Shown: positions 1 through 64,000 of the stretch, piece by piece
How the letters are laid out: every line of letters begins with the position of its first letter
Numbering within the stretch: the first letter of the stretch is position 1
Assembly (NCBI GenBank): GCA_025999215.1
Contig: AP024679.1
Location: 633,924 to 697,923, forward strand
Source of the DNA: Candidatus Dojkabacteria bacterium
GTDB lineage: Bacteria; Patescibacteriota; Dojkabacteria; J137
Length of the DNA: 64,000 bases
Direction: 5' to 3'
Made by a program: the position numbers and the translations under genes
Notes under the pieces: model-generated
What the model saw: the letters and a program-made list of their open reading frames with translations, nothing else
Told to the model about the DNA's origin: nothing
Databases searched by the model: none

Positions 1-478
1 GCCAATAATTTTTGTGGTTAATACTGCTGATCCTAACTCAAATTTAGTTCAAGAGATTAAAAAATTTGTAAAAGATAAAACCGTGTTACCTATGGATATT
101 AAACTTGAAGCAGATTTAGCTATGCTTGATGATCATGCAAAAAAGAGCTTTATGCAAGACTTGGGAATAAGTCAAACTGGCCTGGAAATTTTAACTAAGA
201 AAGCATATGATACTCTGAATTTAATATCTTTTTTTACACAAGGTCCAAAAGAAGTAAGGGCATGGACAATTAAAAGAGGAACTAACGCTCAACTTGCTTC
301 CGGAGTTATCCACACAGATTTTATTAAAAATTTTATTTCTGTTGAAGTTTGTAAATTTAGCGACTTTATTAATTATACAGGGTGGAACAATGCAAAGGAA
401 AATGGAAAGGTTAGGTATCAAGGCAGGGAATATATAGTTGAGGATGGTGATATTATGCTAATTCATCATAATTCATAA
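1..478 (+). CDS. ychF: Ribosome-binding ATPase YchF, C-terminal part (5' end lies outside the window)
   Basis: TGS/YchF C-terminal motifs (GPKEVRAWTIKRGTNAQLASGVIHTDF...); the ORF is open to the window edge. Confidence 0.8.
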   Translation, partial: PIIFVVNTADPNSNLVQEIKKFVKDKTVLPMDIKLEADLAMLDDHAKKSFMQDLGISQTGLEILTKKAYDTLNLISFFTQGPKEVRAWTIKRGTNAQLASGVIHTDFIKNFISVEVCKFSDFINYTGWNNAKENGKVRYQGREYIVEDGDIMLIHHNS

Positions 479-500
479 TGTCTGAATTTTGAAACATTAT

Positions 501-1001
501 TTACTGTTCTTTATTAATATTTTCATCATTACGTGGAAGAATATCACTGGCTTCTTCTATTAAGTCAGCACAAACTTCATCTAAAGTATTGCGAAAAGAT
601 TCTTCAAGTTCTGTTTCAAAATTAAAAAGATCTAAAATCTTGTCAACTAAAACTTCCATTCTGTTTCCTTCGCTTCTTACAAATGGAGCAAAAAAAGAGT
701 CATCATTAAAGCTAAATCTGCCTGGGTTATTTGCTATAAATATAATAAAAACTATTAGTTTTATTAACTTACTAGAAAAATAATCAGTTTCACTATCTAA
801 TTTCAACTCCAAATCTAAACGTTCTTTTGTTTTGCTTATTTTCTTTTTATCAAAAGCATCGAAAAAATTTTGAAACTCATTATCATTAGAGTATACTCTT
901 TCAGACTCCTTAAATAAATCCTCAAATAAATCCTCAAATGAATCATTTAAGCTTGGATTATTTACATTATTTTGCTCTTCAAAATTTGACATATAAATCA
1001 T
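501..1001 (-). CDS. Hypothetical acidic protein
   Basis: 166-aa ORF, very acidic (D/E-rich), no recognisable motif. Confidence 0.4.
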   Translation of the reverse strand: MIYMSNFEEQNNVNNPSLNDSFEDLFEDLFKESERVYSNDNEFQNFFDAFDKKKISKTKERLDLELKLDSETDYFSSKLIKLIVFIIFIANNPGRFSFNDDSFFAPFVRSEGNRMEVLVDKILDLFNFETELEESFRNTLDEVCADLIEEASDILPRNDENINKEQ

Positions 1002-1046
1002 TTATAAAAAGTTATGTTATTAGTTAGACTCTACTATTGTATCAAA

Positions 1047-3431
1047 TCAAACATTACTTTTCAACCTTTCTATCTCTTGAGATAGCATTTGAATATATAA
1101 AGCATAACCTATAGTATTTATATACCCATGTTGTTCTTTCCCTAACAAATTTCCAGCGCCTCTAATTTCAAGATCTTTGCTTGCTATGTTGTATCCAGAA
1201 CCCAATTCTTGATTATCAATAATTGTTTGAAGTCTCTCTAAATACTTATTGTTCGTACTTGAATTATAACCCCTACCAGAATAAAAAAGGTAGCAAAAAG
1301 CCTCCATATCTCCTCTACCTACTCTCCCTCTGAGTTGATAAAGTTGTGATAAGCCTAATTTTTCAGCTTTATCAATAATAATTGTATTGACATTTTGGTT
1401 ATCTAGTCCGTTTTCGATAATTGTTGTTGAAAGTAAAAGATCAAACTTTTTTGAATAGAATTCAAACATTACTTTATCTAAAACTTCAGGCTTCATTTGA
1501 CCATGAGCAACTCTCACTCTCAGTTTTGGTAAAAATTTTTTAAGTTTTTGTTCAATAGCGTAAATTGAATTAATATAATTGTGTACAAAATAAACTTGCC
1601 CACCTCTTTCAATTTCAAAATTGATTGCATTAATAATCTTATTCCAATCTTTCTTTATCAAAAAAGTTTTTATACTTTTTCTGTTTGGAGGTGGAGTTGT
1701 GATAATTGATAAATCTTGAATTGAACTTAACGCCATGCTTAAAGTTCGAGGAATTGGCGTAGCTGAAACTGAAAGTAAATGTGCTCCTAAATTTAATTTT
1801 TTAATTTTTTCTTTTTGCTTAACACCAAATTTTTGCTCTTCATCCACAACAATTAACCCCAAATTTTTAAAATCAACATCATTACTCAAAAGCCTATGTG
1901 TGCCTATAACTATATCAATTTCTCCGTTTTTTAACTTATTAATTACTTCTTTATTTTCATAATTATTTTTAAATCTTGATAAAAAATCAACTTTAAACCC
2001 AGTATTTTTAAACCTTTCAAAAAATGTTTTATAATGTTGTGCAACTAAAACTGTAGTAGGAGCTAAAATTAGGACTTGTACTCCATCAAAAACTACTCTG
2101 TAAGCAATTCTTAATATAACTTCAGTTTTTCCAAAACCTACATCTCCTATCAACAATCTATTCATTGGTCTTGAGGTAGAAATATCTTTTTCACATTCAA
2201 AAATAGCTTTTTTCTGATCATCGGTTAAATCAAATTGGAAATTATCCACAAATTTGTTATATTTTTCATCATCAACTATTGATATCGGCTTTGCTTTTGC
2301 TAGCTCTCGCTTAGCAAAATGTTCAATTAGCTCCATTGCAATTTTTCTTGTTTCAGCTTTTACTTTCTTTTTTAAATTTTTCCATTTTACTGTACCTAAG
2401 GTTGATAATTCAGGCTCTAAATCTGACTGCCCAATATATTTTGAAATTTTAGATAGTTGATGGATAGGTACATAAACTGTATCTCCATGTTTGTACTCTA
2501 TAACTATATATTCTTGTTGTGAATCATTTACAAATTGTTGTTCCAAACCTTTATACAATCCTACTCCATAATCTTCATGCACAACATAATCATTTATGTT
2601 TATTTTACCTTCAAACTTTTCAAGCAACTTCGATATATTTTTATTTTTTATGCCGTAATTTTTATTGAATATGCTTATTGTTCCAAAAGTTTCTCGCTCA
2701 CTAAGCATTACAATTTTGTTCATTGAATCAATGAAGCCTGCTTGTATATTTATTGGTTTCTTACTCTCAGCAAGCTTGATTGCATCATTTTCTATTTTGT
2801 ATCTTAAATTAAATTTTTTAAAAAATTTTTGGATTTCTTTTGGGATTTTATCTAAATTTAAATTAGTGTAAATTTTATAATTTTGAGAATTCCATTTTAT
2901 TAAATCTTTTTGCAACAAATCAATCCTGCCAAAATACAAAGCAGGTAAAGAAACTTTGGCGTCAATATATTCATTTTCAATAATTTGATTTGTAAAAATG
3001 ATATATTTTAAATCAGTATTATTATCCTGAATTTTAATGTGTGATAAATCAAATTGATCAGGTAATAAAATTAATCTATCTGTCTCTAGTAGTTTTTTAA
3101 AGTCAATGTTGTTAAGTAATTCTATAGATTCACATTCTTCACCCCAAAAATTAATTCTAACAGGGTTACTATAACCTTTGAGCCAAGCCGTTATTGTGTC
3201 TCCTTTTATTCCATATTCTCCTTCGCTATTAACTACTTCAACATATTTGTAGCTTAAGTTAAAAATGTTTTTTAATTTATTAAACATTAGACTTTTTTTA
3301 TCAATCACATTAATTTTTTCAAAAACTTTAATTATATCGGCACTGAAATATTCACTATAAACTAGACTCTCATCCTCAATAAAAAGAGGAATTAAATGTA
3401 ATGGAATTTTTATAATACTAAAATTTTTCAC
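1047..3431 (-). CDS. mfd: Transcription-repair coupling factor Mfd, short form (794 aa)
   Basis: Mfd-specific helicase motif I (LLIGDVGFGKTEV), RNAP-interaction-like segment (VVHEDYGVGLYKGL) and TRG-type C-terminus. About 190 N-terminal residues are missing relative to E. coli Mfd. Confidence 0.8.
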   Translation of the reverse strand: MKNFSIIKIPLHLIPLFIEDESLVYSEYFSADIIKVFEKINVIDKKSLMFNKLKNIFNLSYKYVEVVNSEGEYGIKGDTITAWLKGYSNPVRINFWGEECESIELLNNIDFKKLLETDRLILLPDQFDLSHIKIQDNNTDLKYIIFTNQIIENEYIDAKVSLPALYFGRIDLLQKDLIKWNSQNYKIYTNLNLDKIPKEIQKFFKKFNLRYKIENDAIKLAESKKPINIQAGFIDSMNKIVMLSERETFGTISIFNKNYGIKNKNISKLLEKFEGKININDYVVHEDYGVGLYKGLEQQFVNDSQQEYIVIEYKHGDTVYVPIHQLSKISKYIGQSDLEPELSTLGTVKWKNLKKKVKAETRKIAMELIEHFAKRELAKAKPISIVDDEKYNKFVDNFQFDLTDDQKKAIFECEKDISTSRPMNRLLIGDVGFGKTEVILRIAYRVVFDGVQVLILAPTTVLVAQHYKTFFERFKNTGFKVDFLSRFKNNYENKEVINKLKNGEIDIVIGTHRLLSNDVDFKNLGLIVVDEEQKFGVKQKEKIKKLNLGAHLLSVSATPIPRTLSMALSSIQDLSIITTPPPNRKSIKTFLIKKDWNKIINAINFEIERGGQVYFVHNYINSIYAIEQKLKKFLPKLRVRVAHGQMKPEVLDKVMFEFYSKKFDLLLSTTIIENGLDNQNVNTIIIDKAEKLGLSQLYQLRGRVGRGDMEAFCYLFYSGRGYNSSTNNKYLERLQTIIDNQELGSGYNIASKDLEIRGAGNLLGKEQHGYINTIGYALYIQMLSQEIERLKSNV

Positions 3432-3440
3432 TGGAGAATT

Positions 3441-6400
3441 TTAAATTATTTTTTTAAGCCATTGACCTGTATAGCTATTTTCACAATTCATCACATCTTC
3501 AACACTACCTTCAACTACAATTTCACCTCCTCTATCACCACCTTCCGGACCTAAATCAATTATCCAATCAGCAGTTTTAATTACATCTAAGTTATGTTCA
3601 ATCACCAAAACTGTGTTACCTTTTGCAACCAAACCATGAAGCACCAAAAGCAATTTCCTTACATCTTCAAAATGCAACCCAGTTGTAGGTTCATCTAAAA
3701 TATAGAATGTTTTACCTGTTGAACGCTTTGATAGTTCTGTTGCTAGTTTTACTCTTTGCGATTCACCACCTGATAGAGTTGTTGCACCTTGACCTAATCT
3801 GATATAACCCAATCCTACATCATTCAATGTTTTTAGCTTAGTTTTAATTTTAGGAATATTTTCAAAAAAGCTTAGTGCTTCATTTACCGTCATATCCAAA
3901 ACTTCAGAAATGTTTTTTCCTTTATAATCAATTTGTAAAGTCTCTCTGTTGTATCGCTTTCCGTTACACTCATCGCATTTAACGTAAACATCTGGCAAAA
4001 ATTGCATTGAAATTTGAATAACGCCTGCTCCTTGACATGCTTCACATCTACCTCCTTTTACATTGAAGCTAAACCTTCCCGGTTTGTAACCTCTTGCTCT
4101 TGCTTCTTTAGTTTGTGCAAAAATATTCCTAATTTCTGTGAAAATTCCCGTGTAAGTTGCTGGATTTGATCTTGGTGTTCTTCCGATTGGCGATTGATCA
4201 ATATCTATCACTTTATCAATGTGCTCAATTCCTCGTAATGTTCCAAATTTACCGAGTTGATTTGAATTACCATTTAACTCTTTTGCTAGTGCTTTGTAAA
4301 GAATTTCATTTACTAATGTAGATTTTCCAGATCCTGATACTCCTGTAACTGCTACAAATTTACCTAGAGGAAATTCACAATCAAATCCTTTGAGATTATT
4401 TTCTTGAACATTTGTAACAATTATTTTGTTGTTGTTTACTTTTCTAAAAGATTTTAAGCCTAATTGCTGTTTAACTTCTTTTTCTATTTCATTTTTTGAA
4501 ATTTGAAGTTTTTTTGATAAATATTTACCTGTTATTGAATTATCAACTTTTTTAATGCCTTCTACATCTCCTGCGTATACTACTTCACCTCCTTTTTCGC
4601 CAGCACCAGGACCTATATCAATAATATAATCAGCTCTATTTATAGTATCTTCATCATGTTCAACAACTATAACAGTGTTACCGATATCTCTTAAATTTTC
4701 TAAAGTTCTAATTAATCTTTCATTATCTCTTTGATGCAATCCAATTGAAGGCTCATCAAGCACATACAAAACTCCCGTTAATCCTGTACCTATTTGAGAA
4801 GCTAAACGAATTCTTTGAGATTCACCACCTGATAAAGTTTTGGCAGATCTACTAAGCGTTAAATATTCAAGACCAACAGCAAGCAAAAAGTCTAGGCGCG
4901 ATTCAATTTCTTTAAAAACTTGCTTTCCTATCACGAGTTCTTGATTTGATAATGAATCGTCGTCATTGATTTGTATGCCAAAAAGTTCTTGCATTGTTTG
5001 AGAAGTTTGTAACTTCGCCTTTCCTTGTTTTGTTTGTGATACCCAAAGCTTAGCTTGTTTAATAGACATATTAACAACATCCACAATGTTTAAACCATTT
5101 ATTGTAACACTTAGAGATTCTTTCTTGAGTCTATAGCCATTACATTCTGGGCAAACCTTTTCAAACATATATTGCTCAATTTCGCTCCTTACATACTCAG
5201 ATTCACTCTCTTGATATCGTCTCATTAAATTTGGAATCACACCTTCATATTTCAAACTAACTTTCTTCTTGTTTCTGTACGAATCTGTATACTCAATTTC
5301 AAAAGTTTTATCGGGTAGTCCAAACATCAAAATATCAAAATGTTTTTTACTTAACTCACCAATAGGCTTTTTAAGCGAAAAACCTTCTTTTTTAGCAACA
5401 TTATGAATTAATTTCATCATGTAAGAATTCTCATTATCTATTATTCTGTTCCATGGATAAATTCCACCTTCCATCACTGTCAATCGTGGATTGTAAACTA
5501 GAGACAGATCGATTTCTTTTATAAATCCCAAACCGCCGCACTTACTGCACGCACCATGAGGGGAATTGAATGAAAAAGAATGAGGTTCAATTTCTGGAAA
5601 AGATTCACCAGTAGTAGGATCAACTAATTTTTCAGAATAAAAAAGATCCCCATTTTCATTCGTTTTTAAAATAGATTTATAATTTTTAAAATCATTCAAA
5701 TGAACATATATTTCACCATTGCCATAACTTAAAGCTAGTTCAACAGAATCAGTTAACCTTTTTATAAAATTATCATCATCTTTTGAATCATTATTTAAAA
5801 CAAGCCTATCAATAATCAAATCAATATTGTGTTTTACATACCTTTCTAAAGTGATATCTTCTTCAAGCGAGTAAATTTGCCCATCCACTCTCACTCTAGC
5901 AAAACCTTGAGCTAAAAATCGTGTGAATAGTTCTTCATATGTGCCCTTTCGACTTTTAATAACCGGAGCAATAATCATGATTTTAAGCTTATCAAATTTT
6001 AGTTTTTGGGGTAATTCACAAATGCTATCTACAATTTGCTGTACTGTTTGTTTTTGCAATCGCTCACCAGTTTTGTGGCTTCTTGGGTGCCCCACTCTAG
6101 CAAATAAAAGTCTTAAATAGTCATAAATTTCTGTTACTGTTCCAACGGTGGATCGTGGATTGTGTCCTGTCGACTTTTGATCAATTGAAATTGCCGGTGA
6201 AAGTCCTTCAATCAAATCTACATCAGGTTTATCCATTAAACCTAAAAATTGCCTTGCATAAGACGATAATGACTCTACATACCGTCGTTGTCCTTCTGCA
6301 TAAATCGTATCAAACGCAAGTGATGACTTACCTGATCCTGATAAACCTGTGATAACTGTTAATTTATTTTTTGAAATATCTACATCTATGTTTTTTAGAT

Positions 6401-6443
6401 TGTGAGTTCGGGCTCCTCTTACTTTGATTTTTTCTATAGCCAT
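3441..6443 (-). CDS. uvrA: Excinuclease ABC subunit A
   Basis: 1000 aa with two ABC ATPase modules (GLSGSGKSSLAFDTIYAEGQRRYVESLS; second Walker A GVSGSGKSTL) and zinc-finger cysteines. Confidence 0.95.
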   Translation of the reverse strand: MAIEKIKVRGARTHNLKNIDVDISKNKLTVITGLSGSGKSSLAFDTIYAEGQRRYVESLSSYARQFLGLMDKPDVDLIEGLSPAISIDQKSTGHNPRSTVGTVTEIYDYLRLLFARVGHPRSHKTGERLQKQTVQQIVDSICELPQKLKFDKLKIMIIAPVIKSRKGTYEELFTRFLAQGFARVRVDGQIYSLEEDITLERYVKHNIDLIIDRLVLNNDSKDDDNFIKRLTDSVELALSYGNGEIYVHLNDFKNYKSILKTNENGDLFYSEKLVDPTTGESFPEIEPHSFSFNSPHGACSKCGGLGFIKEIDLSLVYNPRLTVMEGGIYPWNRIIDNENSYMMKLIHNVAKKEGFSLKKPIGELSKKHFDILMFGLPDKTFEIEYTDSYRNKKKVSLKYEGVIPNLMRRYQESESEYVRSEIEQYMFEKVCPECNGYRLKKESLSVTINGLNIVDVVNMSIKQAKLWVSQTKQGKAKLQTSQTMQELFGIQINDDDSLSNQELVIGKQVFKEIESRLDFLLAVGLEYLTLSRSAKTLSGGESQRIRLASQIGTGLTGVLYVLDEPSIGLHQRDNERLIRTLENLRDIGNTVIVVEHDEDTINRADYIIDIGPGAGEKGGEVVYAGDVEGIKKVDNSITGKYLSKKLQISKNEIEKEVKQQLGLKSFRKVNNNKIIVTNVQENNLKGFDCEFPLGKFVAVTGVSGSGKSTLVNEILYKALAKELNGNSNQLGKFGTLRGIEHIDKVIDIDQSPIGRTPRSNPATYTGIFTEIRNIFAQTKEARARGYKPGRFSFNVKGGRCEACQGAGVIQISMQFLPDVYVKCDECNGKRYNRETLQIDYKGKNISEVLDMTVNEALSFFENIPKIKTKLKTLNDVGLGYIRLGQGATTLSGGESQRVKLATELSKRSTGKTFYILDEPTTGLHFEDVRKLLLVLHGLVAKGNTVLVIEHNLDVIKTADWIIDLGPEGGDRGGEIVVEGSVEDVMNCENSYTGQWLKKII

Positions 6444-6558
6444 AATGTTTTTTTAAACGCTATCCAGTCATTATAACATTCTCTGTTAATATTTTTAAAA
6501 TTGTATAGCAAAATTTTTTATTAAAATTAAAATATTTTATAAAAAACTTCAAAAAGAC

Positions 6559-6587
6559 TTGAACTTTTTTTGAAAATGATGTAAAAT
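6559..6587 (+). promoter_or_regulatory. Sigma70-type promoter, TTGAAC-17-TAAAAT
   Basis: -35 at 6559-6564, 17-nt spacer, -10 at 6582-6587. No ORF downstream. Confidence 0.5.
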
Positions 6588-6593
6588 TGCTTA

Positions 6594-6665
6594 GTGGTAA
6601 CTCATGTGTATAGAACCATGTGTTGCCCCTTCCCTAAAACCCTTCAAGTTCCTTGAAGGGTTTTT
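6594..6665 (+). ncRNA. Candidate small RNA 1 (about 72 nt), ends in an intrinsic terminator
   Basis: Transcript predicted from the 6559-6587 promoter. Terminator: 9-bp stem CCCTTCAAG/CTTGAAGGG (6640-6660) followed by TTTTT. Confidence 0.35.
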
Positions 6666-7328
6666 ACTTTCTTATGTCAATACTTCACAAAAAAATTAAA
6701 ATGAGCAATTTAAAACATGTAAAAAAGTATGGTAAAATTTAGTTAATCGTACTTTAGAATCGGTGAAATAGTGCTAGGCGAAAGGCTAAATATAGATCAA
6801 GGCAGTAAAAGCCCCCCAACACCTCAACACCCATTCCATTATTCATAATTGATAAGTAATCTATAAAAAATTTGGTAGTATTTTTAGTACTTTTATTGAT
6901 AACTAAAAAATTTCGAAGTGTATTAGGATATATATTATATACTAATTTTCTTTGCAAACCCTAGAGCTTTTCATTTTAAAGCTCAAACTTTACAGATTAA
7001 TAAATTTTCACTAAAAAACTTTACATATTTAACAAATATTTTGTGTACCTGTTCAGGTGGGATAATGTTCCATGACTGAACGGCGATTTCCCACCTTTTA
7101 CTACAAAGTTAATATATTTTTCTAAATTTGAATATTGAAAATGTAAAATTAACTGTCGTGAGCGAACGGCTATTACTCTTTTAATTTTTCGAAAACTCCT
7201 TCTATCTATATTTTAAATTATAACAAAATTTAGTTTTTATAAGAAAAATAAAAAAGGCTTGTTTTTTGTTTAGTTTTATTATAAAATGACATAGGATGTT
7301 TTTTTCATTTTTGTATCCTTTTTTTATA

Positions 7329-7359
7329 CCCTTCCAGTTCCATCTAGGAAGGGTTTTTT
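7329..7359 (+). terminator. Intrinsic terminator-like hairpin, CCCTTCC-loop-GGAAGGG plus T6
   Basis: Stem 7329-7335 / 7347-7353, then T-tract 7354-7359. Sequence resembles the 6640-6665 terminator, suggesting a paralogous unit. Confidence 0.45.
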
Positions 7360-7421
7360 CTTACTAAAATAACTGATTAGTTTAAAGCTAAAATTTCAAG
7401 CAAAATTTTAGCCAATAAATG

Positions 7422-7449
7422 TTGACTTTTTTTAATTTTAATATATAGT
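7422..7449 (+). promoter_or_regulatory. Sigma70-type promoter, TTGACT-16-TATAGT
   Basis: -35 at 7422-7427 and -10 at 7444-7449 in an ORF-free region. Confidence 0.45.
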
Positions 7450-7455
7450 ATACCT

Positions 7456-7556
7456 TTCAAACTTGCCGCGGAGTTTCCCGGTTCGCGTTCTCTAAGGCAA
7501 GTGAAGTCTATCTATATGGTGGGTAAAGAAAAATCCAGGCCAGCTTTCACCCACCA
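7456..7556 (+). ncRNA. Candidate small RNA 2 (about 100 nt)
   Basis: Predicted from the promoter at 7422-7449. Internal stem CTTGCC...GGCAAG. Terminal 9-bp stem ATGGTGGGT/ACCCACCAT (7506-7547) followed by a U-rich tail. Confidence 0.35.
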
Positions 7557-7688
7557 TATTTCTTTGATAAAAAAAACTTATTATAATTTTTTCAATAAAT
7601 ATTTCCATCAGAATCTATCTATACAACATCAAAATTAATTGTAAGATTTAATATTTACTAATAATACAATTTATAGTACAATACTAAT

Positions 7689-7756
7689 GCCGTGAACACA
7701 CACTCCTAACGGCACATTGAGCTCATTTATCATAAATGAGCTCTTTTACTTTTTTA
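7689..7756 (+). ncRNA. Candidate small RNA 3 (about 68 nt) with a strong intrinsic terminator
   Basis: Possible promoter TTTACT-17-TACAAT (7654-7682). Hairpin GCCGT/ACGGC. Terminator: 10-bp stem GAGCTCATTT/AAATGAGCTC (7719-7743) plus a T-run. Confidence 0.35.
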
Positions 7757-7858
7757 AAATTTATTTAAGTACGTAATTTTTTGATTTAAATACTCTTATT
7801 TAACTTGCATAATTTTTTGTTTTATTGTATCTTTACGATAATTGACACCCTCTTTCTG

Positions 7859-7893
7859 GCTCCAGAAGCAAACTTCTGGAGCTTTTTCTTTTT
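7859..7893 (+). terminator. Intrinsic terminator, GCTCCAGAAG-CAAA-CTTCTGGAGC plus T-tract
   Basis: Perfect 10-bp stem (7859-7882) followed by TTTTTCTTTTT, with no upstream ORF. Fits the same small-RNA array. Confidence 0.5.
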
Positions 7894-8121
7894 GTGGATG
7901 ATAATTGCAAAATTTAATTAGGTTACTATCATGCAATATGTTAAAATGGAAGTGTTAGAGCTTTTCTCTCAAGCTTTAGCAAAGGAGAATTCTTGACGCC
8001 CACTCAAGAATTCTCCAAATTTCCTTCTTGTTTATCTCTTTTGATGGTTAACAATATACGATAAAACTAAAACAGCCATGAGGTTTGAGCACATTTCAAT
8101 ATTTTTTGTAAATAAAAAAAT

Positions 8122-8150
8122 TTGACAAAGTTTATTTAAACGTGTTACAA
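8122..8150 (+). promoter_or_regulatory. Sigma70-type promoter, TTGACA-17-TACAAT
   Basis: Consensus -35 at 8122-8127, 17-nt spacer, -10 at 8145-8150. Downstream is a structured region closed by ACCAGGGG(8161-8168)/CCCCTGGT(8203-8210). Confidence 0.5.
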
Positions 8151-8665
8151 TGCATTAATTACCAGGGGTTTCAGGATGCGACATTACCATTGTCGTCCCT
8201 CCTCAAATTGCTCATGAAGCGTGCCCCTGGTCTTTCCTTATATCAACTTAGGTTTTTAGAGTTATTTTAAGCAGATTTTTTCACTGGGTATGTTATTTAA
8301 ATTAAATATAAATTATTTTTCATTATAGTTTCAAACTTGTAATTATTTTGATTTTTCTTTATAACTATTCCGCTTAGCATGGTCTCATTCGCCATGGCTT
8401 TGCAACTCCGCTTACTTGTTGATATACAAAATTTTCTTTAATATCTATATAAGTATCGTCTTTATTTTATTAAATTATTTGTTAACTTAAACAGTTTTTA
8501 ATACATTGCCAATTGTTAAAAATATTTAATAAAAATTTTTTGACAGTTACAAAGTTTTTTATTTATTGATCAACAAGGAAAGTAATTTATTGTTGAATGT
8601 TGAATTAATATTTTAAAAGAATTTAACTATCTTTATATTCACACCCCAAGAATCTACTAATGTTG

Positions 8666-8694
8666 TTGACACTAAAGTGTGTGTATGGTATAAT
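8666..8694 (+). promoter_or_regulatory. Perfect consensus sigma70 promoter with extended -10, TTGACA-17-TGgTATAAT
   Basis: -35 TTGACA at 8666-8671, 17-nt spacer, TG at 8686-8687, -10 TATAAT at 8689-8694. Confidence 0.7.
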
Positions 8695-8700
8695 ACTGAG

Positions 8701-8822
8701 TATGGCCCCCAAATTGGGGCCTGCAGCAGATGAGGCTTCGTGCCTCTTGTGTGTGGTATGATGCACCCTCACAATGTGGAAAACACGGAGCCTCAAAACC
8801 AAATCATCTGCTAACTTTTTCT
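8701..8822 (+). ncRNA. Candidate highly expressed structured small RNA (about 120 nt), antisense to the tyrS 3' end
   Basis: Starts about 7 nt after the perfect promoter. 5' hairpin GGCCCC-CAAATT-GGGGCC (8704-8721). Nested long-range pairings GCAGCAGATGA(8724-8734)/TCATCTGCT(8804-8812) and GAGGCTTCG/CGGAGCCTC. Then a TTTTT tract at 8816-8820. Overlaps the last roughly 20 nt of tyrS on the opposite strand. Confidence 0.45.
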
Positions 8823-9928
8823 TCGATCTGCTTTCTCCATTGTTTAATTTCATCTTGATTTAAATACTCTCTAGCAGGATCAAGTATTTGATTTAGAGTT
8901 TTAGCTACAGCTTTTTTCAAATCAGCAGGGTGAAGTTTTTTTTCAATAAAATCATTCTGTAATGTTTGATAATCAAAATATTCAACATCACCTCCCCATT
9001 TTTCAGGTCTTTCTACTTTTAAAGTAAAATTCATAACATTAAAAATCAAATGTTCTACCCAATCTAAAATTGGATTTAATTGCACAACTCCCTCAGGGCA
9101 ATAAGCTTTATTAATTTTTCTGTTTACCTCGTCTTCTGTATCAGTCATAAAAATAGCGCTATCTGGTTTGCTTTTACTCATCTTAAGGTCAGTTCCAACA
9201 TTTGCAATTTCTATTTCATTTTGTTCAATCTTTTTCAAAAGTTCTGGATTTGGTGGTGTTAACCCCATCAATAAATGGTGATGAATTGCAATAGGCTTAA
9301 TTTTTTTATCGTCTAATTTCAAATTATTAAATTTAATTTTATCTGCAACGTCTATTGCAATAACATGAGCTTTTCTCTGATCCATTCCAGCATGCGCAAT
9401 ATTTATATTCATAAAAAAAATATCTGCAACCTGCATTGGTGGATATATAAGCTTCGCAAAATCAACACTCTCACCTTCTTTTCTTCCCATTATTGAAATA
9501 CTTCTCTGTATACGAGATAGAGTTGTATTTTTACTAACATCAACAACTGTAGCCCAATACATCATGTCCTGTGCTATTTCACTACCTGTTACAAACTCAA
9601 TTTTATCAACATCAGCACCCACAACCTTTGCACCCGCAATCATATTTGCCTTAAAAAATGGAATACCCACTTCTCTGATAAATTCTAAATCTCCCCCAAG
9701 TTTATTATTAATCCATGAATGCCAATCTGCCAAAAAGACTTTACAGTTTACTCCCAACGATTGCAATTCCTTGATTACTGCCATACTCATCACCGCTGAT
9801 CCAATATGAGGTTTTCCGGAAATCTCAAAACCGATGTAATGATTTATTGATTGATTGTTTTTAATAAGTTTAATTAGTGTCTCTTCTCCGATAATTTCTT
9901 CCGTAATTTCTTTTAATCTATTTAGCAT
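8804..9928 (-). CDS. tyrS: Tyrosine--tRNA ligase, class I, archaeal/eukaryotic-like type (TrpRS not fully excluded)
   Basis: HIGH-like motif (GKPHIGS), KMSKS motif, and a class Ic Rossmann core (FLADWHSWIN). Confidence 0.7.
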   Translation of the reverse strand: MLNRLKEITEEIIGEETLIKLIKNNQSINHYIGFEISGKPHIGSAVMSMAVIKELQSLGVNCKVFLADWHSWINNKLGGDLEFIREVGIPFFKANMIAGAKVVGADVDKIEFVTGSEIAQDMMYWATVVDVSKNTTLSRIQRSISIMGRKEGESVDFAKLIYPPMQVADIFFMNINIAHAGMDQRKAHVIAIDVADKIKFNNLKLDDKKIKPIAIHHHLLMGLTPPNPELLKKIEQNEIEIANVGTDLKMSKSKPDSAIFMTDTEDEVNRKINKAYCPEGVVQLNPILDWVEHLIFNVMNFTLKVERPEKWGGDVEYFDYQTLQNDFIEKKLHPADLKKAVAKTLNQILDPAREYLNQDEIKQWRKQIEEKVSR

Positions 9929-10004
9929 ATTGAATTTTTAATCTTTGTAATTTTAACTAACATTTTAATATATGTAAACTCTATAAAAAATGTAAAATAC
10001 TATA

Positions 10005-10598
10005 GTGTTAGAATTTGAACAATCATTTAAGTTTTATTCAAAAGACATTGAATTAATCAGTGGTGATAGATTATTTAGTGAAATAAATAGATTTGTAAAT
10101 ATAAATTTAAAAATCATTAAAAAAATTTTAGATGTTGAAGAAAATGAAATTTCAATTAGATTGTGGCCTCATCCATGGAGCGCAGTAACTTTTAAAAAAC
10201 AAACATTTTGCATCTTTTTACCTAAAAATCTCATCAATATAAACCCAAATAAAATTTTCTATTTTACTTCTCAAGAAGAAATATTAATTTTCATTGTATT
10301 TATGCTTGCTCATGAACTTTATCATGTACGACAAGTTGTAAAATATCCAAGTTTTTTTGACAGAAACCATTTAGATATAAGCAAAAACTCCTTTTTGCGA
10401 TTTTACCTTAATCCAACAAATTTCTATAAAACATTTAACGGTAAAATTGAAACCTCAGCAAACCTTTTTGCAATGAAATATATCCAACAAATTCAAGCAA
10501 AAAACCTATTCGGCTTATCAATTCCTGCAAGTAAGTTTTTAGAAAGAAAATTTATTCTTAATTTTATTATACTTGCAATTAATCTTGTTGAATTTTGA
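10005..10598 (+). CDS. Hypothetical protein with HExxH motif, possibly an ImmA/IrrE-like zinc metallopeptidase
   Basis: 197 aa; motif FMLAHELYHVRQ resembles the LAHELGH motif of M78/ImmA-family peptidases. Confidence 0.35.
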   Translation: MLEFEQSFKFYSKDIELISGDRLFSEINRFVNINLKIIKKILDVEENEISIRLWPHPWSAVTFKKQTFCIFLPKNLININPNKIFYFTSQEEILIFIVFMLAHELYHVRQVVKYPSFFDRNHLDISKNSFLRFYLNPTNFYKTFNGKIETSANLFAMKYIQQIQAKNLFGLSIPASKFLERKFILNFIILAINLVEF

Positions 10599-10759
10599 GG
10601 ATTATTTTTGTTTTTATTTTAAAAAATATCTTGGAATTGAAATCTTAGTAAATTTATAAAATGTTACGAAAACATTTTTGAAGTTTTAAAGCTAGCGAAT
10701 ACCTGAAACAAATCTAACTTTTAATTTTATTTGCATATTTCGTCCTGGGTCAACGCGAT

Positions 10760-10840
10760 TTATAAGGGCATGGACTCATCAGTCACAGATCCAATATGAG
10801 ATATTTTAAGAGTGAATACAGTCATGGAGCCATAAGCCAA
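10760..10840 (-). pseudogene. Degenerate fragment resembling the tyrS N-terminal region (gene remnant)
   Basis: Reverse complement reads SMTVFTLKISHIGSVTDESMPL*, compare tyrS FEISGKPHIGSAVMSMAV. It shares the nucleotide string gatccaatatgag with tyrS at 9797-9810. Confidence 0.3.
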
Positions 10841-11170
10841 GCTAGGCATCAAAAAGACTGTGTTCACTTTTTTAAAAAATTTTTAATCTAGAGAGATATT
10901 AAAAGAAATGAACACGAGCGGGGATATTTCGTTTTCCTTCCACCTGCACCAATCTTTGTTAAAATCGTATAAGGTACATCGGCTTTACGGGCAGGTTCGT
11001 CTTGAGATAAACCAAGACCAGTTCTTAACTTTTTGATTCTTTCTTAATTTATTGTCTTGTCTATCTTCCATATTTTGATATCATAAAATTATTGATATCT
11101 TCTTCTTTCATTATTATGCTAACAAATATAATAAAGACAAGCAAATTTTTACAACTCAAAGATGAGAAAA

Positions 11171-11244
11171 AGCCCGCTTTTGGCCTGCATGCTCCGCACG
11201 TAAAAGTAAAGAATATTTGAAGGGAAAATCGGCTGGCGAGCCCT
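11171..11244 (+). repeat. Copy A of an approximately 73-bp direct repeat (about 96% identical to copy B at 15238-15310)
   Basis: agcccgctttTggcctgcatgctccgcacgtaaaagtaaagaatatttgaagggaaaatcggctggcgagcc; the two copies differ by one inserted T and one G/C change. Confidence 0.8.
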
Positions 11245-11313
11245 TTTAAATTCCACCCAGAATGCCAATTGGCAGAAAGGACTGGACGCTTTTCGAACTT
11301 TCCCCTGGTTTGA

Positions 11314-11684
11314 TCATATCAAAAATACTGATGACTTCATCAAGGATTTAAATTCCCTACTTAGCTTTGCCTTTTCCACCGGATATTTCTTATCGTTTAT
11401 ATCAATCTTCTCATCAATTATCTCCAATAGATCTACGCCTGCTTCTTTGCACAATAGAAGAAGATAAATTCCTACATCTGCAAGCTCTTGTCTGAATTCT
11501 GCAACCTTATCTGGATTCTATAGAACTTTTTTAGATTCGTCTAAAACCTTCCAAATAAAGTATTCAATAACCTCAGAAGCTTCAAACGATAAAGCAATTG
11601 CTAGATTTTAGGATTGTGAAACTGCTCCCGATCTCTATCTGTTCTGAATTTTTCTATCTTCTCTACAATTTGTTGAATGTTCAT
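11314..11684 (-). pseudogene. MazG-like nucleotide pyrophosphohydrolase pseudogene (frameshift plus internal stop)
   Basis: Reverse-strand translation MNIQQIVEKIEKFRTDRDREQFHNPK / [frameshift] NLAIALSFEASEVIEYFIWKVLDESKKVL*NPDKVAEFRQELADVGIYLLLLCKEAGVDLLEIIDEKIDINDKKYPVEKAKL... matches the MazG/YpjD NTP-PPase family. Reading is interrupted by a frameshift and a TAG. Confidence 0.6.
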
Positions 11685-11743
11685 TTTAGTAATTTAAAAG
11701 TTAAGTTTTATTAACTCGGAATTTTAAGTATTAATATAATTTT

Positions 11744-12589
11744 CTAGCTTTTGTCTACTAAAGATCTCAAAAAGACTTTAGAAGTCTTGCTATGTATTAG
11801 TCTTGTTGGTCCTGTGGCAATCAATCTAATCTGATCATTACCATTATAACTTCCTTGTAAACTCTTTGTTCTTGCCTCGGTATAATCATACTCTGGTGAA
11901 TTATCTGAACGCATACTAATATATGCATCCTTCTGAAAAGTAACTATAATTCCTCTTTTATCTTTCATAAAGTGATGAATAACTCTTTCCATCCTTCTTT
12001 GATCAAAGTACTCAACCTGCGATAAGGCTTTACTACCAAATAAACGTCTTAAGCCATTTACTCCTGCCCATGGTTCAACACTTGGTGTACTAGGCATTGA
12101 GAAGTATGAAGCAAATCCAAGTAAGAAAGGAGACTCATACCTACCAGACCATAAGATCTCTTTTCTTTCATGACTTTTATCTAAATTGCTTGCTCCTGAT
12201 GAATCTGGTAATATAGCTACTCCAGTTTCTCTTAGAACCTTCCATACTCTGTGTTCTCTGCCATCTCCCTCAAATGAGAATATTGCCTTTTCTTTTACAG
12301 AGTGGGGGGCAGGATTACCAAAAACTAGCAATAAAGGAGTTCTTGAATCTTGTAGATTTGGAACTAACGATTGTGAGTAGTAGCTAAGAGTATCTCCTTC
12401 TTTAAAAAAAACATATTGATTAGAATCATCAGACTGATAGAATTCATTCCATCTTGTTTCGAACTGAGCTCTTTCTTCTCCTGCTGAATATAAAGCATTT
12501 AAGTTAATGGAAATTTTTTCTATACCTTTTTCTACAAGTTCAATTGAGAAGTTGCCGTCATTAAATTGTTCAACTAATTTATCATCCAT
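11744..12589 (-). CDS. Hypothetical protein; weak resemblance to uracil-DNA glycosylase superfamily motif A (LLLVFGNPAPHS)
   Basis: 281-aa intact ORF. The GxNPxP-like motif is the only recognisable feature. Confidence 0.35.
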   Translation of the reverse strand: MDDKLVEQFNDGNFSIELVEKGIEKISINLNALYSAGEERAQFETRWNEFYQSDDSNQYVFFKEGDTLSYYSQSLVPNLQDSRTPLLLVFGNPAPHSVKEKAIFSFEGDGREHRVWKVLRETGVAILPDSSGASNLDKSHERKEILWSGRYESPFLLGFASYFSMPSTPSVEPWAGVNGLRRLFGSKALSQVEYFDQRRMERVIHHFMKDKRGIIVTFQKDAYISMRSDNSPEYDYTEARTKSLQGSYNGNDQIRLIATGPTRLIHSKTSKVFLRSLVDKS

Positions 12590-12768
12590 AAATTCTTATT
12601 TATATGATTTTAAAAGCTTATCTATTATGTTCATGATCTCTATTTCGTCGTTAATATCTAGCTTATATTGTATTTCTTTTCTGGAAATCTCATTTAAACT
12701 TTCTTTTATTTCATCTGTATTTAATTGGTCGATTCTAATAAGGTGTAACGACTTGGTGTTATTTACAA

Positions 12769-13929
12769 TTACATTTTTAAGTCAATTCTGATACTGATTC
12801 CGAAAATATAGGTTTGTACAATCTTAGGATTGAGCATTTTGACGCACATATCAATTACATGGCGAGGGGTGAAGTATTGGCCCTTTTCGCCTTTTGATGA
12901 CTTATTGACCAAGTATTCAAAGGCTTCGTCAATAATTTGCAGATTGGAATTGAAAAGTTTTATATCCTGCAAGCTGGAAACGCTGACGGAAAGATGAGAG
13001 GGTGAAAGTTGAATAAGGCTTCCTTCATCAAAAACGCCCGGCCACTTGGCCTTGGCTTCATCAAAAAGTTTTTGTATTTTCTTTTTAAGTTCTGACTCTG
13101 ATTGTCCGGAGTTTCTAAATTCTAAAACCCTGAAATTGGAATCATCTATTTTTGCCAAAACTTCTTTTACCTTGTCATAATCTCCGCGATCTTCTTGGCT
13201 TAATTTGTCTTCAAGATAAATTTCCAGACGCATTTTGTCTTTTTTGCTCTGCAATTCATCGTAAAGTTTGGTGAAAATTAGTTTAAAAACTTCTTCAAAA
13301 ACATCCACGCCAGCGTTTGCTAAAACTTCATCTTCCATTTCCTGAATAATGGTTTTGAACGATTTTCCCTCGTTTGGGATTTTGTCTTTGATGATTAAGT
13401 CTTTGAGGGTGAATCTTTCTTTTAAAATATCGGAAAGCGTCTGATCGGCTTTGGGAATGTCGGTAATGTCTTCAAAATAGTTCGGATCTTTGCGGTGGTA
13501 ATGACTGATTTGTCCGCCGTTGGTCCAAACTGCAATTGGCGCGCCGGTGGCGTTGGTGTAGGAGCGGAGCTGATTCTTTCCGTCTTGGAGTTTTGACTTT
13601 TTTACTTCAACGATAATGTATTCAACTGTCGGGCGGTCTTTGTCGAAAATAACAATATCGGCGGATTTTACCTGTCTTCCAAAATGGATAGCGTGTTCAA
13701 ATTTGATTCTTTGTTTTGGGTAGCCATATTCTTCAATGAGTTTCATGGCGTAAAGCTGGCGGACGACTTCTTCGGATTTCAAAACAATTTCTTTATCACG
13801 GATAGCGCAAACAACATACGGCTTGCCATTTTTGAAAGTTATTTTACTTTCTAATTCATCAACCAGCTTTTGGTCAAAAATAGAAAAGCTGTAATTTGAA
13901 TCTTTGATAATGTTTAAAATGTTTTTCAT
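12769..13929 (-). pseudogene. Truncated N6-adenine DNA methyltransferase (HsdM/type IIG-like) with HSDR_N-like N-terminal domain
   Basis: N-terminal HSDR_N-like segment (ADIVIFDKDRPTVEYIIVEVKK). MTase motif X (GQYFTPRHVIDMCVKMLNP) is followed immediately by a stop. The downstream DPACGSGGFL and NPPF/Y motifs are absent. Locally higher GC than the surrounding genome. Confidence 0.65.
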
Positions 13930-14015
13930 AGTTTTAACTTTATTAAATCATCAACACTAGCTTCAAGCTCTTCTGTAGTCTTGGCTAATTTTTCGTAATA
14001 TGGTTTTTGCATATT

Positions 14016-14924
14016 TTATTTATTATAAGTATAACTTTGTTTAATAAGCTCGAAAACCTGGTCAATTTCTTCTTCTTTTTCGAGTTTCACTTCATAATCA
14101 CCATTGCCCCAATGTCCAACCTTTTTCGGTTTTGCAAGATCGCGAGCAATGCCGTGAGGATCATTGAGCTCGCCACTTGGTACATTGAGAAAAATTTTGA
14201 GGCCATATTTTTTTACAACAACATCAACAAAATTCGTCGATAGCTTGTAGGCGATATATTTTGCTTTCGGCTCAACGATAATGGATTCATCAAGCGCAAC
14301 AATTTTTTCATTGATTGCCTCAAAAATTTTCTTGGCTTTTGGGCTGATTCCGCCTAGATGGTCTTCGAGGGTGTATATGACTTTTTCCTTGATTACCTTT
14401 TCTTTCTTTTTTTTGTCAAAAACTTTCGCGGTTGAGATACGCACTTTTTGTTGTGTTTCCGGTTCAACTAAAAGAATGTTGTTTTGGTAAATGCGGAATT
14501 TCAAAAGCTCAATTTTGATAGGGAGCAATTCAGCAGTATCTAAATCAAATTTATTGTAGCTTTCGGCAACGCAGATAACTCGGGGGGAGGCCCAATCAAT
14601 ATCAACATTCACTTTTGCTTTTTGCACTAAAACTTCAAAATCGGCTTTGTGGTCCAAAAGCCATCGAAGATATGAGAGTCCTTGATTGATCACATTATCG
14701 TTTTGGTTTCTTTTGTACTCGATGATTACTGGTGAGCCGTTCTTGTCAATGCCGAGAGAATCAATCCGTCCCCCGAAACTCGTTGAGTATTCGCTAGTGA
14801 GAAATGTGATGTTCAAAATCTCATTTAGATTTTTTTCAAAAATTTTCTGTATATCTCTTTCTAACCCAACTTTGATCGGAGGAATTTTTCTTACTTTGCC
14901 GTTTTGTATTAAAAATAAGGCCAT
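14016..14924 (-). CDS. NucS/PD-(D/E)xK-like nuclease domain protein with DUF5655-like C-terminus
   Basis: Motif GGRIDSLGIDKNGSPVIIEYKR matches the PD-(D/E)xK core of NucS/DUF91-type nucleases. Higher-GC gene inside the island. Confidence 0.5.
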   Translation of the reverse strand: MALFLIQNGKVRKIPPIKVGLERDIQKIFEKNLNEILNITFLTSEYSTSFGGRIDSLGIDKNGSPVIIEYKRNQNDNVINQGLSYLRWLLDHKADFEVLVQKAKVNVDIDWASPRVICVAESYNKFDLDTAELLPIKIELLKFRIYQNNILLVEPETQQKVRISTAKVFDKKKKEKVIKEKVIYTLEDHLGGISPKAKKIFEAINEKIVALDESIIVEPKAKYIAYKLSTNFVDVVVKKYGLKIFLNVPSGELNDPHGIARDLAKPKKVGHWGNGDYEVKLEKEEEIDQVFELIKQSYTYNK

Positions 14925-14928
14925 AGTT

Positions 14929-15183
14929 TTATTTCACTAAATCATCTAAAAAAACGCCAAGACCCTTAGCAACTTTCGTTATTGTCTGCAAAGAGGGATT
15001 TTGAATAACATCACTCTCAATTTTAACTAAAGTCGTATAGGGAATATCTGCCTTTTTTGCCAAAGCGTCCTGCGTAATTTCTTTCTTTTTACGCCATGAT
15101 TTGATTTTTTGGTCTATTGTTTTGACTCGATTCATTTTCTTTCTTCCATATAATACTAGTATAAAGTTATTGGCATTTAGCAA
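14929..15183 (-). CDS. XRE-family helix-turn-helix transcriptional regulator, candidate controller (C) protein of the adjacent nuclease/methylase genes
   Basis: 84 aa with HTH_XRE signature (ITQDALAKKADIPYTTLVKIESDVIQNPSLQTITKVAKGLG). Confidence 0.7.
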   Translation of the reverse strand: MLNANNFILVLYGRKKMNRVKTIDQKIKSWRKKKEITQDALAKKADIPYTTLVKIESDVIQNPSLQTITKVAKGLGVFLDDLVK

Positions 15184-15237
15184 TCATCAATATTATGATA
15201 ACAAGTATGCTGGGATCAATCAAATTAAAAATTCGGG

Positions 15238-15310
15238 AAGCCCGCTTTGGGCCTGCATGCTCCGCACGTAAAAGTAAAGAATATTTGAAGGGAAAATCGG
15301 CTGGCGAGCC
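15238..15310 (+). repeat. Copy B of the approximately 73-bp direct repeat, immediately 3' of tRNA-Ser(GGA)
   Basis: Near-identical to 11171-11244. Contains a GCCC-GCTTT-GGGC hairpin that would serve as the tRNA terminator on the minus strand. Confidence 0.8.
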
Positions 15311-15329
15311 AACAAAGACATTTCCTAAC

Positions 15330-15419
15330 TGGCGGAGAGGACAGGATTCGAACCTGCGGTTCCGTTTCCGGAACACTGTCTCTCCAAGACAGCGCTTTCG
15401 ACCACTCAGCCACCTCTCC
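15330..15419 (-). tRNA. tRNA-Ser (anticodon GGA), CCA encoded
   Basis: The reverse complement folds as a class II tRNA with a long variable arm. Anticodon loop TTGGAGA, T-loop GGTTCGAATCC, acceptor GGAGAGG/CCTCTCC, 3' GCCA. Confidence 0.9.
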
Positions 15420-15453
15420 ATGTTAGAATATTATAACATTTATTTTCTAACAC

Positions 15454-15720
15454 ATGATTGATTTTATACCTCAAGCAACTCTAGATTACCACAAATTTGG
15501 TAAACTTTTGCCGTATGATATAGAAAAAATTCTTTTTGAATTTATTGAAGATAGCTATTATTCTAATTATCAAAAAATTTTAATTATCACAGGAAAAGGA
15601 AAAGTAGTTAGACCTCTGGTAAAAAGGCTATTGGCTCAAAATAAATTTGTTAGTAACTTCAAACAAGCTAGCTATTTTAATGGACAAAGTGGTGCCTTCG
15701 AAGTTACTCTCATATCATGA
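15454..15720 (+). CDS. Smr (small MutS-related) domain protein
   Basis: ILIITGKGKVVRPLVKRLL matches the Smr core (IIHGKGTG...RAV..WL). Confidence 0.6.
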   Translation: MIDFIPQATLDYHKFGKLLPYDIEKILFEFIEDSYYSNYQKILIITGKGKVVRPLVKRLLAQNKFVSNFKQASYFNGQSGAFEVTLIS

Positions 15721-15723
15721 AAT

Positions 15724-15999
15724 TTAAAGTCTGTTTTGCATTCTTTTATCAATTTTTTTGCTTAAATATTCAATAAGTTGCTCCATTCCTTTTTCTGATT
15801 CAGGATCTAGATCTAATTCATCAATTCCTGCTTTAAATTTATTTAAGGCCTCCTTTGCCAAAAAATAATCTGTTTGTGCTCTAACATCTGATGCATTTGC
15901 ATTCAATGCAAGCCCAACTATCGCCAAATTTTTAATTCTATTTTTTGTAGCTTCGTCGGGCATTCTTTTCGAGTTTTTAAAATTTGTTAGGTTATTCAT
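15724..15999 (-). CDS. Hypothetical protein (91 aa)
   Basis: ORF only; 4-nt overlap with the downstream SIMPL gene suggests co-transcription. Confidence 0.35.
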   Translation of the reverse strand: MNNLTNFKNSKRMPDEATKNRIKNLAIVGLALNANASDVRAQTDYFLAKEALNKFKAGIDELDLDPESEKGMEQLIEYLSKKIDKRMQNRL

Positions 16000-16787
16000 T
16001 TTATTTCATAGTAAATTGTTACGGTATAAGACAATTCTTCAAGACCCGTTGAAATTTCTAATTCGTTAGAGTTTGATTTGGTTTCTAATTCAGCTGATAA
16101 GTCACTCACACCTCTTTCCATCATCAAAGGATAAGGATATTGATAATTATCTGTTACAATGTTTGTTATTTTACCTAATTTCACTCCAATAGTTTGCTCA
16201 TATTTTTCCTTTTCTGCTTTAGCTTTTTCTATTGCTTCTAATTTAAGTTCTTCTAAAATTTCATCCCTATTTGAAATATCATAATAAATTCCATTAAGTT
16301 GATTAATTCCTAAATTTTGAGATTCGTTCAAAATTGCTCCAACTATATTTTGAGAACTAAAATCATCAAGCATTACTTCTATTTTTAAATTTGCAGATAA
16401 ATAGTATTCTGGTTTCTCCTTGGTTTCGATGTAGTAAAAATTTCTATTTTGTAAATTAAAGTTTTCAGTTTTAATTTTATTTTCATCTATTCCTAACTCA
16501 ACTAATTTTTGTTTGACGCTGCTAATAACTTTACTTGCTTCATCTTGCATAGCTACAGGATCAGATCCTTCTAGGTATAATCCCAAATTTACCACAACAA
16601 TATCTGGTTTTACTTCTCTTTTAGCTTTGGCTGTAATTGGAATAGTGTCTTGTGATGATTTATTTTTTAAGCCAGGTATAAAATTTGTGAGTAAAATCAC
16701 CAACACAAAAGCTAAACCTAGCGCAAAGGTTGTTTTGCTCGCAAACAACATAAATTCAATGATTGTTTGTTTTGTATTATTGGGCAT
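15996..16787 (-). CDS. SIMPL/DUF541-like periplasmic protein with N-terminal TM helix
   Basis: 263 aa with an N-terminal hydrophobic helix and SIMPL-like repeat architecture. Low-specificity call. Confidence 0.45.
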   Translation of the reverse strand: MPNNTKQTIIEFMLFASKTTFALGLAFVLVILLTNFIPGLKNKSSQDTIPITAKAKREVKPDIVVVNLGLYLEGSDPVAMQDEASKVISSVKQKLVELGIDENKIKTENFNLQNRNFYYIETKEKPEYYLSANLKIEVMLDDFSSQNIVGAILNESQNLGINQLNGIYYDISNRDEILEELKLEAIEKAKAEKEKYEQTIGVKLGKITNIVTDNYQYPYPLMMERGVSDLSAELETKSNSNELEISTGLEELSYTVTIYYEIK

Positions 16788-16914
16788 AATGAACTTCTAA
16801 AAAATATTTTGTTTACTTCATTCTAAATGTTATGTATAATTTTGCAAGTGTAAAAAAGTTTTTTCAAAAATTTTTGTAAAAGCATATTAAATTTTATTTT
16901 TTATTTTTTTAAAA

Positions 16915-17301
16915 ATGGCAAACGATACAAACAACAATGCAGCTAACAATTCACAGTCAGGTACTGGATTACAACCAAACATATCAGCAACTCTTTCTTA
17001 TCTGTTTGGTTTTGTAACTGGTTTAATATTTTTTCTGATTGAAAAAGATAATAAATTTGTAAAATTTCATGCAATGCAATCAACAATTACTTCATTGGGC
17101 TTTACTTTTGTTTACTTTTTCTTTATGATGTTTGCATTTGTTTTACCAAGTTTTTTATCACTTTTGATGTGGTGCTTAATTTCACTAATGGCTCTATCTT
17201 ATCTTGGTTTGATGATTTTCTTGATGTACAAAGCATATAGCAACGAAAAGTTTATGTTGCCATTGGTTGGAAGTCTAGCTGAAAAACTTAGCAATCAATA
17301 A
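16915..17301 (+). CDS. DUF4870-family small membrane protein
   Basis: Motif LSYLFGFVTGLIFFLIEKDNKFVKFHAMQS and multiple TM helices. Confidence 0.55.
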   Translation: MANDTNNNAANNSQSGTGLQPNISATLSYLFGFVTGLIFFLIEKDNKFVKFHAMQSTITSLGFTFVYFFFMMFAFVLPSFLSLLMWCLISLMALSYLGLMIFLMYKAYSNEKFMLPLVGSLAEKLSNQ

Positions 17302-17306
17302 AATAA

Positions 17307-17567
17307 ATGGAATTAGATTTTTATATAGGCTTTGTTGGCGCTATGGCGGTACTGGTGCCATTTGCGCTGATGAAGTTAAATGTTTGGAAAAGTAGTGATA
17401 TCTACTTTAATGTGTGTAATCTATTGGGATCAACTTTGTTGCTAGTATCAGCTTACTTAATTGATTCAATTCCTTTTGTACTTTTGAATTTGGTATGGCT
17501 TTTCTTCTCAGCAAGAGATGTAGCTAAATACTTTTTCAAGAAAATTTATCAGAGAAATGAAAAATAA
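17307..17567 (+). CDS. Small hypothetical membrane protein
   Basis: 86 aa with two predicted TM helices; it overlaps the umuD start. Confidence 0.4.
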   Translation: MELDFYIGFVGAMAVLVPFALMKLNVWKSSDIYFNVCNLLGSTLLLVSAYLIDSIPFVLLNLVWLFFSARDVAKYFFKKIYQRNEK

Positions 17568-17955
17568 AATCGTTTTGATTCCAATTGCAACCGAGAGTGT
17601 AAAGGCAGGCTTTCCATCGCCAGCAAGTGATTTTGTTGAAAAGTCTTTAGATTTGAATGAATTCTTGATAAATAATCCAGTATCAACTTTTTTTGTAAGA
17701 GTAAGTGGTGATTCCATGGAAGAATATAAGATTTTTGACGGAGATATTCTGATTATTGATCGTTCAATTAAACCTACAAACAATAAAATTGTATTGGCAA
17801 TGCTTGATGGAGAATTCACTGTTAAGAAAATCGTTATTAAAAATAGCGAGATTACTCTGCTCCCCGGAAATGCTAAGTATTCTCCAATAAAACCAAATTT
17901 AGAAAATTTTGAAGTATGGGGAGTTGTTACAGCAACTATTAGAAAATTCAAATGA
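17557..17955 (+). CDS. umuD: UmuD-like S24 peptidase (translesion polymerase accessory subunit)
   Basis: FPSPASDF...FFVRVSGDSM...FTVKKIV Ser/Lys dyad without an N-terminal HTH. Overlaps the umuC start by 4 nt. Confidence 0.8.
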   Translation: MKNKIVLIPIATESVKAGFPSPASDFVEKSLDLNEFLINNPVSTFFVRVSGDSMEEYKIFDGDILIIDRSIKPTNNKIVLAMLDGEFTVKKIVIKNSEITLLPGNAKYSPIKPNLENFEVWGVVTATIRKFK

Positions 17956-19208
17956 TATTTTTAATTGATTGCAACAATTTTTATACAAGCTGTGAAGAAA
18001 TTTTTAATCCAAAACTCAAAAATTTTCCTTGCGTTGTACTATCAAGTAATGATGGGTGTGTAGTTGCGCGCTCTAGGCTTGCTAAGCAAATTGGTATTCC
18101 TATGGGCATTCCTGTTTTTAAAATTAGAAATCTTATAGAAAACTACAATGTGCAATTGTTTTCTGCAAACTTCAGTTTGTATGGTGATATTTCAAACCGA
18201 GTTATGCAAACTATTAAAACATTTGGTTTTGAAATTGAACAATATTCAATAGATGAAGCATTTGTTTATGTAGACGAGAAGCTAGATTTTCAAAAATTAG
18301 CTTTTGATATGCAAAAAAAAATCAAACAATGGTGCGGCATTCCTGTATCAATAGGTATAGCTCCCACAAAAACTCTTGCTAAATTAGCAAACTATCATGC
18401 CAAAAAATTTTCTGAAAAAAATATTTCTTACATTGATAATATCTATAGCCGCCAATGGTCTAACTTTTTTAAAAACTCGGCAATAACTGAAGTTTGGGGT
18501 ATAGGTTACAGAAACACTATTAGACTCAATAAAATTGGAATTTATACTTTGTTTGATTTCTTAAACGCAGATAGACTTGTAATTAAAAAAACTTTAGGAA
18601 TCAATGGCGTTAGAACTCAAATGGAATTGAAAGGAATTCCAACAATTTCAAAAGAAAGTTTTCAAACATCTAAATCTATTGTTACATCACGCTCTTTTGG
18701 AAAAAATATAACTAGTCTTAATGAGTTAAAAGAGACTGTATCTACTTTTGCCAACAATGTAAGTATCAAGTTACGCAAACAAAATGCTCTGGCAAGCTAC
18801 GTTTTTGTTGTAATTTATACCAACAAATTTAGTTCAAAATCCAAGCAATACTACGCCAAAGATTTCATTGCTCTTGATTCTCCCACAAACAGCAGTCAAA
18901 TTTTGATAGATAACGCAATAAAAATCTTAGAAAAAATATACAAAAAAGGTTATGAATACAAAAAGTCCATGGTTGGTGTATGGGGTATTTTTCCAAGTGG
19001 ATTTGAACCTAAAACATTATTCGATGATAAAAATAATTTGAAACTAAAAAATTTGGATGAAGCTATAGATAAAATAAATTTGAAAATCAAAAAAGACGGG
19101 ATAAAATATGCAGTTATGGGATTAGAATCAAAATGGATTCCTAAATCAAATATGAAAAGTTCAAAATATACTACTAATTGGAATGAAATATTGGAAATAA
19201 AGATTTGA
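17952..19208 (+). CDS. umuC: Y-family DNA polymerase UmuC (Pol V catalytic subunit)
   Basis: N-terminal FLIDCNNFYTSCEEIFNP, typical UmuC/DinB palm motifs, 418 aa. Confidence 0.85.
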   Translation: MIFLIDCNNFYTSCEEIFNPKLKNFPCVVLSSNDGCVVARSRLAKQIGIPMGIPVFKIRNLIENYNVQLFSANFSLYGDISNRVMQTIKTFGFEIEQYSIDEAFVYVDEKLDFQKLAFDMQKKIKQWCGIPVSIGIAPTKTLAKLANYHAKKFSEKNISYIDNIYSRQWSNFFKNSAITEVWGIGYRNTIRLNKIGIYTLFDFLNADRLVIKKTLGINGVRTQMELKGIPTISKESFQTSKSIVTSRSFGKNITSLNELKETVSTFANNVSIKLRKQNALASYVFVVIYTNKFSSKSKQYYAKDFIALDSPTNSSQILIDNAIKILEKIYKKGYEYKKSMVGVWGIFPSGFEPKTLFDDKNNLKLKNLDEAIDKINLKIKKDGIKYAVMGLESKWIPKSNMKSSKYTTNWNEILEIKI

Positions 19209-19238
19209 AAATTTAATAATAAACTGTATAATGGTATC

Positions 19239-19577
19239 ATGAATGCTTTACAAATTGTCGGTATTGTAATATCTATAGTACTTAGTCTGTTTGGAATAAT
19301 TGTTCCTAAATCTGTTTCAAAATTTTTGGGTTTAAATTCTGAAGATAGACGAGGAGATATAGAAATAATGGCAACTTATGGAGGATTTTTTCTGGGATTA
19401 AGCATTACTGCTCTAGTGCTAAATTCAAGCGCCGCATTTGACACACTAGCTGGTGGCTGGGTTGGCGCAGGAATTGTTAGATTAATCGCTATTGGAAAAT
19501 ACAAAAAGTTCTACCCTATTTCAATAGTTTTAGTAGGCTTTGAATTATTGGTTGGTGCTATATTGTTTCTAGCTTGA
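19239..19577 (+). CDS. Small hypothetical membrane protein
   Basis: 112 aa with three hydrophobic helices. Confidence 0.4.
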   Translation: MNALQIVGIVISIVLSLFGIIVPKSVSKFLGLNSEDRRGDIEIMATYGGFFLGLSITALVLNSSAAFDTLAGGWVGAGIVRLIAIGKYKKFYPISIVLVGFELLVGAILFLA

Positions 19578-19656
19578 CAATTTTGACAAGAAAGATTTAT
19601 CATTTCGTGTCAAATTGATTAAATTCAATTAAATTTATTTTTAAAAATTTTTTAAT

Positions 19657-22352
19657 ATGGACAACTCTAGGTTCTAGAGAAAGTATTTCAAAGTTTAGTT
19701 TGTTTTTTGCAAACTCTTGGCGGTTTAGTTTGCTTACTATTACTCGCTATAGTTCCTTAGGATCACTCTCTTACACTACATTTTTACAAAGAGAAGGTTT
19801 TCCTGAAGTAGAAGTTCCTGTAGTTGTTATAAATGTACAAAACTTTACAAATGATTTAGAAAAAAATAATAAGGAATTAACAATACCTATAGAGCAAGCT
19901 TTGAAAGAAGTTTCAATAATGGAATCTTTCCAATCGACTACAACTCCAGTTGGTTCTTTTATAATAGCAAACGTTTCACCAGAGTTTTCTTCTGATGATG
20001 CTTTAAAAATAATAAAAGATGAAATTAGCGAACAAGTAACTTTGCCTGAAACTTCAAAAATCGATTATCAAACTTTTAGAGCTGGTTCAATTGATGGTAC
20101 TCATGATCTACTTTTCTCTATCACAAATGATTCAAAAAGCATTGTAGAAATGCAAAATGATGCACAAATTGTTGCAAGTGAGCTTGCAAGCCTAAATGAA
20201 GTGAGAGAGGCTAATGTGATAGAACAGATTACAAAAGAAGTAGATTCTTCCGGAAATGAATTTTTTTATCAATCACAGTTTCAGAGAGTTGGTTTAAAAA
20301 ACAGTGATGGAAGTATAGAGTTTAAAAATGCAGTAAATATTGGTGTAGTTAAAAGAAATCAAAATGTAGGAACTATAGAGCTATCTGAAGCTGTAAGAGG
20401 AAAAGTAAACGATTTAGTTGAAGACGGAGTTTTGAGCGGTTATGAGATCAATTACGGTGGAGATTTTGCTGAACCTTTAAAATCACAGATATCATCACTT
20501 GAACAAAATGCTTTAAGTGGACTTATTGCTGTAATTATAATCTCGTTTATTTTTATTAGTTGGCGATCGTCTTTAATTACTGGTTTGTTTATACCTGTAG
20601 TAATGGCAAGCACTTTTATGGCTTTGTTTGTGATGGGTTACAGCCTAAATATAATTTCACTTTTTGCATTAATATTGGTATTGGGATTACTAGTTGATGA
20701 TGTGATAATCGTTGTTGAAGCAATTGCCAAAAAACGTGAAGAAGGTTTGGAAAGGAAAGAAGCTATCAAAGAAGCAATAAAAGACATTGGACCTGCTGAT
20801 ATTTCCGGAACAATCACAACAATTTTGGTATTCATGCCTATGCTTTTTATCTCTGGTATTTTAGGCGATTTTATTGTATTAATTCCTGTTACAGTGATAA
20901 TGACTTTGATTTTCTCTTTATTAATAGCTTTATCGCTTTTCCCAATGTTGTCATCATGGGTTTTACCTAAAGGTGATGTTAGTCAAAAGAAATTTGGTAA
21001 GGTACTTAACTTTTCAAGTAGATTTATTAACAAGCTTGGAGTATATGTTTCAAAATATACCAATTGGTACTTGAATTCTAAAATTAAAACAACTGTGGTC
21101 GCAATTCTTGGAATAGTACTTGTGGGAGTTGGGATGAATTTTGCAGGAAGATTAGATTTCAATATTTTTCCTAAAGCTAAAGACTCAGATTCAATTTTCG
21201 TAAATATTACCTATTTACCTGGTACTGATATAGAAAAAGCTAAATCAATTGCTACCGATGTAGAAAATATAATTCTTAACAATTTAGATCAATCTAACAT
21301 TGAATACTTAACTTATTATATTGCTGATGATACTCAAGCTAACTCTAGCTGATACAACTTACTCCTATTGGCTCACGTGATGAAACTGCTATTGATATTG
21401 AAACCAAACTCAATGAGTAAATTAAGAGAATTTAGTGATGCTATTAGTTTCAGCAGAGTCATCTCAAGCGGGTCCTCCATCTTCAGAGTATCAATTTTTC
21501 GCTCAAATATATTCAAATGATTCACAGGTTCTGCAGAACCGCAAGTAGTGAATTAGTTGACATTTTTAGAAATCACAGAATATAAATGGCGTAACTGTTA
21601 CAGATACTTTTGTAACTGGTTTAGATCGATTAACCAAAAAGGATGGAAGAAGATTTGCTGAAGTTAAGGCAAAACTTAGTGATACTCTCGATACTGCTGT
21701 TGTCCTTGAACTTGAAAATAAAGTATTGGAAAATTTTAACGAACAAAAATTGCAGACATCTAGGTTTGATGAAAACTCTATAGAGTTTGATAAAGGACAA
21801 GAAAGTGAAAATTTAGAATCATTTAACTCAGCAATTTTTGCCTTTGGATTCTCTTTGATAATGATGTATGCGCTTTATTGGTGTTACAATTTAATTCCTT
21901 TTCTCAACCTTTGCTAGTTATGTTTGCTATACCATTGACATTTGCAGGTCTATTCCCAGGCTTATATTTTACTAATAATCCATTAAGCTTTTTTGTTATG
22001 ATTGGAGTTATTGGGCTTTCAGGTATTGTTGTTAATAACACTATAATGCTTGTTGACTTTGCTAATCAGTCAAGAGCGAAAGGTCAGAAATATAAAAGTA
22101 TCAATTACTAAAGCTATTCAAGAAAGATTTAGACCATTAGTAACAACATCCTTTACAACTGTGGTAGGACTAATTCCTTTAGCTCTAAACGATCCGTTCT
22201 GGGAGGGTTTGGCGTTTAGCATTGTTTTTGGACTAATTGCAAGCACCACTCTTGTTATCTTTGTTTTCCCGTCATATTATGTGATGGTAGAAAGAACACG
22301 AGAATTACGAAATAAATTGTTCGAAAAAATTAGTAACTTGGTTACAAATTAA
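19657..22352 (+). pseudogene. RND-family efflux transporter (AcrB/HAE-like) pseudogene, in at least four fragments
   Basis: Fragments at 19700-21352, 21726-21917, 21878-22111 and 22050-22352 each carry RND transmembrane motifs (LLVDDVIIVVEAI; PLTFAGLFPGLYF; PFWEGLAFSIVFGLIASTTL). Stops and frame changes occur in the N-terminal region and between 21353 and 22050. Confidence 0.7.
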
Positions 22353-22371
22353 AATTAAAGCATCAAAATAA

Positions 22372-23648
22372 ATGTTCAAATGCAAAAATTGTCAAAAGGA
22401 ATATTCTAAGTGGCAGGGAAAGTGTGATTCTTGTTTGGAATGGAATACTTTAGTTGAAGATTTTGATGAGTTCAACCAAAAATAGAAAAGACTTAAAAAA
22501 ACTAGAAATTGTTGATCTTGATAGCGTTAGTTCAAACTTCAAACAAAAGTTGGTTACTGAAATTTATGAGTTTGATCAAGCTCTGGGTGGGGGAATAACT
22601 CTTAGGTCAAGCAATTTTACTTGCAGGGTCACCAGGTATAGGAAAAAGTACACTTCTTTTATTAATTGCAAAACAATTAAAAACTAAGAAAGACATTTTA
22701 TATATTGCGGGTGAAGAATCGGTTGAGCAAATAAAAACAAGAGCTGTTCGGTTAGGTGAAGATTTTAAAAATCTTAAATTTATTCAAAACACTAACATAG
22801 AGAGTATTGAAAATTTTATAGTAAAGAACCATTCTTCGTTTTCACTAATTTTGGTTGATTCTATTCAAACGCTTTTTAGTCATGAAGTATCTTCGCCAGC
22901 GGGATCAATATCTCAGGTTACAACTTCAGCAGATAAATTAGTTCATCTTGCTAAAGGTTTCAATATTCCAATAATAATTGTTGGGCATATTACAAAAACA
23001 GGTAATATTGCTGGTCCAAAAACTCTTGAACACTTGGTAGATACAGTACTTTATTTTGAGGGTGATAAAAAACATGAGTTTAGAATACTACGAGTAGAGA
23101 AAAACCGTTTTGGTCCAACAGATTTGGTTGGTTTATTTAAAATGACGGAAAGTGGTTTAAAGGAAGTTAAAGACACAAAAGAGTTATTTCAACCTAAACA
23201 AGCACCAGCAATTGGTTCAGTTTTTACAGTTGCAATTGAAGGTAACAGACCTATAGTTTTAGAAGTGCAGGCTTTGTGCACAAAGTCATATTTTGAAATA
23301 CCACGAAGAACTACATCGGGATTTGAAAAAGCTAGACTAAATATTATTCTTGCACTTTTAGATAAAATTCTGAAATTAAAAACTTATGCATATGACGTTT
23401 ATGTAAATATAACTGGTGGATTAAACATCAAAGATCCAGGAATTGATTTAGCTGTTTTGAAAGCTATTATTTCAAGCATTAAAAATGAACCTGTTGATCC
23501 TAAAAATTTGTATTTTGGAGAAGTTGGTTTGACTGGCGAAATTCGTAAAGTAATGTTTCAAGAAAAAAGAACAAAAGAAGCCAAAAAATTAGGTTTTCAA
23601 AAAATTATTTGTTCAGATTACGTTCAGCAAATTAAAAATCTCGTTTGA
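22372..23648 (+). CDS. radA: DNA repair protein RadA/Sms, interrupted by two apparent 1-nt frameshifts (near 22470 and 22600)
   Basis: Zinc ribbon (CKNCQKEYSKWQGKCDSCLEWN), Walker A in a shifted frame (LLAGSPGIGKSTLLL), KNRFG motif and a Lon-like C-terminal domain. Removing one A from ctt-a-gg restores LGQAILLAG. Confidence 0.75.
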
Positions 23649-24576
23649 TGGCATCCTCAATTTTAGTATCTTCCCAATTAAAACTAAAATTTAATAATTT
23701 TTGTGGAACAACTTTTTGACTTGATAACAAAAACACATTTGTTTTTTCTTTGCCAAAAATTAAATATAGAAACAGCTTTGGTATTTTTACTGTAAAATAG
23801 CATTTATAATAATTTTTTAGAGATTTAATTAGTGCTTCTTGAGTAATAGTGTAAGGGTTAACTAAATTAACTGCACCTTCTATTTTCTCGTTTTGAATTA
23901 TAAACAAAATGGCTCTAGACAAGTCATATAAAGAAATCCAAGATATTTTATTTTTTCCATTGCCGAGTATTGCTAAAAACTTTAAAAACTTGGTTTTAGT
24001 TAACTCTTTCAAAATACCTCCTCCATTACCCATCACTATTCCAAAACGAGTAAAAACAACTCTAGTTTGAGAATTTACAACAACAGATTTTTCCCAATCC
24101 TGACAAACTTTTGATAAAAAATCTCCGTCAAAACTTGAATTTTCATAAGCCTTTTCAATTTGACTCCCATAAATACCTATTGCACTAGTTGATATAAATA
24201 AATCCAATTTTTTGTCTTTAAAAATTTCACTCAAAAATTTAGTAGTATTAATTCTTGAAGTATAAATCTCATTCTTTACATTTTTAGTCCATCTGAGGTT
24301 TTTACTTAAACTTGCACCAGATAAATTTATAACACATGAGATTTTTGAATTGTTAAGTTTGTTGGTATCGATAAATTGTTTACTTGGATCCCACTCGATC
24401 TCAAAATCATTTTGAGGTTTTCTTCTAACAAGTTTATAAATTTCAAAACCATGAGATTCCAGAAATTTAGATAGGTAACCACCAACAAACCCACTAGCTC
24501 CTGCAATTAAAATTTTATAATTTGAATCTGTATTTAACTTTGCTATTGTCATACATTGTAATAATTGTTCCCTCAA
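23632..24576 (-). CDS. YfcH-like NAD-dependent epimerase/dehydratase family protein (TIGR01777)
   Basis: N-terminal ILIAGASGFVGGYL Rossmann motif and a DUF1731-like C-terminus. Confidence 0.65.
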   Translation of the reverse strand: MREQLLQCMTIAKLNTDSNYKILIAGASGFVGGYLSKFLESHGFEIYKLVRRKPQNDFEIEWDPSKQFIDTNKLNNSKISCVINLSGASLSKNLRWTKNVKNEIYTSRINTTKFLSEIFKDKKLDLFISTSAIGIYGSQIEKAYENSSFDGDFLSKVCQDWEKSVVVNSQTRVVFTRFGIVMGNGGGILKELTKTKFLKFLAILGNGKNKISWISLYDLSRAILFIIQNEKIEGAVNLVNPYTITQEALIKSLKNYYKCYFTVKIPKLFLYLIFGKEKTNVFLLSSQKVVPQKLLNFSFNWEDTKIEDAIKRDF

Positions 24577-25189
24577 TTAACATATGTTGTTGTAATCCAG
24601 TCGTATTAGCGCCCAAGTTAATAAATTGGTTGGAAATATCTAATTCTTGAAGATGACTATGTCCGCAAACAAGAATTTCATCTTTTTGGAGATTTTGTTT
24701 AGCCCAGGCTTTCATATCATTATTCATTTTTTGATAAAAAGTTTTAATAAATTTTTTGTTCGTAATATAAATTATAAAGCTTATAAATTTACTCATTATT
24801 TTCCTTAACAATTTATATTTCACTACAAACGAATGAAATGAATTTAGATATCGCACAACATTGTGTCCATGAGTAATGTAAAGAGTTTTTTTACCTACTT
24901 TTAACTTATATTGATTTAAAATTTTAACATGAAGTATTTTTTCCGCATTTTTTGGTGTTTCTTCATCATGATTTCCAAGAATATAAATAACTTCTTTTTT
25001 TTCAAATGTACTCAAAAGCCCTTTCCATTGCGATTTAATGAACTTTTGAAACGTAGTTTTTCCATCATCCCAAAAATCACCATTAATTATTATCCGATCA
25101 GCATCTTCAAACAAATTTTTTAAAACTACATATTTTTGTTTGCTAAATGCCTTTCCTAAATGTGTATCAGAAATTATTAATGTCTTCAT
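24515..25189 (-). CDS. Calcineurin-like metallophosphoesterase
   Basis: MKTLIISDTHLG...NGDFWDDG...GNHDE motifs. Confidence 0.65.
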   Translation of the reverse strand: MKTLIISDTHLGKAFSKQKYVVLKNLFEDADRIIINGDFWDDGKTTFQKFIKSQWKGLLSTFEKKEVIYILGNHDEETPKNAEKILHVKILNQYKLKVGKKTLYITHGHNVVRYLNSFHSFVVKYKLLRKIMSKFISFIIYITNKKFIKTFYQKMNNDMKAWAKQNLQKDEILVCGHSHLQELDISNQFINLGANTTGLQQHMLIEGTIITMYDNSKVKYRFKL

Positions 25190-25195
25190 AATATT

Positions 25196-27550
25196 TTACC
25201 ACTTCCAATTTTTGATTTCCGGCATATCGTCGCCATGCTCAAAAATATATTTTTTGTGTTGATTAATTTTATTTGCTAAATAAGTTATTGCTTCATCCTT
25301 TTGGGCGTTGATCTTAGAGTTAATTTCTGAAGCTTTTTCTATTGCTTGAATAGCTATATGGAATCTACTTGTACCGTTTAAAACTTGCATGTCAAATGGC
25401 GTTGTGGTTGTTCCTTCCTCTCTGTATCCTAGTATCGTTAATCTGTTTGAGATTTCATGCCCCCAAGTCAACTGCTTTATTACCTCTGGATAACCATGAA
25501 AATTTAAAATTATGGGTTTATCTTTTGTAAAATATGCATTTAATTCATCATTATTCAAAACTTTGCTTTTGTCATTTCCAATTCCAAGAGGAGTGATTTC
25601 ATTTAAATTCACATACCTCAATTTTATTTCTGGAATTAAATTTTTAAGTATAGAAATAGCAGCTAAAGTTTCAACTGTTTGGTAATCTCCAACACTCGCC
25701 AAAACAATATCTATCTCTGACTCATCACTTGCAGTGCTTGCCCAATCCCAAATACTCAAACCCTTTGCTACATGTTTCCTTGCTTCTTCTTGTGTCAACC
25801 ATTGTGGATTGTCTCTTTTACCAATTACAATTAAATTTACTCTATCATAATCAGTTAAGCATTCACTGAACGTAAAAAGCGCAATATTTGCATCTGCTGG
25901 AAAATAAACACTAGCGCAATCTCCTTGTTTTGTAATTAAATTATTGATTAATGATGGATTTTGATGCGTAAAACCATTATGATCTTGCCGCCAAGCTGTA
26001 CTCGTTGAAATGAAAGTCATCGCTGGTATACTTCGCCTCCAACTAATGTTTTTAGCTTGTTTAACATATTTAAGAAACTGATCAATTTGAGAAGAAATTA
26101 TGTTCAAAAAAGCTTCATATGATACATACACTCCCCATCTTCCACTCAATACAAAGCCTGTGTACCACTCCATCAAAACATGCTCACTTAAAATCTCCAA
26201 AATTCTTCCGTCTTTTTTAAAATACAAATCATGTTTTTTCAAAGGCCAAATATATTTTCTATTTGTAATTTCAAATAATGGCTCCAATCGATTTGATTCT
26301 GATTCATCAGGAGAAAAAACATAAAAATTATTTTCATTAAATTTAATTATATCCTTCAAAAAATAACTTGCTTTTTCTAAGTTTTTTTCTTTAACTACGC
26401 CTCTGTCTTTTAAATTTAATGTGTGCTCTTCAAGGTTTGGTATGATTAATTTTCTTCTAAAATTAGCATATTTTTGCGTTACAAAACCAAGCTTTAAATT
26501 TTCTTGCTTTGGAATAATGCTCAAAACTTCTTTTTTGGGATTATATTCATCGTCTAGTAATTCGTGTATTCTGTAGCTTTCTAACCAAATTTTTAGTACT
26601 CTAAACTCTTCACTGTCAGTTTTTGGATTATTTAAAGGTATTCCGTGACAATTATTACAATCTTCCAATTTTTTACTTTTACATTCATTTGGTATTCCCC
26701 ATCCCTTTTTTGTCTTTATTACAATAAGTGGCCAAATCGGTTTACTTACTGAATATGTACTCCAGTTTTTCTTAATTTTTATAATTTTTTCGTATGATTT
26801 TAACAATGCTTGAATTAAATCAATATAAACATCACCACCTTCATACTGATCTACCCAAATAACTTCGTAACTTAAACCTTTGAAAAAATACTCTATTTCT
26901 TCTTTTGACATTGTACCCCAAACAGTTGGTCCAGAAATTCTATATCCATTGAGATGAAAAATTGGTAAAACAACTCCATCTGTAATTGGATTTAAAAACT
27001 TATTACTTTGAAAACTAGCCATTAATGGTCCAGTTTCTGCTTCGCCATCTCCAAATACAGCAGCAACTATTAAACCTGGATTATCAAAAGCTATGCCAAA
27101 AGCAGTACCAAGTGAATAACCTAGCTCTCCGCCTTCGTGAATAGTTCCAGGAACTCCAGGGTATGGATGACTTGGGAATCCATTTGGCCAGCTAAATTCT
27201 TTAATCAATCTCGATAAACCTTCTTTATTTGGTAGATATCCATCGCAGTATTCATTCAAAGTTCCCTCTAAAATTAAGTTAGATAAAATTGCTGGCGCTC
27301 CATGACCTGGCCCAATCACTGGTAAAATTTCAACCTGCTCTTTTTGAGCAAGATAATTTAAGCCAGCATAGATAAAATTAAGACCTGGAACCGTTCCCCA
27401 ATGACCTAAAATTCTTTCTTTGATATGATCAGGTTCTAATGTTTCTTCAAGAAAAAAATTATCCTTCAAATACAGCATGGCAGCTGATACATAGTTTGTT
27501 AATCTATGGTAATTTTTAATGTTTTTTAAAAGTATTTGTATATCATTCAT
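25196..27550 (-). CDS. xfp: Xylulose-5-phosphate/fructose-6-phosphate phosphoketolase
   Basis: GHWGTVPGLNFIY, GPGHGAPA and EGGELGYSL signatures; 784 aa. Confidence 0.9.
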   Translation of the reverse strand: MNDIQILLKNIKNYHRLTNYVSAAMLYLKDNFFLEETLEPDHIKERILGHWGTVPGLNFIYAGLNYLAQKEQVEILPVIGPGHGAPAILSNLILEGTLNEYCDGYLPNKEGLSRLIKEFSWPNGFPSHPYPGVPGTIHEGGELGYSLGTAFGIAFDNPGLIVAAVFGDGEAETGPLMASFQSNKFLNPITDGVVLPIFHLNGYRISGPTVWGTMSKEEIEYFFKGLSYEVIWVDQYEGGDVYIDLIQALLKSYEKIIKIKKNWSTYSVSKPIWPLIVIKTKKGWGIPNECKSKKLEDCNNCHGIPLNNPKTDSEEFRVLKIWLESYRIHELLDDEYNPKKEVLSIIPKQENLKLGFVTQKYANFRRKLIIPNLEEHTLNLKDRGVVKEKNLEKASYFLKDIIKFNENNFYVFSPDESESNRLEPLFEITNRKYIWPLKKHDLYFKKDGRILEILSEHVLMEWYTGFVLSGRWGVYVSYEAFLNIISSQIDQFLKYVKQAKNISWRRSIPAMTFISTSTAWRQDHNGFTHQNPSLINNLITKQGDCASVYFPADANIALFTFSECLTDYDRVNLIVIGKRDNPQWLTQEEARKHVAKGLSIWDWASTASDESEIDIVLASVGDYQTVETLAAISILKNLIPEIKLRYVNLNEITPLGIGNDKSKVLNNDELNAYFTKDKPIILNFHGYPEVIKQLTWGHEISNRLTILGYREEGTTTTPFDMQVLNGTSRFHIAIQAIEKASEINSKINAQKDEAITYLANKINQHKKYIFEHGDDMPEIKNWKW

Positions 27551-28791
27551 TTATCTAAATTAACTTTTGTTCTTTTTTTGTAATCTTCCACTTCAGGTTG
27601 ATCAAATGCATTTACATTCAAAAATTTACTTAAAAAGAAAATCTCAAACATCTTACTTTGCATAAAATAACCTAAATCATATTCAATATTTTTATTTTCA
27701 AATTCAATCTCTAAGAAAGGAATGTTGTTGTTTTTAAAACTATCCTTAACGCCATTGTAAATTGCTTGTCTAACTTCTGATAATTTTTGAGTACTAATCT
27801 CACCTACCAAACTACTAAAATCACCCAAATCAAACTTGATATTATTCAAGTTATCAACATAAATAAAATTGTGAAGTTTATCATCCAAACCACCTACAAA
27901 CAATTGTTGCAACGAATGTAAGTCAGTCGTCCCTATCGAGAATAATGGCGTGATCCCTGATCTTTGCATTTCACCACTAATATTATATTTTTTGCCTAAA
28001 CTTTCTGCAATTAGCTGCCTTAACCACTTACCAAGTGTTTCTAACTCAGGAGCAAATAAAAAATTATTTGTGATTTTTCTGTTAAGCTTATAATGATGAT
28101 AATGAATAAGAGCCGAAATTAGAGCGTAGTTTTTAAAATTTTCTAATTTAGAATCTTTAACTGCATCACTAGCACCAGATAAAATTTTTGAAACGTTAAT
28201 TTTTAAAATTTTTAAAGGGAATAATCCAACATTTGAAAAAACAGAAAATCTACCACCCAAAGTTTTGGGAATTTCCAAAACATGAAATTTTTTACTAACA
28301 GCAAATTCCCACAATTTTGAATCAGCATCAGTTGTAACAATTACTCTATCACTTATATTTTTAAATTTTTTTTCCATAGCGTTAAAAACTATAGAACTGT
28401 TAACAATTGTTTCAAGGGTTGTTCCAGATTTGCTAACTATATTTACTAAAACTTGCTCTTTTTCATTTATATTTTTTAATTTTTCATGTAGTAAATTGAT
28501 TTTTGTTTTAGAAAAAGTATCAAACACTATAAAGTCTATACCAGAATTATTTCCCAAAAAATTAATTATCGCTTCAGCACCCAAGTTAGATCCACCAATA
28601 CCAATTAATACAAATAGTTTTAAATTACTAGAATCAATTTCTTTTAAAAAATTATCAAGTTTTTCATTAATATCAAAAAAATCAAGCTCGAATGGTAGGC
28701 TTATTGTGTTTTTTACAATAAGTTTATTTTCATCAATTAAATTTTTTAAAGTTTGCTCATCTAATTGTGAGTTATTAAAATTAAATTTCAT
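27547..28791 (-). CDS. pgi: Glucose-6-phosphate isomerase
   Basis: IGIGGSNLG and SKSGTTLET motifs. Confidence 0.8.
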   Translation of the reverse strand: MKFNFNNSQLDEQTLKNLIDENKLIVKNTISLPFELDFFDINEKLDNFLKEIDSSNLKLFVLIGIGGSNLGAEAIINFLGNNSGIDFIVFDTFSKTKINLLHEKLKNINEKEQVLVNIVSKSGTTLETIVNSSIVFNAMEKKFKNISDRVIVTTDADSKLWEFAVSKKFHVLEIPKTLGGRFSVFSNVGLFPLKILKINVSKILSGASDAVKDSKLENFKNYALISALIHYHHYKLNRKITNNFLFAPELETLGKWLRQLIAESLGKKYNISGEMQRSGITPLFSIGTTDLHSLQQLFVGGLDDKLHNFIYVDNLNNIKFDLGDFSSLVGEISTQKLSEVRQAIYNGVKDSFKNNNIPFLEIEFENKNIEYDLGYFMQSKMFEIFFLSKFLNVNAFDQPEVEDYKKRTKVNLDK

Positions 28792-29648
28792 AGTAAATTA
28801 TTCCAATCATTAGTAAATTTTGTAATACCGTCTATTAAAAATTGATTTTCTAAATTTAGATTTTCTAAACTGTTAGATACTTTCAAGTGATCCAAATCAA
28901 ATTTTTTTAAAGCTATTCTCGATTGTAAAAAATTTTTTTCTGGTTCAAAATTTTGATTTTTTAAAAAATAATCTGCAATTATATCTTTTGGTGCAGTAAT
29001 TAAATCCATTTTCTGATTTAAGAAAAAATTAAATACTTGAAGATTTCTAATACTTGAAGCAAGTATTAAAACATTACTAATTTGATTAATTTGATATAGC
29101 TTTTTTATCTTCAAAACTAAATCAACTCCATCTAAACCTTTATCGTCTAGTCGTCCAACAAATGGAGAAATAAATACGTCGCCTCTTTTGGCATGTTTCG
29201 TTACCAAAGCAACTCCATATGCTTGTTCCAAACTAAACACAAGCGTTATATTAACTTTAATTCCCATACTTACTAATTCTCTTGCAGCTTTTAACCCTTC
29301 TAAATTTGCCGGTACCTTTATGTGTACATTTCTTGCCCAGTGTGACATATTGACACCTTGTTCTACCATTTCATTTGCTTTTGTTTTTAAATCAGCATAT
29401 ACTTCAACTGAAATTGGTTTTCCAGGTAAAATCTCATCAATTTCTTGAACAATTTCTTTATAAAAATTAATTAAATCTCTCGATGTGAGTTTTTGGCCTT
29501 TTTTTAATAACTTAGCCTTAGGATTGGAAGCCACAAGTGATGGATTAGTTGTTTGGCCATCAAGTTTTATCTTTCTATCTAACAATTCTCTTGTTACGTT
29601 TGGATCTCCAGAATCTAAAAATATTTTTGTGTTCATGTTACTCTTCAT
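28788..29648 (-). CDS. tal: Transaldolase family protein
   Basis: KIFLDSGD...GQTTNPSLV and ISPFVGRLDD motifs. Confidence 0.75.
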   Translation of the reverse strand: MKSNMNTKIFLDSGDPNVTRELLDRKIKLDGQTTNPSLVASNPKAKLLKKGQKLTSRDLINFYKEIVQEIDEILPGKPISVEVYADLKTKANEMVEQGVNMSHWARNVHIKVPANLEGLKAARELVSMGIKVNITLVFSLEQAYGVALVTKHAKRGDVFISPFVGRLDDKGLDGVDLVLKIKKLYQINQISNVLILASSIRNLQVFNFFLNQKMDLITAPKDIIADYFLKNQNFEPEKNFLQSRIALKKFDLDHLKVSNSLENLNLENQFLIDGITKFTNDWNNLL

Positions 29649-30348
29649 AAATATCTGTAAAAATTTTAGCTTTTTTTATTTTTTTAACTATTTGATACGG
29701 CATCAGATTTATTGGGACATCTTCTTTTAGTTTTAAAAACACTTCTTTTTTATTTTCGCCCATTACAACTGAAATTGCAAAATCTACAAAATGCTCTAAA
29801 AAATAAAGGCTTACCGTCACTCTTTCTAAAAAAACTGTATCTTTTTTATCTAATTTGTATCCCACGACTAATTTTGCTGGATTAATAAATCTTTGATTAA
29901 ACAATTGAATATTTTTATTTGGAAAAATTCCTGCAACATGCCCATCTGCTCCCATCCCAAGACTCGCCACAACTTTTCCTTTTTTATTATCACTAAGCCA
30001 CCCACTTATTGCTGCGAAAAATTTTTGAGTATAATCTTCCAAAGCTTCATTTTCATTAATCTCTTGATTAAGTAATCGCAGATTTTTATTTATTTTTATG
30101 AATTCAGAGTTAATTAGTTTGCGAAAGTTTTGTTCAGAAACATTTGAGGTAAATCTTTCATCAATAATCCCTACTGTTAAACTATCTAACGCAACTAAAT
30201 TTGAATTTAGAACTTCTATACAACTTCCGCCAGAAGATAGAAAAAGAATAGGGTTACTTTCATTAGCTTTAAAATATTCGTTTAGAGCAAACGTTGCATT
30301 TTGAATTACATCATTTTTGGTTTTGTATTTTTTTATTTCTAAGTTCAT
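29638..30348 (-). CDS. pgl: 6-phosphogluconolactonase
   Basis: SLGMGADGHVAGIFP motif. Confidence 0.75.
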   Translation of the reverse strand: MNLEIKKYKTKNDVIQNATFALNEYFKANESNPILFLSSGGSCIEVLNSNLVALDSLTVGIIDERFTSNVSEQNFRKLINSEFIKINKNLRLLNQEINENEALEDYTQKFFAAISGWLSDNKKGKVVASLGMGADGHVAGIFPNKNIQLFNQRFINPAKLVVGYKLDKKDTVFLERVTVSLYFLEHFVDFAISVVMGENKKEVFLKLKEDVPINLMPYQIVKKIKKAKIFTDIYEE

Positions 30349-31253
30349 TTTATAGAATGACCACCAAACATATTTCTTAGCATACTTAGGATTTTTCCTG
30401 TGTAAGATGGTTTGATAGCTGATTCTTTCCTAAAATTTAGCGCCTGTTCAATATTATCAAAATTCACATTCATTTCTTTAGCTACACTTATAGCCCACTC
30501 AGCTTCACCACTATGATTAACTGTACCTGAAACATTATTTAAATCTTGTCCATATTTTTTATAACCATCTCTCAACCATTTTATAAGTGATGATTCTATT
30601 ACGCTTCCGTGAGAATATACTTCTGCAACTCTGTAAAGATCAAGATCAAAATTACTTTCTCTAAGTAAAGTAAAACCTTCAGCAATCGCCTGCATCATTC
30701 CATATTCTATTGCATTATGAACCATTTTTACAAAATGTCCAGCTCCATTTCCTTCAAAAAAAGCATAACCTTTTTCAATTGACAAATCTTGAAACAAATT
30801 TTCTAACTTTTTAAAATTTTCTTCGCTTCCTCCAATCATTAAACAAGCACCATTTCTTGCTCCATGTGGCCCTCCTGATACGCCAACATCAACAAAATTA
30901 ACACCTTTTTTTGTGACATAATCATATCTTTTAATAGTATTTTTGTAAAAAGAATTTCCTGCATCTATCAAAAAATCCCCAGGCTCCAAAAAATTAATGA
31001 TAGAATTTCTTCCTGTAATTATTTCTTCTATCGGTTCACCAGATGGTACCATCACCCAAACTATTCTGGGTTTTGAAAGTTTTACTTGCACTTCCTCAAA
31101 AGAATAAATACCATGTAAGCCGAAACTTTCAAGTTCCTTTGTTTTGGTAGGGGTTCTATTGTAGCCAAATACTTTATAGCCATGATCTAGTAAATTCAGT
31201 GCAATTCCACTCCCCATTTTCCCCAACCCTATAATAAAAATCTCTTTTTTCAT
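30345..31253 (-). CDS. gnd: 6-phosphogluconate dehydrogenase, decarboxylating, short (about 300 aa) form
   Basis: GLGKMGSGIALNL Rossmann motif and GVSGGPHGARNGACLMIGG; operon context between zwf and pgl. Confidence 0.7.
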   Translation of the reverse strand: MKKEIFIIGLGKMGSGIALNLLDHGYKVFGYNRTPTKTKELESFGLHGIYSFEEVQVKLSKPRIVWVMVPSGEPIEEIITGRNSIINFLEPGDFLIDAGNSFYKNTIKRYDYVTKKGVNFVDVGVSGGPHGARNGACLMIGGSEENFKKLENLFQDLSIEKGYAFFEGNGAGHFVKMVHNAIEYGMMQAIAEGFTLLRESNFDLDLYRVAEVYSHGSVIESSLIKWLRDGYKKYGQDLNNVSGTVNHSGEAEWAISVAKEMNVNFDNIEQALNFRKESAIKPSYTGKILSMLRNMFGGHSIK

Positions 31254-31267
31254 TTTCTTAAATTAAT

Positions 31268-32608
31268 TTAATAATATTCTAATGGAACGAGATTGTTTTG
31301 CCAAGCTTTAATAATGTTGTCGGTAAATTTCCACATTTCTAAAATTTCATCATTACCTACAAAAAATATTCTTTCTCCAATCATCATTTTGTATATCAAA
31401 AAATAATATTCAGAATATAAGTTGTCGTTAAATTCCTCAATTTCAAATTCGTAAGGAGTTAGTTGGTAGTTAAATATACTTTCTGTTTTATAAAATTTTG
31501 TAATAATTTTAGGTTTTGGTTGAATTTGAAAAATTATTTCATTTGGTGATTTTTTTTGTTTATCAAACAAATTGTTATTTTTGAAAATAACTCTAATTTC
31601 TTTTCTATCTTCTTTCCAATATTTACCACCTTCTAAAACAAAATCTACACCTTTCCATCTTGGCAAATTTATACTAGCTAATATCTTAAAATAGGTTTCA
31701 GTTTTTGAATTTGGAACAAGTTTTGAATATATTTTACTCTGCTTCCTTATTGTATTTTTTACAATATCTTTTTTATTCATTTTGTTTAGGTTTTTTAAAA
31801 CTTTGTGCTTTTCTCTACTGATTTCTTCATGATTAAAGTTTTGCGGTTCATCCATTGCTACGAAAGAAAGCATTTGTAGCAAATGGTTTTGACCAACATC
31901 CCTAAGTGCTCCAACTGTGTCATAAAAACTAACTCTATTTTCAACTCCTTCTGTTTCTAAAATTTTTAATTCTACTCTTTCTATAAAATTTTTATTCCAT
32001 ACTCCATCAAAAATACTATTACTAAACCTAAAAGTAAAAAGACTATGTAAAATTCTTTTACCTAAATAATGATCTACCCTATAAATTTGGTCATCAACAA
32101 ATAATTTTCTAAGCAACTTTTCAATTTTTTCATCCGACTCTAAACTTTCACCAAAAGGCTTTTCAATAGCAATTCTGTACCAATTTGAAGGTGCATTGCA
32201 AATTTTTGTCAACTGTACTTTATCGATATTTCTTAGAACATCTTCGTAAAACTTGGGTGTTAAAGATAGATAGTAAAGAAAACTTGGGCAAGTCTTCATT
32301 ATTTCAACCTCATTTTGAATTTTTTCTTTCAATTTTACATAATCATTAAAATTCGTAACATCACCTTTACAAAACTTAACTTTTTTTAAAAATTCAATTT
32401 TCTTTTGTTCATCGCCATATAAATAACTACTCAAATAATTTCTAAATTCTTTATCGGTTTCAAATCTTCGAGCAAAACCAATTATTTTAAAATTATCTCC
32501 AATAATTCCATCACAAAAAAGATTGAAAATTCCAGGGAAAATTTTGCTGGTAGCTAAATCTCCAGTTGCGCCAAAAATTGTAAAAACCAAAGGTAAATCC
32601 ATTTTCAT
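31268..32608 (-). CDS. zwf: Glucose-6-phosphate 1-dehydrogenase
   Basis: IFGATGDLA N-terminal motif; 446 aa. Confidence 0.85.
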   Translation of the reverse strand: MKMDLPLVFTIFGATGDLATSKIFPGIFNLFCDGIIGDNFKIIGFARRFETDKEFRNYLSSYLYGDEQKKIEFLKKVKFCKGDVTNFNDYVKLKEKIQNEVEIMKTCPSFLYYLSLTPKFYEDVLRNIDKVQLTKICNAPSNWYRIAIEKPFGESLESDEKIEKLLRKLFVDDQIYRVDHYLGKRILHSLFTFRFSNSIFDGVWNKNFIERVELKILETEGVENRVSFYDTVGALRDVGQNHLLQMLSFVAMDEPQNFNHEEISREKHKVLKNLNKMNKKDIVKNTIRKQSKIYSKLVPNSKTETYFKILASINLPRWKGVDFVLEGGKYWKEDRKEIRVIFKNNNLFDKQKKSPNEIIFQIQPKPKIITKFYKTESIFNYQLTPYEFEIEEFNDNLYSEYYFLIYKMMIGERIFFVGNDEILEMWKFTDNIIKAWQNNLVPLEYY

Positions 32609-32688
32609 AAATACATGTTAATCTAAAATTAATTTTAAGTCTATAAACAATTGAAACTAATTAAAAAACATTTTAGAATTGAATTGTT

Positions 32689-34404
32689 ATGAACGAATTT
32701 TTTGATTTTACAGTTTTAATTGCCTTAGCTTCAATATTAGCTTTAATCGCTAATAGATTTAGGCAACCTTTAATACTAGGTTATATTGGTGCCGGAGTAT
32801 TAATTAAGGTTTTTGGAATCATCGATCCAAACGATATAACAGAATTTAAAATTTTTTCAGAAATAGGAATAGTTTTTCTGCTTTTCATTTTGGGTCTTGA
32901 TTTAGACATTGCAAACTTGGGTAATCTTGGAATCACTGCGTTTGTTACCGGAATTGGGCAGATTGTTTTTACAGTATTGGTTGGCTTTTTCATAGCACTT
33001 CTACTTGGATACCAAGCTACCAGTAGCCTGGTTATCGCTGTAGCCCTTACATTTAGCAGTACAATTGTTATTGTAAAACTACTTTCAAGCAGAAATGATT
33101 TAGATAGTCTTTATGGAAAAATCTCAATTAGTTTCTTACTTGTCCAAGATTTAGCAGCTATTATAATTTTAATTTTACTTTCAGCAGCTTTTCAGGATGG
33201 AAATTCTGATCAGATTTATCTAAAACTTGCTGAATTGGGTATTGTGTTGCTTATTTTAGGAATTGTCTTGTATGTTATCAATAAATATATAGCGCCAGCT
33301 TTAATTCATTTTACATTGTACGATAGAGAAGTTTTGTTTATTTCTATGGTGAGTTTGGCCCTTATTTTTGCTTTAGGAATGAGTCAATTAGGTTTATCAA
33401 AAGAAATAGGAGCCCTTGCTGCAGGAATCGCTTTATCGACTAGAAAAGAGGCTCTGCAGATTGAGAGCTGGACTAAACCTTTGAGAGATTTTTTCATTCC
33501 AATATTTTTTGTTTTGCTAGGCTTTAGTATTGATGTCTCTGATGTTTCAAGTGTAATTATTGAATCAATTGTCTTTTCCCTATTTATTCTAATCGGAAAT
33601 CCTTTTATAGTCATGGTGATTATGAGACTTCTAAAATTTGATACAATAGTTGGTTTTCAATGTGGATTGACTGTTGCTCAAATCTCTGAGTTTAGTCTAA
33701 TTGTTGCAGAATTTGTGCGTAATAATGATAGCTCAATTATTTCATCAAGTGATTTAACAATGTTGACAATTGTTGGTGGAATCACTATGAGTGTGTCTAG
33801 CTATATGATTTTGTACAGTGAAGAAGTTTACTCTTTTATTCGACCTTTGTTAAAGAAAACCTTTCTTTACATAGAAGAAGACTACGATGTTGATTCATAT
33901 TCAAAGCAGAGACTTTCAAATAAAATAATTGTATTTGGGTTTAATAGAATGGCAAGAAGTTTAATACCTTTAATCAAAAGACAAAAACATAAGTTTGTAA
34001 TTGTTGATAATGACCCAGAAAAATTAGAATTTGCAGAAAAATTTGGCGCTAAAACTATTTATGGAGATCTTAAAGATGAATCACTACTAAACGGCTTAAA
34101 ACTTGAAAAAGCAGAAATGATAATATCAACAGTTCCAGACATAAATGCCAACCTAAACTTACTTTATGAATTACAGAATCTTACTCGCAAACCTGTGGTG
34201 ATTGTTACAGCTCTCAACGATGAAGACGCAAGTAAACTCTATGAAGAAGGTGCAAGCTATGTAGTTTATCCATATATTTTGGCTTCAAACTTTTTACATA
34301 GAGTAATTACCAACAAAGACACAATTAGAAGTTTGAAACGAGCCGCACAAAAAGATCAAGAATACATATCACAAAGAAACAATTTACATTTGGTAAAAAA
34401 ATAA
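32689..34404 (+). CDS. CPA2-family cation:proton antiporter (Kef-type) with C-terminal TrkA-N/RCK domain
   Basis: About 12 TM helices, then KIIVFGFNRMARSL...VIVDND Rossmann-like RCK. Confidence 0.75.
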   Translation: MNEFFDFTVLIALASILALIANRFRQPLILGYIGAGVLIKVFGIIDPNDITEFKIFSEIGIVFLLFILGLDLDIANLGNLGITAFVTGIGQIVFTVLVGFFIALLLGYQATSSLVIAVALTFSSTIVIVKLLSSRNDLDSLYGKISISFLLVQDLAAIIILILLSAAFQDGNSDQIYLKLAELGIVLLILGIVLYVINKYIAPALIHFTLYDREVLFISMVSLALIFALGMSQLGLSKEIGALAAGIALSTRKEALQIESWTKPLRDFFIPIFFVLLGFSIDVSDVSSVIIESIVFSLFILIGNPFIVMVIMRLLKFDTIVGFQCGLTVAQISEFSLIVAEFVRNNDSSIISSSDLTMLTIVGGITMSVSSYMILYSEEVYSFIRPLLKKTFLYIEEDYDVDSYSKQRLSNKIIVFGFNRMARSLIPLIKRQKHKFVIVDNDPEKLEFAEKFGAKTIYGDLKDESLLNGLKLEKAEMIISTVPDINANLNLLYELQNLTRKPVVIVTALNDEDASKLYEEGASYVVYPYILASNFLHRVITNKDTIRSLKRAAQKDQEYISQRNNLHLVKK

Positions 34405-34418
34405 TAGAGTGTTATAAT
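34392..34418 (+). promoter_or_regulatory. Promoter for tRNA-Glu, TTGGTA-15-TGtTATAAT
   Basis: Extended -10 TGTTATAAT at 34410-34418, about 15 nt upstream of the tRNA 5' end. Confidence 0.5.
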
Positions 34419-34433
34419 TTCTTACCTAAAGCT

Positions 34434-34506
34434 GGCCCCTTCGTCTAGCGGTCTAGGACATCGCTTTCTCAAGGCGGAAACACGGGTTCGAGTCCCGTAG
34501 GGGTCA
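34434..34506 (+). tRNA. tRNA-Glu (anticodon CTC), no encoded CCA
   Basis: Aligns with E. coli tRNA-Glu (GxCCCCTTCGTCTAG...GGTTCGAxTCCC...GGGGxC); anticodon loop TTCTCAA. Confidence 0.85.
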
Positions 34507-34507
34507 T

Positions 34508-34540
34508 AAAAAAGAAAAAAGCCTGGGTTGGATACCGGGC
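34508..34540 (-). terminator. Intrinsic terminator for ORF 34552-35088
   Basis: Minus-strand hairpin GCCCGG-TATCCAAC-CCAGGC followed by TTTTTTCTTTTTT. Confidence 0.6.
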
Positions 34541-34551
34541 TATGTCATGGC

Positions 34552-35088
34552 CTAGCCTTTGAGTTTGCGTTTAAACTCAACAATTGCAAGCATCGATAAT
34601 TGTTTTGCTACAGCGCGTAGATCTATTCTTTTTCCTGTTCCCTTCAGACACAACTCAAGACGAGTATTCGGAAACAGGTTGTTTGTCAGCGACAAGGTTG
34701 AGTAGAGCTGTACTACAGTGCTTAGGAGTACGATAAATCGAACCAAAACCTCCTTGAGCTCGTTAATTTTATCTGTAGAAAGCTCTGAAAGTTTAGCCGT
34801 AAAATCTTGCTCAATTTCTTTTATACTCTCATTGAGCTGTTCATAATTTAAATTTAACTCCACCCACCATTCAGGTGGTACCAGACTTATGCAATCTCGC
34901 AAACATCTCACAAACCACCCTAGTAGCGAAATAATTGACAACGAACTTCCTATGGCACTAGCGAGAGCTTCAACACTTAAATCTTCTTCATTATAATGAA
35001 AAAAGCTCATCATTTCCTCCTTTCGAGGATAAACATAGACACGATACATGATTTTATTATTTAAATTGTTCGTTGTCAACATTTTCAC
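34552..35088 (-). CDS. Hypothetical protein (178 aa), atypical codon usage
   Basis: Intact ORF with own terminator. Locally higher GC. No recognisable motif. Confidence 0.45.
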   Translation of the reverse strand: MKMLTTNNLNNKIMYRVYVYPRKEEMMSFFHYNEEDLSVEALASAIGSSLSIISLLGWFVRCLRDCISLVPPEWWVELNLNYEQLNESIKEIEQDFTAKLSELSTDKINELKEVLVRFIVLLSTVVQLYSTLSLTNNLFPNTRLELCLKGTGKRIDLRAVAKQLSMLAIVEFKRKLKG

Positions 35089-35422
35089 AAAAATTTTTTA
35101 AATATATCTAAAATTCAAATTAGAATAATTTTTAAATTAATATTCAACTATCAGCTTTAGTTTAAAGATTGGCAGCCTGGTGATGCATGTGATCATGACT
35201 TAATGGTATGGAAGAAATTTAAAGGTCATCAAAATGATAAAAAACAATTCTTAGCCTGAAGGTGAGTAATTTGTGATCAGCAACAACACAAAGTGACATC
35301 GAGCTCTTATTTTTAATTTTTTCCAATCTTATTATCAAATTTATAATCCGAATATTTATAATACTTTATCCTGTACATTTGCTAATTCGTAACATCTATG
35401 TTAATAGTTTTTGTTAAAACAG

Positions 35423-35452
35423 TTGACATAATGTTCAAACATTTGTTAAAAT
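35423..35452 (+). promoter_or_regulatory. Strong sigma70 promoter, TTGACA-17-TTAAAAT
   Basis: -35 at 35423-35428 and -10 at 35446-35452, about 25 nt upstream of the 35477 ATG. Confidence 0.55.
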
Positions 35453-35476
35453 AAGTAAATATTTAAGTAGTGTAGT

Positions 35477-36040
35477 ATGTATAATTTTGAAAAACATATA
35501 AGCAATAGAAAAACAATGACAGAATATTGGCTAGGAAATTTTAATACTGTTGAGGTATATATGAATCAGCAGGGTCAGTTTGCCAATGAAGGAGAAATAT
35601 TAGTGACTAACGGGTTAAATGGATGTGTAGCTCTCATTGTCAGAGCAGAAATGCCTGATGGAAAAGTAAAAGGTTTTCTTGCGCATAAACACTTGGATAA
35701 AAAAAGAATTCATGAATTTCTTAACGATCTAAAGAATGGTAATCTGTTATTAGATGCAAAGCTGTATGGGACAATTCTATATCCTGGAAATGAGCACGGC
35801 TTAATGCTTAGTCTTGAAGCCGAAACAATACAGGAAGAAATACAACAAAAACTAATTAATAATTTTGCTCCTGAAGCATGGTACCAATTGAGGTCTGTTA
35901 GGTATGCGATTTATCGTGGATTTCCAGGATCAGTTAATTCTAATCGGTTAGCCTATAATATTTCAGCAAATATGTGGGTATATCGTGAAGGTGCAGATCT
36001 CGAACATCCTTTAAGTGGCTTATTAAAACATGATAAATAA
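35477..36040 (+). CDS. Hypothetical protein (187 aa) with a conserved-looking Cys motif (TNGLNGCVALIV)
   Basis: Intact ORF behind a strong promoter. The motif suggests a Cys-dependent enzyme fold, but the family is unknown. Confidence 0.45.
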   Translation: MYNFEKHISNRKTMTEYWLGNFNTVEVYMNQQGQFANEGEILVTNGLNGCVALIVRAEMPDGKVKGFLAHKHLDKKRIHEFLNDLKNGNLLLDAKLYGTILYPGNEHGLMLSLEAETIQEEIQQKLINNFAPEAWYQLRSVRYAIYRGFPGSVNSNRLAYNISANMWVYREGADLEHPLSGLLKHDK

Positions 36041-36514
36041 ACAATTTTGACAGCAACCTAGATTTCTCCCACAAAATCGTTGAATGTTGGAATTCAACCT
36101 TACATGAGCTAACATTAGATTGTTACTCTTCAGCCATATCCACCATACTTTTTTAAAATTTTTTTGATAAACGCTCTCAATATTAATTTTTTGGTTTTAT
36201 TTTTCAAAACACTTCATAGTAAGCAAATAAAATTGCTAAAAAAGATGATCATATCATGCTTAATTACTTAAATATTTTTCACGACAATTATATAATGCAA
36301 AAAAAAGGAATAATTAAGGTAAATACTATCTAGCAAAACTTTCGTTCGTTAAGGAACTATATTTTGATATGGATTTATGCTAGTTCTTACATCTTAACCC
36401 CTAAAGTCTATTTCATCATACTATACCTAATCACTTATCAATTTTTTTGCAAAAATCATTGACTATGCTGTTACATCTGTGGTAAAGTTCAAGAAATAAA
36501 GTAAATGTTATATT

Positions 36515-37051
36515 ATGTTTATGTCTAACTTTGAAAATCTAGACTCTCAACGTACTCCTCCTGAAGATGGAATATATAGTGCTCGAGATTTGTGGATAAA
36601 ATTAAATGATGGTAATATTGCACAAGTTTTAAGTAAAAACTTATCTTTTGATTTAGAGCATGAGAACTGGAAAGTAAAATTTGAATATACCCCCCCAAAT
36701 GAAGACATTCAGGAAGACATTCAGTTTGCTCAGTTAAGTATAACAGATGAGCAAAAAAATACTGAGATTGAAATTCCAAAAGATATCATAGATAAAATAA
36801 TGAATCATTTAAATGAAAACAAAACTCAAGATCCCGGGCAGCTAGCTATTAATTTAAATACCTTGTTAAAAAAATATTTTGAAGATAAATCAAATCTTTT
36901 TTTCGTTACAATGTTCTTTTTGTATGTGATAGTTTTTGAAATGCAAGGAATGAAAGATATTCAAGATGAAAATGAAAAAAAACGAAGGGCTAAGTCTTTT
37001 GAAGTAGCAATGACTATGCTTAATTCTCCTGATATTCGTAATGAACAGTAA
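36515..37051 (+). CDS. Hypothetical protein (178 aa): acidic N-terminus, one hydrophobic segment, basic C-terminus
   Basis: ORF only. Candidate promoter TTGACT-17-TGgTAAAGT at about 36452-36485. Confidence 0.4.
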   Translation: MFMSNFENLDSQRTPPEDGIYSARDLWIKLNDGNIAQVLSKNLSFDLEHENWKVKFEYTPPNEDIQEDIQFAQLSITDEQKNTEIEIPKDIIDKIMNHLNENKTQDPGQLAINLNTLLKKYFEDKSNLFFVTMFFLYVIVFEMQGMKDIQDENEKKRRAKSFEVAMTMLNSPDIRNEQ

Positions 37052-37890
37052 ATTATTTTGTAATTTTAAAATAAATTGCTGATAGGTTATCGAATTTTCG
37101 GAACACTTTTTTTGATTCTTGAGATTTGAACTCATTTTGATGTGTATTTAAATCAGACTTAAAATTAGTGAAAAATTATTGTAACTTGTTAAGTTATTTT
37201 ATAGATAGTTCAAGCTTTAGGAAGATTTATGTAAAAATTTAACTATTTATGAAAGTCCCGAAGAGAGAATGGTAATACAACTGCCCGCCCTCGGATATTC
37301 TTACACAGAAGTTTTCATATTTGAGGGCTTTGAAAGACTGTACTAATGAAGGTAAAGTTCAATTGAGTGAATTGGTTGACACGTTATTTCATAATTTTAT
37401 TCCATTGTTTTGTTTTTTTATAATGATCATCATCATTATGAGAGTGATTCTTATAGAAATTCTTTTTTTGAATTTTAATAAATTTTATTACGCATTAATT
37501 TAAAGAGAAGATCCATCAATTGAAGAAAAAGATCGAGTAATTGAAGTGAATTTAACTTATTTTTTAGATATTTTAAGTAGAATTATTGGTGATGAATATA
37601 TTTCTACCCAAGCTAAATACTATTTTCTGATAAAAGGTTTACCTAGATATATTGATAAAATAAAAAGATCCTTACCGCCAAAGGATGAAAATACAAATTT
37701 AGCCTTAATTAAATACATTTAAACCCTCTAGCAATTTAAAAGTACACTCACAGACCTTAAATTTTAAATCATATTATACTTTTTGCATTTTTTAAAAGAT
37801 ATTCTTTATAAACAATCTTAAAAAAATATAAAATAAATCCTATAGTAATAAGAGTGAAAATTGTATTTATAATTAACTCAAAGCAATAGC

Positions 37891-37936
37891 TTAATTTCTT
37901 TAATTCTTTAATTCTTTAATTCTTTTATTCTTTCAT
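37891..37936. repeat. Short tandem repeat (AATTCTTT)n, about 5 units, 3 of them perfect
   Basis: ttaatttctt-taattctttaattctttaattcttttattctttcattcc, at the 3' end of ORF 37925-38695. Confidence 0.6.
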
Positions 37937-38695
37937 TCCATAAACTGCACCTATAGCATATGGATGAGCAAAGCTATTGAATAACATAAAAGCTAAAATC
38001 GTAAATGGCCATAGACAAACCCCTATTATCACAAAGGTTAGTAAAACATTAACAAAAAATACCACCCAAAAAAACATTGTGATCAAAAAATAGAAAAGAA
38101 CTCCTAAGTTGTAATTGCGATTTTTAAATGAGCTTTTGAAATACTGTTTGTAATTAAAAGCTTCTTTGAATGTATTTGTTTTTATCATCTGTAACAAAGC
38201 AGGTTGCATTACATAAAAAGAATACAAGAATGCAAAAATTGTTTGAAAAATTGAAAAGCAAACGAAAAGCATAACCAGTATAAATTCTACATTTGAATCT
38301 TCAGCTCCTTCAGCCAAAACACTTAAAATTTGTGAGAAAAAAGATACAAACACCAAAGGAATTGAATATATTATGCTTACTAAAAGATACTTTCCTGACT
38401 TTTTAAATAGTTCAACTTTATCTTTCTTCCAAATTATATCAGTATCTCTCTGATGAATACCTGCTTGTGTGTACTCGTAAGTATAACTTATATTCCAAAC
38501 CAACCCCAGAACAAACAATACTAATCCAATGGAGCACGCAAGCATAACGCCAAGTATAGGATGTATCAAAAAACCAGGAAATATAAATACCAAACCTACT
38601 AAAATCAAAACAAAATTTACCAAAAAATAAACGCCTATTTTCTTTAAAGCATCTTTTTCTTGAATTGGTTTCTTAAGGTTTTCAAAATAATACAT
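37925..38695 (-). CDS. Polytopic membrane protein, hypothetical
   Basis: 256 aa with about 6 TM helices. Confidence 0.45.
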   Translation of the reverse strand: MYYFENLKKPIQEKDALKKIGVYFLVNFVLILVGLVFIFPGFLIHPILGVMLACSIGLVLFVLGLVWNISYTYEYTQAGIHQRDTDIIWKKDKVELFKKSGKYLLVSIIYSIPLVFVSFFSQILSVLAEGAEDSNVEFILVMLFVCFSIFQTIFAFLYSFYVMQPALLQMIKTNTFKEAFNYKQYFKSSFKNRNYNLGVLFYFLITMFFWVVFFVNVLLTFVIIGVCLWPFTILAFMLFNSFAHPYAIGAVYGMKE

Positions 38696-38730
38696 AAGAG
38701 TAAATATAAAAATTTAATTTTTAAATTATA

Positions 38731-40422
38731 TTATTTTTTAGTACGTTTTACAATATATTTTGACAATTTATAAATAAGTAATATTAAAATCACTAAAACT
38801 GTAAAAAGTCCCACTCCCAAAATGATAGGATGAAAGCTAACTTTTACTTTTTGAGTCTGAGATTTATAGAGATTATCAATATTGGCTTCCACTGTAATTT
38901 GATTGTCACTTCCTCCCCAAAACTTTCCTAAAGTTAGATTATTCAAGACTAAATCTACATTTTGTTGAGGCAACAATATAATATCTTCTATTTTAATTTT
39001 TTCTTTATTTACAAAGATGTCTTGTATTTCCAAAATTTTATTTGACTTGTTCGTCACTTTTAGTAAGAGATCAAATGGAAAACCGAAATAAACTTGCGTA
39101 GGTAGTGAAATAGATAAATCATAATTAATTTGCTTGTCATCAAAACTTGGATTTATAGAATTAATTTTAATTTGCTGATAATTTTTATTTTTTAAACCCA
39201 AAAAATTATTTTCAGATTTCTCAAAATTTGGCTCCACAACTCCCCACGGTATACGAAGATTATAATTTGTTTCCCTCAAATAAATACCTGACTGTGTGTG
39301 TAAAAATGGATCAAAAATTAAAAAATTTTGTTCATCATGAATAACACACCACACATAAGGAAGAGTAGGTTCAATGCCAGGCAAGAATTTACCAACAAAA
39401 TAACCGTACTCCAAATATCCTTTCAGCCCAGAATTTTGCGCAGCACTAACTAGGTAAATACAAGCTTCAAAGTTGTTTAAAGTTTTATTACTTAAATTTT
39501 TTTCAAATAAAGAATTATCAAAATTAACATCTCGTTGCGCTTTAATTTCATAATCATCAAAAAACTGAAAATAAAACTTTTCAAAATTTTCTAAGTTTTT
39601 AAAATCCGCCTTAAAATCTATATTTGCTCCGTAGTTAATATTTTCATTAAAATTGTTTGTGTTGCTAACCCCAAGACTTATTTGTTGATTATCCATAGCA
39701 TCTACTTCCACCCATAAATTTTGAAAATTATCAACAAAAGCTTTTTGTAAATTTAACTCTTTTAGTAAAATTACATCTTGATTCACAACTCTTGGAAAAT
39801 TAATAAAACCACTACTTTCTAAATTTATAGTATAATCAACTCTCCACATATTATTGTTTTTTATCCAAGCGAAGTAGTGAGAATTAAAATCAGATATATT
39901 AATTGTTAAATTACTTATAAATTCTTCTTTTCCGACAAAATTTAAATTCTCAAAACTTTGAGGTAGTTTTATTTTAATGTTATGTTTTGTACTTTCATCA
40001 AAATTTTGTATAGGAACAAAAAGTTCCCACAATCCATCAATTGATTGAGCAATTATTTTATTTGATGAAAAATCAACTTCTATATCTATTATTTCTCCAT
40101 ATTCCAAAGCTTGATTTTGAAAATTTATACTTAAAATGTCGAACTCAAGGTTTTTAACTTGAAACTGTAGATTTTTACCTTCAGATTTAACAGAGTTTAC
40201 CCTAACATCATGAAAAGGTATGGTGAAATCATAACCACCTATAATTTTACTTAAGTCGTTATTTTGAATTTTAATTTTAGTTTTTGCTCTACTCTCAAGA
40301 TTTTCAGATACATCTACTTCGGTTGAAATATCAACATTAATGCTAGATGCATCTACTTGAGTTATTGTAAAAAATAAAAACAAGAATAATAAAAAAAATG
40401 TTGTTTTGAATAAATTGTTCAT
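38731..40422 (-). CDS. Secreted/surface-anchored protein with possible transglutaminase-like cysteine protease core
   Basis: N-terminal signal peptide and a C-terminal TM anchor with a KRTKK tail. Possible Cys...His...Asp core (EACIYL..., YVWCVIHDEQNFLIFDP) with low similarity. Confidence 0.4.
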   Translation of the reverse strand: MNNLFKTTFFLLFLFLFFTITQVDASSINVDISTEVDVSENLESRAKTKIKIQNNDLSKIIGGYDFTIPFHDVRVNSVKSEGKNLQFQVKNLEFDILSINFQNQALEYGEIIDIEVDFSSNKIIAQSIDGLWELFVPIQNFDESTKHNIKIKLPQSFENLNFVGKEEFISNLTINISDFNSHYFAWIKNNNMWRVDYTINLESSGFINFPRVVNQDVILLKELNLQKAFVDNFQNLWVEVDAMDNQQISLGVSNTNNFNENINYGANIDFKADFKNLENFEKFYFQFFDDYEIKAQRDVNFDNSLFEKNLSNKTLNNFEACIYLVSAAQNSGLKGYLEYGYFVGKFLPGIEPTLPYVWCVIHDEQNFLIFDPFLHTQSGIYLRETNYNLRIPWGVVEPNFEKSENNFLGLKNKNYQQIKINSINPSFDDKQINYDLSISLPTQVYFGFPFDLLLKVTNKSNKILEIQDIFVNKEKIKIEDIILLPQQNVDLVLNNLTLGKFWGGSDNQITVEANIDNLYKSQTQKVKVSFHPIILGVGLFTVLVILILLIYKLSKYIVKRTKK

Positions 40423-40467
40423 ATTTTTTATTTTATTGATATAATTTTACAGTATTTTTTTTGACTA

Positions 40468-41277
40468 ATGTTACACAAACATAAATTTAAAAAGTTTTTC
40501 GGCCAAAATTTTTTAACCAATCCTGTCTTTGCCAATGAAATTATTAATTTATCTAAAATAGATAAAGAAACTCATGTTTTAGAAATTGGTCCTGGCTTGG
40601 GATATTTAACAAAATTTTTACTGGAACACTCAGCAAAAGTTACTGCCGTAGAAATTGATTTCAGTTTAATTCCAAAACTTCTGAAAAAATTTTCCATACA
40701 CCCTAACTTTGAGCTGATAAATGAAGATATTTTAAAAATTAATCTAGACGAAATATTTAAAGACTCTAAAAAAATATGCATTGTTGGATCTTTGCCTTTT
40801 AATATATCAAAAAAAATTATTAGAAAAACTATTGATTTTGGGATGTACACAAACAGCGAACTAAAGCCTTTTACTTTCATTGTGCAAGATGAAGTAGCCA
40901 ATCTTTATACAAATTTAGATAATAAGCTAGGGGTAATATATCAACATTATTGTAATGTAAAAAAAGCTAATGTTATTCCAGCTTCGGCATTTACTCCTAA
41001 ACCCAAAGTAAATGGAGCAATTTTATGTTTTGAAATTAATAAAAAGCAAAAAAATACTAATTTTGAAACTCTGGTAAAACAAGCTTTCACTCAACCCAGA
41101 AAAACGCTTTATAACAATCTAAAGAAAGCATACCAATTAGACAACTTGGAAAGATCATTTAAAAAATTAAATTTAAACAAAAACACCAGAGCGGCAGAAT
41201 TAAACATAGATACTTGGGAAAAGTTAGCAGAAGAGTTATCTAATAGTTATAGTTACACTTTCACTAACAACTCTTGA
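40468..41277 (+). CDS. rsmA: 16S rRNA (adenine1518/1519-N6)-dimethyltransferase
   Basis: FGQNFLTNPVFANEI...VLEIGPGLGYLT SAM-binding motifs. Confidence 0.85.
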   Translation: MLHKHKFKKFFGQNFLTNPVFANEIINLSKIDKETHVLEIGPGLGYLTKFLLEHSAKVTAVEIDFSLIPKLLKKFSIHPNFELINEDILKINLDEIFKDSKKICIVGSLPFNISKKIIRKTIDFGMYTNSELKPFTFIVQDEVANLYTNLDNKLGVIYQHYCNVKKANVIPASAFTPKPKVNGAILCFEINKKQKNTNFETLVKQAFTQPRKTLYNNLKKAYQLDNLERSFKKLNLNKNTRAAELNIDTWEKLAEELSNSYSYTFTNNS

Positions 41278-41760
41278 TTTAATATAGATTTTGGCGGTAA
41301 TTGTGTTAACTCCTTTGTCTAGTTTCAGAGTAATTTTACTTGGAGAATACTGAGATATATTGGTTTCCACAAAATTCTTTATTTTTTGATTATTTTCAAC
41401 TTCCCAAAAAATATCAAAAGTTAAGCTTTCATTATTTCCCCAAGCAAACCCATCAACTATAGGCAGCGCGCTAAAACTATACTCTGTTGGTGAAATTTTA
41501 GTGTATGAAATGCTTAGCTCAACCTTAGAATCTGCGCTAATGCCTTCTGTTCCTTGATCATAATTATTCAAATAATATCCCAAGCCCAAACTGGAACCTA
41601 ACATAGTTAAAGCTACAGCTAACGCCAAAGTTTTTCCCAAAAATCCATACCTGGGTCTTTGTAATTTTTTAATTTTAAGGCCTTGAAAAATAATAACTAT
41701 AACCAAAACTAAAATGATTAGCCCAAGCACAATGTATACTAAATTATCATTTAAATTCAT
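41236..41760 (-). CDS. Hypothetical membrane-anchored protein
   Basis: N-terminal TM helix and a beta-rich extracytoplasmic domain; overlaps the rsmA 3' end by 42 nt. Confidence 0.4.
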   Translation of the reverse strand: MNLNDNLVYIVLGLIILVLVIVIIFQGLKIKKLQRPRYGFLGKTLALAVALTMLGSSLGLGYYLNNYDQGTEGISADSKVELSISYTKISPTEYSFSALPIVDGFAWGNNESLTFDIFWEVENNQKIKNFVETNISQYSPSKITLKLDKGVNTITAKIYIKSRVVSESVTITIR

Positions 41761-41764
41761 GGTA

Positions 41765-42793
41765 TTACAATAACTTAATATAATTAAATTTCAAATTATA
41801 TTTGTTCAAAATTTCTAGCAGTTCTACCATCAACTGGTCTTTTTCAATATCTTGATTAGCTAACTTAAAACATACCTCAATTATTTTTGCATCTGGCTTT
41901 ATTTCTTTGGTAAAAATTTCAAAATTATCTATATAATCTAAATTTTCTTTTAAATTTTTCTGAAGAATTTTTACTTCGTTAATGCTTGGTTCATCTTGCA
42001 AAGTGAGCTCAATTTCTAAATTTATGCGTTGAAAATTCTTATCTTGAAAATTAGTTATTGCTTTTGAAACAATTTCACTGTTTGGGATAATAATTAATTG
42101 ATTCTCACTTCCTTGTAATTTAATGCTTCTTAAGCCAATTTTTTGTACAACTCCCTCTATTGAATCGCTAATTTTTATTCTATCTCCAACCAAAAAAGGC
42201 TTATCTAGTATCAAAACTATTGAGGAAATTAAATCAAAAATTATTTTTCTAATCCCAAAAGCTATAGCAAAACCGGTAATTCCTAATCCAGCAACAAAAG
42301 TTGATACATCAATACCCATATTAGAAAGCAAAAAAACAAATGCCAAAACCCAAATCACAACTAGAAAAGTATTAGATAAATATTGGTATATGTTTTTAGA
42401 TTCTTTATCATCAATTACTTTTAACCTGCTGATTATAAATATCCTGTAAAAGTATGAAAAAAGCTGAATTATTTGAAAAATTACAATAACTAATATCCCA
42501 GTTTCAATATATTTGCCAATTGAATAATCTAATCTATCTCTAATAGGTAGTAATGATATAAAAATAGAAAGAAGAACAATTGAAAATGTTGGTAATATTT
42601 TTGATTTATCAAAATTTATAGAATCATTTTTCTTAAATATTTTGTAAAGTAAAGCGCTGAACTTATTTTTAAAGTAAACTAAAAATAAAAAACTTCCAAT
42701 TAGCAAAATTAATGAATAAAAATAATCTTGCTCTAAATTTTGTAAGTTACTTATAAACCTTTCAAAATCCATTTTTATAAAATTAAAAAACAA
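41765..42793 (-). CDS. mscS: Small-conductance mechanosensitive channel (MscS family)
   Basis: Three TM helices then the MscS beta-domain motif (PFLVGDRIKISDSIEGVVQKIGLRSIKL). Confidence 0.8.
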   Translation of the reverse strand: MFFNFIKMDFERFISNLQNLEQDYFYSLILLIGSFLFLVYFKNKFSALLYKIFKKNDSINFDKSKILPTFSIVLLSIFISLLPIRDRLDYSIGKYIETGILVIVIFQIIQLFSYFYRIFIISRLKVIDDKESKNIYQYLSNTFLVVIWVLAFVFLLSNMGIDVSTFVAGLGITGFAIAFGIRKIIFDLISSIVLILDKPFLVGDRIKISDSIEGVVQKIGLRSIKLQGSENQLIIIPNSEIVSKAITNFQDKNFQRINLEIELTLQDEPSINEVKILQKNLKENLDYIDNFEIFTKEIKPDAKIIEVCFKLANQDIEKDQLMVELLEILNKYNLKFNYIKLL

Positions 42794-43491
42794 TTGACAA
42801 TAAAAATAAAAATTACTTTTGTAAAGAAAATTCTTCCTTTTGACATTGTACCATCTCCACAGTCACAAATAGGTAAATTTTTCTTCAAATCAAATGATAA
42901 GATTAGTGAAATTAATACAGAAATTCCTAAAAATAAAAAATAGTTTAACAAAGAAATGAAATTAATTTTTAATAAAATAAAAAAGATGCTTGGTATCGCA
43001 AAATATAAACTTTTAAAATTTCTTTTACTGAGTGAGAAATCAGTTAAAAATGATACAAAAACCACTATCAAGTAAAACTCTTTTTGAGTGAAATTAAAAA
43101 CATAATAAGCAAAAATTGAATACAACAACAAATCAATAATTGTTGCCCCAATACCTACACTTTGACTTATTATTCTTAATACAAAAAGTATAAATACTAT
43201 CTCTATAATTGAAATATCTAAACTTTTTTGTGTAAAAAGTAGGAGCAAATTAGATAATACTGCAAACACATTTGCAACTACAGGGTATGATGGATACAGC
43301 TCTCTAAAAATTGCCCATACTAAAAATACTAATATAAATGAGTACCAAACTAGTTTTTTTTCAAAATCAAAAAATGTAACCAATAAGCTAAACTGCAAAA
43401 AAGTTAAAACAGTAACAAAAAAAATAAAAATATTTGATTTGTATTTAAAATCAAGAGGACGAGGGAAGCAAGAAAAATAGCGAATTTTCAT
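42775..43491 (-). CDS. Polytopic membrane protein, hypothetical
   Basis: 238 aa with about 7 TM helices and a C-terminal CDCGDG motif. Confidence 0.4.
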   Translation of the reverse strand: MKIRYFSCFPRPLDFKYKSNIFIFFVTVLTFLQFSLLVTFFDFEKKLVWYSFILVFLVWAIFRELYPSYPVVANVFAVLSNLLLLFTQKSLDISIIEIVFILFVLRIISQSVGIGATIIDLLLYSIFAYYVFNFTQKEFYLIVVFVSFLTDFSLSKRNFKSLYFAIPSIFFILLKINFISLLNYFLFLGISVLISLILSFDLKKNLPICDCGDGTMSKGRIFFTKVIFIFIVNCFLIL

Positions 43492-43492
43492 A

Positions 43493-44125
43493 CTATTTTA
43501 AAATTTCAAGCAACAATTTAAAAGAATCATAGTACGCTTTAGAGTTCTCATTAAAAGGAAAATTGAAGCTGCTAACACAAACTTTACTTGTGCATGCATA
43601 TGCGCTAAAAACAAAAGCTTCTTCATTAATTAATTCTCTATCAATATCATTTGTAGGCTCCTCAACAATACTCTTACGAGCAATTAACTCTGCTTCTTCA
43701 CCAAAAAGCTCAATAGTACCTTCACTAACTTCTTGACCACCCATGAATTTAGGTTTTACAAAATAATCACTTACAAATGCAATGCTTTCATTTAACTCAC
43801 TATCGTAAATTTCAATCGCAATGCAAGTTGTATCGCAGTAGTACTGTTCTGAAATAAACTCTCTTCCCTGAAATATAGATACAATATTATATCGCTCTGG
43901 CAATTCTCTTTCAAAACCTTTGATATTAACTAAACTAGGATTAGAATTTGGCAAAATCTTTGAAAGAGTATCTTCACTAAAATTTAAACTATTTTCAGGA
44001 GATGTATCTTCTTGAGAGCCATAAAAAAAGTTATATGCAAGCAAACTTAAAAATATAACAAGGCCTAAAGCCAATAAAATAATAAAAGTTTGAGTTTTTA
44101 GTATTTTTTTATTTTGGTTCTTCAT
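43493..44125 (-). CDS. Hypothetical membrane-anchored protein
   Basis: N-terminal TM helix and an extracytoplasmic domain with cysteines. Confidence 0.4.
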   Translation of the reverse strand: MKNQNKKILKTQTFIILLALGLVIFLSLLAYNFFYGSQEDTSPENSLNFSEDTLSKILPNSNPSLVNIKGFERELPERYNIVSIFQGREFISEQYYCDTTCIAIEIYDSELNESIAFVSDYFVKPKFMGGQEVSEGTIELFGEEAELIARKSIVEEPTNDIDRELINEEAFVFSAYACTSKVCVSSFNFPFNENSKAYYDSFKLLLEILK

Positions 44126-44162
44126 GTTAATATAATTTTAAATAAAATCTTATAAAAAGTAA

Positions 44163-44402
44163 ATGAATAAAAAACTGCTTAGAATATTAAAAAATAATGA
44201 TAGTAAGTTCTTATTAGTTGACAAAGAACTACAAGAATTAATCACTAAATTAAGTCAGACTATGAATACTAATGCTCATGATGTTGTAAAAACTGCATTA
44301 AAAATTTTAGATAAAAGTATAGGAAAAAAAGTTATTATCAGAGATACAAATGCCAAAATAGATGAAGAAATTACAGCTTTTGAAAATATCAACAAAATAT
44401 GA
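44163..44402 (+). CDS. Small hypothetical protein
   Basis: 79-aa ORF, translationally coupled to the next ORF (ATGA overlap). Confidence 0.35.
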   Translation: MNKKLLRILKNNDSKFLLVDKELQELITKLSQTMNTNAHDVVKTALKILDKSIGKKVIIRDTNAKIDEEITAFENINKI

Positions 44403-44797
44403 ACGAACAAGAAAAGGAACCAAAACTAATAGAATTTATAGACCCTAACGAATTAATAAGTTTTGAAGAAAATACTGATGACGAAGAAAATACGATTTCT
44501 GAGGAATCTTTTGAAGAAGTTTTAAGTGAATATAAACAAGACGAGTACGCCCAAAAAATTGATCAGACATCAATTCTTAGAAAACGAGAAGATTATAGGG
44601 GAATTTTGGCATTGGTTTACACTGCTTGTACTTTTATTGTTTTCTTGGTAGTAATCGCAATATCTGTTATTGATGGTCTCAATAGAGATGTTAGTATTAT
44701 TGTGAATTTAAAAGAAACTATACCTCTTGTATCTGGAGTTTTTTTAGGAACTCTGGGTTTCGTGTTAGGTTACTACTTTAAAAAAGATAATGAGTGA
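44399..44797 (+). CDS. Hypothetical protein: acidic N-terminus with C-terminal TM helices
   Basis: 132-aa ORF; overlaps the GNAT gene start by 4 nt. Confidence 0.35.
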   Translation: MNEQEKEPKLIEFIDPNELISFEENTDDEENTISEESFEEVLSEYKQDEYAQKIDQTSILRKREDYRGILALVYTACTFIVFLVVIAISVIDGLNRDVSIIVNLKETIPLVSGVFLGTLGFVLGYYFKKDNE

Positions 44798-45309
44798 TGT
44801 ACACTTTCAGATTTGCTACAGAAAAAGACTTTCAAAAGATTAAGGTAATGATGTTACAAGCACTAATTGAATCAAGTGTTGCGTTTACATTAACCTATAG
44901 TGAAGCAACCAATGCAAGTGATTCTTGGTGGAATGCTTACCTAAATAATTTTTTTGATCGCAAGCGAGGCTCAATGATACTTTCATTTAATCAAAATGAA
45001 CTTGTTGGTATGGGTGGAATATTATTTAATTCATATACCAAGAAAAAACATGTTGGAGAATTGGTTTGGATATACACCGATGTTGGTTTTAGACAACAAG
45101 GTATAGCTCAAAAAGTTCTTAAAGAATTAATTAACCTGGCAGAAGAAAATAAACTTCTGAAGCTAAATTTAAGTGTAATAAATACTCAGACCAAAGCAAT
45201 AAATCTTTATAAAAAAAATGGATTTGTCGTTAGCGGAATTATGAAAAAAGAAATAAAAAATAATGATATATATCAAGATTTAATCTTAATGGAAAAGTTT
45301 TTAGCATGA
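44794..45309 (+). CDS. GNAT-family N-acetyltransferase
   Basis: Acetyl-CoA binding motif (VGFRQQGIAQKVLKELINLA). Confidence 0.7.
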   Translation: MMYTFRFATEKDFQKIKVMMLQALIESSVAFTLTYSEATNASDSWWNAYLNNFFDRKRGSMILSFNQNELVGMGGILFNSYTKKKHVGELVWIYTDVGFRQQGIAQKVLKELINLAEENKLLKLNLSVINTQTKAINLYKKNGFVVSGIMKKEIKNNDIYQDLILMEKFLA

Positions 45310-46145
45310 AACTTGAAATTGATATATCACAATTTAATTTTCAAAAAAATCTATTAGGAGGACAATCCTTCACTTGGATTAAAGAAGATGAGAAATTTGT
45401 AGGTATAACAAAAAATAAAATCATATTTTTAGAACCAACAAAATCTGGCTTTAAATGTGAGACTTATCCACAAGATGATGATACTATATTTATACAAAAA
45501 TACTTTAGGCTTAATGAAAATTACGATCAAATTATAGAAAATTTTAAACATGATCCATTTTTTTTACAGGCTAACCAACAAATTCCAGGAATAAGATTAC
45601 TTAATCAAGAAATCGAAGTTGTAATTTTTTCATTTATTTTAGCTACAGCGAAAAATGTGAACTCGATTAAAAAATGTGTTTTAAATTTAATAGATAAATT
45701 AGGCGAAAAAATAACAATCAAATCCAAAACATATAGACTGTTTCCAACCACTGAAGCTATAGCTAAAGTACCTATTGAAGTTCTTTTAGAAACTGGCGCA
45801 GGTTTTAGAGCTAAATATTTAAAATCAACTGCACAGAGATTATTAAATGATAATTTTGACTTTGAAATCGAATCAGAAGAAAAAGTTAAACAATACCTGC
45901 TATCATTAGATGGAATTGGACCAAAAGTTGCAGATTGTATAATGCTTTTTGGGTTAGCTTATGATCATCGCAATCCGATTGATGTATGGGGTTATAGAAT
46001 TCTTGAAAAATGGTATAAACAAAAAAATAATAAAAAATATGAAGATCATCAAACTTGGTTTAGAGATTATTTTGGAGAAAAAGCAGGCTGGGCAGGCCAT
46101 GTGCTATTTGAGTATGCAAGAGAAAATCCAAATTTGTTAAAATAA
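45306..46145 (+). CDS. ogg: 8-oxoguanine DNA glycosylase, OGG1-type (HhH-GPD)
   Basis: N-terminal LLGGQSFTW and an HhH-GPD motif (LLSLDGIGPKVADCIMLFGL...D). Confidence 0.75.
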   Translation: MKLEIDISQFNFQKNLLGGQSFTWIKEDEKFVGITKNKIIFLEPTKSGFKCETYPQDDDTIFIQKYFRLNENYDQIIENFKHDPFFLQANQQIPGIRLLNQEIEVVIFSFILATAKNVNSIKKCVLNLIDKLGEKITIKSKTYRLFPTTEAIAKVPIEVLLETGAGFRAKYLKSTAQRLLNDNFDFEIESEEKVKQYLLSLDGIGPKVADCIMLFGLAYDHRNPIDVWGYRILEKWYKQKNNKKYEDHQTWFRDYFGEKAGWAGHVLFEYARENPNLLK

Positions 46146-46154
46146 AAATAATTT

Positions 46155-49100
46155 ATGGCAAAACAATTTACACACCTACATGTCCATACTCATTATTCTC
46201 TGCTTGATGGAGTAAACACAACATATCATCTTTTAGAGAAAGTAAAAAATAGTGGAATGGAAGCGATCGCGATCACTGATCATGGGGTTTTATACGGAGT
46301 TCCAGAATTTTGGAAAACTTCAAAAGATTTTGGTATCAAACCGATTTTAGGATGTGAAATCTATTTATCTCCCAAAAAACACACGCTCAAACAACCTGTA
46401 AACGGAATTAAGTATTACCATCTTTTGTTGCTTGCTAAAAATTTAGATGGATATAAAAATTTAATCAAAATTGTTACTAAAGCACATGTTGAAGGGTTTT
46501 ACTATAAACCAAGAATTGACATAGAAACTTTGAAAAAATATTCAGAAAATTTAATTTGTACATCAGCTTGTTTAGCAAGTCCTATTGCAAGACATATTAT
46601 TAGAAACCAGGAAAAAATAGCCCTGGATTGGATGCTTAAGCTAAAAGATATATTTAAAGAAGATTTTTATCTTGAGCTTCAAAGACATGTTCATCACGGA
46701 TCAGATGAAATTGATGAAAAAAATATGCAAAATTTAAGTGAAGATGCAATTGATTTAATGAAAAAACAGATTAAAGTCAATAAAAAACTCAAAGAATGGA
46801 GTGAAAAATATAATATTCCTCTTATCGCTACAACCGATGCGCACTATCTTGATGATAAAGATAAAGAAGTTCAAAGCGTATTATTTTGTATAAAAGATGG
46901 ACTTACTTTAACTGACGAAAGAGCAAGAAAGGGCTACATTGGAACGTATATTAAAACTCCTGAAGAAATGTACCAAGTCTATGCAGATGATCATACTCCA
47001 TTAATCAACACAATGGAAATAGCGGACAAAGTTGAAATAATTAATCTTAAGCCCGATAGAGTTCAGCCAAAATTTTGGAATTTGCCCAAAAATAAATCTT
47101 CCTTTGATGAGCTTAGAGAACAAACTTTTGAGAGGGCAAAGCAAAAATTTGGAGACAATTTAAGCGATGAAATCGTCGAAAGATTAGAAAATGAGCTTTA
47201 TGTAATAAACAAAATGGGATACAGTGATTATTTTTTGGTAGTTGGTGACATAATGCAGTATGCAAGACGTAGCGGTATTGTTGTTGGAGTTCGAGGATCG
47301 GCAGCCGGAAGTCTTGTATCTTACTGTTTGGGTATCACCAATGTTGATCCTATAAAATGGGGATTGGTATTTGAGAGATTTTTAAATCTAGAAAGAGCTT
47401 CTCCTCCAGATATTGATATGGATATTGAAGATGATGAGCGAGATAAAATTGTAGAGTATGTTAAAGAAAAGTACGGTAAGAGCAGTGTTGCAGCAATCAT
47501 TACTTTTGGAAAAATGACAACTAAGGCAGCTATCCGAGATGCAGCTCGAGTAATGGGCATTGATTTACAAACTGCGGATAAATTATCAAAAATGGTAACT
47601 GTTTTGTTTGGTAAACCATTTAGTTGGGATAAAATGATGGAAACTGATCCCGATTTTAAAAATCTAGTTGAATCTGATGAAAGATTACAGAAATTAGGAG
47701 AAATTGTCAGAAAAATTGATGGATTAAATCGTCACACTGGAGTGCATGCAGCAGGATACTTGATAACGCCAGGACCTCTAGATGAGTTTATGGCCTATCA
47801 AATTGATACTAAAAACCCTGATTTGTTTGTAACTCAAATGGACGGGACTTGGATAGATAAACTTGATTTTATGAAATTTGATTTTTTGGGATTAAGAACT
47901 TTAACGATAATTAAAAATGCAATTTTATACATCAAAGATAGGCACGGTATTGATATTAATCTAGAAGAAATTAATGTTAATCCAACGCAAGGTGAGTTTG
48001 ATCCTAAAGCTTTAGAGATTTTCCAAAAAGGAGAAACTGTAGGCGTATTTCAATTTGAATCTCCACCAATGCAAAAATACTTAGTTGAACTTAGTCCAAA
48101 AAACTTGGAAGATATTTGTTTCATGGCGGCAGCATACAGACCTGGACCAATGCAATATATCCCTAGCTACATTGAAATAAGGCAAGGTAAAAAAGAACCC
48201 GAATACTTAATTCCAGAGCTTGAAGAAATTTTAAAAGATACTTTAGGTTTTCCTGTTTATCAAGAACAGCTTTTAAAAATTTGTCAAAAATTAGGAGGAT
48301 TTTCACTCGGTGATGGCGATGTTATTCGAAATGCTTTGAAGAAAAAGCAGTTAGAAATTTTAAAAGCTAAAGAAGAAGATTTTAAAAAATATTTTTTAGA
48401 ACACTTTGATTACGGCCCAGAAATTGCAGATAAAATTTGGGCGCAGTTAGAACCGTTTGCATCATACGGATTTAATAAAGCTCACGCGGCAAGCTATGCA
48501 GCAGTTGCTTATTGGTGCGCATATTTGAAAGGAAACTATCCGCTCGAATTTATTACTGCACTTATGCATTCAGATTTAGAGAATACTGATAGAATTACAA
48601 TTGACATTAAAGATGCAAAACGATTAGGTTTTAAAATATTACCTCCAGACATTAATAAATCTGATATTTATTTTTTACCAGAAGGTGATAACTCTATTAG
48701 ATTTGGTTTGGGAGCTATTAAAAATGTTGGAACAAAGGTTTGCAAATTAATTATTGAAGAAAGACAAAAGAATGGCGAATATAAAAGTCTAGATGAACTG
48801 ATATTTCGCGTTGGCACAGGAAACATCAACAAAAAAGCTTGTGAATGTTTAATACAAGCAGGTGCCATGGATTCTTTTGGTGATAGAAAAGGGTTATTAA
48901 GCATTATTCCTGAAGTTTATGAAAAAGTTCAAAAAAGAGAAAAACAAGAATCTCTAGGTCAAAGTGATTTATTTAGCGTTCTTAGTGAAAATCCAACTCA
49001 AGTTAGTATTGAACCTACCAAAATTCCAGAAAATTTCAAAGCTACTTCTCAAGAAAAATTAAATTGGGAAAGAGAATTGATGGGAGTTTTTATATCTTCA

Positions 49101-49646
49101 CACCCTCTTGATCAGTATAAATGGATTAATTTAAATGCAGAATTTTGTGAAATAGAAAATGTTTTGTACAAAAATGCTGATACAAAAGTTAAAATACCAT
49201 GCGTAATATCTGACATTAAAATAACTCATACCAAAAAAGATAATAGAAAAATGTTAATTCTAACACTTGAAGATAAAAGTGGTGCTATTGGTGGAATTAT
49301 TTTTCCAAATGCATATTCAGAGATTTCCCAAAATATAAACTTAGAAAATGGAATGGCAGTAATTGTAGAAGGTACAATTAATCAAAGGGACGATGAGAAA
49401 ACAATAATTATTAATGCTATTTCTCTACTTAGTAACTTAACGCCTCCAGATCAAATAACCATAAATATTATTGGAGTCAAAGATAAACAAAAGCTAGAAA
49501 ATTTAAAGAGTATATTCAGCGACACTGGAGATTTAAAAATCACAATTGTATACGGTACCACAAAAAATCCAAAACATATTTTCAAATACACTAAACTCAC
49601 AGAACACAACGTAGCGATCCTAAATGATTGGATCACAAAATATTAA
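46155..49646 (+). CDS. dnaE: DNA polymerase III alpha subunit
   Basis: PHP domain (FTHLHVHTHYSLLDG), polymerase core and an OB fold; 1163 aa, intact. Confidence 0.95.
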   Translation: MAKQFTHLHVHTHYSLLDGVNTTYHLLEKVKNSGMEAIAITDHGVLYGVPEFWKTSKDFGIKPILGCEIYLSPKKHTLKQPVNGIKYYHLLLLAKNLDGYKNLIKIVTKAHVEGFYYKPRIDIETLKKYSENLICTSACLASPIARHIIRNQEKIALDWMLKLKDIFKEDFYLELQRHVHHGSDEIDEKNMQNLSEDAIDLMKKQIKVNKKLKEWSEKYNIPLIATTDAHYLDDKDKEVQSVLFCIKDGLTLTDERARKGYIGTYIKTPEEMYQVYADDHTPLINTMEIADKVEIINLKPDRVQPKFWNLPKNKSSFDELREQTFERAKQKFGDNLSDEIVERLENELYVINKMGYSDYFLVVGDIMQYARRSGIVVGVRGSAAGSLVSYCLGITNVDPIKWGLVFERFLNLERASPPDIDMDIEDDERDKIVEYVKEKYGKSSVAAIITFGKMTTKAAIRDAARVMGIDLQTADKLSKMVTVLFGKPFSWDKMMETDPDFKNLVESDERLQKLGEIVRKIDGLNRHTGVHAAGYLITPGPLDEFMAYQIDTKNPDLFVTQMDGTWIDKLDFMKFDFLGLRTLTIIKNAILYIKDRHGIDINLEEINVNPTQGEFDPKALEIFQKGETVGVFQFESPPMQKYLVELSPKNLEDICFMAAAYRPGPMQYIPSYIEIRQGKKEPEYLIPELEEILKDTLGFPVYQEQLLKICQKLGGFSLGDGDVIRNALKKKQLEILKAKEEDFKKYFLEHFDYGPEIADKIWAQLEPFASYGFNKAHAASYAAVAYWCAYLKGNYPLEFITALMHSDLENTDRITIDIKDAKRLGFKILPPDINKSDIYFLPEGDNSIRFGLGAIKNVGTKVCKLIIEERQKNGEYKSLDELIFRVGTGNINKKACECLIQAGAMDSFGDRKGLLSIIPEVYEKVQKREKQESLGQSDLFSVLSENPTQVSIEPTKIPENFKATSQEKLNWERELMGVFISSHPLDQYKWINLNAEFCEIENVLYKNADTKVKIPCVISDIKITHTKKDNRKMLILTLEDKSGAIGGIIFPNAYSEISQNINLENGMAVIVEGTINQRDDEKTIIINAISLLSNLTPPDQITINIIGVKDKQKLENLKSIFSDTGDLKITIVYGTTKNPKHIFKYTKLTEHNVAILNDWITKY

Positions 49647-49674
49647 ATTTTCCCACCAACCCACCCTAGTTTTT

Positions 49675-51590
49675 TTAAACTATTTCTCCTTCTTCGGCAT
49701 CTTTAGATTGATCATCTTTTCTATCGTTTGAATCTTTTTCTTTGCCACTATCTTTATCATTTGAGTCTTGATATTTATATATTTCTGAACCTACTCTCTG
49801 AATTGTTTCCTCAAGATTTGTTAATTTTGATTTCAAAGCATCCTTATCAACTTCAGTTTTGTTAAGTTCATCCTTGACTTCTTGAATTTTTGCTTCTAAA
49901 TCTTTTCTGTTTATTTCATCGATTTTATCAGCATAATCTTTGAGCATTTTTTCTGCTTGCCATACAGTTGTATCAGCTTCATTTCTGATTTTTAATCTTT
50001 CAAGTTCTTCTTTATCTCTTGCTTCATTTTCTGCTGCCTCTTTTACAAGTTTTTCTATTTCTTCTTCATCCAAGTGCGTTGATGCTGTAATGGTTACATC
50101 CTTTTCTTTTCCAGTTCCAAGATCCTTTGCTTTAACATTCAAAATTCCGTTTGCATCAATTTTAAAGGTAATCTCAAATCTTGGTACTCCACGAGGAGCA
50201 GGTGGAACTTCCAAATGAATCACTCCTAATTCTTTGTTATCTTTAGCAAGAGGTCTTTCACCCTGCAAAATCCTAACATCAATCGCTGGTTGATTATCTA
50301 CACCAGTCGTAAATCTATCTTCACTTTTTTCAACAGGAATTGTTGTGTTTCTTGGAATCAAAACATACATTTCCCCACCGTTAACCTCAATTCCCAAAGA
50401 TAACGGAGTAACATCTAACAAAGTTATATCTTCAACACTTGAATCTCCAGCTAATACAGCACCCTGTAATGCCGCTCCAACAGCAACTACTTCGTCAGGA
50501 TTTACACTTTGGTTAGGTTTTTTACCAAAAAATTCCTCAACTTTCTTAACAATCAAAGGCATTCTGGTCATTCCTCCAACCATTATCACCTCATCAATTT
50601 CACTTTTTGTTTTTCCTGCATCTTTGAGCGCATCTTCAACTGGTTTCAATGTTTTTTCAACTAGGTGCATTACAAGTTTCTCATACTCAGATCGAGTTAG
50701 GCTCATCTTGAAATGCTTTGGACCTTTAGAATCTGCAGTGATATACGGGAGATTAATTTCAGTCTTTTCGCTACTTGATAAAGTAATTTTTGCTTTTTCT
50801 GCTGCTTCCTTTAATCTTTGTAACGCAGCAGGGTCTTCTTTTAAATCAATGCCATGCTCTTTCTTGAATACGTCAACCATGTGGTCAATCAACACTTGAT
50901 CAAAATCATCTCCTCCAAGATGCGTATCTCCGTTTGTTGATAAAACTTCATAAACTCCATCACCTATTTCTAAAATTGTAATATCAAATGTTCCACCACC
51001 AAGGTCATAAACTGCAATCGTTTGTTCTTTATCTTTTTTATCTAAACCATAAGCAATCGCAGCAGCTGTAGGTTCATTGATTATTCTTCTTACATTGAGG
51101 CCTGCTATTTTACCGGCATTTTTAGTTGCTTGTCTTTGAGCATCATCAAAATATGCAGGAACAGTTATTACTGCATCAGTCACGCTCTCACCCAAATAAG
51201 CTTCTGCATCGGCTTTAATTTTTGCCAGCACTCTCGCAGAAATTACCTCAGGAGCAACCCACTTATCACCAAATTGGATCTCTACTCCACCCTTGGAGCT
51301 TTTTCGGACTTTAAAAGGAAAGTTACTAATATCTTTTTGCACTTCTGGATCGTCAAACTTTCCTTCCAATTAATCTTTTTACAGAATAAAAAGTTTGCTC
51401 AGGGTTCGTAACCATTTGGTTTTTCGCGGTAATTCCAACAATCTCACTCTTTGTATCAACATCAATTGCAACAACAGAAGGTGTAGTCCTAAAACCTTCT
51501 TTGTTTGTGATAACTTCAGGCTTACCTCCTTGTACAAAGGCAACCGCTGAGTTTGTAGTTCCCAAGATCTATTCCAACTATTTTTCCCAT
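49675..51590 (-). CDS. dnaK: Chaperone DnaK (Hsp70), with an apparent +1-nt frameshift near 51362
   Basis: N-terminal [17 protein letters not shown] (true start about 51590), then [13 protein letters not shown] and DLGGGTFD motifs. Deleting one G in gga-agg-aaa-G-tt-tga restores [12 protein letters not shown]. Confidence 0.85.
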
Positions 51591-51703
51591 AAATTAAAAT
51601 CTAACAAATAATCTGTATTAGCACTTAAAGTATAAGACTGCTAATTTAAATTGTCAAGAGTTTCCTGATAATTTTTTGTTGTTCTTAAAAATTGAAATGA
51701 AAA

Positions 51704-52265
51704 TTACTTACCAACAATAACCCTCGCCGGCCTTATTACACCATCTTTTCCTTTGTATTTGTAAGCTGAAGATATTACTGCTATGACCTTATTCTTAAAA
51801 TTTTCATCGGGTATTACAGAAATTGCCTCCATAATTTCTTTATCAAATTCATCGCCTTTTTTAATTTCTATTTTTTCTACTCCCGCAAGATTAATCGATT
51901 GGTTAAGCTTTTCTTTTGCAGTTTTCAAAGCTTCTTTGGCACCTTCCAAATTTAAATCTTCATCATTTAAAGCCAAATCTATGTCGTCACTTACTTCCAG
52001 TATCTCTTGAATTAGTGACAAATTTGTTAGTGCTCCAAACGTTGCTTTCTCCTTTTCAATCCTTTTTTTGTAATTATCAAAGTCGGCCATCACTTGTAAT
52101 TTTTTGTTTTTTTCAAGCTCTAATTCTTGTTGTAATTTTGCTATTTCTTTTTCAAGTTTGGTGATTTTTGCGTTTTGATCACTTGCACTTTGTTTATTGA
52201 GCTCTGTTTGCTAGCCTGTGATTGATTGCCCTTTTTTGACTTTTTTTATCGTTTTTCTGTGTCAT
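51704..52265 (-). CDS. grpE: Nucleotide exchange factor GrpE, with a probable frameshift in the 5' region (T-runs at about 52232-52247)
   Basis: Core ...ITKLEKEIAKLQQELELEKNKKLQVMADFDNYKKRIEKEK and a C-terminal beta domain. An upstream ATG at 52265 is in a different frame. Confidence 0.7.
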
Positions 52266-52287
52266 AGCTTTGTTCTATAAAAAATAA

Positions 52288-53017
52288 TTACCAACCTCTC
52301 ATCAAATGAGTTATTGTTTCTGCTATATATTTTACTGCTGGTATTACAATTTCATAATTCATCCTGTTCGGGCCTACAACCGCAATGTAGGCTTTTTTAT
52401 CCTCAAAAATTTTTAAAGTTGTGAAAATTATTGTGTAATCGCTTAAATGATCTTCTCCCGTCTCTTCGCCGATCAAAATTGCGACATCATCATTTTCATA
52501 GTTATTAAAAATTTTAGATAATGCTGAATAATCTTCGATCAAGTAAAGCAATCCCTGCAGCCGTCCAACATCCTGAAATTCAGGAAGATTAACCATTTTA
52601 GCCAAACCAACATGAAAAATATTGTTACCTACCAAAGCAATTGCTGTATTTTGCTGTCATGTGGTGCAAATAATCAAGGCTTCGCATTATCAACTTCTCA
52701 GTTTCAAATTTCAAAATATTTAACTGGTATTTAATTTCTTGTTCAGTATCTTTTATAACATTGATTGGATTCTTTGGTTTTACTTTGTGGATGTAAAACC
52801 TCCATGCCTTCGTTGTGGGTATTCTGCCTCCACTCGAGTGCTTCATGTAGAGATAACCTTTTTTTACCAACTCCGCCATTTCATTTCTGATCGTTGCTGG
52901 ACTCACATTCAACTTGAGTTTTTCTTGCAGACTCAGCGACCCAACCGCGCTTCCGGTATCTATAAATTCTCTAATTATTGCAATCAGCAATTCTTGTTGT
53001 CTTTCTGTGATGTCCAT
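52288..53017 (-). CDS. hrcA: Heat-inducible transcription repressor HrcA, with an apparent frameshift near 52630-52665
   Basis: N-terminal wHTH (MDITERQQELLIAIIREFIDTGSAVGS...ATIRNEMAEL) and C-terminal motif IAVVGPNRMNYEIVIPAVKYIAE lie in different frames. Confidence 0.75.
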
Positions 53018-53049
53018 AGTCCTAAGTATTCTAAACTTCAATATTAATT

Positions 53050-53068
53050 TTAGCACAATTTAGCACTC
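53050..53068 (-). promoter_or_regulatory. CIRCE-like half-site (GAGTGCTAA plus a TGCTAA repeat) in the hrcA leader
   Basis: Minus strand reads GAGTGCTAAattgTGCTAA, about 35 nt upstream of the hrcA ATG. The canonical partner TTAGCACTC nine nt away is absent. Confidence 0.4.
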
Positions 53069-53160
53069 TTTTAAACAGACTGATATTTTATTGCATTTGA
53101 TTGACAGTTTAAATTAGGCCTAATTGCTCTGGGTGTATGCTCTTAGGTTTCTTGGGGCGT

Positions 53161-55569
53161 TTAGATTTGCGAGGCTCGATTTTCATTTTTTGACTGTTTT
53201 TCAAAATCATTGAGTATCTCGTTTGCTCTCCTGATTACTTCTTCAGGTACTCCTGCCAGTTTTGCGACATGTACACCATAACTTTTGTTGGTTGCGCCTT
53301 CGACTATTTTATGTTTAAAAAATATGTTTTGATCTCTCTCTTCTACGTCAACGGAAAAATTTTTTATATTCGAAAAATTATTTTCTAAAGCAGTTACCTC
53401 GTGATAATGTGTTGCAAATAAAGTTTTACAAAAAATTTTTTGAGCTATAAATTCTAAAATTGACCATGCTATGGCTACTCCGTCGTAAGTGCTTGTTCCT
53501 CTGCCAACTTCGTCCAAAATGATTAAACTTTGTGACGTAGCGTTATTTAAAATATTGGCTGTTTCGTTCATTTCAACCATGAAAGTGGACTCTCCTCTTG
53601 CCAAATTATCTGATGCTCCCACTCGTGTAAAAATTCTATCAACTACTTCAAACTCCATTTTATCAGCTGGCACGAATGAACCTATTTGGGCAAGCAAAAA
53701 GTTTAGCGCCACCTGCCTTATATATGTTGATTTTCCTGACATGTTTGGTCCAGTTATTATGTGAATTAAATTATCACTTTTAAATTTCGTAGAGTTTGGA
53801 GTAAAAGTTTTGGATATTGCCTCAACTACTGGGTGCCGTGCATTTACAATTTCGCAATATCCTTGAACTATATTGGGTTTAGTATATTTCCTTTCTCTAG
53901 CAATTTTTGCAAAAGCTACCCAGATATCAACATTAGCTACAAAATTTGCTATGGTCAAAAAGTATTCTAAATATTTTGATATTTCATCTAAAATTTCAAA
54001 AAACAACTCTTTTTCACGCTCAATTAGCTCTGTCTCAGCATTTAAAAGTTTTTCTTCGATTTCTTTTAGTTCTTGTGTTATGAATCGTTCAGCATTTGCA
54101 AGTGTTTGTTTTCGAATATAATTGTCTGGAACTTTTTGTAAATTAGACTTGGTAACTTCAATGTAATAACCAAAAACTCTATTAAATGAAATTTTCAACG
54201 AAGATATTCCTGTAGATTCGATTTCTTTTTGTTGCATTTCTCTTATTATTTTTTGGGCATTTTGTCTCAAATTTCTAAATTCATCAACCTTGGCATCAAA
54301 GCCATCATTTATTATTCTACCTTCATTTATATTAACTGCAGGGTCATTAATTATAGCTTTGTCCAAATATTCTATTATGTTTTTAATTTGTTCATAATTT
54401 GAACTATCAACAAAATAGTTTTTAATATCCTGCAAAAGTTTTGGCAAATTTTTGTTTTCTAAATGGTCAAAAAAATCAAAAGTTGCAATTAAACTTTCTT
54501 TTAAAGCTACCAAATCTTTAGGGTTAGCCGAACGTACTCCAAGCCTTGCTGTTATTCTTTCTATGTCTGAAATTTCTTTAAGCTTAATTTCTAAATCTTC
54601 CAAAATATCCTTGTTGTTATAAAAAAATTCCACAGCATCAAGCCTTTGTTGGATTTTATTTTTATCATTGAGGGGCTGAATAATCCAATTACGAAGCATT
54701 CTCTTTCCCATTGGTGTTTTACATTTATTAATCACATCATAAAGAGAAATACCATCATTATTTAAAGGAAAAATAAGCTCTAGGTTTCTAATGGTTTCAG
54801 AATCTAAATTCATCACTCCGTCATAGTCATAAACATTAACCTTTCTTAAATGTCTAATACCATTTAAATGACATTCTGCCAAATACCTTAAAACAGCGCC
54901 CAAAACAATTACAGCTCCTTTATCTTGATCTAAACCAAACCCTTTGAGCGAGTTAATTTCAAAGTGTGATTTGATAAAATCAGTAGCCCTTTCAAGATTG
55001 AAAAAATCATCTGGAAGTATCTCTATGTTTTTAAGATCTTTCAATTTATTTACTTCACTTTTTTTAACCAAAATTTCTGAAGGGTTGTACTTTAAAACTT
55101 CTGAAAATAATTGATTGATTGTATTAGCTTTAAAAATATTTATGAGCCCTGTATGAGGATCAGTAAAACCAAAAATTTTTTCATCAATTAGTACACATCC
55201 TAAATAGTTATTTTTAAAATGTGGAAGATCATTTCCATCGTCAATTACTGTTCCTGGAGTGATAACTTTAGTAACTTTTCTCTCAACCAACTTGCCTGGG
55301 ACCGCCTCCTCTGTTTGATCAGCAATAGCTACTTTCAAACCTTCTTCAATTAATTTAGGCAAATAATTTTTCAATGCATGGTGAGGAATACCTGCCATTG
55401 GTCTTTTGGATTCACCTTTTCCTCTTGATGTTAATGTGATACCCAAAACTTGAGAAATCTTTTTTGCATCTTCATCAAAAGCTTCGTAAAAATCACCCAG
55501 TCTAAAAAGCAGTATAAAATTTGGATAGCGAGATTTAATTTCATTGTATTGTTGTTGCATAGGTGTCAT
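53161..55569 (-). CDS. mutS: DNA mismatch repair protein MutS
   Basis: N-terminal MTPMQQQYNEIKSRYPNFILLFRLGDFYE, Walker A ITGPNMSGKSTY; 802 aa, intact. Confidence 0.95.
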   Translation of the reverse strand: MTPMQQQYNEIKSRYPNFILLFRLGDFYEAFDEDAKKISQVLGITLTSRGKGESKRPMAGIPHHALKNYLPKLIEEGLKVAIADQTEEAVPGKLVERKVTKVITPGTVIDDGNDLPHFKNNYLGCVLIDEKIFGFTDPHTGLINIFKANTINQLFSEVLKYNPSEILVKKSEVNKLKDLKNIEILPDDFFNLERATDFIKSHFEINSLKGFGLDQDKGAVIVLGAVLRYLAECHLNGIRHLRKVNVYDYDGVMNLDSETIRNLELIFPLNNDGISLYDVINKCKTPMGKRMLRNWIIQPLNDKNKIQQRLDAVEFFYNNKDILEDLEIKLKEISDIERITARLGVRSANPKDLVALKESLIATFDFFDHLENKNLPKLLQDIKNYFVDSSNYEQIKNIIEYLDKAIINDPAVNINEGRIINDGFDAKVDEFRNLRQNAQKIIREMQQKEIESTGISSLKISFNRVFGYYIEVTKSNLQKVPDNYIRKQTLANAERFITQELKEIEEKLLNAETELIEREKELFFEILDEISKYLEYFLTIANFVANVDIWVAFAKIARERKYTKPNIVQGYCEIVNARHPVVEAISKTFTPNSTKFKSDNLIHIITGPNMSGKSTYIRQVALNFLLAQIGSFVPADKMEFEVVDRIFTRVGASDNLARGESTFMVEMNETANILNNATSQSLIILDEVGRGTSTYDGVAIAWSILEFIAQKIFCKTLFATHYHEVTALENNFSNIKNFSVDVEERDQNIFFKHKIVEGATNKSYGVHVAKLAGVPEEVIRRANEILNDFEKQSKNENRASQI

Positions 55570-55584
55570 ATCCGAATTTTAACA

Positions 55585-57822
55585 TTAACTTAATTTAATT
55601 TCTTTTCTTTTTCTGTTTACATAAATTACAACACCTACCAAACCAACAAAACCTAGCGGAGATATTACACTGTAGGCAATTAGCGATTGCTTTTCTTGAT
55701 TAGTTAATTCAAGTGGTAATGGAGTTCTATTTTTTGCGCTAATTTGAGATAGTGAACTTGTATCATCAAGTAACCACTCAATACTTGATAATGCAAAATT
55801 TAAATTTGTTTGAGTTAAGAAATCATCATCCAAAAATAAAGAATCACCAACCACGATCGATTTGCCGGAATTATTATCTAAAGCAACAGCCAAATTTAAA
55901 CTTTTATCACTTTCACTAGGTTTAAATTCTTGATTTGTAGAAATATTTAAATTATCTTCTGTTTGAAAATTTGACGAAGCGCTTGTTGTCAAAAGCACAA
56001 TAACTCTAACGCCTTCAATATCCTCTACATCAATAGAGCTTCCCCACAAAATTGATACATTACCTAAATCTTTTAAAATTTCTTTGGCATCTTGAGTTGT
56101 ATTAGCTCTTACCCAAAATGGATAATCTACAATAACTGGCAACAGCCCACTTGATAAATTTATTTGATTATTATTTTCTAGATCATAAACTAAATTATCT
56201 TGCACTACTACACCGTAAGGCTCAAAAAGATCTTTTAAACTAAATTCATTAGGTATAGGCACAAATGTTTGCTCTGGAACTTCTATGGTATCAACAAGTA
56301 ATAGAATTCTTCCACCATTTTCAAAATAACTTCTTAAATTTTCTAAAACTCCCTGTTCAAACGCTTGATTAGGTGAAGTCAAAACTACCAAATTGTATTC
56401 ACTCAAATTAGTATCTCGATTTAATTCAATATCGCTTACATCATAAATTTCACTCAAACTTTGATTTAAAATTCTATAATTTACAACTCTAGTTCGAGCT
56501 ACATTGTTTTTAACAAATGCAACTTTTAATTTATTGGTATCAGTCAAACTCTTAATTTTTTTCGTTATCTCAAACTCAAGATTTGAACTAACATCTTCTG
56601 TCAATTCCAAAGATTCTGTTAAACCTTGATACTCAAAACCTAACCCTAAATACCCTATAGTTCTATTAGCTGAGTTTTCAGAATTTACTGAAAATAATAT
56701 CTCTCTTAACCCTATACTTTGAGCTTTTTCTTTTGCATTTTCATCTCTATCAGTATAAAGAATTTCAGTTTCAATGTTTCCCGAAGAAAACGATTCATAA
56801 TCATCTAGAATATCTTTAACACTTTGCAAGTCTTTTTGGAATTGAATTGGCAAGTTAGATGAAGTGTACAAAGTAATTTTAAGTTTTTCGTTTTCAATAT
56901 TTTGGATAATATTTTTAGTTACTTCTGAAAGTGTGTAAATTTTATTTTCAGTTAAATCAGCTCTACCAGAAATTTCTTGACCGTAAAAAGATACTAAACC
57001 AAATATACTTATAAAAAAGAAAATTGATACTTGCCCCAAAACTCTTGTTGTAAAATTTTTGGGATATCTTTCTGTAATTAAACCAAAGGTGGAAACACTC
57101 AATGCTAAAATTATTAAACTCAAAAAATAAATTAAATCTCTCAAATCAAGCACTCCTCTTGAAAGCGAAGTGTAATGAGAGTAAATTCCAAAAACTCTTA
57201 AGAAAGAGTCAAATTCAAAAGGTAATACTCTTAAAAAATCCGAACCTATTACAACCATCAAACCGCAAATAGTAAGAGATAACAAAAAAGCAGGGATCTC
57301 ATTTTTAAAATAAGTTGAAACCGCAATGCCAATTGATGCAATTGCTGACCCAACCAAGAACACACCAAAAATTTGCATTGACACCTGACCTAAATCTAAT
57401 TTTTCTATCGAATTTATAAATAAAATTGACGGAAGTAGCAGTATACTCAACACCCCAACTATAAAACTAGCACTCAACCATTTTGCTAATACAAAAGTAA
57501 ATATTGAAAAAGGTTTATTTAAAACAAATTCAATTGTTCCCAACTGTTTTTCTTTTGAAATTGCTCCCATTGTTAATGCAGGAACGATAAATACAAAACT
57601 AAACAGTGATGCGGTAAATAATGGTGAAATGTTTGTTGTACCAAACTCTACAAACCTAAAAATTCCAAAAAATATCAAAAAAACAATAAAAATATAAAGC
57701 CCTGAGATTACAAAAAAAATTGGAGTAAAGAAAAAATACTGCAATTCTTTTTTAATCAAAAACAAAAAAATGATAAAGTTTTTCAAATTGATATTTTTTA
57801 ATTTAGGTATTTTTGTTTTCAT
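55585..57822 (-). CDS. ABC-2 type permease fused to a GldG-like auxiliary domain (GldF/GldG-like)
   Basis: N-terminal 6-TM ABC-2 permease region, a large extracytoplasmic domain, and a C-terminal TM anchor. Confidence 0.6.
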   Translation of the reverse strand: MKTKIPKLKNINLKNFIIFLFLIKKELQYFFFTPIFFVISGLYIFIVFLIFFGIFRFVEFGTTNISPLFTASLFSFVFIVPALTMGAISKEKQLGTIEFVLNKPFSIFTFVLAKWLSASFIVGVLSILLLPSILFINSIEKLDLGQVSMQIFGVFLVGSAIASIGIAVSTYFKNEIPAFLLSLTICGLMVVIGSDFLRVLPFEFDSFLRVFGIYSHYTSLSRGVLDLRDLIYFLSLIILALSVSTFGLITERYPKNFTTRVLGQVSIFFFISIFGLVSFYGQEISGRADLTENKIYTLSEVTKNIIQNIENEKLKITLYTSSNLPIQFQKDLQSVKDILDDYESFSSGNIETEILYTDRDENAKEKAQSIGLREILFSVNSENSANRTIGYLGLGFEYQGLTESLELTEDVSSNLEFEITKKIKSLTDTNKLKVAFVKNNVARTRVVNYRILNQSLSEIYDVSDIELNRDTNLSEYNLVVLTSPNQAFEQGVLENLRSYFENGGRILLLVDTIEVPEQTFVPIPNEFSLKDLFEPYGVVVQDNLVYDLENNNQINLSSGLLPVIVDYPFWVRANTTQDAKEILKDLGNVSILWGSSIDVEDIEGVRVIVLLTTSASSNFQTEDNLNISTNQEFKPSESDKSLNLAVALDNNSGKSIVVGDSLFLDDDFLTQTNLNFALSSIEWLLDDTSSLSQISAKNRTPLPLELTNQEKQSLIAYSVISPLGFVGLVGVVIYVNRKRKEIKLS

Positions 57823-58561
57823 AAGCTTTTAAAACTATTTCACAAAATAATTTTTCTAATGTGATATTTTTTTGATTAATTGTAGTCTTAATTGATTTGA
57901 TTGATTTATCAACCAATAGTTTGCCTTTTGCAATGATAAGAACGCGAGAACACATTGCTTCCACTTCTTGCATTACATGAGTACTTATCAAAACTGTTCG
58001 TTTTTTTCCTATTTCTTTTATCACATTCCTAATCTCTATTCGCTGTATTGGATCGAGTCCTTCAGTTGGTTCATCAAGCAATAAAAGCTCTGGATCAACC
58101 ACCAACACTTGCGCAAGCCCTACTCTTTGCTTGTAACCTTTTGAAAGCGTAGCTACACTTTTATTAAGATAATTCTGTAATCCTGTTGATTCAATTGCAT
58201 ATTCAAGCGCTTCTTTTCTCTTACGTCCCCAAACTCCATGCAAATTTAGAGAATTGTTGAGAGATTCAATTACAGTTAAATGAGGATACAGGGGATTATT
58301 CTCTGGCATATAACCTATTTTTTTTTGAACGCTTAAAATATCTTTATATGTTGAATATCCACAAACTCTGACCTCACCTGTATCAGGAATAAGAAAACCT
58401 GAGATTAATTTCATCAAAGTACTTTTTCCTGCGCCATTAGGTCCCAACAAAGCCACAACTTCTCCTGCTTTCACTGTAAAACTTATATCATCCAAAGCTC
58501 TAACCTTGCCGTAATTTTTTGTAACATTTTTAACTTCTAAAACTAATCCCATACTCTGCAT
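57803..58561 (-). CDS. ABC transporter ATP-binding protein
   Basis: Walker A LLGPNGAGKSTL, signature LSKGYKQRV, Walker B LLLLDEP. Confidence 0.9.
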   Translation of the reverse strand: MQSMGLVLEVKNVTKNYGKVRALDDISFTVKAGEVVALLGPNGAGKSTLMKLISGFLIPDTGEVRVCGYSTYKDILSVQKKIGYMPENNPLYPHLTVIESLNNSLNLHGVWGRKRKEALEYAIESTGLQNYLNKSVATLSKGYKQRVGLAQVLVVDPELLLLDEPTEGLDPIQRIEIRNVIKEIGKKRTVLISTHVMQEVEAMCSRVLIIAKGKLLVDKSIKSIKTTINQKNITLEKLFCEIVLKAYENKNT

Positions 58562-58614
58562 TTTGCTTTATACAATAAAATTTGTCAAGTATTAGAATTT
58601 TTACTTTAAAAATA

Positions 58615-58643
58615 TTGAATCAATATTAATCTTTTGATAAAAT
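58615..58643 (+). promoter_or_regulatory. Promoter for the proS T-box leader, TTGAAT-17-TAAAAT
   Basis: -35 at 58615-58620 and -10 at 58638-58643. Confidence 0.45.
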
Positions 58644-58649
58644 TTGAAA

Positions 58650-58870
58650 AGAGTAAATTGTTACACACGATGAAGAGGCTTCCTACCTCGGAGTGTTTGG
58701 GGATCCTTAATGCTAACCCAATCAAGTTTGTCACTTGAGTAACGAGAAACGACAAGGTTGTGTGTAGTAATACATTTCAACCACTGAGTGAAAAATGAAG
58801 GTGGTACCGTGGCTTAAAAGTCACCCTTCTAGGTTTTTATTGCAAGAACTTAGACGGGTGACTTTTTTTA
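58650..58870 (+). promoter_or_regulatory. T-box riboswitch leader upstream of proS
   Basis: Conserved T-box sequence AATGAAGGTGGTACCGTGG (58794-58812). Terminator stem AGTCACCC/GGGTGACT plus T7 at 58819-58869. Stem I region contains a CCU specifier candidate in ggcttCCTacc. Confidence 0.65.
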
Positions 58871-58895
58871 TTATTAATTTTTAAAATTTAAATAA

Positions 58896-60634
58896 ATGAC
58901 ATATTCAAAAATTTTTACAAAAACAAACCAAACGCAAAAAAACTTTGATTCCAAAAATGCAACATTTCTTCAAAAAGCGGGATACATTCACCAAACAATG
59001 GCCGGAGTGTACACAATGTTACCCTCTAGGAAAGAGAGTTATCCGAAAAATTGAAAACATTGTTCGAGAAGAAATGGATAAAATTGCAGATGAAATAATA
59101 ATGCCAGCAATAGTTCCAAGAGAACTTTGGGAAAAAACTAATAGAGTGGATTCAAATGATTCACTTTTATCTGCTGTTCCTGCAAACGATCAATCAAAGA
59201 AAAACAATGAAGCTGACTATATACTTTCACCTACTCACGAGGAAGTCGTAACCCCCCTAGTGCAAGAATTTGTAAAAAGCTACAAAGATTTACCCGTTGC
59301 TGTGTATCAGATTCAAGTGAAATTTAGAAATGAAGCAAGACCTAAATCAGGTTTAATGAGATTAAGAGAATTCATAATGAAAGATTTGTACAGTTTTCAC
59401 AAAGATAAAGACTGATTTAATGAATTATTATGAAAAATCTAAAGAAGCTTACAAAAGAGTTTTTGATAGACTCGGAATTGGCGATGTTACAGTAATTGCT
59501 CTTGCTTCAGGTGGTGATTTTACTGATAATTTTTCTCACGAATTTCAAACATTTTGTGAGATTGGAGAAGATACACTTTTTTACGATGAAACAACAAACA
59601 CTTATTACAACAGAGAAGTAACACCTTCTAAAGCACCAACCAAAGAAACAAATGAAGAAATGCTACCTCGCGAAGATGTTTTTGGCGAGGGAATCGTAAG
59701 CGTTGAAAAACTAGTTGAATTTTTAAATATTCCAATTGAAAAAACAGTAAAAACTCTTCTTTACAAAGACGAATTAAATCAAATTTATGCTGTTGCTGTG
59801 AGGGGAGACTACGAAGTGAGCGAAGAAAAGCTTAAAAAAGTTTTGAATGTAAAATCTATTGAATTGCTATCTGAACAAGAAATTTTTGAGAAAACAGGAG
59901 CCCAAGTTGGGTATGCAGGAATACTTGATTTACCTAGCGATATAAAGATTATCTGTGACGAAGCGCTTGAGAGTATGATAAATTTTGAAGTTGGCGCGAA
60001 CAAAACTAACTACCATACCATAAATGCAAATTGGGGACGAGACATTCAAAAACCTGAACAATTTTATGACATAAAAGTTACCAAAGAAGGAGATCTTAAT
60101 CCAAAAACTGGTAAACCTTACAAATACTTCAAAGCGGCAGAGGTTGGAAACATTTTCCCGCTAGAAATTAAGTTTTCAAAAGCTTTTGATTTTAATGTAA
60201 CCAATGAAAAGGGTGAACAAGAAATAGTTTATATGGGTTGTTACGGCATAGGTGTAACTAGATTAATGGGAGTAATTGCAGAAGTAAAAAGTGATTATAA
60301 AGGCTTAGTTTGGCCAATTCAAATAGCTCCTTACCATGTTCATTTACTAAACATCGGCAACAAAGAAACTGAAGCATTCAGAAAAGCTGAAAGTTTATAC
60401 AATTCATTGATTGAACAAAATGTAGAAGTTTTGTGGGATGATAGAGATGAGGCTCCAGGTAAAAAACTTAACGATGCTGATTTAATTGGTATCCCGATTC
60501 GGGTAGTGGTCAGTGAAAAATCACTAAGCAATGGAGGTTATGAAGTTAAATTGAGAAATAAAAATGAAGTGATGTTACTTGATGAAACAAAATTAATTGA
60601 ATTTATCAAAAAACAAATTAATTATATTGTGTGA
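58896..60634 (+). CDS. proS: Proline--tRNA ligase, with two apparent 1-nt frameshifts (near 59033 and 59413)
   Basis: Three frames carry consecutive ProRS segments: MTYSKIF...FLQKAGYIHQTMAGVYTMLP, then LGKRVIRKIENIVREEM...LSPTHEEVVT...MRLREFIMKDLYSFHKDKD, then DLMNYYEKSKEAYKRVFDRLG... and a C-terminal anticodon-binding domain. Confidence 0.8.
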
Positions 60635-60719
60635 TTTGTAACAAAGGAAATTTTTAGATGTAATTATCTGAGAAGATCTGAGGTTATTGTTTGCAAAAGA
60701 GTCCAGAGAGTCCAGTGAT

Positions 60720-61352
60720 TTAGCTTTCTAATGAGATGTTTGACAGAATATATCTCGTAAGTTTTTCTGCAGAATCAATACGATTACTTGTCAAAAGATC
60801 AACTTGTTTGCTTCCAATCTTTAACACCAATTTGCTTCCTGGAAAACAATACAATAATTGAAGTGTACCAAATAAAAAACTACCTAACAAAGAAATATCA
60901 TTTTCATTAATTTCCAAATTGATTTCTTCTAGCTTAAAAGGAATTGGCTGTTGGAGAAAATCATAATCCTTGTATAAATCTTGAATTATTGTATCTGCAA
61001 CTAGTTTTTCAGTTGAATCAAGTGATGAAACTGTAACCTGATTTCCGTTATGATCTAAAGGCACAATAGTAACTTTTCTATACAAAGATTTAATTAGCCC
61101 AAGTAACTTATTTCCTAGATTATCATCAATATTTTGATCAATTTCTTGTGTCCACGTTAATTTAATTTCTCCACCTTGAATTAAGTCTTGAATTGTAACA
61201 CCTTCAGGAAAATTTTCATCATAAGCATTTACTGGCAACCCTGCAGTGTGAGCAATTAAACTATTTATAATATCAACCAATTGCCCAACTGGAATTGCCT
61301 CATTATTATTATGTGATTCTGGATTCTTAAAAGATGGCATAATACAAAGCAT
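60720..61352 (-). CDS. Hypothetical protein (210 aa)
   Basis: ORF only. Confidence 0.4.
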   Translation of the reverse strand: MLCIMPSFKNPESHNNNEAIPVGQLVDIINSLIAHTAGLPVNAYDENFPEGVTIQDLIQGGEIKLTWTQEIDQNIDDNLGNKLLGLIKSLYRKVTIVPLDHNGNQVTVSSLDSTEKLVADTIIQDLYKDYDFLQQPIPFKLEEINLEINENDISLLGSFLFGTLQLLYCFPGSKLVLKIGSKQVDLLTSNRIDSAEKLTRYILSNISLES

Positions 61353-61447
61353 AAATTAAACACTTCGCATATGATTTTAGCATTATAAAAAAAAAGTGTC
61401 AATATAATTTTAAAATTTTTACCACTCTAATTTGTTAAAATTTGACT

Positions 61448-61476
61448 TTAATAATAAAATTTAATAGTTGTAAAAT
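61448..61476 (+). promoter_or_regulatory. Promoter for tRNA-Ser(CGA), TTAATA-17-TAAAAT
   Basis: -10 at 61471-61476, about 10 nt upstream of the tRNA 5' end. Confidence 0.4.
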
Positions 61477-61485
61477 TTACAAAAA

Positions 61486-61575
61486 GGAGAGGTGGCCGAG
61501 CGGTCTAAGGCACATGTCTCGAAAACATGAAGGGCAAAAAAGCCCTCGTGGGTTCGAATCCCACCCTCTCCGCCA
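61486..61575 (+). tRNA. tRNA-Ser (anticodon CGA), CCA encoded
   Basis: GGAGAGGTGGCCGAGCGGTCTAAGGC... with anticodon loop CTCGAAA, a long variable arm, T-loop GGTTCGAATCC and 3' GCCA. Confidence 0.9.
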
Positions 61576-61825
61576 ATTGGTATTCTGGGGGGAATTTAAA
61601 AGGGCACGCCAGCTGAGTTTCCCTTCAAATATTTTTACTTTGCTTGAAAAGTAAGAGAGCAAAAGCGGGTTTTTTCTCATCTTTGGCTTAAAAATTTGCT
61701 TGCCTTGAGTATTACTTAGTATAATGTTGACACATGTAAATATAAAAAATTGTAGTTTGCTATAACTAAAAATACTCACCCACAGGGGTGTTGAACGTTT
61801 CACTTGAGGAGTTAATAAAATAATT

Positions 61826-64000
61826 ATGGCTTTAAAAAAATCACAACTTTATAATAAAATTTGGCAAGCATGCGATGCGTTACGAGGTGGCATGGATGCC
61901 TCTGAATATAAAAATTATGTACTCACACTTTTGTTTGTTCGCTACCTTTCCGATAAACACGCCAACAACCCAAATAGCATTGTTGTAGTTCCTGAAGGCG
62001 GAAGTTTTGCGAATCTTTCTAAATTAAAAGGTAAGTCAAACATCGGGGAAGAGATTAATAAGGTTCTTCACAAACTTGCAGAAGCTAACAATTTAAAAGG
62101 AATAATCGACATTGTTGACTTTAATGATGAGAGTAAGCTTGGTAAAGGGAAAGAGCAAGTTGATAGATTATCAGAATTAATTGCTATTTTTGAATCAACT
62201 GAGCTTGATTTTTCTAAAAATTCTGCCGAAGGTGATGATCTTTTGGGAGATGCTTACGAGTATTTAATGAAAAACTTTGCCGTAGAATCCGGAAAAAGCA
62301 AGGGGCAGTTTTACACTCCAGCGGAAGTTTCTCGCTTAATAGCAAAGTTGGTAGAGGCTAGCAAAGCCACAAGTAACTCTCAGAATGCCTATGATCCTAC
62401 TTGCGGTAGTGGGTCGCTACTTTTGAAAGTTGCAACTGAAGCAAAGCCTGTCAATCTTACTCTTTTTGGTCAAGAAAAAGACAATAATACGCATGCATTA
62501 GCAATTTTAAACATGTGGCTTCATAATGAGCCAACAGCAGACATTAGAAAAGGAAACACTTTGTCAGAACCTGCTTTTACTGAAAATGGCGCATTAAAAA
62601 AATTTGATTTTGTGGTTGCTAATCCTCCGTTTTCCCAAAAAAACTGGATGCAAGGGCTTGATCCTGAACATGATTTATACGCCAGATTTGATGGCTTTGG
62701 TATTCCTCCAGCTAAAAATGGCGACTACGCTTTTTTGCTTCACATTGTTAAATCTCTAAAAAGCACTGGCAAGGGAGCAGTGGTTTTGCCTCATGGTGTG
62801 CTTTTCCGCGGAAACGCCGAGGCCCAGATCCGCCAAAGCTTGGTTAAGCGTGGTTATATTAAAGGCATCATCGGCCTGCCCGCAAATCTCTTTTTTGGTA
62901 CAGGCATACCAGCCTGCATCGTTGTTTTGGATAAGGAGAAAGCGGCCGAACGCCAAGGCATTTTTATGATCGATGCCTCAAAAGGGTATCGTAAAGACGG
63001 CAATAAAAACCGCTTGCGCGATCAGGATATTGAAAAGATTTTGGATATTTGGCAATCACAGGAAGAAATTCCAGGCTTTAGCCATTTTGCTACTTTGAGA
63101 GAGATAGAAAAAAACGAATACAACTTAAATCTTCCCCGCTACATTGAAAACATAGATCAGGAAGATGATCAATCAATAGAAGGGCATCTCTATGGTGGAA
63201 TTCCAACAAAAGACATTGAAAGCCTTAAAAACTTTTGGCAGGTTTGCCCTAAACTAAAAGATGAGATTTTTACGCCATTAAGAGATGGTTTTGTTTCTCT
63301 CAAAGTTGACACTGACAACCTTGGAGAAACTATCCAAGAAAGAGCTGAATTTTTAAGTTTTAAAAACAAAACTCAGGAGACTTTAAGGCAGTGGCAAAAA
63401 GTACAACAGGAATATTTAACTAGTTTAGACTCTGATGTTAGGCCAAAAGAAGTCTTTTTCAAACTAGGGCAAGCACTAAAAACTGCCTTTGCAGAAAACC
63501 CCTTGCTTGATAAATACGATGTTTTTCAAGTTTTGGCTGATTACTGGCAGGAGATAATGCAAGATGATGTGTATATAATTGTGAGCGATGGCTGGCTGGC
63601 AGGCAAAGAGGTAATAAGGCTTACCAAAGAAAATAAAAACAAGAAAAAGGCCGAGATTAAAGGCTTAGCCGGGCTTGAGGGTAGATTAATACCGGTAGAT
63701 CTTCTTATCAAAACATACTTTGCCGACACTTGGCAAGATTTGGAAAAGGCAAAACAAGACCAAGAAGAAGCAAAATCTCGTATGGATGAGATAAAAGAAG
63801 AGCATGGCGGTGAGGATGGTTTGCTCTCGGATCTTGCAAGCGAATCTGGCAATATTCCCAAAAAAGATCTTCTTGCCAGACTCAAAGAACTGCAAAGATC
63901 GCAAAATTTGGGTGAGTTAGATGAAGAAGAAAAGGAAGAGCTAGATGTTTTGCAAGAATATGCGCAAAATCTAGAAAAAGAGTCCCAAGCTAAAAAAGAG
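61826..64000 (+). CDS. hsdM: Type I restriction-modification system methyltransferase subunit HsdM (3' end outside the window)
   Basis: RBS GAGGAG. N-terminal MALKKSQLYNKIWQACDALRG, motif X GQFYTPAEVSRLIAKLV, motif I DPTCGSGSLL, motif IV NPPFS. No stop before the window edge. Segment 62750-63060 is about 50% GC. Confidence 0.85.
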   Translation, partial: MALKKSQLYNKIWQACDALRGGMDASEYKNYVLTLLFVRYLSDKHANNPNSIVVVPEGGSFANLSKLKGKSNIGEEINKVLHKLAEANNLKGIIDIVDFNDESKLGKGKEQVDRLSELIAIFESTELDFSKNSAEGDDLLGDAYEYLMKNFAVESGKSKGQFYTPAEVSRLIAKLVEASKATSNSQNAYDPTCGSGSLLLKVATEAKPVNLTLFGQEKDNNTHALAILNMWLHNEPTADIRKGNTLSEPAFTENGALKKFDFVVANPPFSQKNWMQGLDPEHDLYARFDGFGIPPAKNGDYAFLLHIVKSLKSTGKGAVVLPHGVLFRGNAEAQIRQSLVKRGYIKGIIGLPANLFFGTGIPACIVVLDKEKAAERQGIFMIDASKGYRKDGNKNRLRDQDIEKILDIWQSQEEIPGFSHFATLREIEKNEYNLNLPRYIENIDQEDDQSIEGHLYGGIPTKDIESLKNFWQVCPKLKDEIFTPLRDGFVSLKVDTDNLGETIQERAEFLSFKNKTQETLRQWQKVQQEYLTSLDSDVRPKEVFFKLGQALKTAFAENPLLDKYDVFQVLADYWQEIMQDDVYIIVSDGWLAGKEVIRLTKENKNKKKAEIKGLAGLEGRLIPVDLLIKTYFADTWQDLEKAKQDQEEAKSRMDEIKEEHGGEDGLLSDLASESGNIPKKDLLARLKELQRSQNLGELDEEEKEELDVLQEYAQNLEKESQAKKE

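What the first reader, a model, noticed from the sequence alone, without database searches (positions are those of the whole stretch)
6444..8800. ORF-free 2.36-kb stretch containing a tandem array of promoter-hairpin-terminator units (putative small-RNA gene cluster)
Between uvrA and tyrS there is no ORF longer than 67 aa. Despite that, the + strand carries at least four near-consensus sigma70 promoters (6559, 7422, 8122, 8666). Each is followed 55-120 nt later by a GC-rich stem plus T-tract; clear terminators lie at 6640, 7329, 7506, 7719 and 7859. Two of the terminators (6640 and 7329) are sequence-related (cccttc[a/c]agttcc...gaagggttttt), which suggests paralogous units. A short motif gaacggc[g/t]att recurs at 7071-7085 and 7163-7176. 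Two of the longest non-coding regions in this reduced genome densely packed with transcription signals is unexpected.
Basis: seen in the sequence. Interest (0 to 1): 0.75.

Follow-up and report, generated by a model that had tools for sequence, protein, structure and literature searches.

The report
Predicted small-RNA gene cluster, Dojkabacteria
A 2.4-kb gene-free stretch in a tiny hot-spring bacterium (candidate phylum Dojkabacteria) looks like a row of about eight separate small non-coding RNA genes, one of which is conserved with matching base-pair changes in the nearest relative; it is a solid lead, but nothing shows expression and no function is known.

Summary
Window 6444-8803, between uvrA and tyrS (both on the minus strand), has no credible ORF. 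It contains all four long-stem, T-tailed intergenic terminators of the 64-kb window, all on the + strand, and the window's two best sigma70 matches (8122, 8666). It alternates between GC-richer structured islands (43% GC) and very AT-rich spacers (19%). I read it as about eight co-oriented promoter/hairpin/terminator units of 60-125 nt (A-H) plus four weaker islands.

Unit H (8666-8823) is conserved at the same locus in the nearest relative. There the promoter is kept and a 12-bp helix shows 4 compensatory changes and no broken pair. Units A-G are missing from that 296-bp gap, but the relative has its own ORF-free cluster of similar units elsewhere.

It is not a true tandem array. The units are unrelated in sequence, apart from two traces of local duplication. 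Nothing matches Rfam, proteins, phages, plasmids, CRISPR or TIGR arrays.

Best reading: lineage-specific, fast-evolving small-RNA genes, a known kind of gene not yet documented in this phylum. Expression and function are untested. Interest is moderate.

The parts
6470..6499 (-). Likely uvrA promoter (TTTAAA-18-TATAAT with TG), 27 nt upstream of the uvrA ATG. It marks the left edge of the cluster.
6559..6672 (+). Unit A. Weak promoter TTGAAC-17-TAAAAT (6559-6587, 9/12), hairpin 6596-6627, and a 13-bp terminator 6636-6665 with a T tail.
   Evidence: (MFE -29.2 kcal/mol, z -6.9)
6746..6835 (.). GC island A2 (43% GC), strand uncertain. It folds better on the minus strand (-24.5 vs -11.1 kcal/mol). 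A minus-strand promoter-like site lies at 6867-6838 and a short hairpin at 6799-6815.
7056..7099 (+). Island X1: hairpin GGTGGGA...TCCCACC followed by TTTT. It carries GAACGGCGATT (7078-7088).
7155..7182 (+). Island X2: short hairpin with a T-rich tail. It carries GAACGGCTATT (7164-7174) and is probably a partial duplicate of the X1 3' end.
7259..7359 (+). Unit B. Very weak promoter (TTGTTT-17-TAAAAT, 8/12, read from the sequence), hairpin 7293-7318, and terminator 7329-7359, which is related in sequence to the terminator of unit A.
7422..7565 (+). Unit C. Promoter TTGACT-16-TATAGT (10/12), hairpin 7462-7501, and an 11-bp stem with a 24-nt loop and a T-rich tail at 7514-7565.
   Evidence: (z -3.3)
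7654..7755 (+). Unit D. Promoter TTTACT-17-TACAAT (9/12), hairpin 7688-7714, and an 11-bp terminator 7719-7743 with a T tail.
   Evidence: (z -6.7)
7785..7893 (+). Unit E. Promoter-like TTTAAA-17-CATAAT (9/12), hairpin 7822-7841, and an 11-bp terminator 7858-7883 followed by TTTTTCTTTTT.
   Evidence: (z -6.3)
7905..8029 (+). Unit F. Promoter-like TTGCAA-16-TATCAT (9/12), hairpin 7954-7980, and a 13-bp hairpin 7984-8016 with a weak T tract.
   Evidence: z -5.0
8122..8239 (+). Unit G. Strong promoter TTGACA-18-TACAAT with TG (11/12). The closing stem CCAGGGG/CCCCUGG encloses about 55 nt with an inner hairpin. The tail is UCUUUCCUU.
   Evidence: (z -3.8)
8370..8415 (.). GC island I (49% GC): a small hairpin with two UCCGCUUA copies. 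It has no promoter or terminator.
8666..8823 (+). Unit H, the conserved small RNA. Its parts:
- Consensus promoter TTGACA-17-TATAAT with TG (8666-8694).
- Hairpin P1 at 8704-8721.
- 12-bp helix P2, pairing 8731-8742 with 8784-8795.
- Conserved tail AAAACCA at 8795-8801.
- Outer stem pairing 8723-8733 with 8804-8812.
- T tract at 8814-8823.

The last 20 nt overlap the 3' end of tyrS on the opposite strand.

Best explanation
The stretch is a cluster of about eight independent small-RNA genes on the + strand, antiparallel to both flanking genes. Each unit has its own sigma70-type promoter, often with an extended -10. Each is predicted to give a 60-125 nt transcript made of a 5' hairpin and a second GC-rich hairpin that ends in a U tract, read as an intrinsic terminator.

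**Shown (in silico):**
- The signals exist, are co-oriented and are positioned relative to one another as a transcription unit requires.
- Composition alternates between GC-richer units and AT-rich spacers.
- No coding potential is detectable.
- Unit H is conserved at the same locus in the nearest relative, with covarying base pairs.

**Inferred:**
- The units are actually transcribed and end at these hairpins.
- They act in trans as regulatory RNAs, by base pairing or by binding a protein.

Targets are unknown. The classical anti-Shine-Dalgarno mode is unlikely, because this genome has no Shine-Dalgarno sequences. The cluster evolves fast: local duplication followed by divergence, and gain or loss between close relatives.
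For: **Terminators and promoters**
- 7 terminator-like sites against 1.0 expected, 6 of them on the + strand.
- All four intergenic T-tailed hairpins of at least 10 bp in the 64-kb window lie here. So do the window's two best promoter matches.
- In 7 units, a + strand promoter-like -10 element ends 6-22 nt before the first hairpin (coordinates). My rough binomial estimate for this is about 3e-5; the hairpin starts were picked by eye.

**Composition and folding**
- Units are 42.7% GC and spacers 19.3%. Genes are 32-33%.
- An unbiased 50-nt scan gives 10 GC peaks that coincide with the units. The GC standard deviation is 0.12 here against 0.07-0.08 in genes.
- Folding z-scores run from -3.3 to -6.9 for A and C-H (B is -2.4 there), and from -3.5 to -7.1 for A-H with slightly different bounds.

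**Unit H**
- The nearest relative has TyrS and UvrA at 78% identity. It keeps H in the 296-bp tyrS-uvrA gap, with the same -35 and extended -10 elements.
- It also keeps hairpin P1 (one flipped pair), helix P2 (12 of 12 pairs in both sequences; 4 double changes, 1 single change, 0 disruptions) and the tail AAAACCA. When the partner strand is slid by 1-3 columns, only 29-50% of positions pair.
- G-U pairs fit only the + strand.
- The short ATG-initiated ORF in H is not conserved in frame or length, so the conservation is at the RNA level, not the peptide level.

**The relative's own cluster**
- It carries a 1.2-kb ORF-free cluster of promoter / structured RNA / U-tract units upstream of ychF. 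That cluster includes a tandem duplication.

**Absence of coding signal**
- No hit in tblastn of 974 ORFs from the window and from relatives' loci.
- No credible family match (no Pfam hit; best PHROGs E-value about 0.05) for the 10 longest stop-free segments.
- Two exhaustive protein searches found nothing.
Against: - There are no expression data of any kind.
- Units A-G are absent from the syntenic gap of the only close relative. No unit except H has comparative support.
- Promoters of A, D, E and F are only 9/12 and B is 8/12. About 13 such matches are expected by chance in this AT-rich stretch.
- The terminators of C, G and H are non-canonical: a long loop, or a weak or displaced U tract.
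- The MFE difference between strands is small overall (-275 vs -272 kcal/mol summed). Island A2 favours the minus strand.
- No Rfam family matches.
- No target stands out among the 51 translation-initiation regions in the window.
- H covariation rests on only two distinct sequences. 31 of 500 column shuffles reach the observed score.
Confidence: 0.55

Rival explanations
1. The 2 kb holding A-G is non-functional leftover DNA, either a decayed or truncated insertion or the non-coding part of a lost mobile element. It sits in a variable neighbourhood. Only H would be a real gene. The other hairpins and promoter-like sites would be residual or fortuitous.
For: - A-G are absent from the syntenic 296-bp gap in the nearest relative.
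- The tyrS neighbourhood is a hot spot. The relative has a defence island (ArdA, OLD-like, MmeI-like, AAA_21) on the other side of tyrS.
- The window has an att-like repeat pair bracketing a degraded restriction-modification / PDC-S18 island at 11128-15310.
- 9/12 promoter matches are common by chance.
Against: - There is no similarity to any phage, plasmid or protein.
- Spacers at 19% GC and islands at 43% GC are unlike decayed coding DNA, which is 32-33% GC here.
- Perfect 11-13 bp stems with strand-specific T tails, and 11/12 and 12/12 extended -10 promoters, are hard to keep without selection.
- Terminators of this quality occur nowhere else in the 64 kb.
Confidence: 0.2
2. The units encode very small proteins (about 6-40 aa) translated from leaderless or Shine-Dalgarno-less mRNAs, for example toxins of type I toxin-antitoxin pairs or signalling peptides.
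For: - The genome lacks Shine-Dalgarno sequences, and several genes start 5-8 nt after a -10 box. Leaderless micro-ORFs are therefore plausible in principle.
- H has an ATG 8 nt after its -10 (19 aa), and A has a GTG 7 nt after its -10 (20 aa).
Against: - The H micro-ORF is 19 aa here and 9 aa in the relative, in a different frame, while the RNA helices are conserved.
- In C, D, F and G the first start codon gives 2-13 aa or lies far from the predicted transcription start (read).
- The micro-ORF of A runs into its own terminator stem.
- The hydrophobic ORFs reflect AT-rich codon composition and have no promoter logic.
Confidence: 0.07
3. The stem-loops are an RNA-guide or defence-type array. 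Candidates are a TIGR-like stem-loop array, a CRISPR-like array or some other guide RNA set, processed from longer transcripts.
For: [quoted passage not shown]
- Defence genes lie nearby.
Against: - The region contains no box C (RTGATGA) motif at all.
- It contains no direct repeats.
- Pfam and PADLOC find no Nop or Tas protein, or any other hit, in the three uncharacterised neighbour proteins (166, 197 and 281 aa). The other neighbours match unrelated families.
- Units are 125-690 nt apart, and each has its own promoter and terminator.
- Four loop or interior segments of 21-22 nt have no exact match in IMG/VR.
Confidence: 0.04
4. The palindromes act at the DNA level, as protein-binding operators, recombination sites (attC-like), repeated palindromic elements or a replication origin or terminus.
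For: Several stems are perfect 11-13 bp palindromes.
Against: - The T tracts are strand-specific, and G-U pairs make the helices asymmetric between strands.
- The palindromes are all different, and none recurs elsewhere in the window.
- DnaA boxes do not cluster here.
- No integron-type conserved ends are seen; this rests on inspection only.
Confidence: 0.04

Closest known systems
Clustered bacterial small-RNA genes, each with its own promoter and intrinsic terminator (e.g. Listeria LhrC1-4, Vibrio Qrr1-5, E. coli OmrA/OmrB, Pseudomonas PrrF1/PrrF2; cited from my own knowledge)
   Same: - Intergenic, co-oriented units of 60-130 nt.
- Each has a sigma70-type promoter.
- Each has a 5' hairpin plus a terminator hairpin with a U tract.
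- There are traces of local duplication: the A/B terminators and X1/X2 here, and u2/u3 in the relative.
   Different: - The known clusters are paralogues with a shared seed. Here the units share no sequence and no common motif.
- The known examples mostly target Shine-Dalgarno regions, often with Hfq. This genome has no Shine-Dalgarno sequences, and the window shows no chaperone.
- Expression and targets are unknown here.
GC-rich islands that mark structured-RNA genes in AT-rich thermophile genomes (Klein, Misulovin and Eddy 2002, PNAS; cited from my own knowledge)
   Same: - The genome is AT-rich (30.7% GC) and comes from hot-spring sediment (PMC10516601 for the KatS3mg MAG series).
- Candidate RNAs stand out as 35-50% GC islands in 14-27% GC spacers.
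   Different: - That work concerned archaeal hyperthermophiles. Here the genome is a CPR bacterium.
- The tRNAs here reach 58-59% GC, so the candidates are less extreme than the known stable RNAs.
TIGR-Tas stem-loop arrays (Faure et al. 2025, PMC12045711)
   Same: - Rows of stem-loops with variable palindromic stems and no direct repeats.
- Reported in CPR bacteria.
- The arrays end in an intrinsic terminator.
   Different: - There are no box C / box D motifs.
- No Nop-domain Tas protein lies next to the region.
- Units are far apart and individually promoted and terminated. They are not compact units with 8-12 nt dual spacers.
Rfam families that gave weak hits (PinT, Spot 42, H/ACA snoRNAs)
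   Same: The generic shape of a hairpin plus a terminator, or of two hairpins.
   Different: All scores are far below the gathering thresholds: 26 vs 60 bits, 21 vs 80 bits, and 15-16 vs 40-100 bits. No family hits both H orthologues.

Membership tests
Intrinsic (Rho-independent) terminators | GC-rich hairpin followed directly by a U/T tract on the transcribed strand | tested here: met
   - Met for A, B, D and E: 11-13 bp stems (interrupted in B) with a T tail beginning within 2 nt (B).
- Weaker for F: the T tract is poor.
- Weaker for C: the loop is 24 nt.
- Weaker for G: the tail is UCUUUCCUU.
- Weaker for H: the U tract follows an outer stem.
Sigma70-type promoters | -35 TTGACA and -10 TATAAT hexamers 16-18 nt apart, optionally with an extended -10 TG | tested here: met
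   - H: 12/12 plus TG.
- G: 11/12 plus TG.
- C: 10/12.
- A, D, E, F: 9/12.
- B: 8/12.

All are consensus matches only. Function is untested.
Any described RNA family (Rfam 15) | Covariance-model score at or above the family gathering threshold | tested here: not met
   The region has no hit at gathering score. The best sub-threshold hit is PinT at 26.4 vs 60 bits. For H and the relative's loci only chance-level hits appear.
Conserved structured RNA (unit H only) | Orthologue at a syntenic locus whose base pairs are kept through compensatory changes | tested here: met
   - All 12 P2 pairs are paired in both sequences, with 4 double changes and 1 single change. Slid controls pair at 29-50%.
- The promoter and the tail are conserved.
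- Caveat: only two distinct sequences are available. 31 of 500 shuffles do as well.
Paralogous tandem small-RNA family (LhrC or Qrr type) | Units share sequence and a common seed | tested here: not met
   - All-against-all local alignments show only the A/B terminator pair (z 7.1) above background.
- There are no direct-repeat families and no tandem repeats.
- The covariance model of H finds no second copy.
TIGR arrays | Box C (RUGAUGA) and box D (CUGA) flanking dual spacers in every unit | tested here: not met
   RTGATGA has 0 matches within 6444-8803 and 40 elsewhere in the window.
TIGR arrays | Adjacent Tas protein with a Nop domain | tested here: inconclusive
   Pfam and PADLOC give no hit for the neighbouring 166-, 197- and 281-aa proteins. 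The 197-aa protein has an HELYH motif. Tas proteins were originally found by structure mining, and I ran no fold search.
CRISPR array | Regularly spaced direct repeats | tested here: not met
Decayed protein-coding gene(s) | Residual similarity to proteins in some reading frame | tested here: not met
Hfq- or ProQ-dependent base-pairing small RNAs | A chaperone gene in the genome and a chaperone-binding module in the RNA | not testable with these tools
   Only 64 kb of the 862-kb genome is available, and the source record could not be fetched.

The most novel reading that the evidence does not exclude
This Dojkabacteria lineage keeps dynamic 'islands' of many unrelated, strongly promoted small RNAs. 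These islands turn over between close relatives by duplication, divergence and relocation. Within them, H would be a new conserved structured-RNA class with these features:
- a position fixed beside tyrS;
- an invariant GAGGC that can pair with either a proximal or a distal GCCUC;
- a conserved single-stranded AAAACCA tail.

This would be the first sizeable small-RNA repertoire described in a CPR (Patescibacteria) bacterium. In these organisms Shine-Dalgarno-less, leaderless translation means such RNAs would have to act by a non-classical route.
Probability: 0.3. Interest if true: 0.55.

Novelty: new member of a known kind. Interest (0 to 1): 0.4.

Why it matters
CPR (Patescibacteria) bacteria have very small, gene-dense genomes, and essentially nothing is known about their RNA-based regulation. 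A transcriptome paper on the Saccharibacteria strain TM7x states that it has no validated small RNAs (bioRxiv 10.1101/2022.03.25.485537).

A 0.86-Mb genome that spends 2.4 kb on about eight promoter/terminator-framed structured RNAs suggests that riboregulation is retained, and evolving, in these reduced episymbionts. The closest relative carries a similar cluster at another locus. The region also offers concrete candidates for metatranscriptome mapping. The best is H, because its structure is conserved.

Practically, the region shows that GenBank's 76-aa 'hypothetical protein' KatS3mg085_620, which overlaps H, is probably a spurious gene call.

Tried and rejected
**Searches that gave nothing useful**
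- Rfam at gathering and at E <= 10, on the region, on H alone and on the relative's loci: no credible hit.
- Genome-contig scan with TyrS: only a Woesearchaeota hit, so the scan was wasted.
- Metagenome-contig scan with a 23-base H pattern: one chance hit inside a high-GC coding gene.
- Fetching the source contig by exact protein: not on record.
- uvrA-upstream regions in three relatives with 70-73% UvrA identity: no H-like RNA.
- DNA search against phages and plasmids: only AT-rich chance hits.
- Four loop or interior segments of 21-22 nt against IMG/VR, as a protospacer test: 0 hits.

**Ideas rejected**
- Coding remnants: negative in tblastn of 974 local ORFs, in Pfam and PHROGs, in phmmer against 1.84e9 proteins and in the word-indexed search.
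- Anti-Shine-Dalgarno seed: the genome has no Shine-Dalgarno sequences, and C-rich motifs are only mildly enriched.
- Target prediction against 51 start regions: the best duplex energies equal those of shuffled controls.
- A shared CCUCACAAU motif between H and a unit in the relative: a single 9-mer, not significant.
- CCCTTCMA as a link to the tRNA-Ser flank repeat: 7 matches against 3.2 expected, weak.
- Replication origin: DnaA boxes do not cluster here.
- TIGR or CRISPR array: no box C and no repeats.
- A protein associated with the clusters: the window's 197-aa protein and the relative's 198-aa protein are unrelated.
- tRNA or tmRNA remnants: none.
Full report
**Source and setting.** TyrS and UvrA encoded in the window are 100% identical to proteins of a 'Candidatus Dojkabacteria bacterium' MAG. 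That genome is a single 862,240-bp contig. The locus tag KatS3mg085 belongs to a MAG series from Katase hot-spring sediment (PMC10516601). The window is 30.7% GC. The finding lies between uvrA (3441-6443) and tyrS (8804-9928), both on the minus strand. mfd and ychF lie further left.

- The 2,360-bp gap is the longest in the window.
- The longest ORF fully inside it is 67 aa. It has no relative among 1.84 billion representative proteins.
- A 76-aa ORF overlaps the tyrS 3' end. GenBank annotates it as a hypothetical protein, but it matches only itself.
- The consensus scan gives 7 terminator-like sites against 1.0 +/- 1.0 in shuffles, 6 of them on the + strand. It gives 23 promoter-like sites against 13.2 +/- 3.6.
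- My own scan of the whole window found six T-tailed hairpins of at least 10 pairs. Four are here, all on the + strand (6636, 7719, 7858, 7984). The other two lie inside genes.
- The two best promoter matches of the window (8122 at 11/12 plus TG; 8666 at 12/12 plus TG) are also here.
- Ordinary genes of this genome rarely have such terminators.

**Anatomy**
- I delimit eight + strand units: A 6559-6672, B 7259-7359, C 7422-7565, D 7654-7755, E 7785-7893, F 7905-8029, G 8122-8239 and H 8666-8823.
- Each consists of a promoter-like site, a 5' hairpin that starts 6-22 nt after the -10 element (B is the exception), and a second hairpin that ends in a T-rich tract.
- The predicted RNAs are 60-125 nt long. 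They fold better than dinucleotide shuffles: z is -3.3 to -6.9 for A and C-H and -2.4 for B, and -3.5 to -7.1 for A-H with slightly different bounds.
- Four weaker GC islands lack a full set of signals: A2, X1, X2 and I. A2 folds better on the minus strand.
- Composition gives independent support. The units are 42.7% GC and the spacers 19.3%, while genes are 32-33%.
- An unbiased 50-nt sliding scan finds ten GC peaks that coincide with the units. The spread of local GC is 0.12 here against 0.07-0.08 in genes.
- This alternation is what structured-RNA genes look like in an AT-rich genome. It is unlike decayed coding DNA.

**Quality caveats**
- The strong promoters (C, G, H) pair with non-canonical terminators.
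- The textbook terminators (A, D, E, F) pair with 9/12 promoters, and B has only 8/12. Matches at that level are common by chance here.
- With strict criteria, no unit has both a promoter of at least 10/12 and a canonical terminator.

**It is not a tandem array of paralogues**
- Self-BLAST, repeat finders and all-against-all local alignment show no similarity between units.
- The first exception is the A and B terminators: 27 identical positions over 31 alignment columns, z = 7.1.
- The second is GAACGGCKATT, shared by X1 and X2. It occurs twice in the window against 0.02 expected, but the motif was chosen after the fact.
- These two look like traces of old local duplications.

**Comparative evidence**
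- Only one close relative exists in the databases. It is represented by JGI contigs L001 and L002, with TyrS and UvrA both 78% identical.
- In that relative, tyrS and uvrA are 296 bp apart, and the gap holds an orthologue of unit H only.
- The H orthologue keeps the promoter (GTGACA-17-TACAAT with TG) and hairpin P1, which has one flipped pair. It also keeps the sequence CCAAAUU, a 12-bp helix P2 and the single-stranded tail CUC(U)AAAACCA.
- P2 is fully paired in both sequences, with four double (compensatory) changes, one single change and no disruption. When the partner strand is slid by 1-3 columns, pairing falls to 29-50%.
- G-U pairs fit only the + strand.
- The ATG just after the predicted transcription start opens a 19-aa frame here but a 9-aa frame, in another register, in the relative. 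So the RNA is conserved, not a peptide.
- A covariance model of the H core finds only these two copies in 173 kb of window plus relatives' loci.
- More distant Dojkabacteria (UvrA 70-73% identical) have no H near uvrA or tyrS, and tyrS-uvrA synteny is lost in them.
- Units A-G therefore have no orthologue at the syntenic site.
- However, the same relative carries its own 1.2-kb ORF-free cluster upstream of ychF (L001 18014-19255). It has three or four promoter / structured RNA / U-tract units.
- Two of those units share a duplicated promoter and RNA 5' end but have different bodies.
- The corresponding place in the source genome lies just outside the window.
- Clusters of this kind thus appear to be a feature of the lineage, and they turn over quickly.

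**What it is not**

| Possibility | Result |
|---|---|
| Known RNA family | No Rfam family reaches threshold. No weak family recurs in both H orthologues. |
| tRNA or tmRNA | None found |
| Decayed coding DNA | No protein remnants |
| Phage or plasmid DNA | No similarity |
| CRISPR or tandem repeats | No direct or tandem repeats |
| TIGR-Tas array | No box C motif, and no Pfam or PADLOC hit in the uncharacterised neighbour proteins. I considered this seriously because TIGR-Tas includes repeat-less stem-loop arrays in CPR bacteria (PMC12045711). |
| Guide RNAs against phages | No exact protospacer-like match in IMG/VR |
| Replication origin | No DnaA-box cluster |

**Mechanism**
- The best-supported reading is a set of independently transcribed, intrinsically terminated small RNAs.
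- How they act is inference only.
- The usual Gram-positive mode, C-rich seeds masking Shine-Dalgarno sites, is unlikely. This genome has no Shine-Dalgarno sequences, and several genes look leaderless.
- A duplex screen against the 51 start regions in the window found nothing beyond shuffled controls.
- H has two features worth testing. Its invariant GAGGC can pair with a proximal GCCUC (a 5-bp hairpin) or with the distal GCCUC (the covarying 12-bp P2), which suggests a possible switch. It also carries a conserved unpaired AAAACCA tail.
- In this genome H ends inside the 3' end of the convergent tyrS gene. In the relative it stops about 55 nt short of tyrS. Antisense control of tyrS is therefore not a conserved feature.

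**Verdict**
- Its interpretation is partly supported: a cluster of small-RNA-like genes, yes; a tandem paralogous array, no.
- I put 0.55 on genuine small-RNA genes, 0.2 on mostly non-functional leftover DNA around a real H, and small probabilities on micro-ORFs, guide arrays and DNA-level palindromes.
- As a kind of thing it is known: unannotated small-RNA genes, one of them a new conserved family found so far in two genomes. The phylum has no validated small RNAs to date.
- Interest is moderate. It is a good target for metatranscriptome mapping, not a surprise in principle.

Noticed in passing
window 61565-61712 (+), 11280-11128 (-), 15310-15271 (-): The 3' flank of tRNA-Ser(cga) is about 150 nt long and is repeated. 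One copy is an orphan at 11280-11128 (82% over 153 nt). Another, partial copy lies right after tRNA-Ser(gga) (90% over 40 nt). On the minus strand, 15310..11128 is therefore bracketed by direct repeats next to a tRNA gene. This looks like the att ends of a roughly 4-kb integrated island.
   Followed up: partly
window 11744-14924: The bracketed island holds three things:
- a truncated type I methyltransferase (386 aa, matching positions 8-255 of a 672-position profile);
- a PDC-S18 candidate defence protein with DUF5655;
- a 281-aa ORF with no family.

This is a degraded defence island. In the relative L001, the same side of tyrS carries an island with ArdA, OLD-like, MmeI-like and AAA_21 genes.
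   Followed up: partly
window 61827 to beyond 64000 (+): An hsdM-like type I methyltransferase gene starts at 61827 and runs off the window. The ORF lister therefore omits it, and 61804-63540 wrongly looks like a second long non-coding gap.
   Followed up: partly
whole window, e.g. gene starts at 10005, 19239 and 22050: No Shine-Dalgarno sequence precedes any of 53 ORFs. Several start codons sit 5-8 nt after a TATAAT-like box, which suggests widespread leaderless translation.
   Followed up: partly
window 8804-9928 (-): TyrS is of the archaeal type. Beyond a few CPR relatives, the best hits (about 51-54% identity) carry DPANN or other archaeal names (Woesearchaeota, Pacearchaeota, Nanoarchaeota, Promethearchaeota).
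   Followed up: no
L001 18014-19255: This is an ORF-free cluster upstream of ychF in the nearest relative.
- It has 3-4 promoter-plus-structured-RNA units. Folding z-scores are -8.5 for unit 1, -1.8 for unit 2, -3.3 for unit 3 and -3.1 for unit 4.
- L001 18281-18369 and 18480-18568 are a near-identical tandem duplication of a promoter and an RNA 5' end. The RNA bodies that follow are different.
   Followed up: partly
window 8623-8853 (-): The GenBank hypothetical protein KatS3mg085_620 (76 aa) overlaps unit H and the tyrS 3' end. It has no homologue and is probably a spurious gene call.
   Followed up: yes
window 10812-10880 (+): The next gap (10599-11127) contains a 12-bp stem, GTGAATACAGTC...GACTGTGTTCAC, with a 33-nt loop followed by TTTTTT. 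Three GC peaks lie at 10728-11031. These may be further small-RNA-like elements.
   Followed up: no
window 10005-10598 (+): The 197-aa protein next to tyrS has no Pfam or PADLOC family. It carries an HELYH (HExxH-like) motif, so it may be a small metallopeptidase.
   Followed up: no
L014 5855-5895 (minus-strand reading, upstream of uvrA): A more distant relative has a GATATTA tandem repeat (about 5 copies) and several hairpins in its 536-bp uvrA-upstream gap.
   Followed up: no

Follow-up and report, generated by a model that had tools for sequence, protein, structure and literature searches.

The analysed window is a 64-kb stretch of the genome of a Candidatus Dojkabacteria bacterium, a member of the CPR/Patescibacteria with a very small genome (~0.86 Mb). 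Its GC content amounts to 30.7%, and its genes follow the standard bacterial code, with TGA serving as the stop codon in 16 of the 47 long open reading frames (ORFs). Bacterial DnaE, Mfd, UvrA, MutS and DnaK are encoded within it, and a Shine-Dalgarno-like motif is found upstream of just one of 42 long ORFs. The tyrS gene is located on the minus strand (8804-9928) and encodes an archaeal-type tyrosyl-tRNA synthetase (TyrRS) of 374 amino acids, ending with a TGA stop codon at 8806-8804. This assignment relies on a score of 409.7 bits against the NF006330 equivalog (cut-off 220), on a match to Pfam PF00579, and on the name tyrosine--tRNA ligase that its relatives carry at NCBI and at JGI. Downstream of tyrS, on the plus strand, lies a locus for a putative small RNA (sRNA), present as a single copy in the window. 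The RNA locus and tyrS are convergent, tail-to-tail neighbours in the sequence. The closest relative on record is the JGI contig Ga0373979_00176 (JGI 3300034037), referred to below as the sister contig.

Promoter and predicted fold of the RNA

The locus begins with the -35 hexamer TTGACA (8666-8671, plus strand), which matches the consensus and is followed, after a 17-nt spacer, by the extended -10 element TGgTATAAT (8686-8694). The first-pass annotation of this DNA had described a textbook consensus promoter, and TTGACA-17-TGgTATAAT is indeed present as the sole site of the 64-kb window that matches 12 of 12 consensus positions. When up to one mismatch is allowed, the window has five promoter sites; 1.27 +/- 1.2 would be expected, and a count of five is not reached in any of 100 shuffled sequences. 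The first base of the 5′ hairpin of the RNA (G8700 in the window) is positioned 6 nt after the -10 element, in the sister contig as well as in the window, and is the likely transcription start.

The segment downstream of the promoter consists of 52-55% GC, which places it in the top 0.4% of 100-nt windows, and it is the only intergenic non-tRNA GC island in the 64 kb. The predicted folding of the plus strand is stable, with a minimum free energy (MFE) of -51.4 kcal/mol for positions 8696-8830 (z = -4.9, with none of 200 shuffled sequences as stable) and of -51.6 kcal/mol for positions 8700-8822 (z = -5.5). The fold of the minus strand is weaker (-49 kcal/mol, z = -3.7). A 5′ hairpin with two nested long-range helices had been proposed for this RNA, and all three elements are present in the MFE fold.

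The 5′ hairpin, P1, spans positions 8700-8724 and comprises 9 bp with a bulged U8703. Its apical loop CAAAUU (8710-8715) is part of the sequence CCAAAUU, which is invariant in both genomes. P1 is followed by AGCAGA (8725-8730), the 5′ arm of the outer helix, which pairs in the MFE fold with UCUGCU (8807-8812), located over the Ser-Arg codons of tyrS; this helix exists in the window genome only. The 5′ arm belongs to the 9-nt AGCAGATGA (8725-8733), which repeats in inverted form the end of tyrS, its stop included. The inner long-range helix, P2, is formed by UGAGGCUUCGUG (8731-8742) and CACGGAGCCUCA (8784-8795), giving 12 bp that are predicted by the MFE fold as well as by the comparison with the sister contig. 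P2 encloses a variable inner domain (8743-8783) of 41 nt, compared with 55 nt in the sister contig, which begins with a conserved CCUC(C)UUG able to pair locally with GAGGC of P2. The 3′ tail AAACCA (8796-8801), or AAAACCA when A8795 is included, is invariant and remains unpaired in the MFE folds of both copies.

The RNA presumably ends with the U-tract UUUUUCUU (8816-8823), which falls within the last tyrS codons. If regarded as a terminator, the 3′ region of the window RNA is non-canonical, being composed of a 6-7-bp long-range stem around a 76-nt insert, namely the outer helix, followed by AAC and then by the U-tract. In the sister contig, a run of eight U begins 7 nt after P2. A consensus terminator scan calls no intrinsic terminator for the RNA in the window or in the sister contig. 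The outer helix, which had been suggested to double as an intrinsic terminator, is specific to the window genome. The overlap with the tyrS stop codon, which had also been claimed, was borne out for the window: over ~20 nt at its 3′ end, the RNA runs antisense to the closing codons of tyrS and to the TGA at 8806-8804, which falls in the region of the 3′ arm of the outer helix. The RNA of the sister contig ends ~50 nt short of the tyrS stop, with no overlap.

The copy in the sister genome

TyrRS and UvrA of the sister contig are each 78% identical to those of the window. The gene order tyrS - gap - uvrA - mfd is the same, and the gap measures 296 nt, compared with 2.36 kb in the window. This syntenic gap contains, oriented as in the window, a promoter, a hairpin with the CCAAAUU loop, the segments GAGGCGCAAUG ... 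CAUUGCGCCUC, the AAAACCA tail, and eight U. The promoter, GTGACA-17-TGtTACAAT, has the same 17-nt spacer and keeps the TG of the extended -10 element. As expected for an independent sRNA gene, the RNA has its own promoter at the correct distance, and this promoter is kept in the relative. The element of the sister contig folds with z = -6.4. The flanks on either side of the RNA block are unalignable between the two genomes, and thus the promoter together with the RNA forms a conserved island in divergent intergenic DNA.

The two copies are poorly recognizable by sequence, as the sequence-only nhmmer match between them is not significant (E = 4.3). Therefore, a covariance model was made in which the window copy was the only sequence and P1 and P2 were given as the structure. 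This model finds the element of the sister contig with 31.7 bits and E ~3e-5 in 205 kb. On a structure-fitted alignment of the two sequences, on which this count rests, all 21 pairs of P1 and P2 are standard in both genomes, with six double changes, three single changes and no broken pair. The nine pairs of P1 are all kept, two being changed on both sides and two on one side, and so are the 12 pairs of P2, with four changed on both sides and one on one side (U-G). The slid control, in which the 3′ partners are moved by 1-3 columns, leaves 34-45% of the positions paired. With two sequences, the covariation statistic is weak, and 10 of 500 shuffles attain the observed values.

Because the alignment underlying the 21 pairs was fitted to the structure, the P2 core was rechecked with trimmed sequences that MAFFT had aligned unguided, where 11 of 11 pairs are found, with three double changes and one single change. 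The unguided full-length MAFFT alignment misplaces the 3′ strand of P2; on this alignment RNAalifold does not recover P2 and picks a local GAGGC-N5-GCCUC hairpin. The compensatory changes, which the first-pass annotation had proposed as a check, back both P1 and P2 in the sister contig, as qualitative support from two sequences. They also carry information on the strand: three G-U pairs would become A-C mismatches if read on the opposite strand, and therefore the transcribed strand is the plus strand of the window. The remaining parts of the RNA are less alike. The inner domain differs between the two genomes in length and in fold, and the outer helix has no counterpart in the sister contig, where the linker has just 2-3 nt. 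Constraint is seen in P1 and P2, in the CCAAAUU loop and in the AAAACCA tail.

Relation to known RNA families and distribution

The scan of the whole window at the Rfam gathering score returned tRNAs only, with no match at the RNA locus. Permissive filters were then applied to positions 8200-9000 of the window and 7120-7430 of the sister contig, and none of the models of SRP RNA, 6S RNA, tmRNA, RNase P RNA, 5S rRNA, T-box or riboswitches matched at E <= 10. Permissive Rfam scans of positions 6400-8700 and 61400-64000, as well as a scan of eight related loci, gave tRNAs and noise only. ARAGORN placed three tRNAs elsewhere in the window and no tRNA or tmRNA at the RNA site. The statement that the RNA lacks SRP, tmRNA, 6S and RNase P signatures holds for Rfam in both genomes and for ARAGORN in the window, and the Rfam scan that had been suggested as a check found no known housekeeping RNA, either at the gathering score or at E <= 10.

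Several specific identities were considered and rejected. The bacterial small SRP RNA (RF00169) gives no match at the gathering score or at E <= 10, and the covariance models of 6S RNA (RF00013), RNase P RNA, tmRNA and 5S rRNA do not match either. A T-box leader of tyrS is contradicted by the position of the element, downstream of tyrS and on the opposite strand, and by the absence of a T-box match at E <= 10. The ...ACCA tail beside tyrS brought up a tRNA, a minihelix or a tRNA-Tyr mimic; the RNA has four A before CCA, no T-loop and no shared anticodon-like loop. An archaeal C/D or H/ACA sRNA was considered as the first related locus was archaeal, and was dismissed on account of the bacterial genome, as evidenced by the DnaE, Mfd, UvrA, MutS and DnaK genes. 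CCUC-type motifs, which occur in the RNA as well as in the units of the neighbouring ORF-free stretch described below, raised the idea of an anti-Shine-Dalgarno seed, which was dropped because a Shine-Dalgarno-like motif precedes only one of 42 genes.

The search for targets gave no preferred candidate among the genes examined. In duplex predictions, pairing with the sites of translation initiation of tyrS, uvrA and mfd is not favoured. No initiation region examined among the genes of the window and the sister contig has a sequence complementary to the loop, and the complement of the tail appears in such regions about as often as chance would predict: once in each genome, in genes that are not orthologous.

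The distribution of the RNA was followed through the surroundings of its neighbours and by direct searches. Contigs around five TyrRS and six UvrA homologues were inspected, and the RNA was found in the sister contig only: it is missing downstream of tyrS in five more distant Dojkabacteria contigs (TyrRS 57-66% identical) and upstream of uvrA in six contigs (UvrA 69-73% identical). Two covariance models and nhmmer, run over ~242 kb of Dojkabacteria DNA, detected no homologue beyond the sister contig. The window's own TyrRS, used as a contig query, had nothing on record, and the scan of genome contigs with TyrRS gave one archaeal locus only. The scans of viral collections returned nothing or chance matches. 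The pattern scan of a metagenome collection yielded seven chance matches in GC-rich coding DNA; the RNA is described as lineage-restricted provisionally, because this collection lacks the known positive, the sister contig. On present sequences, the RNA appears confined to its lineage.

Interpretation of the locus and its surroundings

The novel sRNA proposed by the first-pass annotation finds support in these results: the locus very probably encodes a discrete, strongly promoted and structured plus-strand non-coding RNA, as judged from the sequence, with expression predicted. That this RNA is the product of a stand-alone structured small non-coding RNA gene, representing a new lineage-restricted family, is judged somewhat likelier to be true than false. 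The RNA would be a bacterial small RNA of a well-known kind, with the novelty lying in the family, which so far comprises two genomes.

The proposed mechanism starts with the RNA polymerase carrying the primary sigma factor, which would initiate at ~G8700 from the consensus extended -10 promoter, transcribe for ~110-125 nt and stop at the U-tract (8816-8823). The transcript would fold into the 9-bp P1 and the 12-bp long-range P2 closing the variable inner domain, leaving two invariant single-stranded C/A-rich elements exposed, CCAAAUU in the P1 loop and AAAACCA in the 3′ tail. These two elements may serve as the interaction surfaces, through which the RNA probably acts in trans, its partner being an mRNA or a protein whose gene lies elsewhere in the genome. 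The overlap with tyrS would then be a by-product of tight tail-to-tail packing and not a part of the mechanism. Expression and the exact 5′ and 3′ ends are predictions from these features, and the promoter alone suggests that the RNA may be abundant.

One general class of bacterial sRNAs comprises stand-alone, trans-acting RNAs that are transcribed from a sigma-70 promoter of their own and end in a hairpin with a U-tail. Examples are the Hfq-independent sRNAs of Firmicutes such as RsaE/RoxS. The candidate resembles this class as an intergenic gene of ~100 nt that has a strong promoter to itself, a hairpin protecting the 5′ end, a large structured domain towards the 3′ end followed by a U-tract, and short invariant single-stranded motifs in the loop and the tail. 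Unlike RsaE/RoxS, it matches no curated sRNA family, its terminator is non-canonical, and its motifs (CCAAAUU, AAAACCA) are C/A-rich, whereas the seeds of the class are C-rich anti-Shine-Dalgarno sequences. The candidate also has the profile targeted by the GC-IGR approach, which finds GC-rich intergenic candidates in AT-rich genomes (Brewer et al. 2021, RNA Biol 18:2417, PMC8632094): it is an intergenic island of unusually high GC content in AT-rich surroundings, folds stably and shows covariation. GC-IGR is a discovery method and not a family, and the RNA matches none of the motifs that such screens have added to Rfam.

The alternative explanations differ in what they make of the position of the RNA and of its structure. 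With a cis-antisense regulator, which the earlier annotation had offered as an option, or a convergent-transcription regulator, the strong promoter would fire into the 3′ end of tyrS, and the overlap, or read-through past a weak terminator, would either lower or stabilise tyrS mRNA. Cis-encoded antisense RNAs are established in bacteria, including riboswitch-controlled ones such as AspocR of Listeria and the S-box antisense RNA of Clostridium acetobutylicum, and the candidate is similarly convergent with a protein gene, in both genomes, with a 3′ overlap of ~20 nt with the final codons and the stop in the window. The lack of a canonical terminator for the RNA in either genome, and of an obvious one for tyrS, makes further transcript overlap possible. 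However, the overlap is absent from the sole homologue and so is the outer helix; therefore, cis-antisense control has no comparative support. The parts that seem to be under selection (P1, P2, loop and tail) are outside the overlap, no known aptamer is matched, and the five other Dojkabacteria tyrS contigs have no such RNA downstream. The adjacency to tyrS itself is of little weight, because the two genomes that show it have tyrS, uvrA and mfd arranged alike throughout. An antisense control of tyrS is regarded as unlikely. The riboswitch-controlled antisense RNAs, e.g., AspocR with the B12 riboswitch of Listeria, point to a further version, in which the 5′ strand of P2 has two possible partners, the neighbouring GCCUC and the distal strand, and a ligand or a tRNA shifts the balance between these mutually exclusive pairings to control termination and antisense read-through into tyrS. 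The sequence GAGGC-N5-GCCUC is invariant in both genomes, the local hairpin is the choice of RNAalifold on the unguided alignment, and in both copies it is predicted to form as an intermediate during transcription. The alternative pairing exists in the model, but it is not predicted to be favoured at equilibrium: with the local hairpin enforced, the fold is less stable than the MFE by 9.3 kcal/mol for the window RNA and by 10.0 kcal/mol for that of the sister contig. At 70% identity, four conserved bases after P2 would be expected by chance in about 1/4 of cases. The riboswitch and T-box models give no match, and the inner domain, the would-be ligand pocket, is the least conserved part of the RNA. 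Such a switch is considered highly improbable.

The remaining explanations concern the nature of the transcript. A strongly diverged housekeeping RNA (small SRP/4.5S, 6S or similar) could have been missed by Rfam, and the size, GC richness, consensus promoter and single copy of the candidate fit an abundant RNP RNA. The small SRP RNA (RF00169) in particular shares with it the length of ~100-115 nt, the GC-rich composition, the single copy, the long irregular hairpin and the strong promoter, and no gene for SRP RNA, 6S RNA, RNase P RNA or tmRNA was detected elsewhere in the window, which covers ~7% of the 862-kb contig. The explanation is nevertheless judged very improbable, and SRP, 6S, tmRNA, RNase P and 5S models give no match at E <= 10. 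The candidate has no GNRA-capped helix 8 with the conserved symmetric and asymmetric internal loops of SRP RNA, it has an extra 5′ hairpin, and it has no 6S central bubble. Housekeeping RNAs are usually alignable at marker-protein identities of 57-73%, and at these identities the RNA is absent from the syntenic sites of other Dojkabacteria contigs. It is also conceivable, though improbable, that no RNA gene exists at all, the GC-rich palindrome being a 3′ UTR, stabiliser or terminator of tyrS, or a neutral remnant, and the promoter match being fortuitous. The minus strand folds well too, as given above, and promoter-like hexamers are common in the AT-rich region (37 vs 29 expected). On the other hand, the 12/12 promoter with TG is unique in 64 kb, and its position, spacer and TG are kept in the sister contig. 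The minus strand would have A-C mismatches in place of the three G-U pairs and no U-tract after the structure, the plus-strand fold is the more stable one, and the compensatory changes speak against a neutral remnant. A leaderless mRNA for a micro-peptide is scarcely credible. An ATG is present 7 nt after the -10 element in both genomes (8702 in the window), at the expected start distance, and the rarity of Shine-Dalgarno-like motifs (one of 42 long ORFs) would agree with leaderless translation. The predicted peptides, one of 19 amino acids (MAPKLGPAADEASCLLCVV) and one of nine (MPPNSGGCH), are nevertheless unrelated, with a frame-shifting indel between them; P1 accounts for the ATG, whose three bases are a paired A, the bulged U and a paired G of this hairpin; and the substitutions keep base pairing and not codons.

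Next to nothing is known, as far as we are aware, about regulation by RNA in CPR/Patescibacteria, and the full-text literature search found no sRNA work on Patescibacteria or Dojkabacteria. The candidate sRNA with its two invariant motifs is a concrete target for metatranscriptomes and a seed model for wider searches. The immediate significance is modest, because it is one more orphan sRNA candidate from two genomes.

The RNA lies at the tyrS end of the longest part of the window that is free of ORFs, which extends over 2.36 kb from uvrA to tyrS (6444-8803). No ORF is opened there by any genetic code. An alternative code or a hidden gene was rejected, with TGA acting as a stop and the longest stop-to-stop segments having no Pfam match, and a phage or plasmid origin was rejected on the lack of real similarity to phage and plasmid records. 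The stretch contains 7-8 plus-strand units, in which a sigma-70-like promoter site lies 5-10 nt before a stably folding segment of 60-110 nt ending in a hairpin and a U-run; the units other than the tyrS-adjacent RNA are located within 6594-8245. It is a tentative possibility, suggested by this arrangement, that the tyrS-adjacent RNA is the one conserved member of an 'sRNA island' of same-strand units. The 296-nt gap of the sister contig has only the tyrS-adjacent RNA, so the rest of the island would be recent and variable. If most of the units were expressed, a streamlined 0.86-Mb CPR genome would have a dedicated locus of unrelated structured sRNAs; we know of no such sRNA battery described for Patescibacteria. 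Guesses at its use would include regulation and interactions with a host or with phages. The other units of the island are unrelated to each other in sequence and absent from the sister contig; their folds have z-scores from -3.3 to -6.9, and terminator-like sites number 8, compared with 2.1 expected.

The RNA, the tyrS end and the upstream units

The structured RNA candidate at about 8700-8823 on the plus strand is convergent with tyrS, and the two share a perfect 9-nt inverted repeat in the window (8725-8733 versus 8804-8812). The sequence AGCAGATGA, which covers the linker and the start of helix P2 in the RNA, is that of the final two tyrS codons and the stop codon, AGC AGA TGA on the minus strand. 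In the window genome, the tyrS end appears to have been recruited by the RNA to supply the 3′ strand of the outer helix. In the sister contig L002, the TyrRS likewise ends with Ser-Arg-stop, and the RNA is devoid of a matching arm.

Upstream of the RNA, the plus strand contains a 2.2-kb region (6444-8660) without an ORF, which is built of sRNA-like units in tandem, each arranged as a promoter-like site followed by a stable fold and a terminal hairpin with a U-run. The lowest fold z-scores belong to the units at 6594-6672 (z -6.9; promoter 6559-6587), 7689-7752 (z -6.7; promoter 7654-7682), 7820-7893 (z -6.3; promoter 7785-7813) and 7939-8026 (z -5.8; promoter 7905-7932). The units at 8158-8245 (z -3.8; TTGACA-18-TGtTACAAT at 8122-8151), 7290-7362 (z -3.6) and 7456-7566 (z -3.3; TTGACT-16-TATAGT at 7422-7449) follow, and a weaker one at 7040-7100 (z -2.0) consists of two helices in a possible pseudoknot arrangement. 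All of these units are located on the plus strand. Comparison of the units with each other, with L002 and with phage and plasmid records revealed no sequence similarity, and the Rfam and Pfam searches of the units returned no match.

The tyrS gene and its variable surroundings

The TyrRS encoded at 8804-9928 on the minus strand is of the archaeal type (NF006330). Once a small number of CPR sequences is set aside, the protein is matched best by sequences of DPANN archaea (Woesearchaeota, Pacearchaeota and Nanoarchaeota), with an identity of about 51-54%. The archaeal type and the DPANN matches beyond the few CPR sequences suggest an inter-domain transfer of TyrRS, which would be common to this CPR clade.

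The surroundings of tyrS are a variable region within this clade. On the other side of tyrS, the place of the window's 197-aa ORF and tRNA-Ser island is taken in L002 (1-5583) by an MmeI-like restriction-modification gene together with an AAA_21 ATPase. The 418-nt gap of L002 (5583-6001) contains another hairpin with a U-run on the same strand as the RNA, formed by GAGCG...CGCUC and followed by GAAUAUUUUU.

Repeats and candidate islands at tRNA-Ser genes

A direct repeat of 98.6% identity connects 11170-11242 with 15238-15310, and the latter copy lies just beyond the 3′ end of tRNA-Ser(GGA) (15330-15419, minus strand). The copies bracket a segment of about 4 kb that has the appearance of an element inserted at tRNA-Ser; it encodes an HSDR_N_2 protein, a DUF5655 protein and a 281-aa ORF of unknown nature. 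The region 11084-11280 is also 79% similar, in the opposite orientation, to 61565-61754, which comprises the 3′ end and the downstream flank of tRNA-Ser(CGA) (61486-61575). Immediately after this gene, a long plus-strand ORF starts from the ATG at 61827 and extends past the window end, so it is absent from the ORF lists. Its translation, judged by eye, is similar to the HsdM-like methylases of type I restriction-modification systems. The GC content of this ORF reaches up to 56%, above that of the genome, and this points to another island next to a tRNA-Ser gene.

Translation initiation and a probable broken gene

The whole window has 42 ORFs that reach 150 aa or more; only one of them carries GGAG, GAGG, AGGA or GGGG within 20 nt upstream of the start, and the regions upstream of these ORFs are A/T-rich. 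It appears that translation in this Dojkabacteria genome does not depend on Shine-Dalgarno-led initiation. The 550-aa ORF at 19700-21352 matches the AcrB/ACR_tran profile only over positions 270-594 of 1021, and the following 1.5 kb or so (21353-22850) contains a single small ORF of about 100 aa; the stretch 19700-22850 is probably a disrupted efflux-pump gene.

Follow-up and report, generated by a model that had tools for sequence, protein, structure and literature searches.

A probable island remnant beside tRNA-Ser(GGA) with an intact XRE-DUF5655 pair and a truncated restriction-modification gene

PvuII, Esp1396I, and AhdI are Type II restriction-modification (R-M) operons regulated by a controller (C) protein. 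The locus described here, part of a 64,000-nucleotide stretch of Candidatus Dojkabacteria DNA that we call the window, likewise has a small XRE/HTH_3 gene first, co-oriented with R-M sequence; the XRE product matches the Control_protein profile, and in one related locus (L104), a closely related HTH gene stands directly before the R-M gene. It differs from these operons in that a 302-aa nuclease gene lies between the controller and the R-M gene, the R-M genes appear to be dead, and the palindrome upstream of the controller is not statistically significant. PrrC and RloC are accessory genes embedded in type I R-M loci. The gene for the 302-aa nuclease, a DUF5655 protein, is likewise found inside or at the edge of many R-M operon types, but it is unrelated to PrrC and RloC in both sequence and domains, it persists in the window after the apparent death of the R-M system, and restraint of the nuclease by R-M proteins is unsupported in these loci.

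The R-M gene itself resembles those of type IIB enzymes (BcgI/BsaXI type); two-sided cleavage is a trait of that type, and the likeness of the present family to it is one of sequence. Full-length homologues share the N-terminal PD-(D/E)xK domain and the gamma-class N6-adenine methylase, and an S-like gene comes next, whereas the window copy stops after motif X and lacks the methylase core and the S gene. In its layout, the locus recalls the tRNA islands of large serine recombinases. It lies directly 3′ of a tRNA gene and has a decayed tRNA 3′ end at a distal repeat, and related loci have a recombinase abutting the tRNA. In contrast to such islands, no recombinase or recombinase remnant was found in the window, and the 73-nt repeat lies downstream of the tRNA, not inside it.

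The tRNA-Ser(GGA) locus and its XRE-DUF5655 head

As the preliminary description had it, the genes downstream of tRNA-Ser(GGA) are co-oriented: the minus strand holds every gene down to about position 10900, in the order XRE regulator, 302-aa nuclease, methylase open reading frame (ORF), 281-aa ORF, and mazG pseudogene. The features are as follows.

15330-15419, minus strand: tRNA-Ser(GGA), the anchor of the putative island (ARAGORN; Rfam tRNA, 58 bits)
15238-15310, no strand assigned: copy A of a 73-nt direct repeat, lying 20 nt beyond the 3′ end of the tRNA (repeat search)
15136-15237, minus strand: region upstream of the XRE gene, with promoter-like hexamers (15192-15223) and a perfect 10-bp palindrome, ATACTAGTAT (15153-15162)
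14929-15135, minus strand: intact, controller-protein-like XRE/HTH_3 regulator, 68 aa (Pfam HTH_3, E 2e-12; PADLOC Control_protein, E 1.8e-9)
14016-14924, minus strand: intact DUF5655/PDC-S18 protein, 302 aa (Pfam DUF5655, E 1e-12; PADLOC PDC-S18, E 3e-94)
13938-14003, minus strand: remnant of a second controller (HTH) gene, last ~22 codons (alignment to the HTH-to-RM junction of L104; tblastn)
12769-13929, minus strand: truncated bifunctional R-M gene, 386 aa, with residues 1 to 369 homologous to relatives and a 17-residue unrelated tail
12599-12830, minus strand: 3′ third (residues ~105 to 181), spread over two reading frames, of an unrelated gene for 181 aa (tblastn, E 3.7e-11)
11744-12589, minus strand: intact 281-aa gene with a uracil-DNA-glycosylase (UDG) superfamily fold
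11340-11684, minus strand: mazG-like pseudogene (tblastn with MazG of L006/L007, E 1e-11; three-frame translation)
11271-11299, minus strand: decayed tRNA-Ser 3′ end, T-loop GTTCGAA ... TCCAGTCCTTTCTGCCA (alignment to the 3′ ends of tRNA-Ser(GGA) and tRNA-Ser(CGA))
11170-11242, no strand assigned: direct repeat copy B, 73 nt, 99% identical to copy A (repeat search)
10951-11058, minus strand: second XRE remnant, frameshifted and truncated, behind copy B (tblastn with the intact XRE, 50% over 36 aa, E 1e-5; translation)

The higher GC content previously noted for the nuclease and methylase genes was borne out, at 0.37 to 0.38 versus 0.30 in the flanks. GC3 sets the same two genes apart (0.37 to 0.41, versus 0.18 to 0.22 in host genes) and is foreign; that of the UDG-like gene is host-like.

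The profile matches of the XRE protein agree with the C-protein-like regulator first proposed, and it is 48% identical to the HTH protein encoded before the intact R-M gene in L104. Its length is 68 aa from an ATG start, as in the gene call for L015, or 84 aa from an upstream TTG. A look for a C-box upstream had been suggested. The perfect palindrome is there, but alone it is not significant (P about 0.5); ACTAT/ATAGT half-sites are enriched in the upstream regions of homologues.

The 302-aa protein combines an N-terminal NucS-like PD-(D/E)xK nuclease (a weak NucS_C-like match), a Lys-rich linker, and a YdhG/YjbR/MotA-CTD-like C-terminal domain, the half that matches DUF5655. D55, E69, K71, and every other residue invariant across 31 homologues are kept, so that an intact NucS-like nuclease gene, as originally described, is indeed present, with no inactivating substitution in its PD-(D/E)xK residues. 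It is distinct from NucS/EndoMS, in that it has the YdhG/YjbR/MotA-CTD-like domain instead of the NucS N-terminal DNA-binding domain and scores 24 bits against the NCBIfam NucS model (cutoff, 216). The PDC-S18 profile of PADLOC covers the protein end to end, with the same length and all conserved residues. PDC-S18 is a database candidate for an anti-phage role, and our literature search found no paper or functional study on it. It is listed as a single-gene candidate; unlike that listing, the window gene and those of 29/75 related loci have an XRE gene 4 to 15 nt upstream, and PDC-S18 genes in related loci usually have R-M genes or a serine recombinase behind them.

Neighborhoods of DUF5655 and a possible island origin

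We compared the best-scoring 80 metagenome loci, some of them near-duplicates, so the counts and the Fisher test below overstate independence. Among 57 co-directional genes downstream of DUF5655 in these loci were methylases of several families (N6_N4, 9; D12, 7; EcoRI, 4; N6_Mtase, 3), EcoRV (5), and serine recombinases (5); AlwI, DpnI, type III Res, and EcoRI endonucleases appeared as second genes. Copies 87 to 92% identical to the window protein precede at least six different cargo types. Complete systems with their own endonucleases (EcoRV, AlwI, EcoRI, type III Res, and DpnI) stand behind DUF5655 in some loci; other copies adjoin large serine recombinases, and still others have no methylase nearby, as in Patescibacteria loci in which the gene is beside MazG. 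More divergent copies lie inside type I hsd operons carried by plasmids of Acinetobacter and Staphylococcus. DNA homology between loci is confined to the DUF5655 ORF and about 20 to 30 nt upstream, ending at the stop codon. R-M genes lay downstream in 19/24 loci with an XRE gene, versus 7/35 without one (Fisher P 1e-5, near-duplicates included).

Since near-identical copies adjoin methylases of different specificity, DUF5655 cannot depend on one cognate methylation pattern. Because copies precede unrelated R-M types with their own endonucleases, or no methylase at all, an intact copy without a methylase is not paradoxical. The puzzle raised earlier, that of an intact restriction nuclease outliving its methylase, is not supported: the truncated gene is itself a nuclease-methylase, and DUF5655 is a separate accessory gene, probably not a cognate restriction enzyme.

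We consider it probable (roughly 70% for the explanation as a whole) that what we see here is a degenerate leftover of an integrative island that came by horizontal transfer and belongs to a widespread family. Judging from related loci, members of this family usually sit next to a tRNA gene, often tRNA-Ser, and often carry a large serine recombinase. Their head is constant, an XRE regulator and then the highly conserved DUF5655 nuclease, and the cargo behind it is interchangeable, usually an R-M system. Large serine recombinases are found in 25/75 loci, and upstream, mostly divergent, in 13/33 loci with enough upstream sequence. A same-strand tRNA lies upstream in 15/60 loci and is tRNA-Ser in 7 of those 15; two loci (L031 and L040) have the window's order of tRNA-Ser(GGA), XRE, and DUF5655.

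A competing explanation, to which we give a small but real chance, dispenses with an integrative element and invokes local duplication and unequal recombination between paralogous regions downstream of tRNA-Ser genes, with defence genes gathered as in a hotspot. The 73-nt repeat speaks for it: three copies are present in the window versus 0 expected, each after a tRNA-Ser gene or its remnant, the third (copy C, 61576-61700) after tRNA-Ser(CGA). Copy B matches copy C in the spacer and promoter flanks but copy A in the 73-nt core; copy A holds two terminator-like hairpins. The repeats could be paralogous tRNA-Ser flanks, not attachment-site scars. Also, the window has no recombinase, and copies A and B, 4068 bp apart, bound a 4,068-bp unit that is not one clean insertion, because host-like genes such as the UDG-like gene lie within it. 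What favors the integrative island is that related loci pair the same head and tRNA with a recombinase whose 3′ end overlaps the tRNA (tRNA-Ser in L029 and L072), that tRNA 3′ ends are duplicated in L027 and L044, and that, by GC3, the head and cargo are clearly foreign. The direct repeat and the decayed tRNA 3′ end adjoining copy B had been overlooked in the preliminary description. Our scan of a genome collection yielded a single match, a TyrRS with 41% identity from a Woesearchaeota archaeon, and the order of events and the "empty site" are therefore reconstructions.

The truncated R-M gene and its neighbors

The gene first described as an N6-adenine methylase does begin N6_Mtase homology, but it is really the first 369 residues of a bifunctional nuclease-methylase. 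It matches HSDR_N_2 and just the first ~45 positions of N6_Mtase in Pfam, and contains an HSDR_N_2 nuclease domain with D91/E108/K110, a helical region, and methylase motif X. The nuclease domain within this ORF had not been remarked upon before. The architecture of the family is an HSDR_N_2 PD-(D/E)xK domain followed by N6_Mtase and Eco57I; the best PDB sequence match of a full-length homologue (P0005) is RM.BsaXI (type IIB; E 2e-17), and the NCBIfam match is MAD2-like and well below cutoff. The ORF does not align end to end with these homologues, sharing 369 of about 675 residues. Homology ends at position 12823, 7 residues before motif I (DPAAGSCGF), and motif IV (NPPF, at about residue 497 in homologues) and the remainder are absent, so the earlier statement that it stops after motif X without catalytic motifs was correct. 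In intact relatives, the next gene is S-like and encodes 466 to 477 aa; neither the C-terminal half of the methylase nor an S gene was found anywhere in the window.

Under the integrative-island explanation, the cargo consisted of two genes, one for an RM.BsaXI-related bifunctional nuclease-methylase and one for an S subunit, and it brought its own controller gene, of which only the last ~22 codons are left. This remnant is weak by tblastn (41% over 22 aa, E 0.12) but positioned as expected, and a conserved junction, AAACTATG, sits just ahead of the R-M start. A single deletion then probably took the catalytic half of the methylase together with the S gene and ~104 codons from the start of a neighboring gene, fusing the stumps; the remnant of the 181-aa gene is joined directly to the R-M fragment, with the junction at about 12823-12830. 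That fused 3′ remnant was another feature missed at first. Since the stump retains a nuclease domain and no methylase or target-recognition parts, the system presumably no longer methylates or restricts. A parallel is seen in L028, in which tRNA-Ala, XRE, and DUF5655 are followed by an EcoRI methylase gene of which just ~90 codons from the start remain, spread over three frames. The decay itself is ordinary, but it exposes the little-studied XRE-DUF5655 module. The XRE promoter may still drive expression of this pair, and selection may maintain it, as a nuclease module independent of methylation pattern and related to defence or element maintenance; both expression and activity are predictions from sequence context.

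It seems improbable that the 386-aa ORF encodes a working HSDR_N_2 nuclease-domain protein that is short by nature and perhaps acts together with DUF5655. Its 369 homologous codons have no stop, D91/E108/K110 are kept, and it is 94 to 95% identical to relatives; four database homologues (P0107, 387 aa; P0080, 385 aa; P0007, 360 aa; P0053, 378 aa) stop no more than about 25 residues away from the same place, and their tails are unrelated. However, homologues on longer contigs are typically 654 to 676 aa with all methylase motifs, the contig of P0080 ends 47 nt past the stop, so that this form looks like an assembly-end effect, and the window tail is read from a different gene's remnant, marking an accidental fusion. 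The high GC3 indicates recent arrival, and the lack of stops therefore needs no selection. Least credible, and very improbable in our estimation, is that XRE, DUF5655, and the methylase formed one C-R-M operon whose restriction enzyme was orphaned: the three genes do lie side by side on one strand, XRE first, the nuclease motif is intact, and the methylase has lost its catalytic motifs, but the truncated gene has its own nuclease domain in a family that works with an S subunit, L104 has the intact order HTH, RM, and S without DUF5655, the second controller remnant stands between DUF5655 and the R-M gene, and DUF5655 copies with 87% identity or more stand ahead of R-M systems that differ in specificity and have their own endonucleases, while other copies have no methylase nearby. 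Thus, of the decaying, horizontally acquired R-M module proposed initially, the foreign composition, tRNA adjacency, XRE head, and methylase without catalytic motifs stand; the nuclease as its restriction enzyme does not.

The 281-aa ORF is present as described but is no orphan; it belongs to a small conserved family, and in other genomes, it is preceded by a CYTH gene and the 181-aa gene (the latter, from L017/L021, was our tblastn query for 12599-12830). Compared with the UDG superfamily (MUG/TDG, families 4 and 5, and UdgX), it has an extra ~75-residue N-terminal sheet and no Pfam, NCBIfam, or PDB sequence match. This gene and its neighbors may be older or native and have been caught in the deletion. 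A proposed tyrS 5′ fragment was not recovered: tblastn gave nothing at E ≤ 10, and local alignments versus shuffles gave P values of 0.11 and 0.03, uncorrected. The neighboring mazG and the second XRE copy are both pseudogenes. The mazG-like pseudogene was recognized from the start and carries a single frameshift (near 11607) and a single in-frame TAG (near 11520); the second XRE remnant is a new observation.

Composition of the tRNA-Ser(GGA) island

The island lies on the minus strand, and its features, from the anchoring tRNA gene outward, are as follows.

15330-15419 (-): tRNA-Ser(GGA), the island anchor
15238-15310: copy A of a 73-nt sequence, a direct repeat
14929-15135 (-): XRE/HTH_3 gene (Pfam and PADLOC profiles)
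14016-14924 (-): DUF5655 gene, 302 aa (PADLOC PDC-S18 and Pfam)
12769-13929 (-): truncated restriction-methylase (RM) open reading frame (ORF), 386 aa, with HSDR_N_2 and the start of N6_Mtase
11744-12589 (-): 281-aa ORF with a predicted UDG fold
about 11340-11684 (-): mazG-like pseudogene
11271-11299 (-): decayed tRNA 3′ end
11170-11242: copy B of the 73-nt sequence, 99% identical to copy A and 4068 bp away
10951-11058 (-): XRE remnant, frameshifted

In itself, the island is ordinary: a foreign restriction-modification (R-M) system undergoing deletion from a small CPR genome. Its flanks carry the Mfd, UvrA, DnaE, and MutS genes, and the host is confirmed as bacterial. The window has a GC content of 0.31, and GC3 splits the foreign genes (DUF5655, 0.37; RM stump, 0.41; XRE, 0.30) from the host-like ones (UDG-like gene, 0.23; TyrRS, UvrA, and Mfd, 0.18 to 0.22). 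The 4-kb unit thus mixes recently arrived DNA with older sequence. One genome-collection scan for sister genomes, made with TyrRS, gave only a 41%-identical archaeal locus, and exact-sequence look-ups matched nothing beyond the same island.

The preliminary description had placed a mazG-like pseudogene and a tyrS 5′ fragment at the far end of the island. The former is present; the latter was not recovered, since tblastn at an E value of ≤10 over 10600-11330 was empty and Smith-Waterman comparison with shuffles gave P values of 0.11 (HIGS-like) and 0.03 (ADWHSW-like), uncorrected for six tests. An Rfam Hammerhead_3 match in this area (10732-10807, minus strand; 25 bits and E = 0.056, versus a gathering score of 48.5) probably arose by chance; CUGAUGA and GAAA boxes occur there, with no space for stem I. 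There is also a 21-nt inverted repeat with one mismatch, at 10067-10087 (+) and 14928-14948 (-), for which a second match arose in 0 of 100 window shuffles. The 3′ end/junction of XRE, TAGATGATTTAGTGAAATAAA, forms one arm, and the other falls within a 197-aa ORF (10005-10598, plus strand) that has a HELYH motif and no Pfam match.

Truncation of the restriction-methylase gene

In Pfam, the RM ORF matches HSDR_N_2, a PD-(D/E)xK nuclease domain (E = 2e-27); its match to N6_Mtase is limited to about the first 45 positions of that profile. It is 94 to 95% identical to proteins that have about 675 aa when complete, with HSDR_N_2, N6_Mtase, and Eco57I domains; in the full-length database homologues P0005 and P0023, the nuclease and complete methylase motifs X, I, and IV occupy one polypeptide. 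Motif I (DPAAGSCGF) follows 7 residues after "...CVKMLNPK" in the complete homologues, and NPPF lies near residue 497. In the window, homology ends at nucleotide 12823, corresponding to residue 369 of about 675, and the remaining 306 residues left no trace anywhere in the 64 kb. The earlier view of a methylase without its catalytic motifs thus holds: motifs I and IV are missing, and what survives is the nuclease domain with motif X.

Because the RM gene carries the HSDR_N_2 domain, the restriction nuclease of the system sits inside the truncated gene. An "orphan nuclease beside a dead methylase" may therefore be a misreading when the nuclease lies in the methylase gene. The stump retains D91, E108, and K110; methylation and target recognition are lost, and the R-M function of the island is most likely extinct. 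In intact relatives (comparison loci L001 to L005 and L104), an S-like gene of 466 to 477 aa, for a separate specificity subunit, follows the RM gene. No tblastn trace of S was found in the whole window, except for a stray match far from the island (E = 0.9). Intact relatives sometimes also have a variable gene inserted between RM and S (Trypsin_2-like, Abi_C-like, or a 39-aa ORF), of which the window has no Abi_C or Trypsin_2 remnants. The inserted genes are found at these positions.

L001, 2013-2834
L104, 3587-4522
L002, 10033-10152

Among proteins of solved structure, the full-length RM protein is closest in sequence to RM.BsaXI, a type IIB enzyme (E = 2e-17). Intact relatives resemble BcgI/BsaXI-like type IIB systems in having a nuclease, a full methylase, and S, whereas the window is without the methylase core and S. 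Likeness of the full-length protein to MAD2 and MAD5 of MADS in NCBIfam is distant and far below the cutoff; for MAD2, the window's fragment scores 123 bits and full-length P0005 scores 296 bits, against a cutoff of 720. MADS is, moreover, a multigene system, whereas the intact RM relatives form loci of two genes, M and S, with variable insertions.

The 230 nt after the RM homology encode, in two frames, residues ~105 to 181 of a 181-aa protein (tblastn E = 3.7e-11), whose gene precedes a homologue of the 281-aa gene in two CPR-like genomes (L017 and L021). The first tblastn match of this protein overlaps the last homologous RM codons, and thus the two genes are fused at about 12823-12830. A single deletion would produce such a fusion if it took away the methylase half and the S gene together with the neighbor's first ~104 codons. 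Even at an E value of 5, neither Pfam nor NCBIfam matched the 181-aa gene; a nucleoside deoxyribosyltransferase-like fold is our guess. At the other end of the RM gene, the 66 nt upstream of its start can be aligned to the final 22 codons of the HTH gene preceding the intact RM gene in L104, and the junction ...GATGATTT..AAACTATGAAAAA is common to both. Given this HTH 3′ remnant, the cargo formerly came with a controller gene of its own.

Four database homologues of 360 to 387 aa (P0107, P0080, P0007, and P0053) end no more than ~25 residues from the window's truncation point and have unrelated tails; they may reflect either assembly or a breakpoint that recurs in the stretch from motif X to motif I. 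A naturally short RM protein was considered in view of these four and set aside as improbable; the one that could be checked, P0080 (L108), stops 47 nt from a contig end.

The 281-aa gene had been called an orphan ORF. Its protein is identical to KatS3mg085_623 of a Candidatus Dojkabacteria metagenome-assembled genome in NCBI. It is a real gene and no orphan: it has 89 homologues at 33 to 49% identity, and across 1.84 billion proteins its family comprises 410 representative clusters. The protein matched nothing in Pfam, NCBIfam, or PDB sequences, nor any described UDG family; a UDG-superfamily alpha/beta fold is confidently predicted for it. Its invariant residues G91, N92, A94, and S97 (GNPA..S motif) fall where MUG/TDG have G-I-N-P-G. 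Homologues in CPR-like genomes follow a CYTH gene and a 181- to 187-aa gene in housekeeping surroundings, and the gene is probably not defence cargo. A small UDG-fold family without a Pfam or NCBIfam match deserves a glycosylase assay.

The DUF5655 nuclease and its neighbors

The DUF5655 protein matches PADLOC PDC-S18 across residues 2 to 299 (E = 3e-94) and Pfam DUF5655 (E = 1e-12); the full-length profile, PD-(D/E)xK core, and DUF5655 C-terminal domain of the PDC-S18/DUF5655 family are all present. It holds every invariant column of a 31-sequence alignment, including D55, E69, and K71. By comparison, the NCBIfam NucS (NucS/EndoMS) score is 23.9 bits versus a cutoff of 216, with just the catalytic domain aligning. 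Of 3103 homologues detected, the best 120 are mostly 299 to 305 aa long and 67 to 91% identical, and the gene is among the most conserved of related islands. A literature search gave no study of DUF5655 function or of PDC-S18, which PADLOC-DB lists as a candidate anti-phage system. A phage origin was set aside after an IMG/VR search for relatives found none.

The gene upstream, XRE, matches HTH_3 (E = 2e-12) and PADLOC Control_protein (E = 1.8e-9) and is 48% identical to the HTH before the intact RM of L104. It is small, co-oriented, and upstream of R-M genes, in agreement with its original description as C-protein-like. Compared with a C-protein R-M operon, the window has the XRE head, but the functional methylase and endonuclease under it are missing (RM is cut and without S). 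A perfect 10-bp palindrome, ATACTAGTAT, occurs at 15153-15162 as a candidate C-box operator; on its own it does not exceed chance, with equal arms arising in 52% of shuffles. The half-sites ACTAT/ATAGT, enriched 8-fold across the family, are missing upstream of the window's XRE, and promoter-like hexamers at 15192-15223 are not above chance on their own. XRE and DUF5655 are intact and presumably cotranscribed.

DNA similarity of the window to about 30 loci (e.g., L024 to L033), at 73 to 85%, covers 14014-14946 only. This block consists of the DUF5655 ORF with the last ~20 to 30 nt of XRE and ends at the DUF5655 stop codon; between loci, XRE and cargo are far more divergent. At the DNA level, the DUF5655 gene acts like a discrete conserved block.

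We compared 80 metagenome loci, the best matches to DUF5655, which are partly redundant and not independent. In 29 of 75 loci, an XRE homologue lies 4 to 15 nt upstream of DUF5655. The co-directional gene right after it most often belongs to an R-M system, the systems being of unrelated kinds, and is otherwise a large serine recombinase. The kinds include RadC-Dam with AlwI, EcoRV with Dam, EcoRI M/R, type III Mod with Res, a DpnI cassette, and N6_Mtase with S, and the systems beside DUF5655 span types I, II, IIB, IIM, and III. At least six different cargo types are preceded by DUF5655 copies 87 to 92% identical to that of the window. R-M genes were present in 19 of 24 loci with XRE versus 7 of 35 without (Fisher P = 1e-5, for nonindependent loci); three of five apparent exceptions had R-M genes or remnants. 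Distant copies (34% identical) occur within type I hsd operons on two plasmids of cultured bacteria, which are tractable hosts for DUF5655 work.

L106, Acinetobacter pittii plasmid NZ_CP077239, 4566-8820: hsdS, DUF5655, hsdR
L107, Staphylococcus nepalensis pSNJS101, 1-6676: hsdR, S, M, S, DUF5655, recombinase

Since so constant a protein is found beside methylases of differing specificity, it cannot depend on one cognate methylation. Judged by its neighbors, DUF5655 is a conserved accessory gene and not the cognate enzyme of an R-M system. Presence of the nuclease without a methylase, initially considered unusual, is normal; in Patescibacteria loci, DUF5655 sits beside MazG amid housekeeping genes, without a methylase. 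The architecture of DUF5655 (a nuclease joined to a domain that may bind DNA), its place in the operon, and its persistence once the cargo is gone suggest that it is a nuclease module sufficient in itself, which would be tied to the biology of R-M-carrying elements.

An independent parallel was seen in L028 (2136-3610), where tRNA-Ala, XRE, and DUF5655 (90% identical) are followed by an EcoRI-type methylase of which only the initial ~90 codons are left, running over three frames; the head is retained while the cargo decays.

tRNA genes, repeats, and serine recombinases

A same-strand tRNA lies upstream in 15 of 60 loci, in 7 of them a tRNA-Ser, and the window's order of tRNA-Ser(GGA), XRE, and DUF5655 recurs in L031 and L040. 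Duplicated tRNA 3′ ends, short direct repeats of tRNA-Ser 3′ ends, were found at L027 344-367 and L044 1114-1131, between the tRNA (100 to 250 nt away) and the XRE-DUF5655 module downstream; such repeats suggest that integration or excision has happened more than once at these tRNAs. Large serine recombinases occur in 25 of 75 related loci. Where at least 2 kb of upstream sequence was available, the recombinase is upstream of XRE in 13 of 33 loci, mostly divergent from it, and the 3′ end of the recombinase overlaps an opposite-strand tRNA-Ser gene in L029 and L072. Loci with a recombinase upstream of and divergent from XRE-DUF5655 are listed here.

L029, 3449-5033
L072, 3561-5198
L014, L030, L032, L036, L048, L050, L055, L063, L065, L071, L092, and L093, likewise

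The window has the layout of a tRNA-targeting integrative island in its tRNA 3′ location and in the distal repeat with a decayed tRNA 3′ end, but lacks an integrase or recombinase gene; serine-recombinase similarity in the window is confined to antisense tRNA, with no recombinase remnant. The repeat and decayed tRNA end fit what attachment scars would look like, with the caveat that a third copy follows tRNA-Ser(CGA). This copy C (61576-61700; core 61602-61633, with 3 mismatches) comes directly after the tRNA gene (61486-61575, plus strand), and an apparently intact type I HsdM-like ORF begins at ~61812 (+) and runs past the window end. Both tRNA-Ser genes of the window therefore precede the same sequence and R-M genes. 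Copy B has its flanks in common with copy C and its core in common with copy A.

Other identities for the repeat were set aside. It is not a structured RNA by folding (z = 0.22) or Rfam family match, nor a recombinase-gene remnant, its likeness to serine-recombinase C termini being confined to the antisense tRNA. An identical 4067-nt Logan contig (L015), close to the repeat spacing, might have been a circular or excised form; its ends are those expected of a k = 31 unitig break in a 61-nt exact repeat, and it therefore says nothing on mobility.

The value of this island is as a pointer to the possible misreading of orphan nucleases, to the UDG-fold family, and to the DUF5655 nuclease, placed between a controller gene and R-M systems and beside serine recombinases. 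One can envision XRE and DUF5655 as the constant chassis of a widespread, undescribed family of integrative elements with serine recombinases, DUF5655 being a functional third component of the operons and more than a neighbor; we hold this tentatively, at a probability of roughly 0.3. Such elements would integrate next to tRNA genes, above all those for tRNA-Ser, in many phyla, the CPR bacteria among them, and would carry interchangeable R-M cassettes. DUF5655 could then be a guard for R-M loss or inhibition, an establishment factor, or an agent of cassette exchange at the conserved XRE-3′-end/AAACTATG junction. If the chassis reading is true, survival of DUF5655 after cargo death would show a function of its own; if DUF5655 is coupled to the cargo, it would be an overlooked component of R-M biology and R-M mobility.

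Other arrangements of the recombinase were also seen. It directly follows DUF5655 in L046, L055, L063, L075, and L077, and in L060, L065, and L085 the order is DUF5655, a ParB_N protein, and the recombinase; these eight loci have no XRE gene and gaps of 0 to 13 nt. In L097 and L099, the recombinase is reduced to its last ~60 codons.

Follow-up and report, generated by a model that had tools for sequence, protein, structure and literature searches.

The closest published analogues that we found for the locus described here are the ssrA islands (ssrA-GIs) of Dehalococcoides, which carry the serine recombinase DsiB (McMurdie et al. 2011, PMC3146451). In these islands, the 3' end of a tRNA-like gene is followed directly, at attL, by a reverse-strand gene for a large serine recombinase (LSR) of ~540 aa. 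A single target has several islands behind it in tandem, and some of the islands lack an integration module and were proposed to be mobilized in cis or in trans or to be fixed (PMC3146451).

We analyzed a 64,000-nucleotide stretch of a Candidatus Dojkabacteria genome (the window; contig AP024679.1) along with relatives of the islands that it holds. As in the ssrA-GIs, the relatives have an LSR on the reverse strand at attL, and the window has tandem islands that lack a recombinase. The ssrA-GIs, however, target tmRNA (at a T-loop position, with 20-bp direct repeats), whereas the islands here target the very 3' end of tRNA-Ser, with tRNA-Gln and tRNA-Trp as further targets in relatives. The small second recombinase of ssrA-GI- and SCC-type systems (DsiA/CcrA-like) and their ssrA or rlmH target are both missing here, and the six-gene integration module of the ssrA-GIs has no counterpart. 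The elements described here are also much smaller, carry restriction-modification (R-M) or other defense cargo, and occur in many phyla; in addition, we read their recombinase stop region as spanning the att site and see in them an internal inverted att copy. With tyrosine-integrase islands and prophages (Islander type; PMC4383910), they share the tRNA target, restoration of the gene, tandem arrays, and decay, but their enzyme is a serine recombinase, and their far end is an element-borne mimic, with the crossover at the discriminator/CCA, rather than a displaced 3' fragment of the tRNA. The elements appear to resemble mobile R-M units with C proteins (Furuta, Abe and Kobayashi 2010, PMC2853133) in their flanking repeats and in their gene order, in which methyltransferase and endonuclease genes come after an XRE/C-protein gene. 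Here, by contrast, a defined element with a serine recombinase and a fixed target, a tRNA, serves as the vehicle. The domain set (Resolvase, Recombinase, and zinc ribbon) and the short shared core at the junctions are those of phage LSRs (phiC31, Bxb1, TP901-1, and A118) and of SCCmec CcrAB/CcrC. To our knowledge, no characterized serine integrase targets a tRNA 3' end, and we found none in the literature. No candidate recombination directionality factor was recognized in the elements.

Direct repeats beside tRNA-Ser(GGA)

A repeat search of the window returned a single pair of 73-nt direct repeats on the minus strand, copy A at positions 11170 to 11242 and copy B at 15238 to 15310, with a start-to-start distance of 4068 nt. 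A previous sequence-only reading had put their identity at ~96%; the copies are indeed nearly identical, and the actual value is higher (72 of 73 bases, 98.6%). Two subpatterns of the 73-mer had no match in 100 dinucleotide-preserving shuffles of the window. The pair brackets the stretch from a mazG pseudogene through an XRE gene, as that reading had noted and as the Pfam and PADLOC content confirms. Copy B adjoins, with a gap of 19 nt (ARAGORN and Rfam), the 3' end of an intact tRNA-Ser(GGA) (15330 to 15419, minus strand; ARAGORN; Rfam RF00005, 58.3 bits). This tRNA, the attB-side target of the islands, is nearly identical to that of the Dojkabacteria relative L014.

In the sense of the tRNA, copy B begins with 27 nt antisense to the recombinase residues FEGKIGWRA, followed by an AT-rich stretch, and ends with the hairpin CGTGC-GGA-GCATG and then the hairpin GGCCCAAAGCGGGC plus TT. 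Both 73-mers hold 27 nt antisense to the last codons of an LSR and, after these, two small hairpins, and a promoter and an XRE/C-protein gene lie downstream of each. The homology of the two copies runs past the 73 nt into this promoter and gene at a lower identity.

The hairpins may serve as a terminator or as an insulator against read-through from the tRNA. The near identity of the copies might reflect purifying selection on a functional module (an RNA, a terminator or insulator, or a protein-binding site) rather than recombination. The position of the hairpin is constant across subfamilies with at least six different stems, the 27-nt part is conserved throughout the family, and both copies contain terminator-like consensus matches in the tRNA sense. 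The terminator hairpin previously proposed for copy B stands as such a match only, however, as terminator-like sites occur in the window at chance frequency (three found versus 3.0 expected). The folding energy of the 73-mers was no better than that of shuffles (z = +0.09 to +1.5), and in an Rfam search of the window only three tRNAs reached the gathering score, leaving the 73-mers unmatched. Moreover, copy A differs by 8% from L002-type 73-mers, and the L016, L017, and tRNA-Ser(CGA) copies differ far more, which argues that any function does not require 99% identity. We regard selection as a very unlikely cause of the near identity. REP/MITE-like scatter was not seen either: the 64 kb hold only three copies of the module, and every one of them sits where a tRNA-Ser gene or a pseudo-tRNA ends.

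Anatomy of the two islands

We consider it probable that the 73-mers are the equivalent internal segment, from the tRNA-proximal end, of two related, recombinase-less islands in tandem 3' of tRNA-Ser(GGA). What was observed is the anatomy of the locus, how it relates by homology to intact elements, where the crossover falls in relatives, and that the window has no recombinase.

Directly behind the tRNA, we read 15329 to 11270 as island B, with all features on the minus strand. Its spacer (15311 to 15329; GTTAGGAAATGTCTTTGTT) reads as a decayed antisense remnant of a recombinase C terminus of the ..FPNW type, and its initial 11 nt, counted from the end of CCGCCA, agree with attL of L016, a Nitrospira-type element (CCGCCAGTTAGGAAATG), and not with the spacer of copy A. 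Within copy B, tblastn found a recombinase remnant at 15284 to 15310. Next come a promoter-like region (hexamers at 15223 to 15192) and the XRE/C-protein gene (together 14929 to 15237; Pfam HTH_3, 2.1e-12; PADLOC Control_protein, 1.8e-9). The cargo begins with a DUF5655/NucS-like gene (14016 to 14924; Pfam; PADLOC candidate defense PDC-S18), with homologues 80 to 91% identical in several phyla, and with the N-terminal part only of a truncated type I R-M methyltransferase (12769 to 13929; Pfam HSDR_N_2 and the start of N6_Mtase; PADLOC MTase_I, with the best stretch on profile positions 8 to 255 of 672). An ORF of 281 aa (11744 to 12589) had no match in Pfam, PADLOC, or NCBIfam, and the distal cargo is the mazG pseudogene (11301 to 11684), whose translation contains many in-frame stops. 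In L020 to L022, an intact MazG adjoins a DUF5655 homologue. The GC content of the block between the copies is 33 to 37%, compared to ~30%; together with the defense-type cargo and its close homologues in other phyla, this bears out the earlier view of the block as foreign and decaying. Pfam detected no tyrosine integrase gene in the block.

Island B ends in a pseudo-tRNA 3' end (11270 to 11299, minus strand; AGTTCGAAAAGCGTCCAGTCCTTTCTGCCA), which on the basis of alignments would be its element-borne P arm and right junction. This end lies exactly between the mazG pseudogene and the spacer of island A, matches the far junctions of L002, L011, and L017 in position and style, and differs from the resident tRNA by one insertion and mismatches. 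Counting against the assignment, the core is CTGCCA rather than CCGCCA, and the GC-rich hairpin of the relatives is missing.

Beyond this junction, we read 11269 to ~10941 as island A, an older, truncated island, likewise on the minus strand. Its spacer (11243 to 11269; ATTGGCATTCTGGGTGGAATTTAAAAG) is antisense of a recombinase tail (..LLNSTQNANW) and forms the P' arm of the island; its identity to the L004 S27 module is 94.5%, and it overlaps a tblastn remnant at 11216 to 11290. Copy A follows, 92% identical to its L002 and L006 equivalents, and the rest (10941 to 11169) is a promoter and a frameshifted, 3'-truncated XRE gene, as judged from L002/L006 homology and translation. Overall, window positions 10941 to 11280 are ~90% identical over 330 to 340 nt to the recombinase-less L002 and L006. 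This homology ends at ~10941 to 10952, past which no far junction of island A was found.

Junctions and crossover

Both junctions of whole elements are visible in L011, L002, and L017. In the relatives, attL reads tRNA..CCGC/CAATTGG and attR reads pseudo-tRNA..CCGC/host (L011, attL CTCCGCCAATTGG and attR CACCGCAAGCC; L002, attR CACCGCCAAAAGCG). The corresponding junctions in the window are tRNA..CTCCGCCA/GTTAGG and ..TTTCTGCCA/ATTGG. The attL and attR sites share only a short core (~4 to 6 bases), with no long target duplication. As placed by alignment with the intact relatives, the crossover is at the CCGC of the tRNA 3' terminus. The recombinase would exchange strands within CCGC (the last acceptor bases, the discriminator, and the first C of CCA), so the tRNA body would remain untouched and the element would provide the sequence downstream of the crossover. 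In different hosts, the relatives carry one and the same element-borne sequence as their far-junction pseudo-tRNA. An attP of a serine integrase should show imperfect dyad symmetry of its P and P' half-sites; in a crude comparison of P with the reverse complement of P' (L004, L016, and L018), the best ungapped match was 9 to 11 of 26 positions, which is not above shuffles and counts against our reading.

These junctions bear on the account first given for the locus, in which the 73-mers are the duplicated att core (attL and attR) of one element that would be excised by site-specific recombination between them. Direct repeats do surround a foreign block, one of them beside a tRNA, and near-perfect identity is expected from att duplication. 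However, whole relatives (L002, L011, and L017) carry the 73-mer module once, at the tRNA-proximal end only, and have a pseudo-tRNA at the far junction. The crossover maps to the CCGC at the tRNA terminus, 20 to 28 nt away from the 73-mer. The right border of the block, previously set at copy A, is instead the pseudo-tRNA end at 11270 to 11299, which separates the block from copy A, and copy A is itself embedded on both sides in 340 nt of L002-like island sequence. A single element with the 73-mers as its att core is extremely unlikely, while the broader proposal, which saw in the repeats the relics of integrative elements targeting tRNA genes, is supported.

The missing recombinase

No integrase is left in the window, as had been reported: a tblastn search with the L004 recombinase gave three C-terminal remnants of 9 to 28 aa, nothing more, and no recombinase gene. 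The usual implication of tRNA-linked att scars is a tyrosine integrase, but the enzyme missing here is an LSR. An LSR with Resolvase, Recombinase, and zinc ribbon domains is present in L003, L004, L010, L011, L014, L016 to L018, L023, L025, and L027. Because the recombinase is present in these relatives and absent here, the window copies are derivatives and not autonomous members. In L004 and L003, a gene convergent with the tRNA encodes a 540-aa Resolvase+Recombinase+Zn_ribbon_recom protein, and the spacer and the first 27 nt lie antisense to its C-terminal codons. The same arrangement is found in Nitrospira L016, Saganbacteria L017, and Brocadia L018 and L025, as well as in the Dojkabacteria relative L014, there at tRNA-Ser(GGA) as in the window. 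NCBIfam gave weak matches of the recombinase to XisF and CcrB. In INPHARED, its identity to any phage integrase was at most ~28%, and none of the phage and plasmid records contained the element. Among the genes called around the recombinase in L016 to L018, L023, L025, and L027, there was no second recombinase.

An intact element would span ~5 to 7 kb. From the host tRNA, it would run through the spacer and 27 nt (antisense of the last ~20 LSR codons) into the recombinase gene, convergent with the tRNA, and then through a hairpin leader to a divergent promoter, the XRE/C-protein gene, and R-M or other defense cargo. Its far end would be a GC-rich, terminator-like hairpin and the element-borne pseudo-tRNA 3' end, bordering the host flank. 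Recombinase-less derivatives in several hosts have the order tRNA, spacer and 73-mer, promoter, XRE gene and cargo, and pseudo-tRNA end. A sense-oriented order of tRNA, spacer, leader, and recombinase is seen in one contig only (L005), which stops 63 nt inside the gene; this orientation could be an assembly path through the inverted repeat.

Proposed order of events

The spacer of island B is of the L016 attL type, and that of island A is of the L004/L002 type. Across the edges of the 73-mer, the identity between the copies goes from ~55% to 100% and back to ~55%. Copy A differs from L002-type 73-mers at six positions, and all six variants also occur in copy B. We suggest that an L002-like island A was first resident at tRNA-Ser(GGA) and that island B, a member of another subfamily, then inserted at this tRNA end. 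The insertion would have displaced A outward and given the layout tRNA, B, pseudo-tRNA of B, and then spacer, 73-mer, and XRE gene of A. Most of island A would then have been deleted and the cargo of island B would have decayed. Finally, the 73-mer, as the sole long contiguous homology of the two left ends, would have been homogenized to 72/73 by gene conversion. The reason for invoking conversion is that island B has a spacer of another subfamily, yet its 73-mer has all six A-specific variants; as no intact B-type element was recovered among the relatives, it is the identity step that argues for it. A point against this order is that island B, on entering an occupied site, would have recombined with an attL-like target, and such a target is not used by canonical serine integrases.

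A segmental duplication in situ, with one left end (tRNA fragment, spacer, 73-mer, promoter, and XRE gene) copied locally and divergence outside the 73-mer, would fit the shared order of parts and the weak homology that extends across promoter and XRE gene. It is nevertheless highly improbable: the spacers are unalignable and match two different element subfamilies, the flanks are ~55% identical compared to 99% for the 73-mer, and the pseudo-tRNA end beside copy A does not reproduce the 3' end of the resident tRNA. As part of two tandem islands, the repeat pair is probably inert today, except that RecA-type recombination could act on it and delete the 4-kb block.

A third island and relatives in other phyla

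Further copies exist within and beyond the window. On the plus strand, tRNA-Ser(CGA) (61486 to 61575; ARAGORN and Rfam) is the target of a third island, whose diverged module copy (61576 to 61730; pattern search and alignments) comprises a spacer, the 27-nt recombinase tail, a different hairpin, an e20-like sequence, and a promoter. The aligned part (61576 to 61680) lies directly 3' of the tRNA; its S27 is 96% identical, and tblastn matched 61546 to 61629 (E = 5.5e-11). Decayed cargo follows (61827 to 64000, plus strand; GC content, 38 to 40%), starting with an N terminus that appears HsdM-like by inspection of its sequence; beyond this start, there is no ORF longer than 114 aa. The third copy, the pseudo-tRNA end at 11270 to 11299, and the homology beyond 73 nt were absent from the sequence-only reading.

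A 25-nt pattern from the 73-mer matched 6 GTDB species genomes (Saccharibacteria, Melioribacteraceae, Roizmanbacteria, Patescibacteria, Desulfonauticus, and Planctomycetia) and 7 metagenome contigs. Most matches lie directly 3' of tRNA-Ser (GGA, CGA, or TGA); the remaining ones come after a pseudo-tRNA end that the element itself carries, or sit on contigs that stop too early. In at least six phyla, the module stands 3' of tRNA-Ser beside an intact LSR or R-M/defense cargo. Near-identical element DNA occurs in Patescibacteria, Planctomycetota, Ignavibacteriota, and Desulfobacterota, and the recombinase family has diverged members in Nitrospirota and Saganbacteria. The relatives target tRNA-Ser and also tRNA-Gln and tRNA-Trp, and their cargo includes R-M systems, OLD/Gabija-like nucleases, and candidate defense genes.

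The repeats form part of a widespread and, to all appearances, undescribed family of small LSR-driven elements at tRNA 3' termini in many phyla. Tentatively, the family as a whole might be described as cross-phylum, minimal (~5 to 7 kb), LSR-driven integrative cassettes with several traits that would have to hold jointly. Insertion would take place at the discriminator/CCA end of tRNAs, mostly tRNA-Ser, with tRNA-Gln and tRNA-Trp in sister lineages, where the pseudo-tRNA arm would covary with the target. The recombinase frame would cross the att site, so that its C terminus would be rewritten upon integration. A second, inverted att copy would place the recombinase gene between identical inverted repeats of 50 to 80 bp, possibly forming an invertible switch that may set the gene behind the tRNA promoter. 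The cassettes would carry R-M and other defense genes between phyla at 94 to 99% nucleotide identity while having no transfer genes themselves, and recombinase-less copies appear to be mobilized in trans.

In the window, the islands account for 4.4 kb of contiguous sequence whose genes are dead and foreign. The Patescibacteria genome is a reduced one (862-kb contig), and both tRNA-Ser genes of the window are insertion hot spots for defense cargo in it. The family pairs a serine integrase with a target that is conserved universally, the 3' terminus of tRNAs. If their activity is confirmed, the elements would be a compact vehicle spreading defense genes between phyla, and their serine integrases, with a natural target in every bacterium, would be of interest for genome engineering.

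The repeats beside tRNA-Ser(GGA) belong to decayed islands

A repeat search over positions 10000-16500 returned one strong direct repeat, a 73-mer present at 11170-11242 (copy A) and 15238-15310 (copy B) and identical at 72 of 73 positions. Neither of two sub-patterns drawn from it turned up when the window was shuffled 100 times. A gap of 19 nt separates copy B from the 3' end of tRNA-Ser(GGA), located on the minus strand at 15330-15419. The block between the copies has a G+C content of 33 to 37%, compared with about 30% for the window. Its genes all lie on the minus strand: XRE (14929-15183), DUF5655/NucS-like (14016-14924; candidate defence system PDC-S18 in PADLOC), a type I methyltransferase of which the N-terminal part is present (12769-13929), an orphan open reading frame (ORF) of 281 aa, and a mazG pseudogene with many in-frame stops. 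The match and the gene content confirm the repeat pair described in the sequence-only reading, which placed it beside the tRNA and around the segment from the mazG pseudogene to the XRE gene. That reading further likened the repeats to the attL/attR scars of an integrative element with no integrase left, which is partly right. The recombinase gene is indeed absent from the window, and the DNA consists of decayed islands of elements that target a tRNA end; however, the repeats are parts of separate islands, and the family is one of serine recombinases. The pair, in fact a trio, represents decayed recombinase-less islands of this family, and all three islands contain pseudogenes.

When the neighborhoods of the two copies were aligned, a promoter-like region and an XRE gene followed both 73-mers in the tRNA sense. 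At B the XRE gene is intact; at A it carries a frameshift and is truncated. Promoter/XRE identity between the copies is only about 55%, versus about 100% for the 73-mer. Copy A is flanked on its other side by a 27-nt spacer (the DNA between a tRNA end and the 73-mer), followed by a degenerate tRNA 3' end, AGTTCGAAAAGCGTCCAGTCCTTTCTGCCA, at 11270-11299.

A serine recombinase family targets tRNA 3' ends

We searched species genomes, metagenome contigs, and 2.9 million viral contigs with a 25-nt degenerate pattern drawn from the 73-mer. The pattern was found in six species genomes from widely separated lineages (Saccharibacteria, Melioribacteraceae, Roizmanbacteria, a KatS3-series Patescibacteria MAG, Desulfonauticus, and Planctomycetia) and seven metagenome contigs, with no matches in the viral contigs. 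At most loci, the start of the module coincides with the 3' end of a tRNA-Ser (GGA, CGA, or TGA); at the others, it follows the element's own tRNA 3' mimic (pseudo-tRNA end), or the contig ends too soon. The source element was not found in viral contigs, plasmids, or phage genomes.

In L004, our recombinase reference locus, and in L003, a 540-aa protein is encoded on the opposite strand, and its last codons (..FEGKIGWRALLNSPQNTNW), read in antisense, make up the spacer and the first 27 nt of the 73-mer. Because it has Resolvase, Recombinase, and zinc-ribbon domains, this protein is a large serine recombinase; its gene is convergent on the tRNA and reads into it. The same layout occurs in Nitrospira (L016), Saganbacteria (L017), Brocadia (L018), and L025, with recombinases 65 to 83% identical to that of L004. 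Sister-lineage recombinases (67 to 72% identical) are arranged in the same convergent manner at tRNA-Gln(TTG) and tRNA-Trp(CCA) (L023/L024, 4438-4511; L027, 4432-4507), where the pseudo-tRNA arm ends in six bases altered to fit the target (CAGCCA, CTGCCA). More than 7,900 homologues of the recombinase were found. Its identity to phage integrases in INPHARED is at most 28%, and NCBIfam gave sub-threshold matches alone, to XisF and CcrB.

The plan of a whole element was drawn from L011 (6.7 kb, both junctions), L010, L004, L002, and L017. The host tRNA is followed by the spacer and 27 nt, the antisense recombinase gene, a leader with a hairpin and a 20-mer (GGCCAAAAGCGGGCTTTTTC), a second, inverted copy of the spacer, pseudo-tRNA, and GC-rich hairpin, and then a promoter, an XRE gene, and cargo; the GC-rich hairpin and pseudo-tRNA end close the element before the host flank. 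Comparison of the tRNA-proximal junction (attL), the internal copy, and the far junction (attR) places strand exchange within CCGC, a stretch spanning the final acceptor bases, the discriminator, and the leading C of CCA. Integration leaves the tRNA body in place, and the pseudo-tRNA end is element DNA with the same sequence across hosts. In a crude ungapped comparison, no dyad symmetry was detectable between P and P', the two arms of attP. The cargo consists chiefly of restriction-modification (R-M) systems with a C-protein-like XRE gene, with an OLD/GajA-like nuclease also present and, in one element, an MFS transporter and an inositol phosphatase. The elements lack transfer genes, yet they are found across phyla, and their shared parts are 94 to 99% identical between hosts from different phyla. 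The recombinase genes of L004, L010, and L011 are 99.9% identical. The L011 contig (6,712 nt in whole, with a coverage of about 3346x according to its name) has a recombinase ORF that ends at 401 aa in spite of this identity to L004, which could mean either a sequencing error or a premature stop.

Inverted repeats of the spacer flank the recombinase gene in every relative that bears one, and inverted repeats of the pseudo-tRNA hairpin flank the cargo segment (L004, 3701-3761/5214-5274; L017, 7841-7890/9391-9440 and 3059-3170/7733-7844). The element therefore holds a second, inverted att copy. The inverted arms are identical or nearly so within an element (61 nt at 100% in L004; 112 nt at 98% in L017), unlike between subfamilies, and the internal copy may act as an invertible switch. 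Elements with intact ends that lack the recombinase occur in Melioribacteraceae (L002/L009; 5.8 kb) and Planctomycetia (L006/L013), in the order tRNA, spacer and 73-mer, promoter, XRE gene and cargo, and pseudo-tRNA end. Such a form could have arisen from the full one by an inversion between the spacer repeats and then a deletion between the two 20-mers.

Short conserved fragments of the recombinase gene adjoin every pseudo-tRNA hairpin and, in L017, also precede successive cargo modules. Direct repeats of about 55 nt lie ahead of successive cargo genes of L017 (4191-4245, 5615-5669, and 7338-7371) and contain a fragment of the recombinase 5' coding region; they may be the traces of repeated tandem entries after which the recombinase was lost.

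The 73-mer is a composite of recombinase tail and hairpins

The 27-nt part of the 73-mer is a relic of coding sequence, which in intact elements belongs to the arm beside the crossover. The middle is a hairpin that is kept across subfamilies, L025 excepted, though its stem takes at least six forms (GCGTGC/GCACGC, CGTGC/GCATG, GTCCCGC/GCGGGAC, GTCCCGCC/GGCGGGAC, TTTTGC/GCAAAA, and a long one in L017). Next come a small GGCC..GGGC hairpin and a T run. Judged by sequence, the two hairpins and T run resemble a tandem terminator or insulator that would separate the tRNA from the next gene; a consensus scan found terminator-like sites at chance frequency only. We dropped a stand-alone structured RNA as a candidate, as single-sequence folds of the 73-mer on both strands were no better than those of shuffles. 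An Rfam scan of the whole window returned three tRNAs and nothing else. A tRNA-like fold, suggested by a 7-bp "acceptor" pairing of the ends, was rejected given the lack of D or T arms and of any ARAGORN prediction.

Gene conversion may account for the identity of the copies

Positions 10941-11280 are about 90% identical to the recombinase-less L002/L006 elements over 330 to 340 nt; copy A with its spacer, promoter, and XRE pseudogene is therefore the left end of an L002-type island (island A). The remainder of island A, including its far junction, is deleted. Its spacer is of the L004/L002 type. In contrast, the spacer of B starts with GTTAGGAAATG; it agrees with attL of L016, an element of the Nitrospira type, and codes for that subfamily's ..FPNW tail. 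The pseudo-tRNA end at 11270-11299 sits between the mazG pseudogene and the spacer of A, the place expected for the far junction of an island that entered the same tRNA at a later time. The spacer types and this position thus give the order tRNA, island B (15329 to 11270), and island A remnant (11269 to about 10941).

The flanks of B belong to another subfamily than those of A, which leaves the 72/73 identity to be explained. Six positions separate copy A from the L002-type 73-mer, and all six are common to copy B. Selection cannot account for the identity, since this 73-nt stretch shows 8% or more variation among family members. Entry of B by homologous recombination inside the 73-mer was likewise rejected: it would break the linkage of spacer, 73-mer, promoter, and XRE gene, which copy A shares with L002/L006 as one contiguous stretch (about 90% over 340 nt). 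The two left ends share no other long unbroken run of homology than the 73-mer, whose own ends (GGCTCGCCAGCCGATTTT.. and ..AGGCCAAAAGCGGGCTT) persist even in leaders of the L016 type; intragenomic gene conversion confined by the homology edges would thus be the most economical explanation.

Between a 197-aa ORF and the island A remnant, positions 10599-10940 have a locally raised G+C content, with no ORF and no homology to relatives; they may be more decayed island DNA.

A third island and the closest relatives

A third, diverged copy of the spacer, 73-mer, and promoter lies at 61576-61730, directly 3' of tRNA-Ser(CGA). Its spacer, recombinase-tail remnant, and a hairpin unlike those of the other copies occupy 61576-61680, and the promoter comes next. 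An hsdM-like region starts at 61827 in a frame full of stops, with no ORF of more than 114 aa after it and a G+C content of 38 to 40%. The island (61486-64000, including the tRNA) looks like a thoroughly decayed type I R-M island running off the window.

The DUF5655/PDC-S18 protein of island B has homologues 80 to 91% identical in Bacteroidales, Gammaproteobacteria, and Patescibacteria. In L019, the order is XRE gene, homologue, EcoRV-type R-M system; in L020 to L022, the neighbor is an intact MazG, which repeats the pairing seen in island B. No intact B-type element was present among these four loci, whose contexts are away from tRNA-Ser.

Exact look-ups of the neighboring SIMPL and TrpRS proteins gave no match, and we found no near-identical strain or empty site. 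The closest available relative, L014 (SIMPL 54% identical), has its tRNA-Ser(GGA) occupied by a different serine recombinase element, whose 45%-identical recombinase gene (10857-12383) follows the same layout as in the other relatives. This gene is uncalled in the public record. The L014 element is larger and carries LexA-like repressor, Replic_Relax, and sortase genes.

Relation to known integrative elements

We found nothing specific in the literature on serine recombinases that target tRNA-Ser. The closest published case that we found is that of the Dehalococcoides ssrA islands, in which a 540-aa serine recombinase is encoded on the reverse strand beside attL at a tRNA-like gene; these islands form tandem arrays, and some lack integration genes (PMC3146451). 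The family described here differs from them in its target and crossover position, in lacking a second small recombinase, and in its small size, defence cargo, and host range. In addition, its reading frame crosses the att site, and it has an internal inverted att copy. The islands in the window itself are relics, and the main interest lies in the element family that they reveal rather than in the relics themselves.
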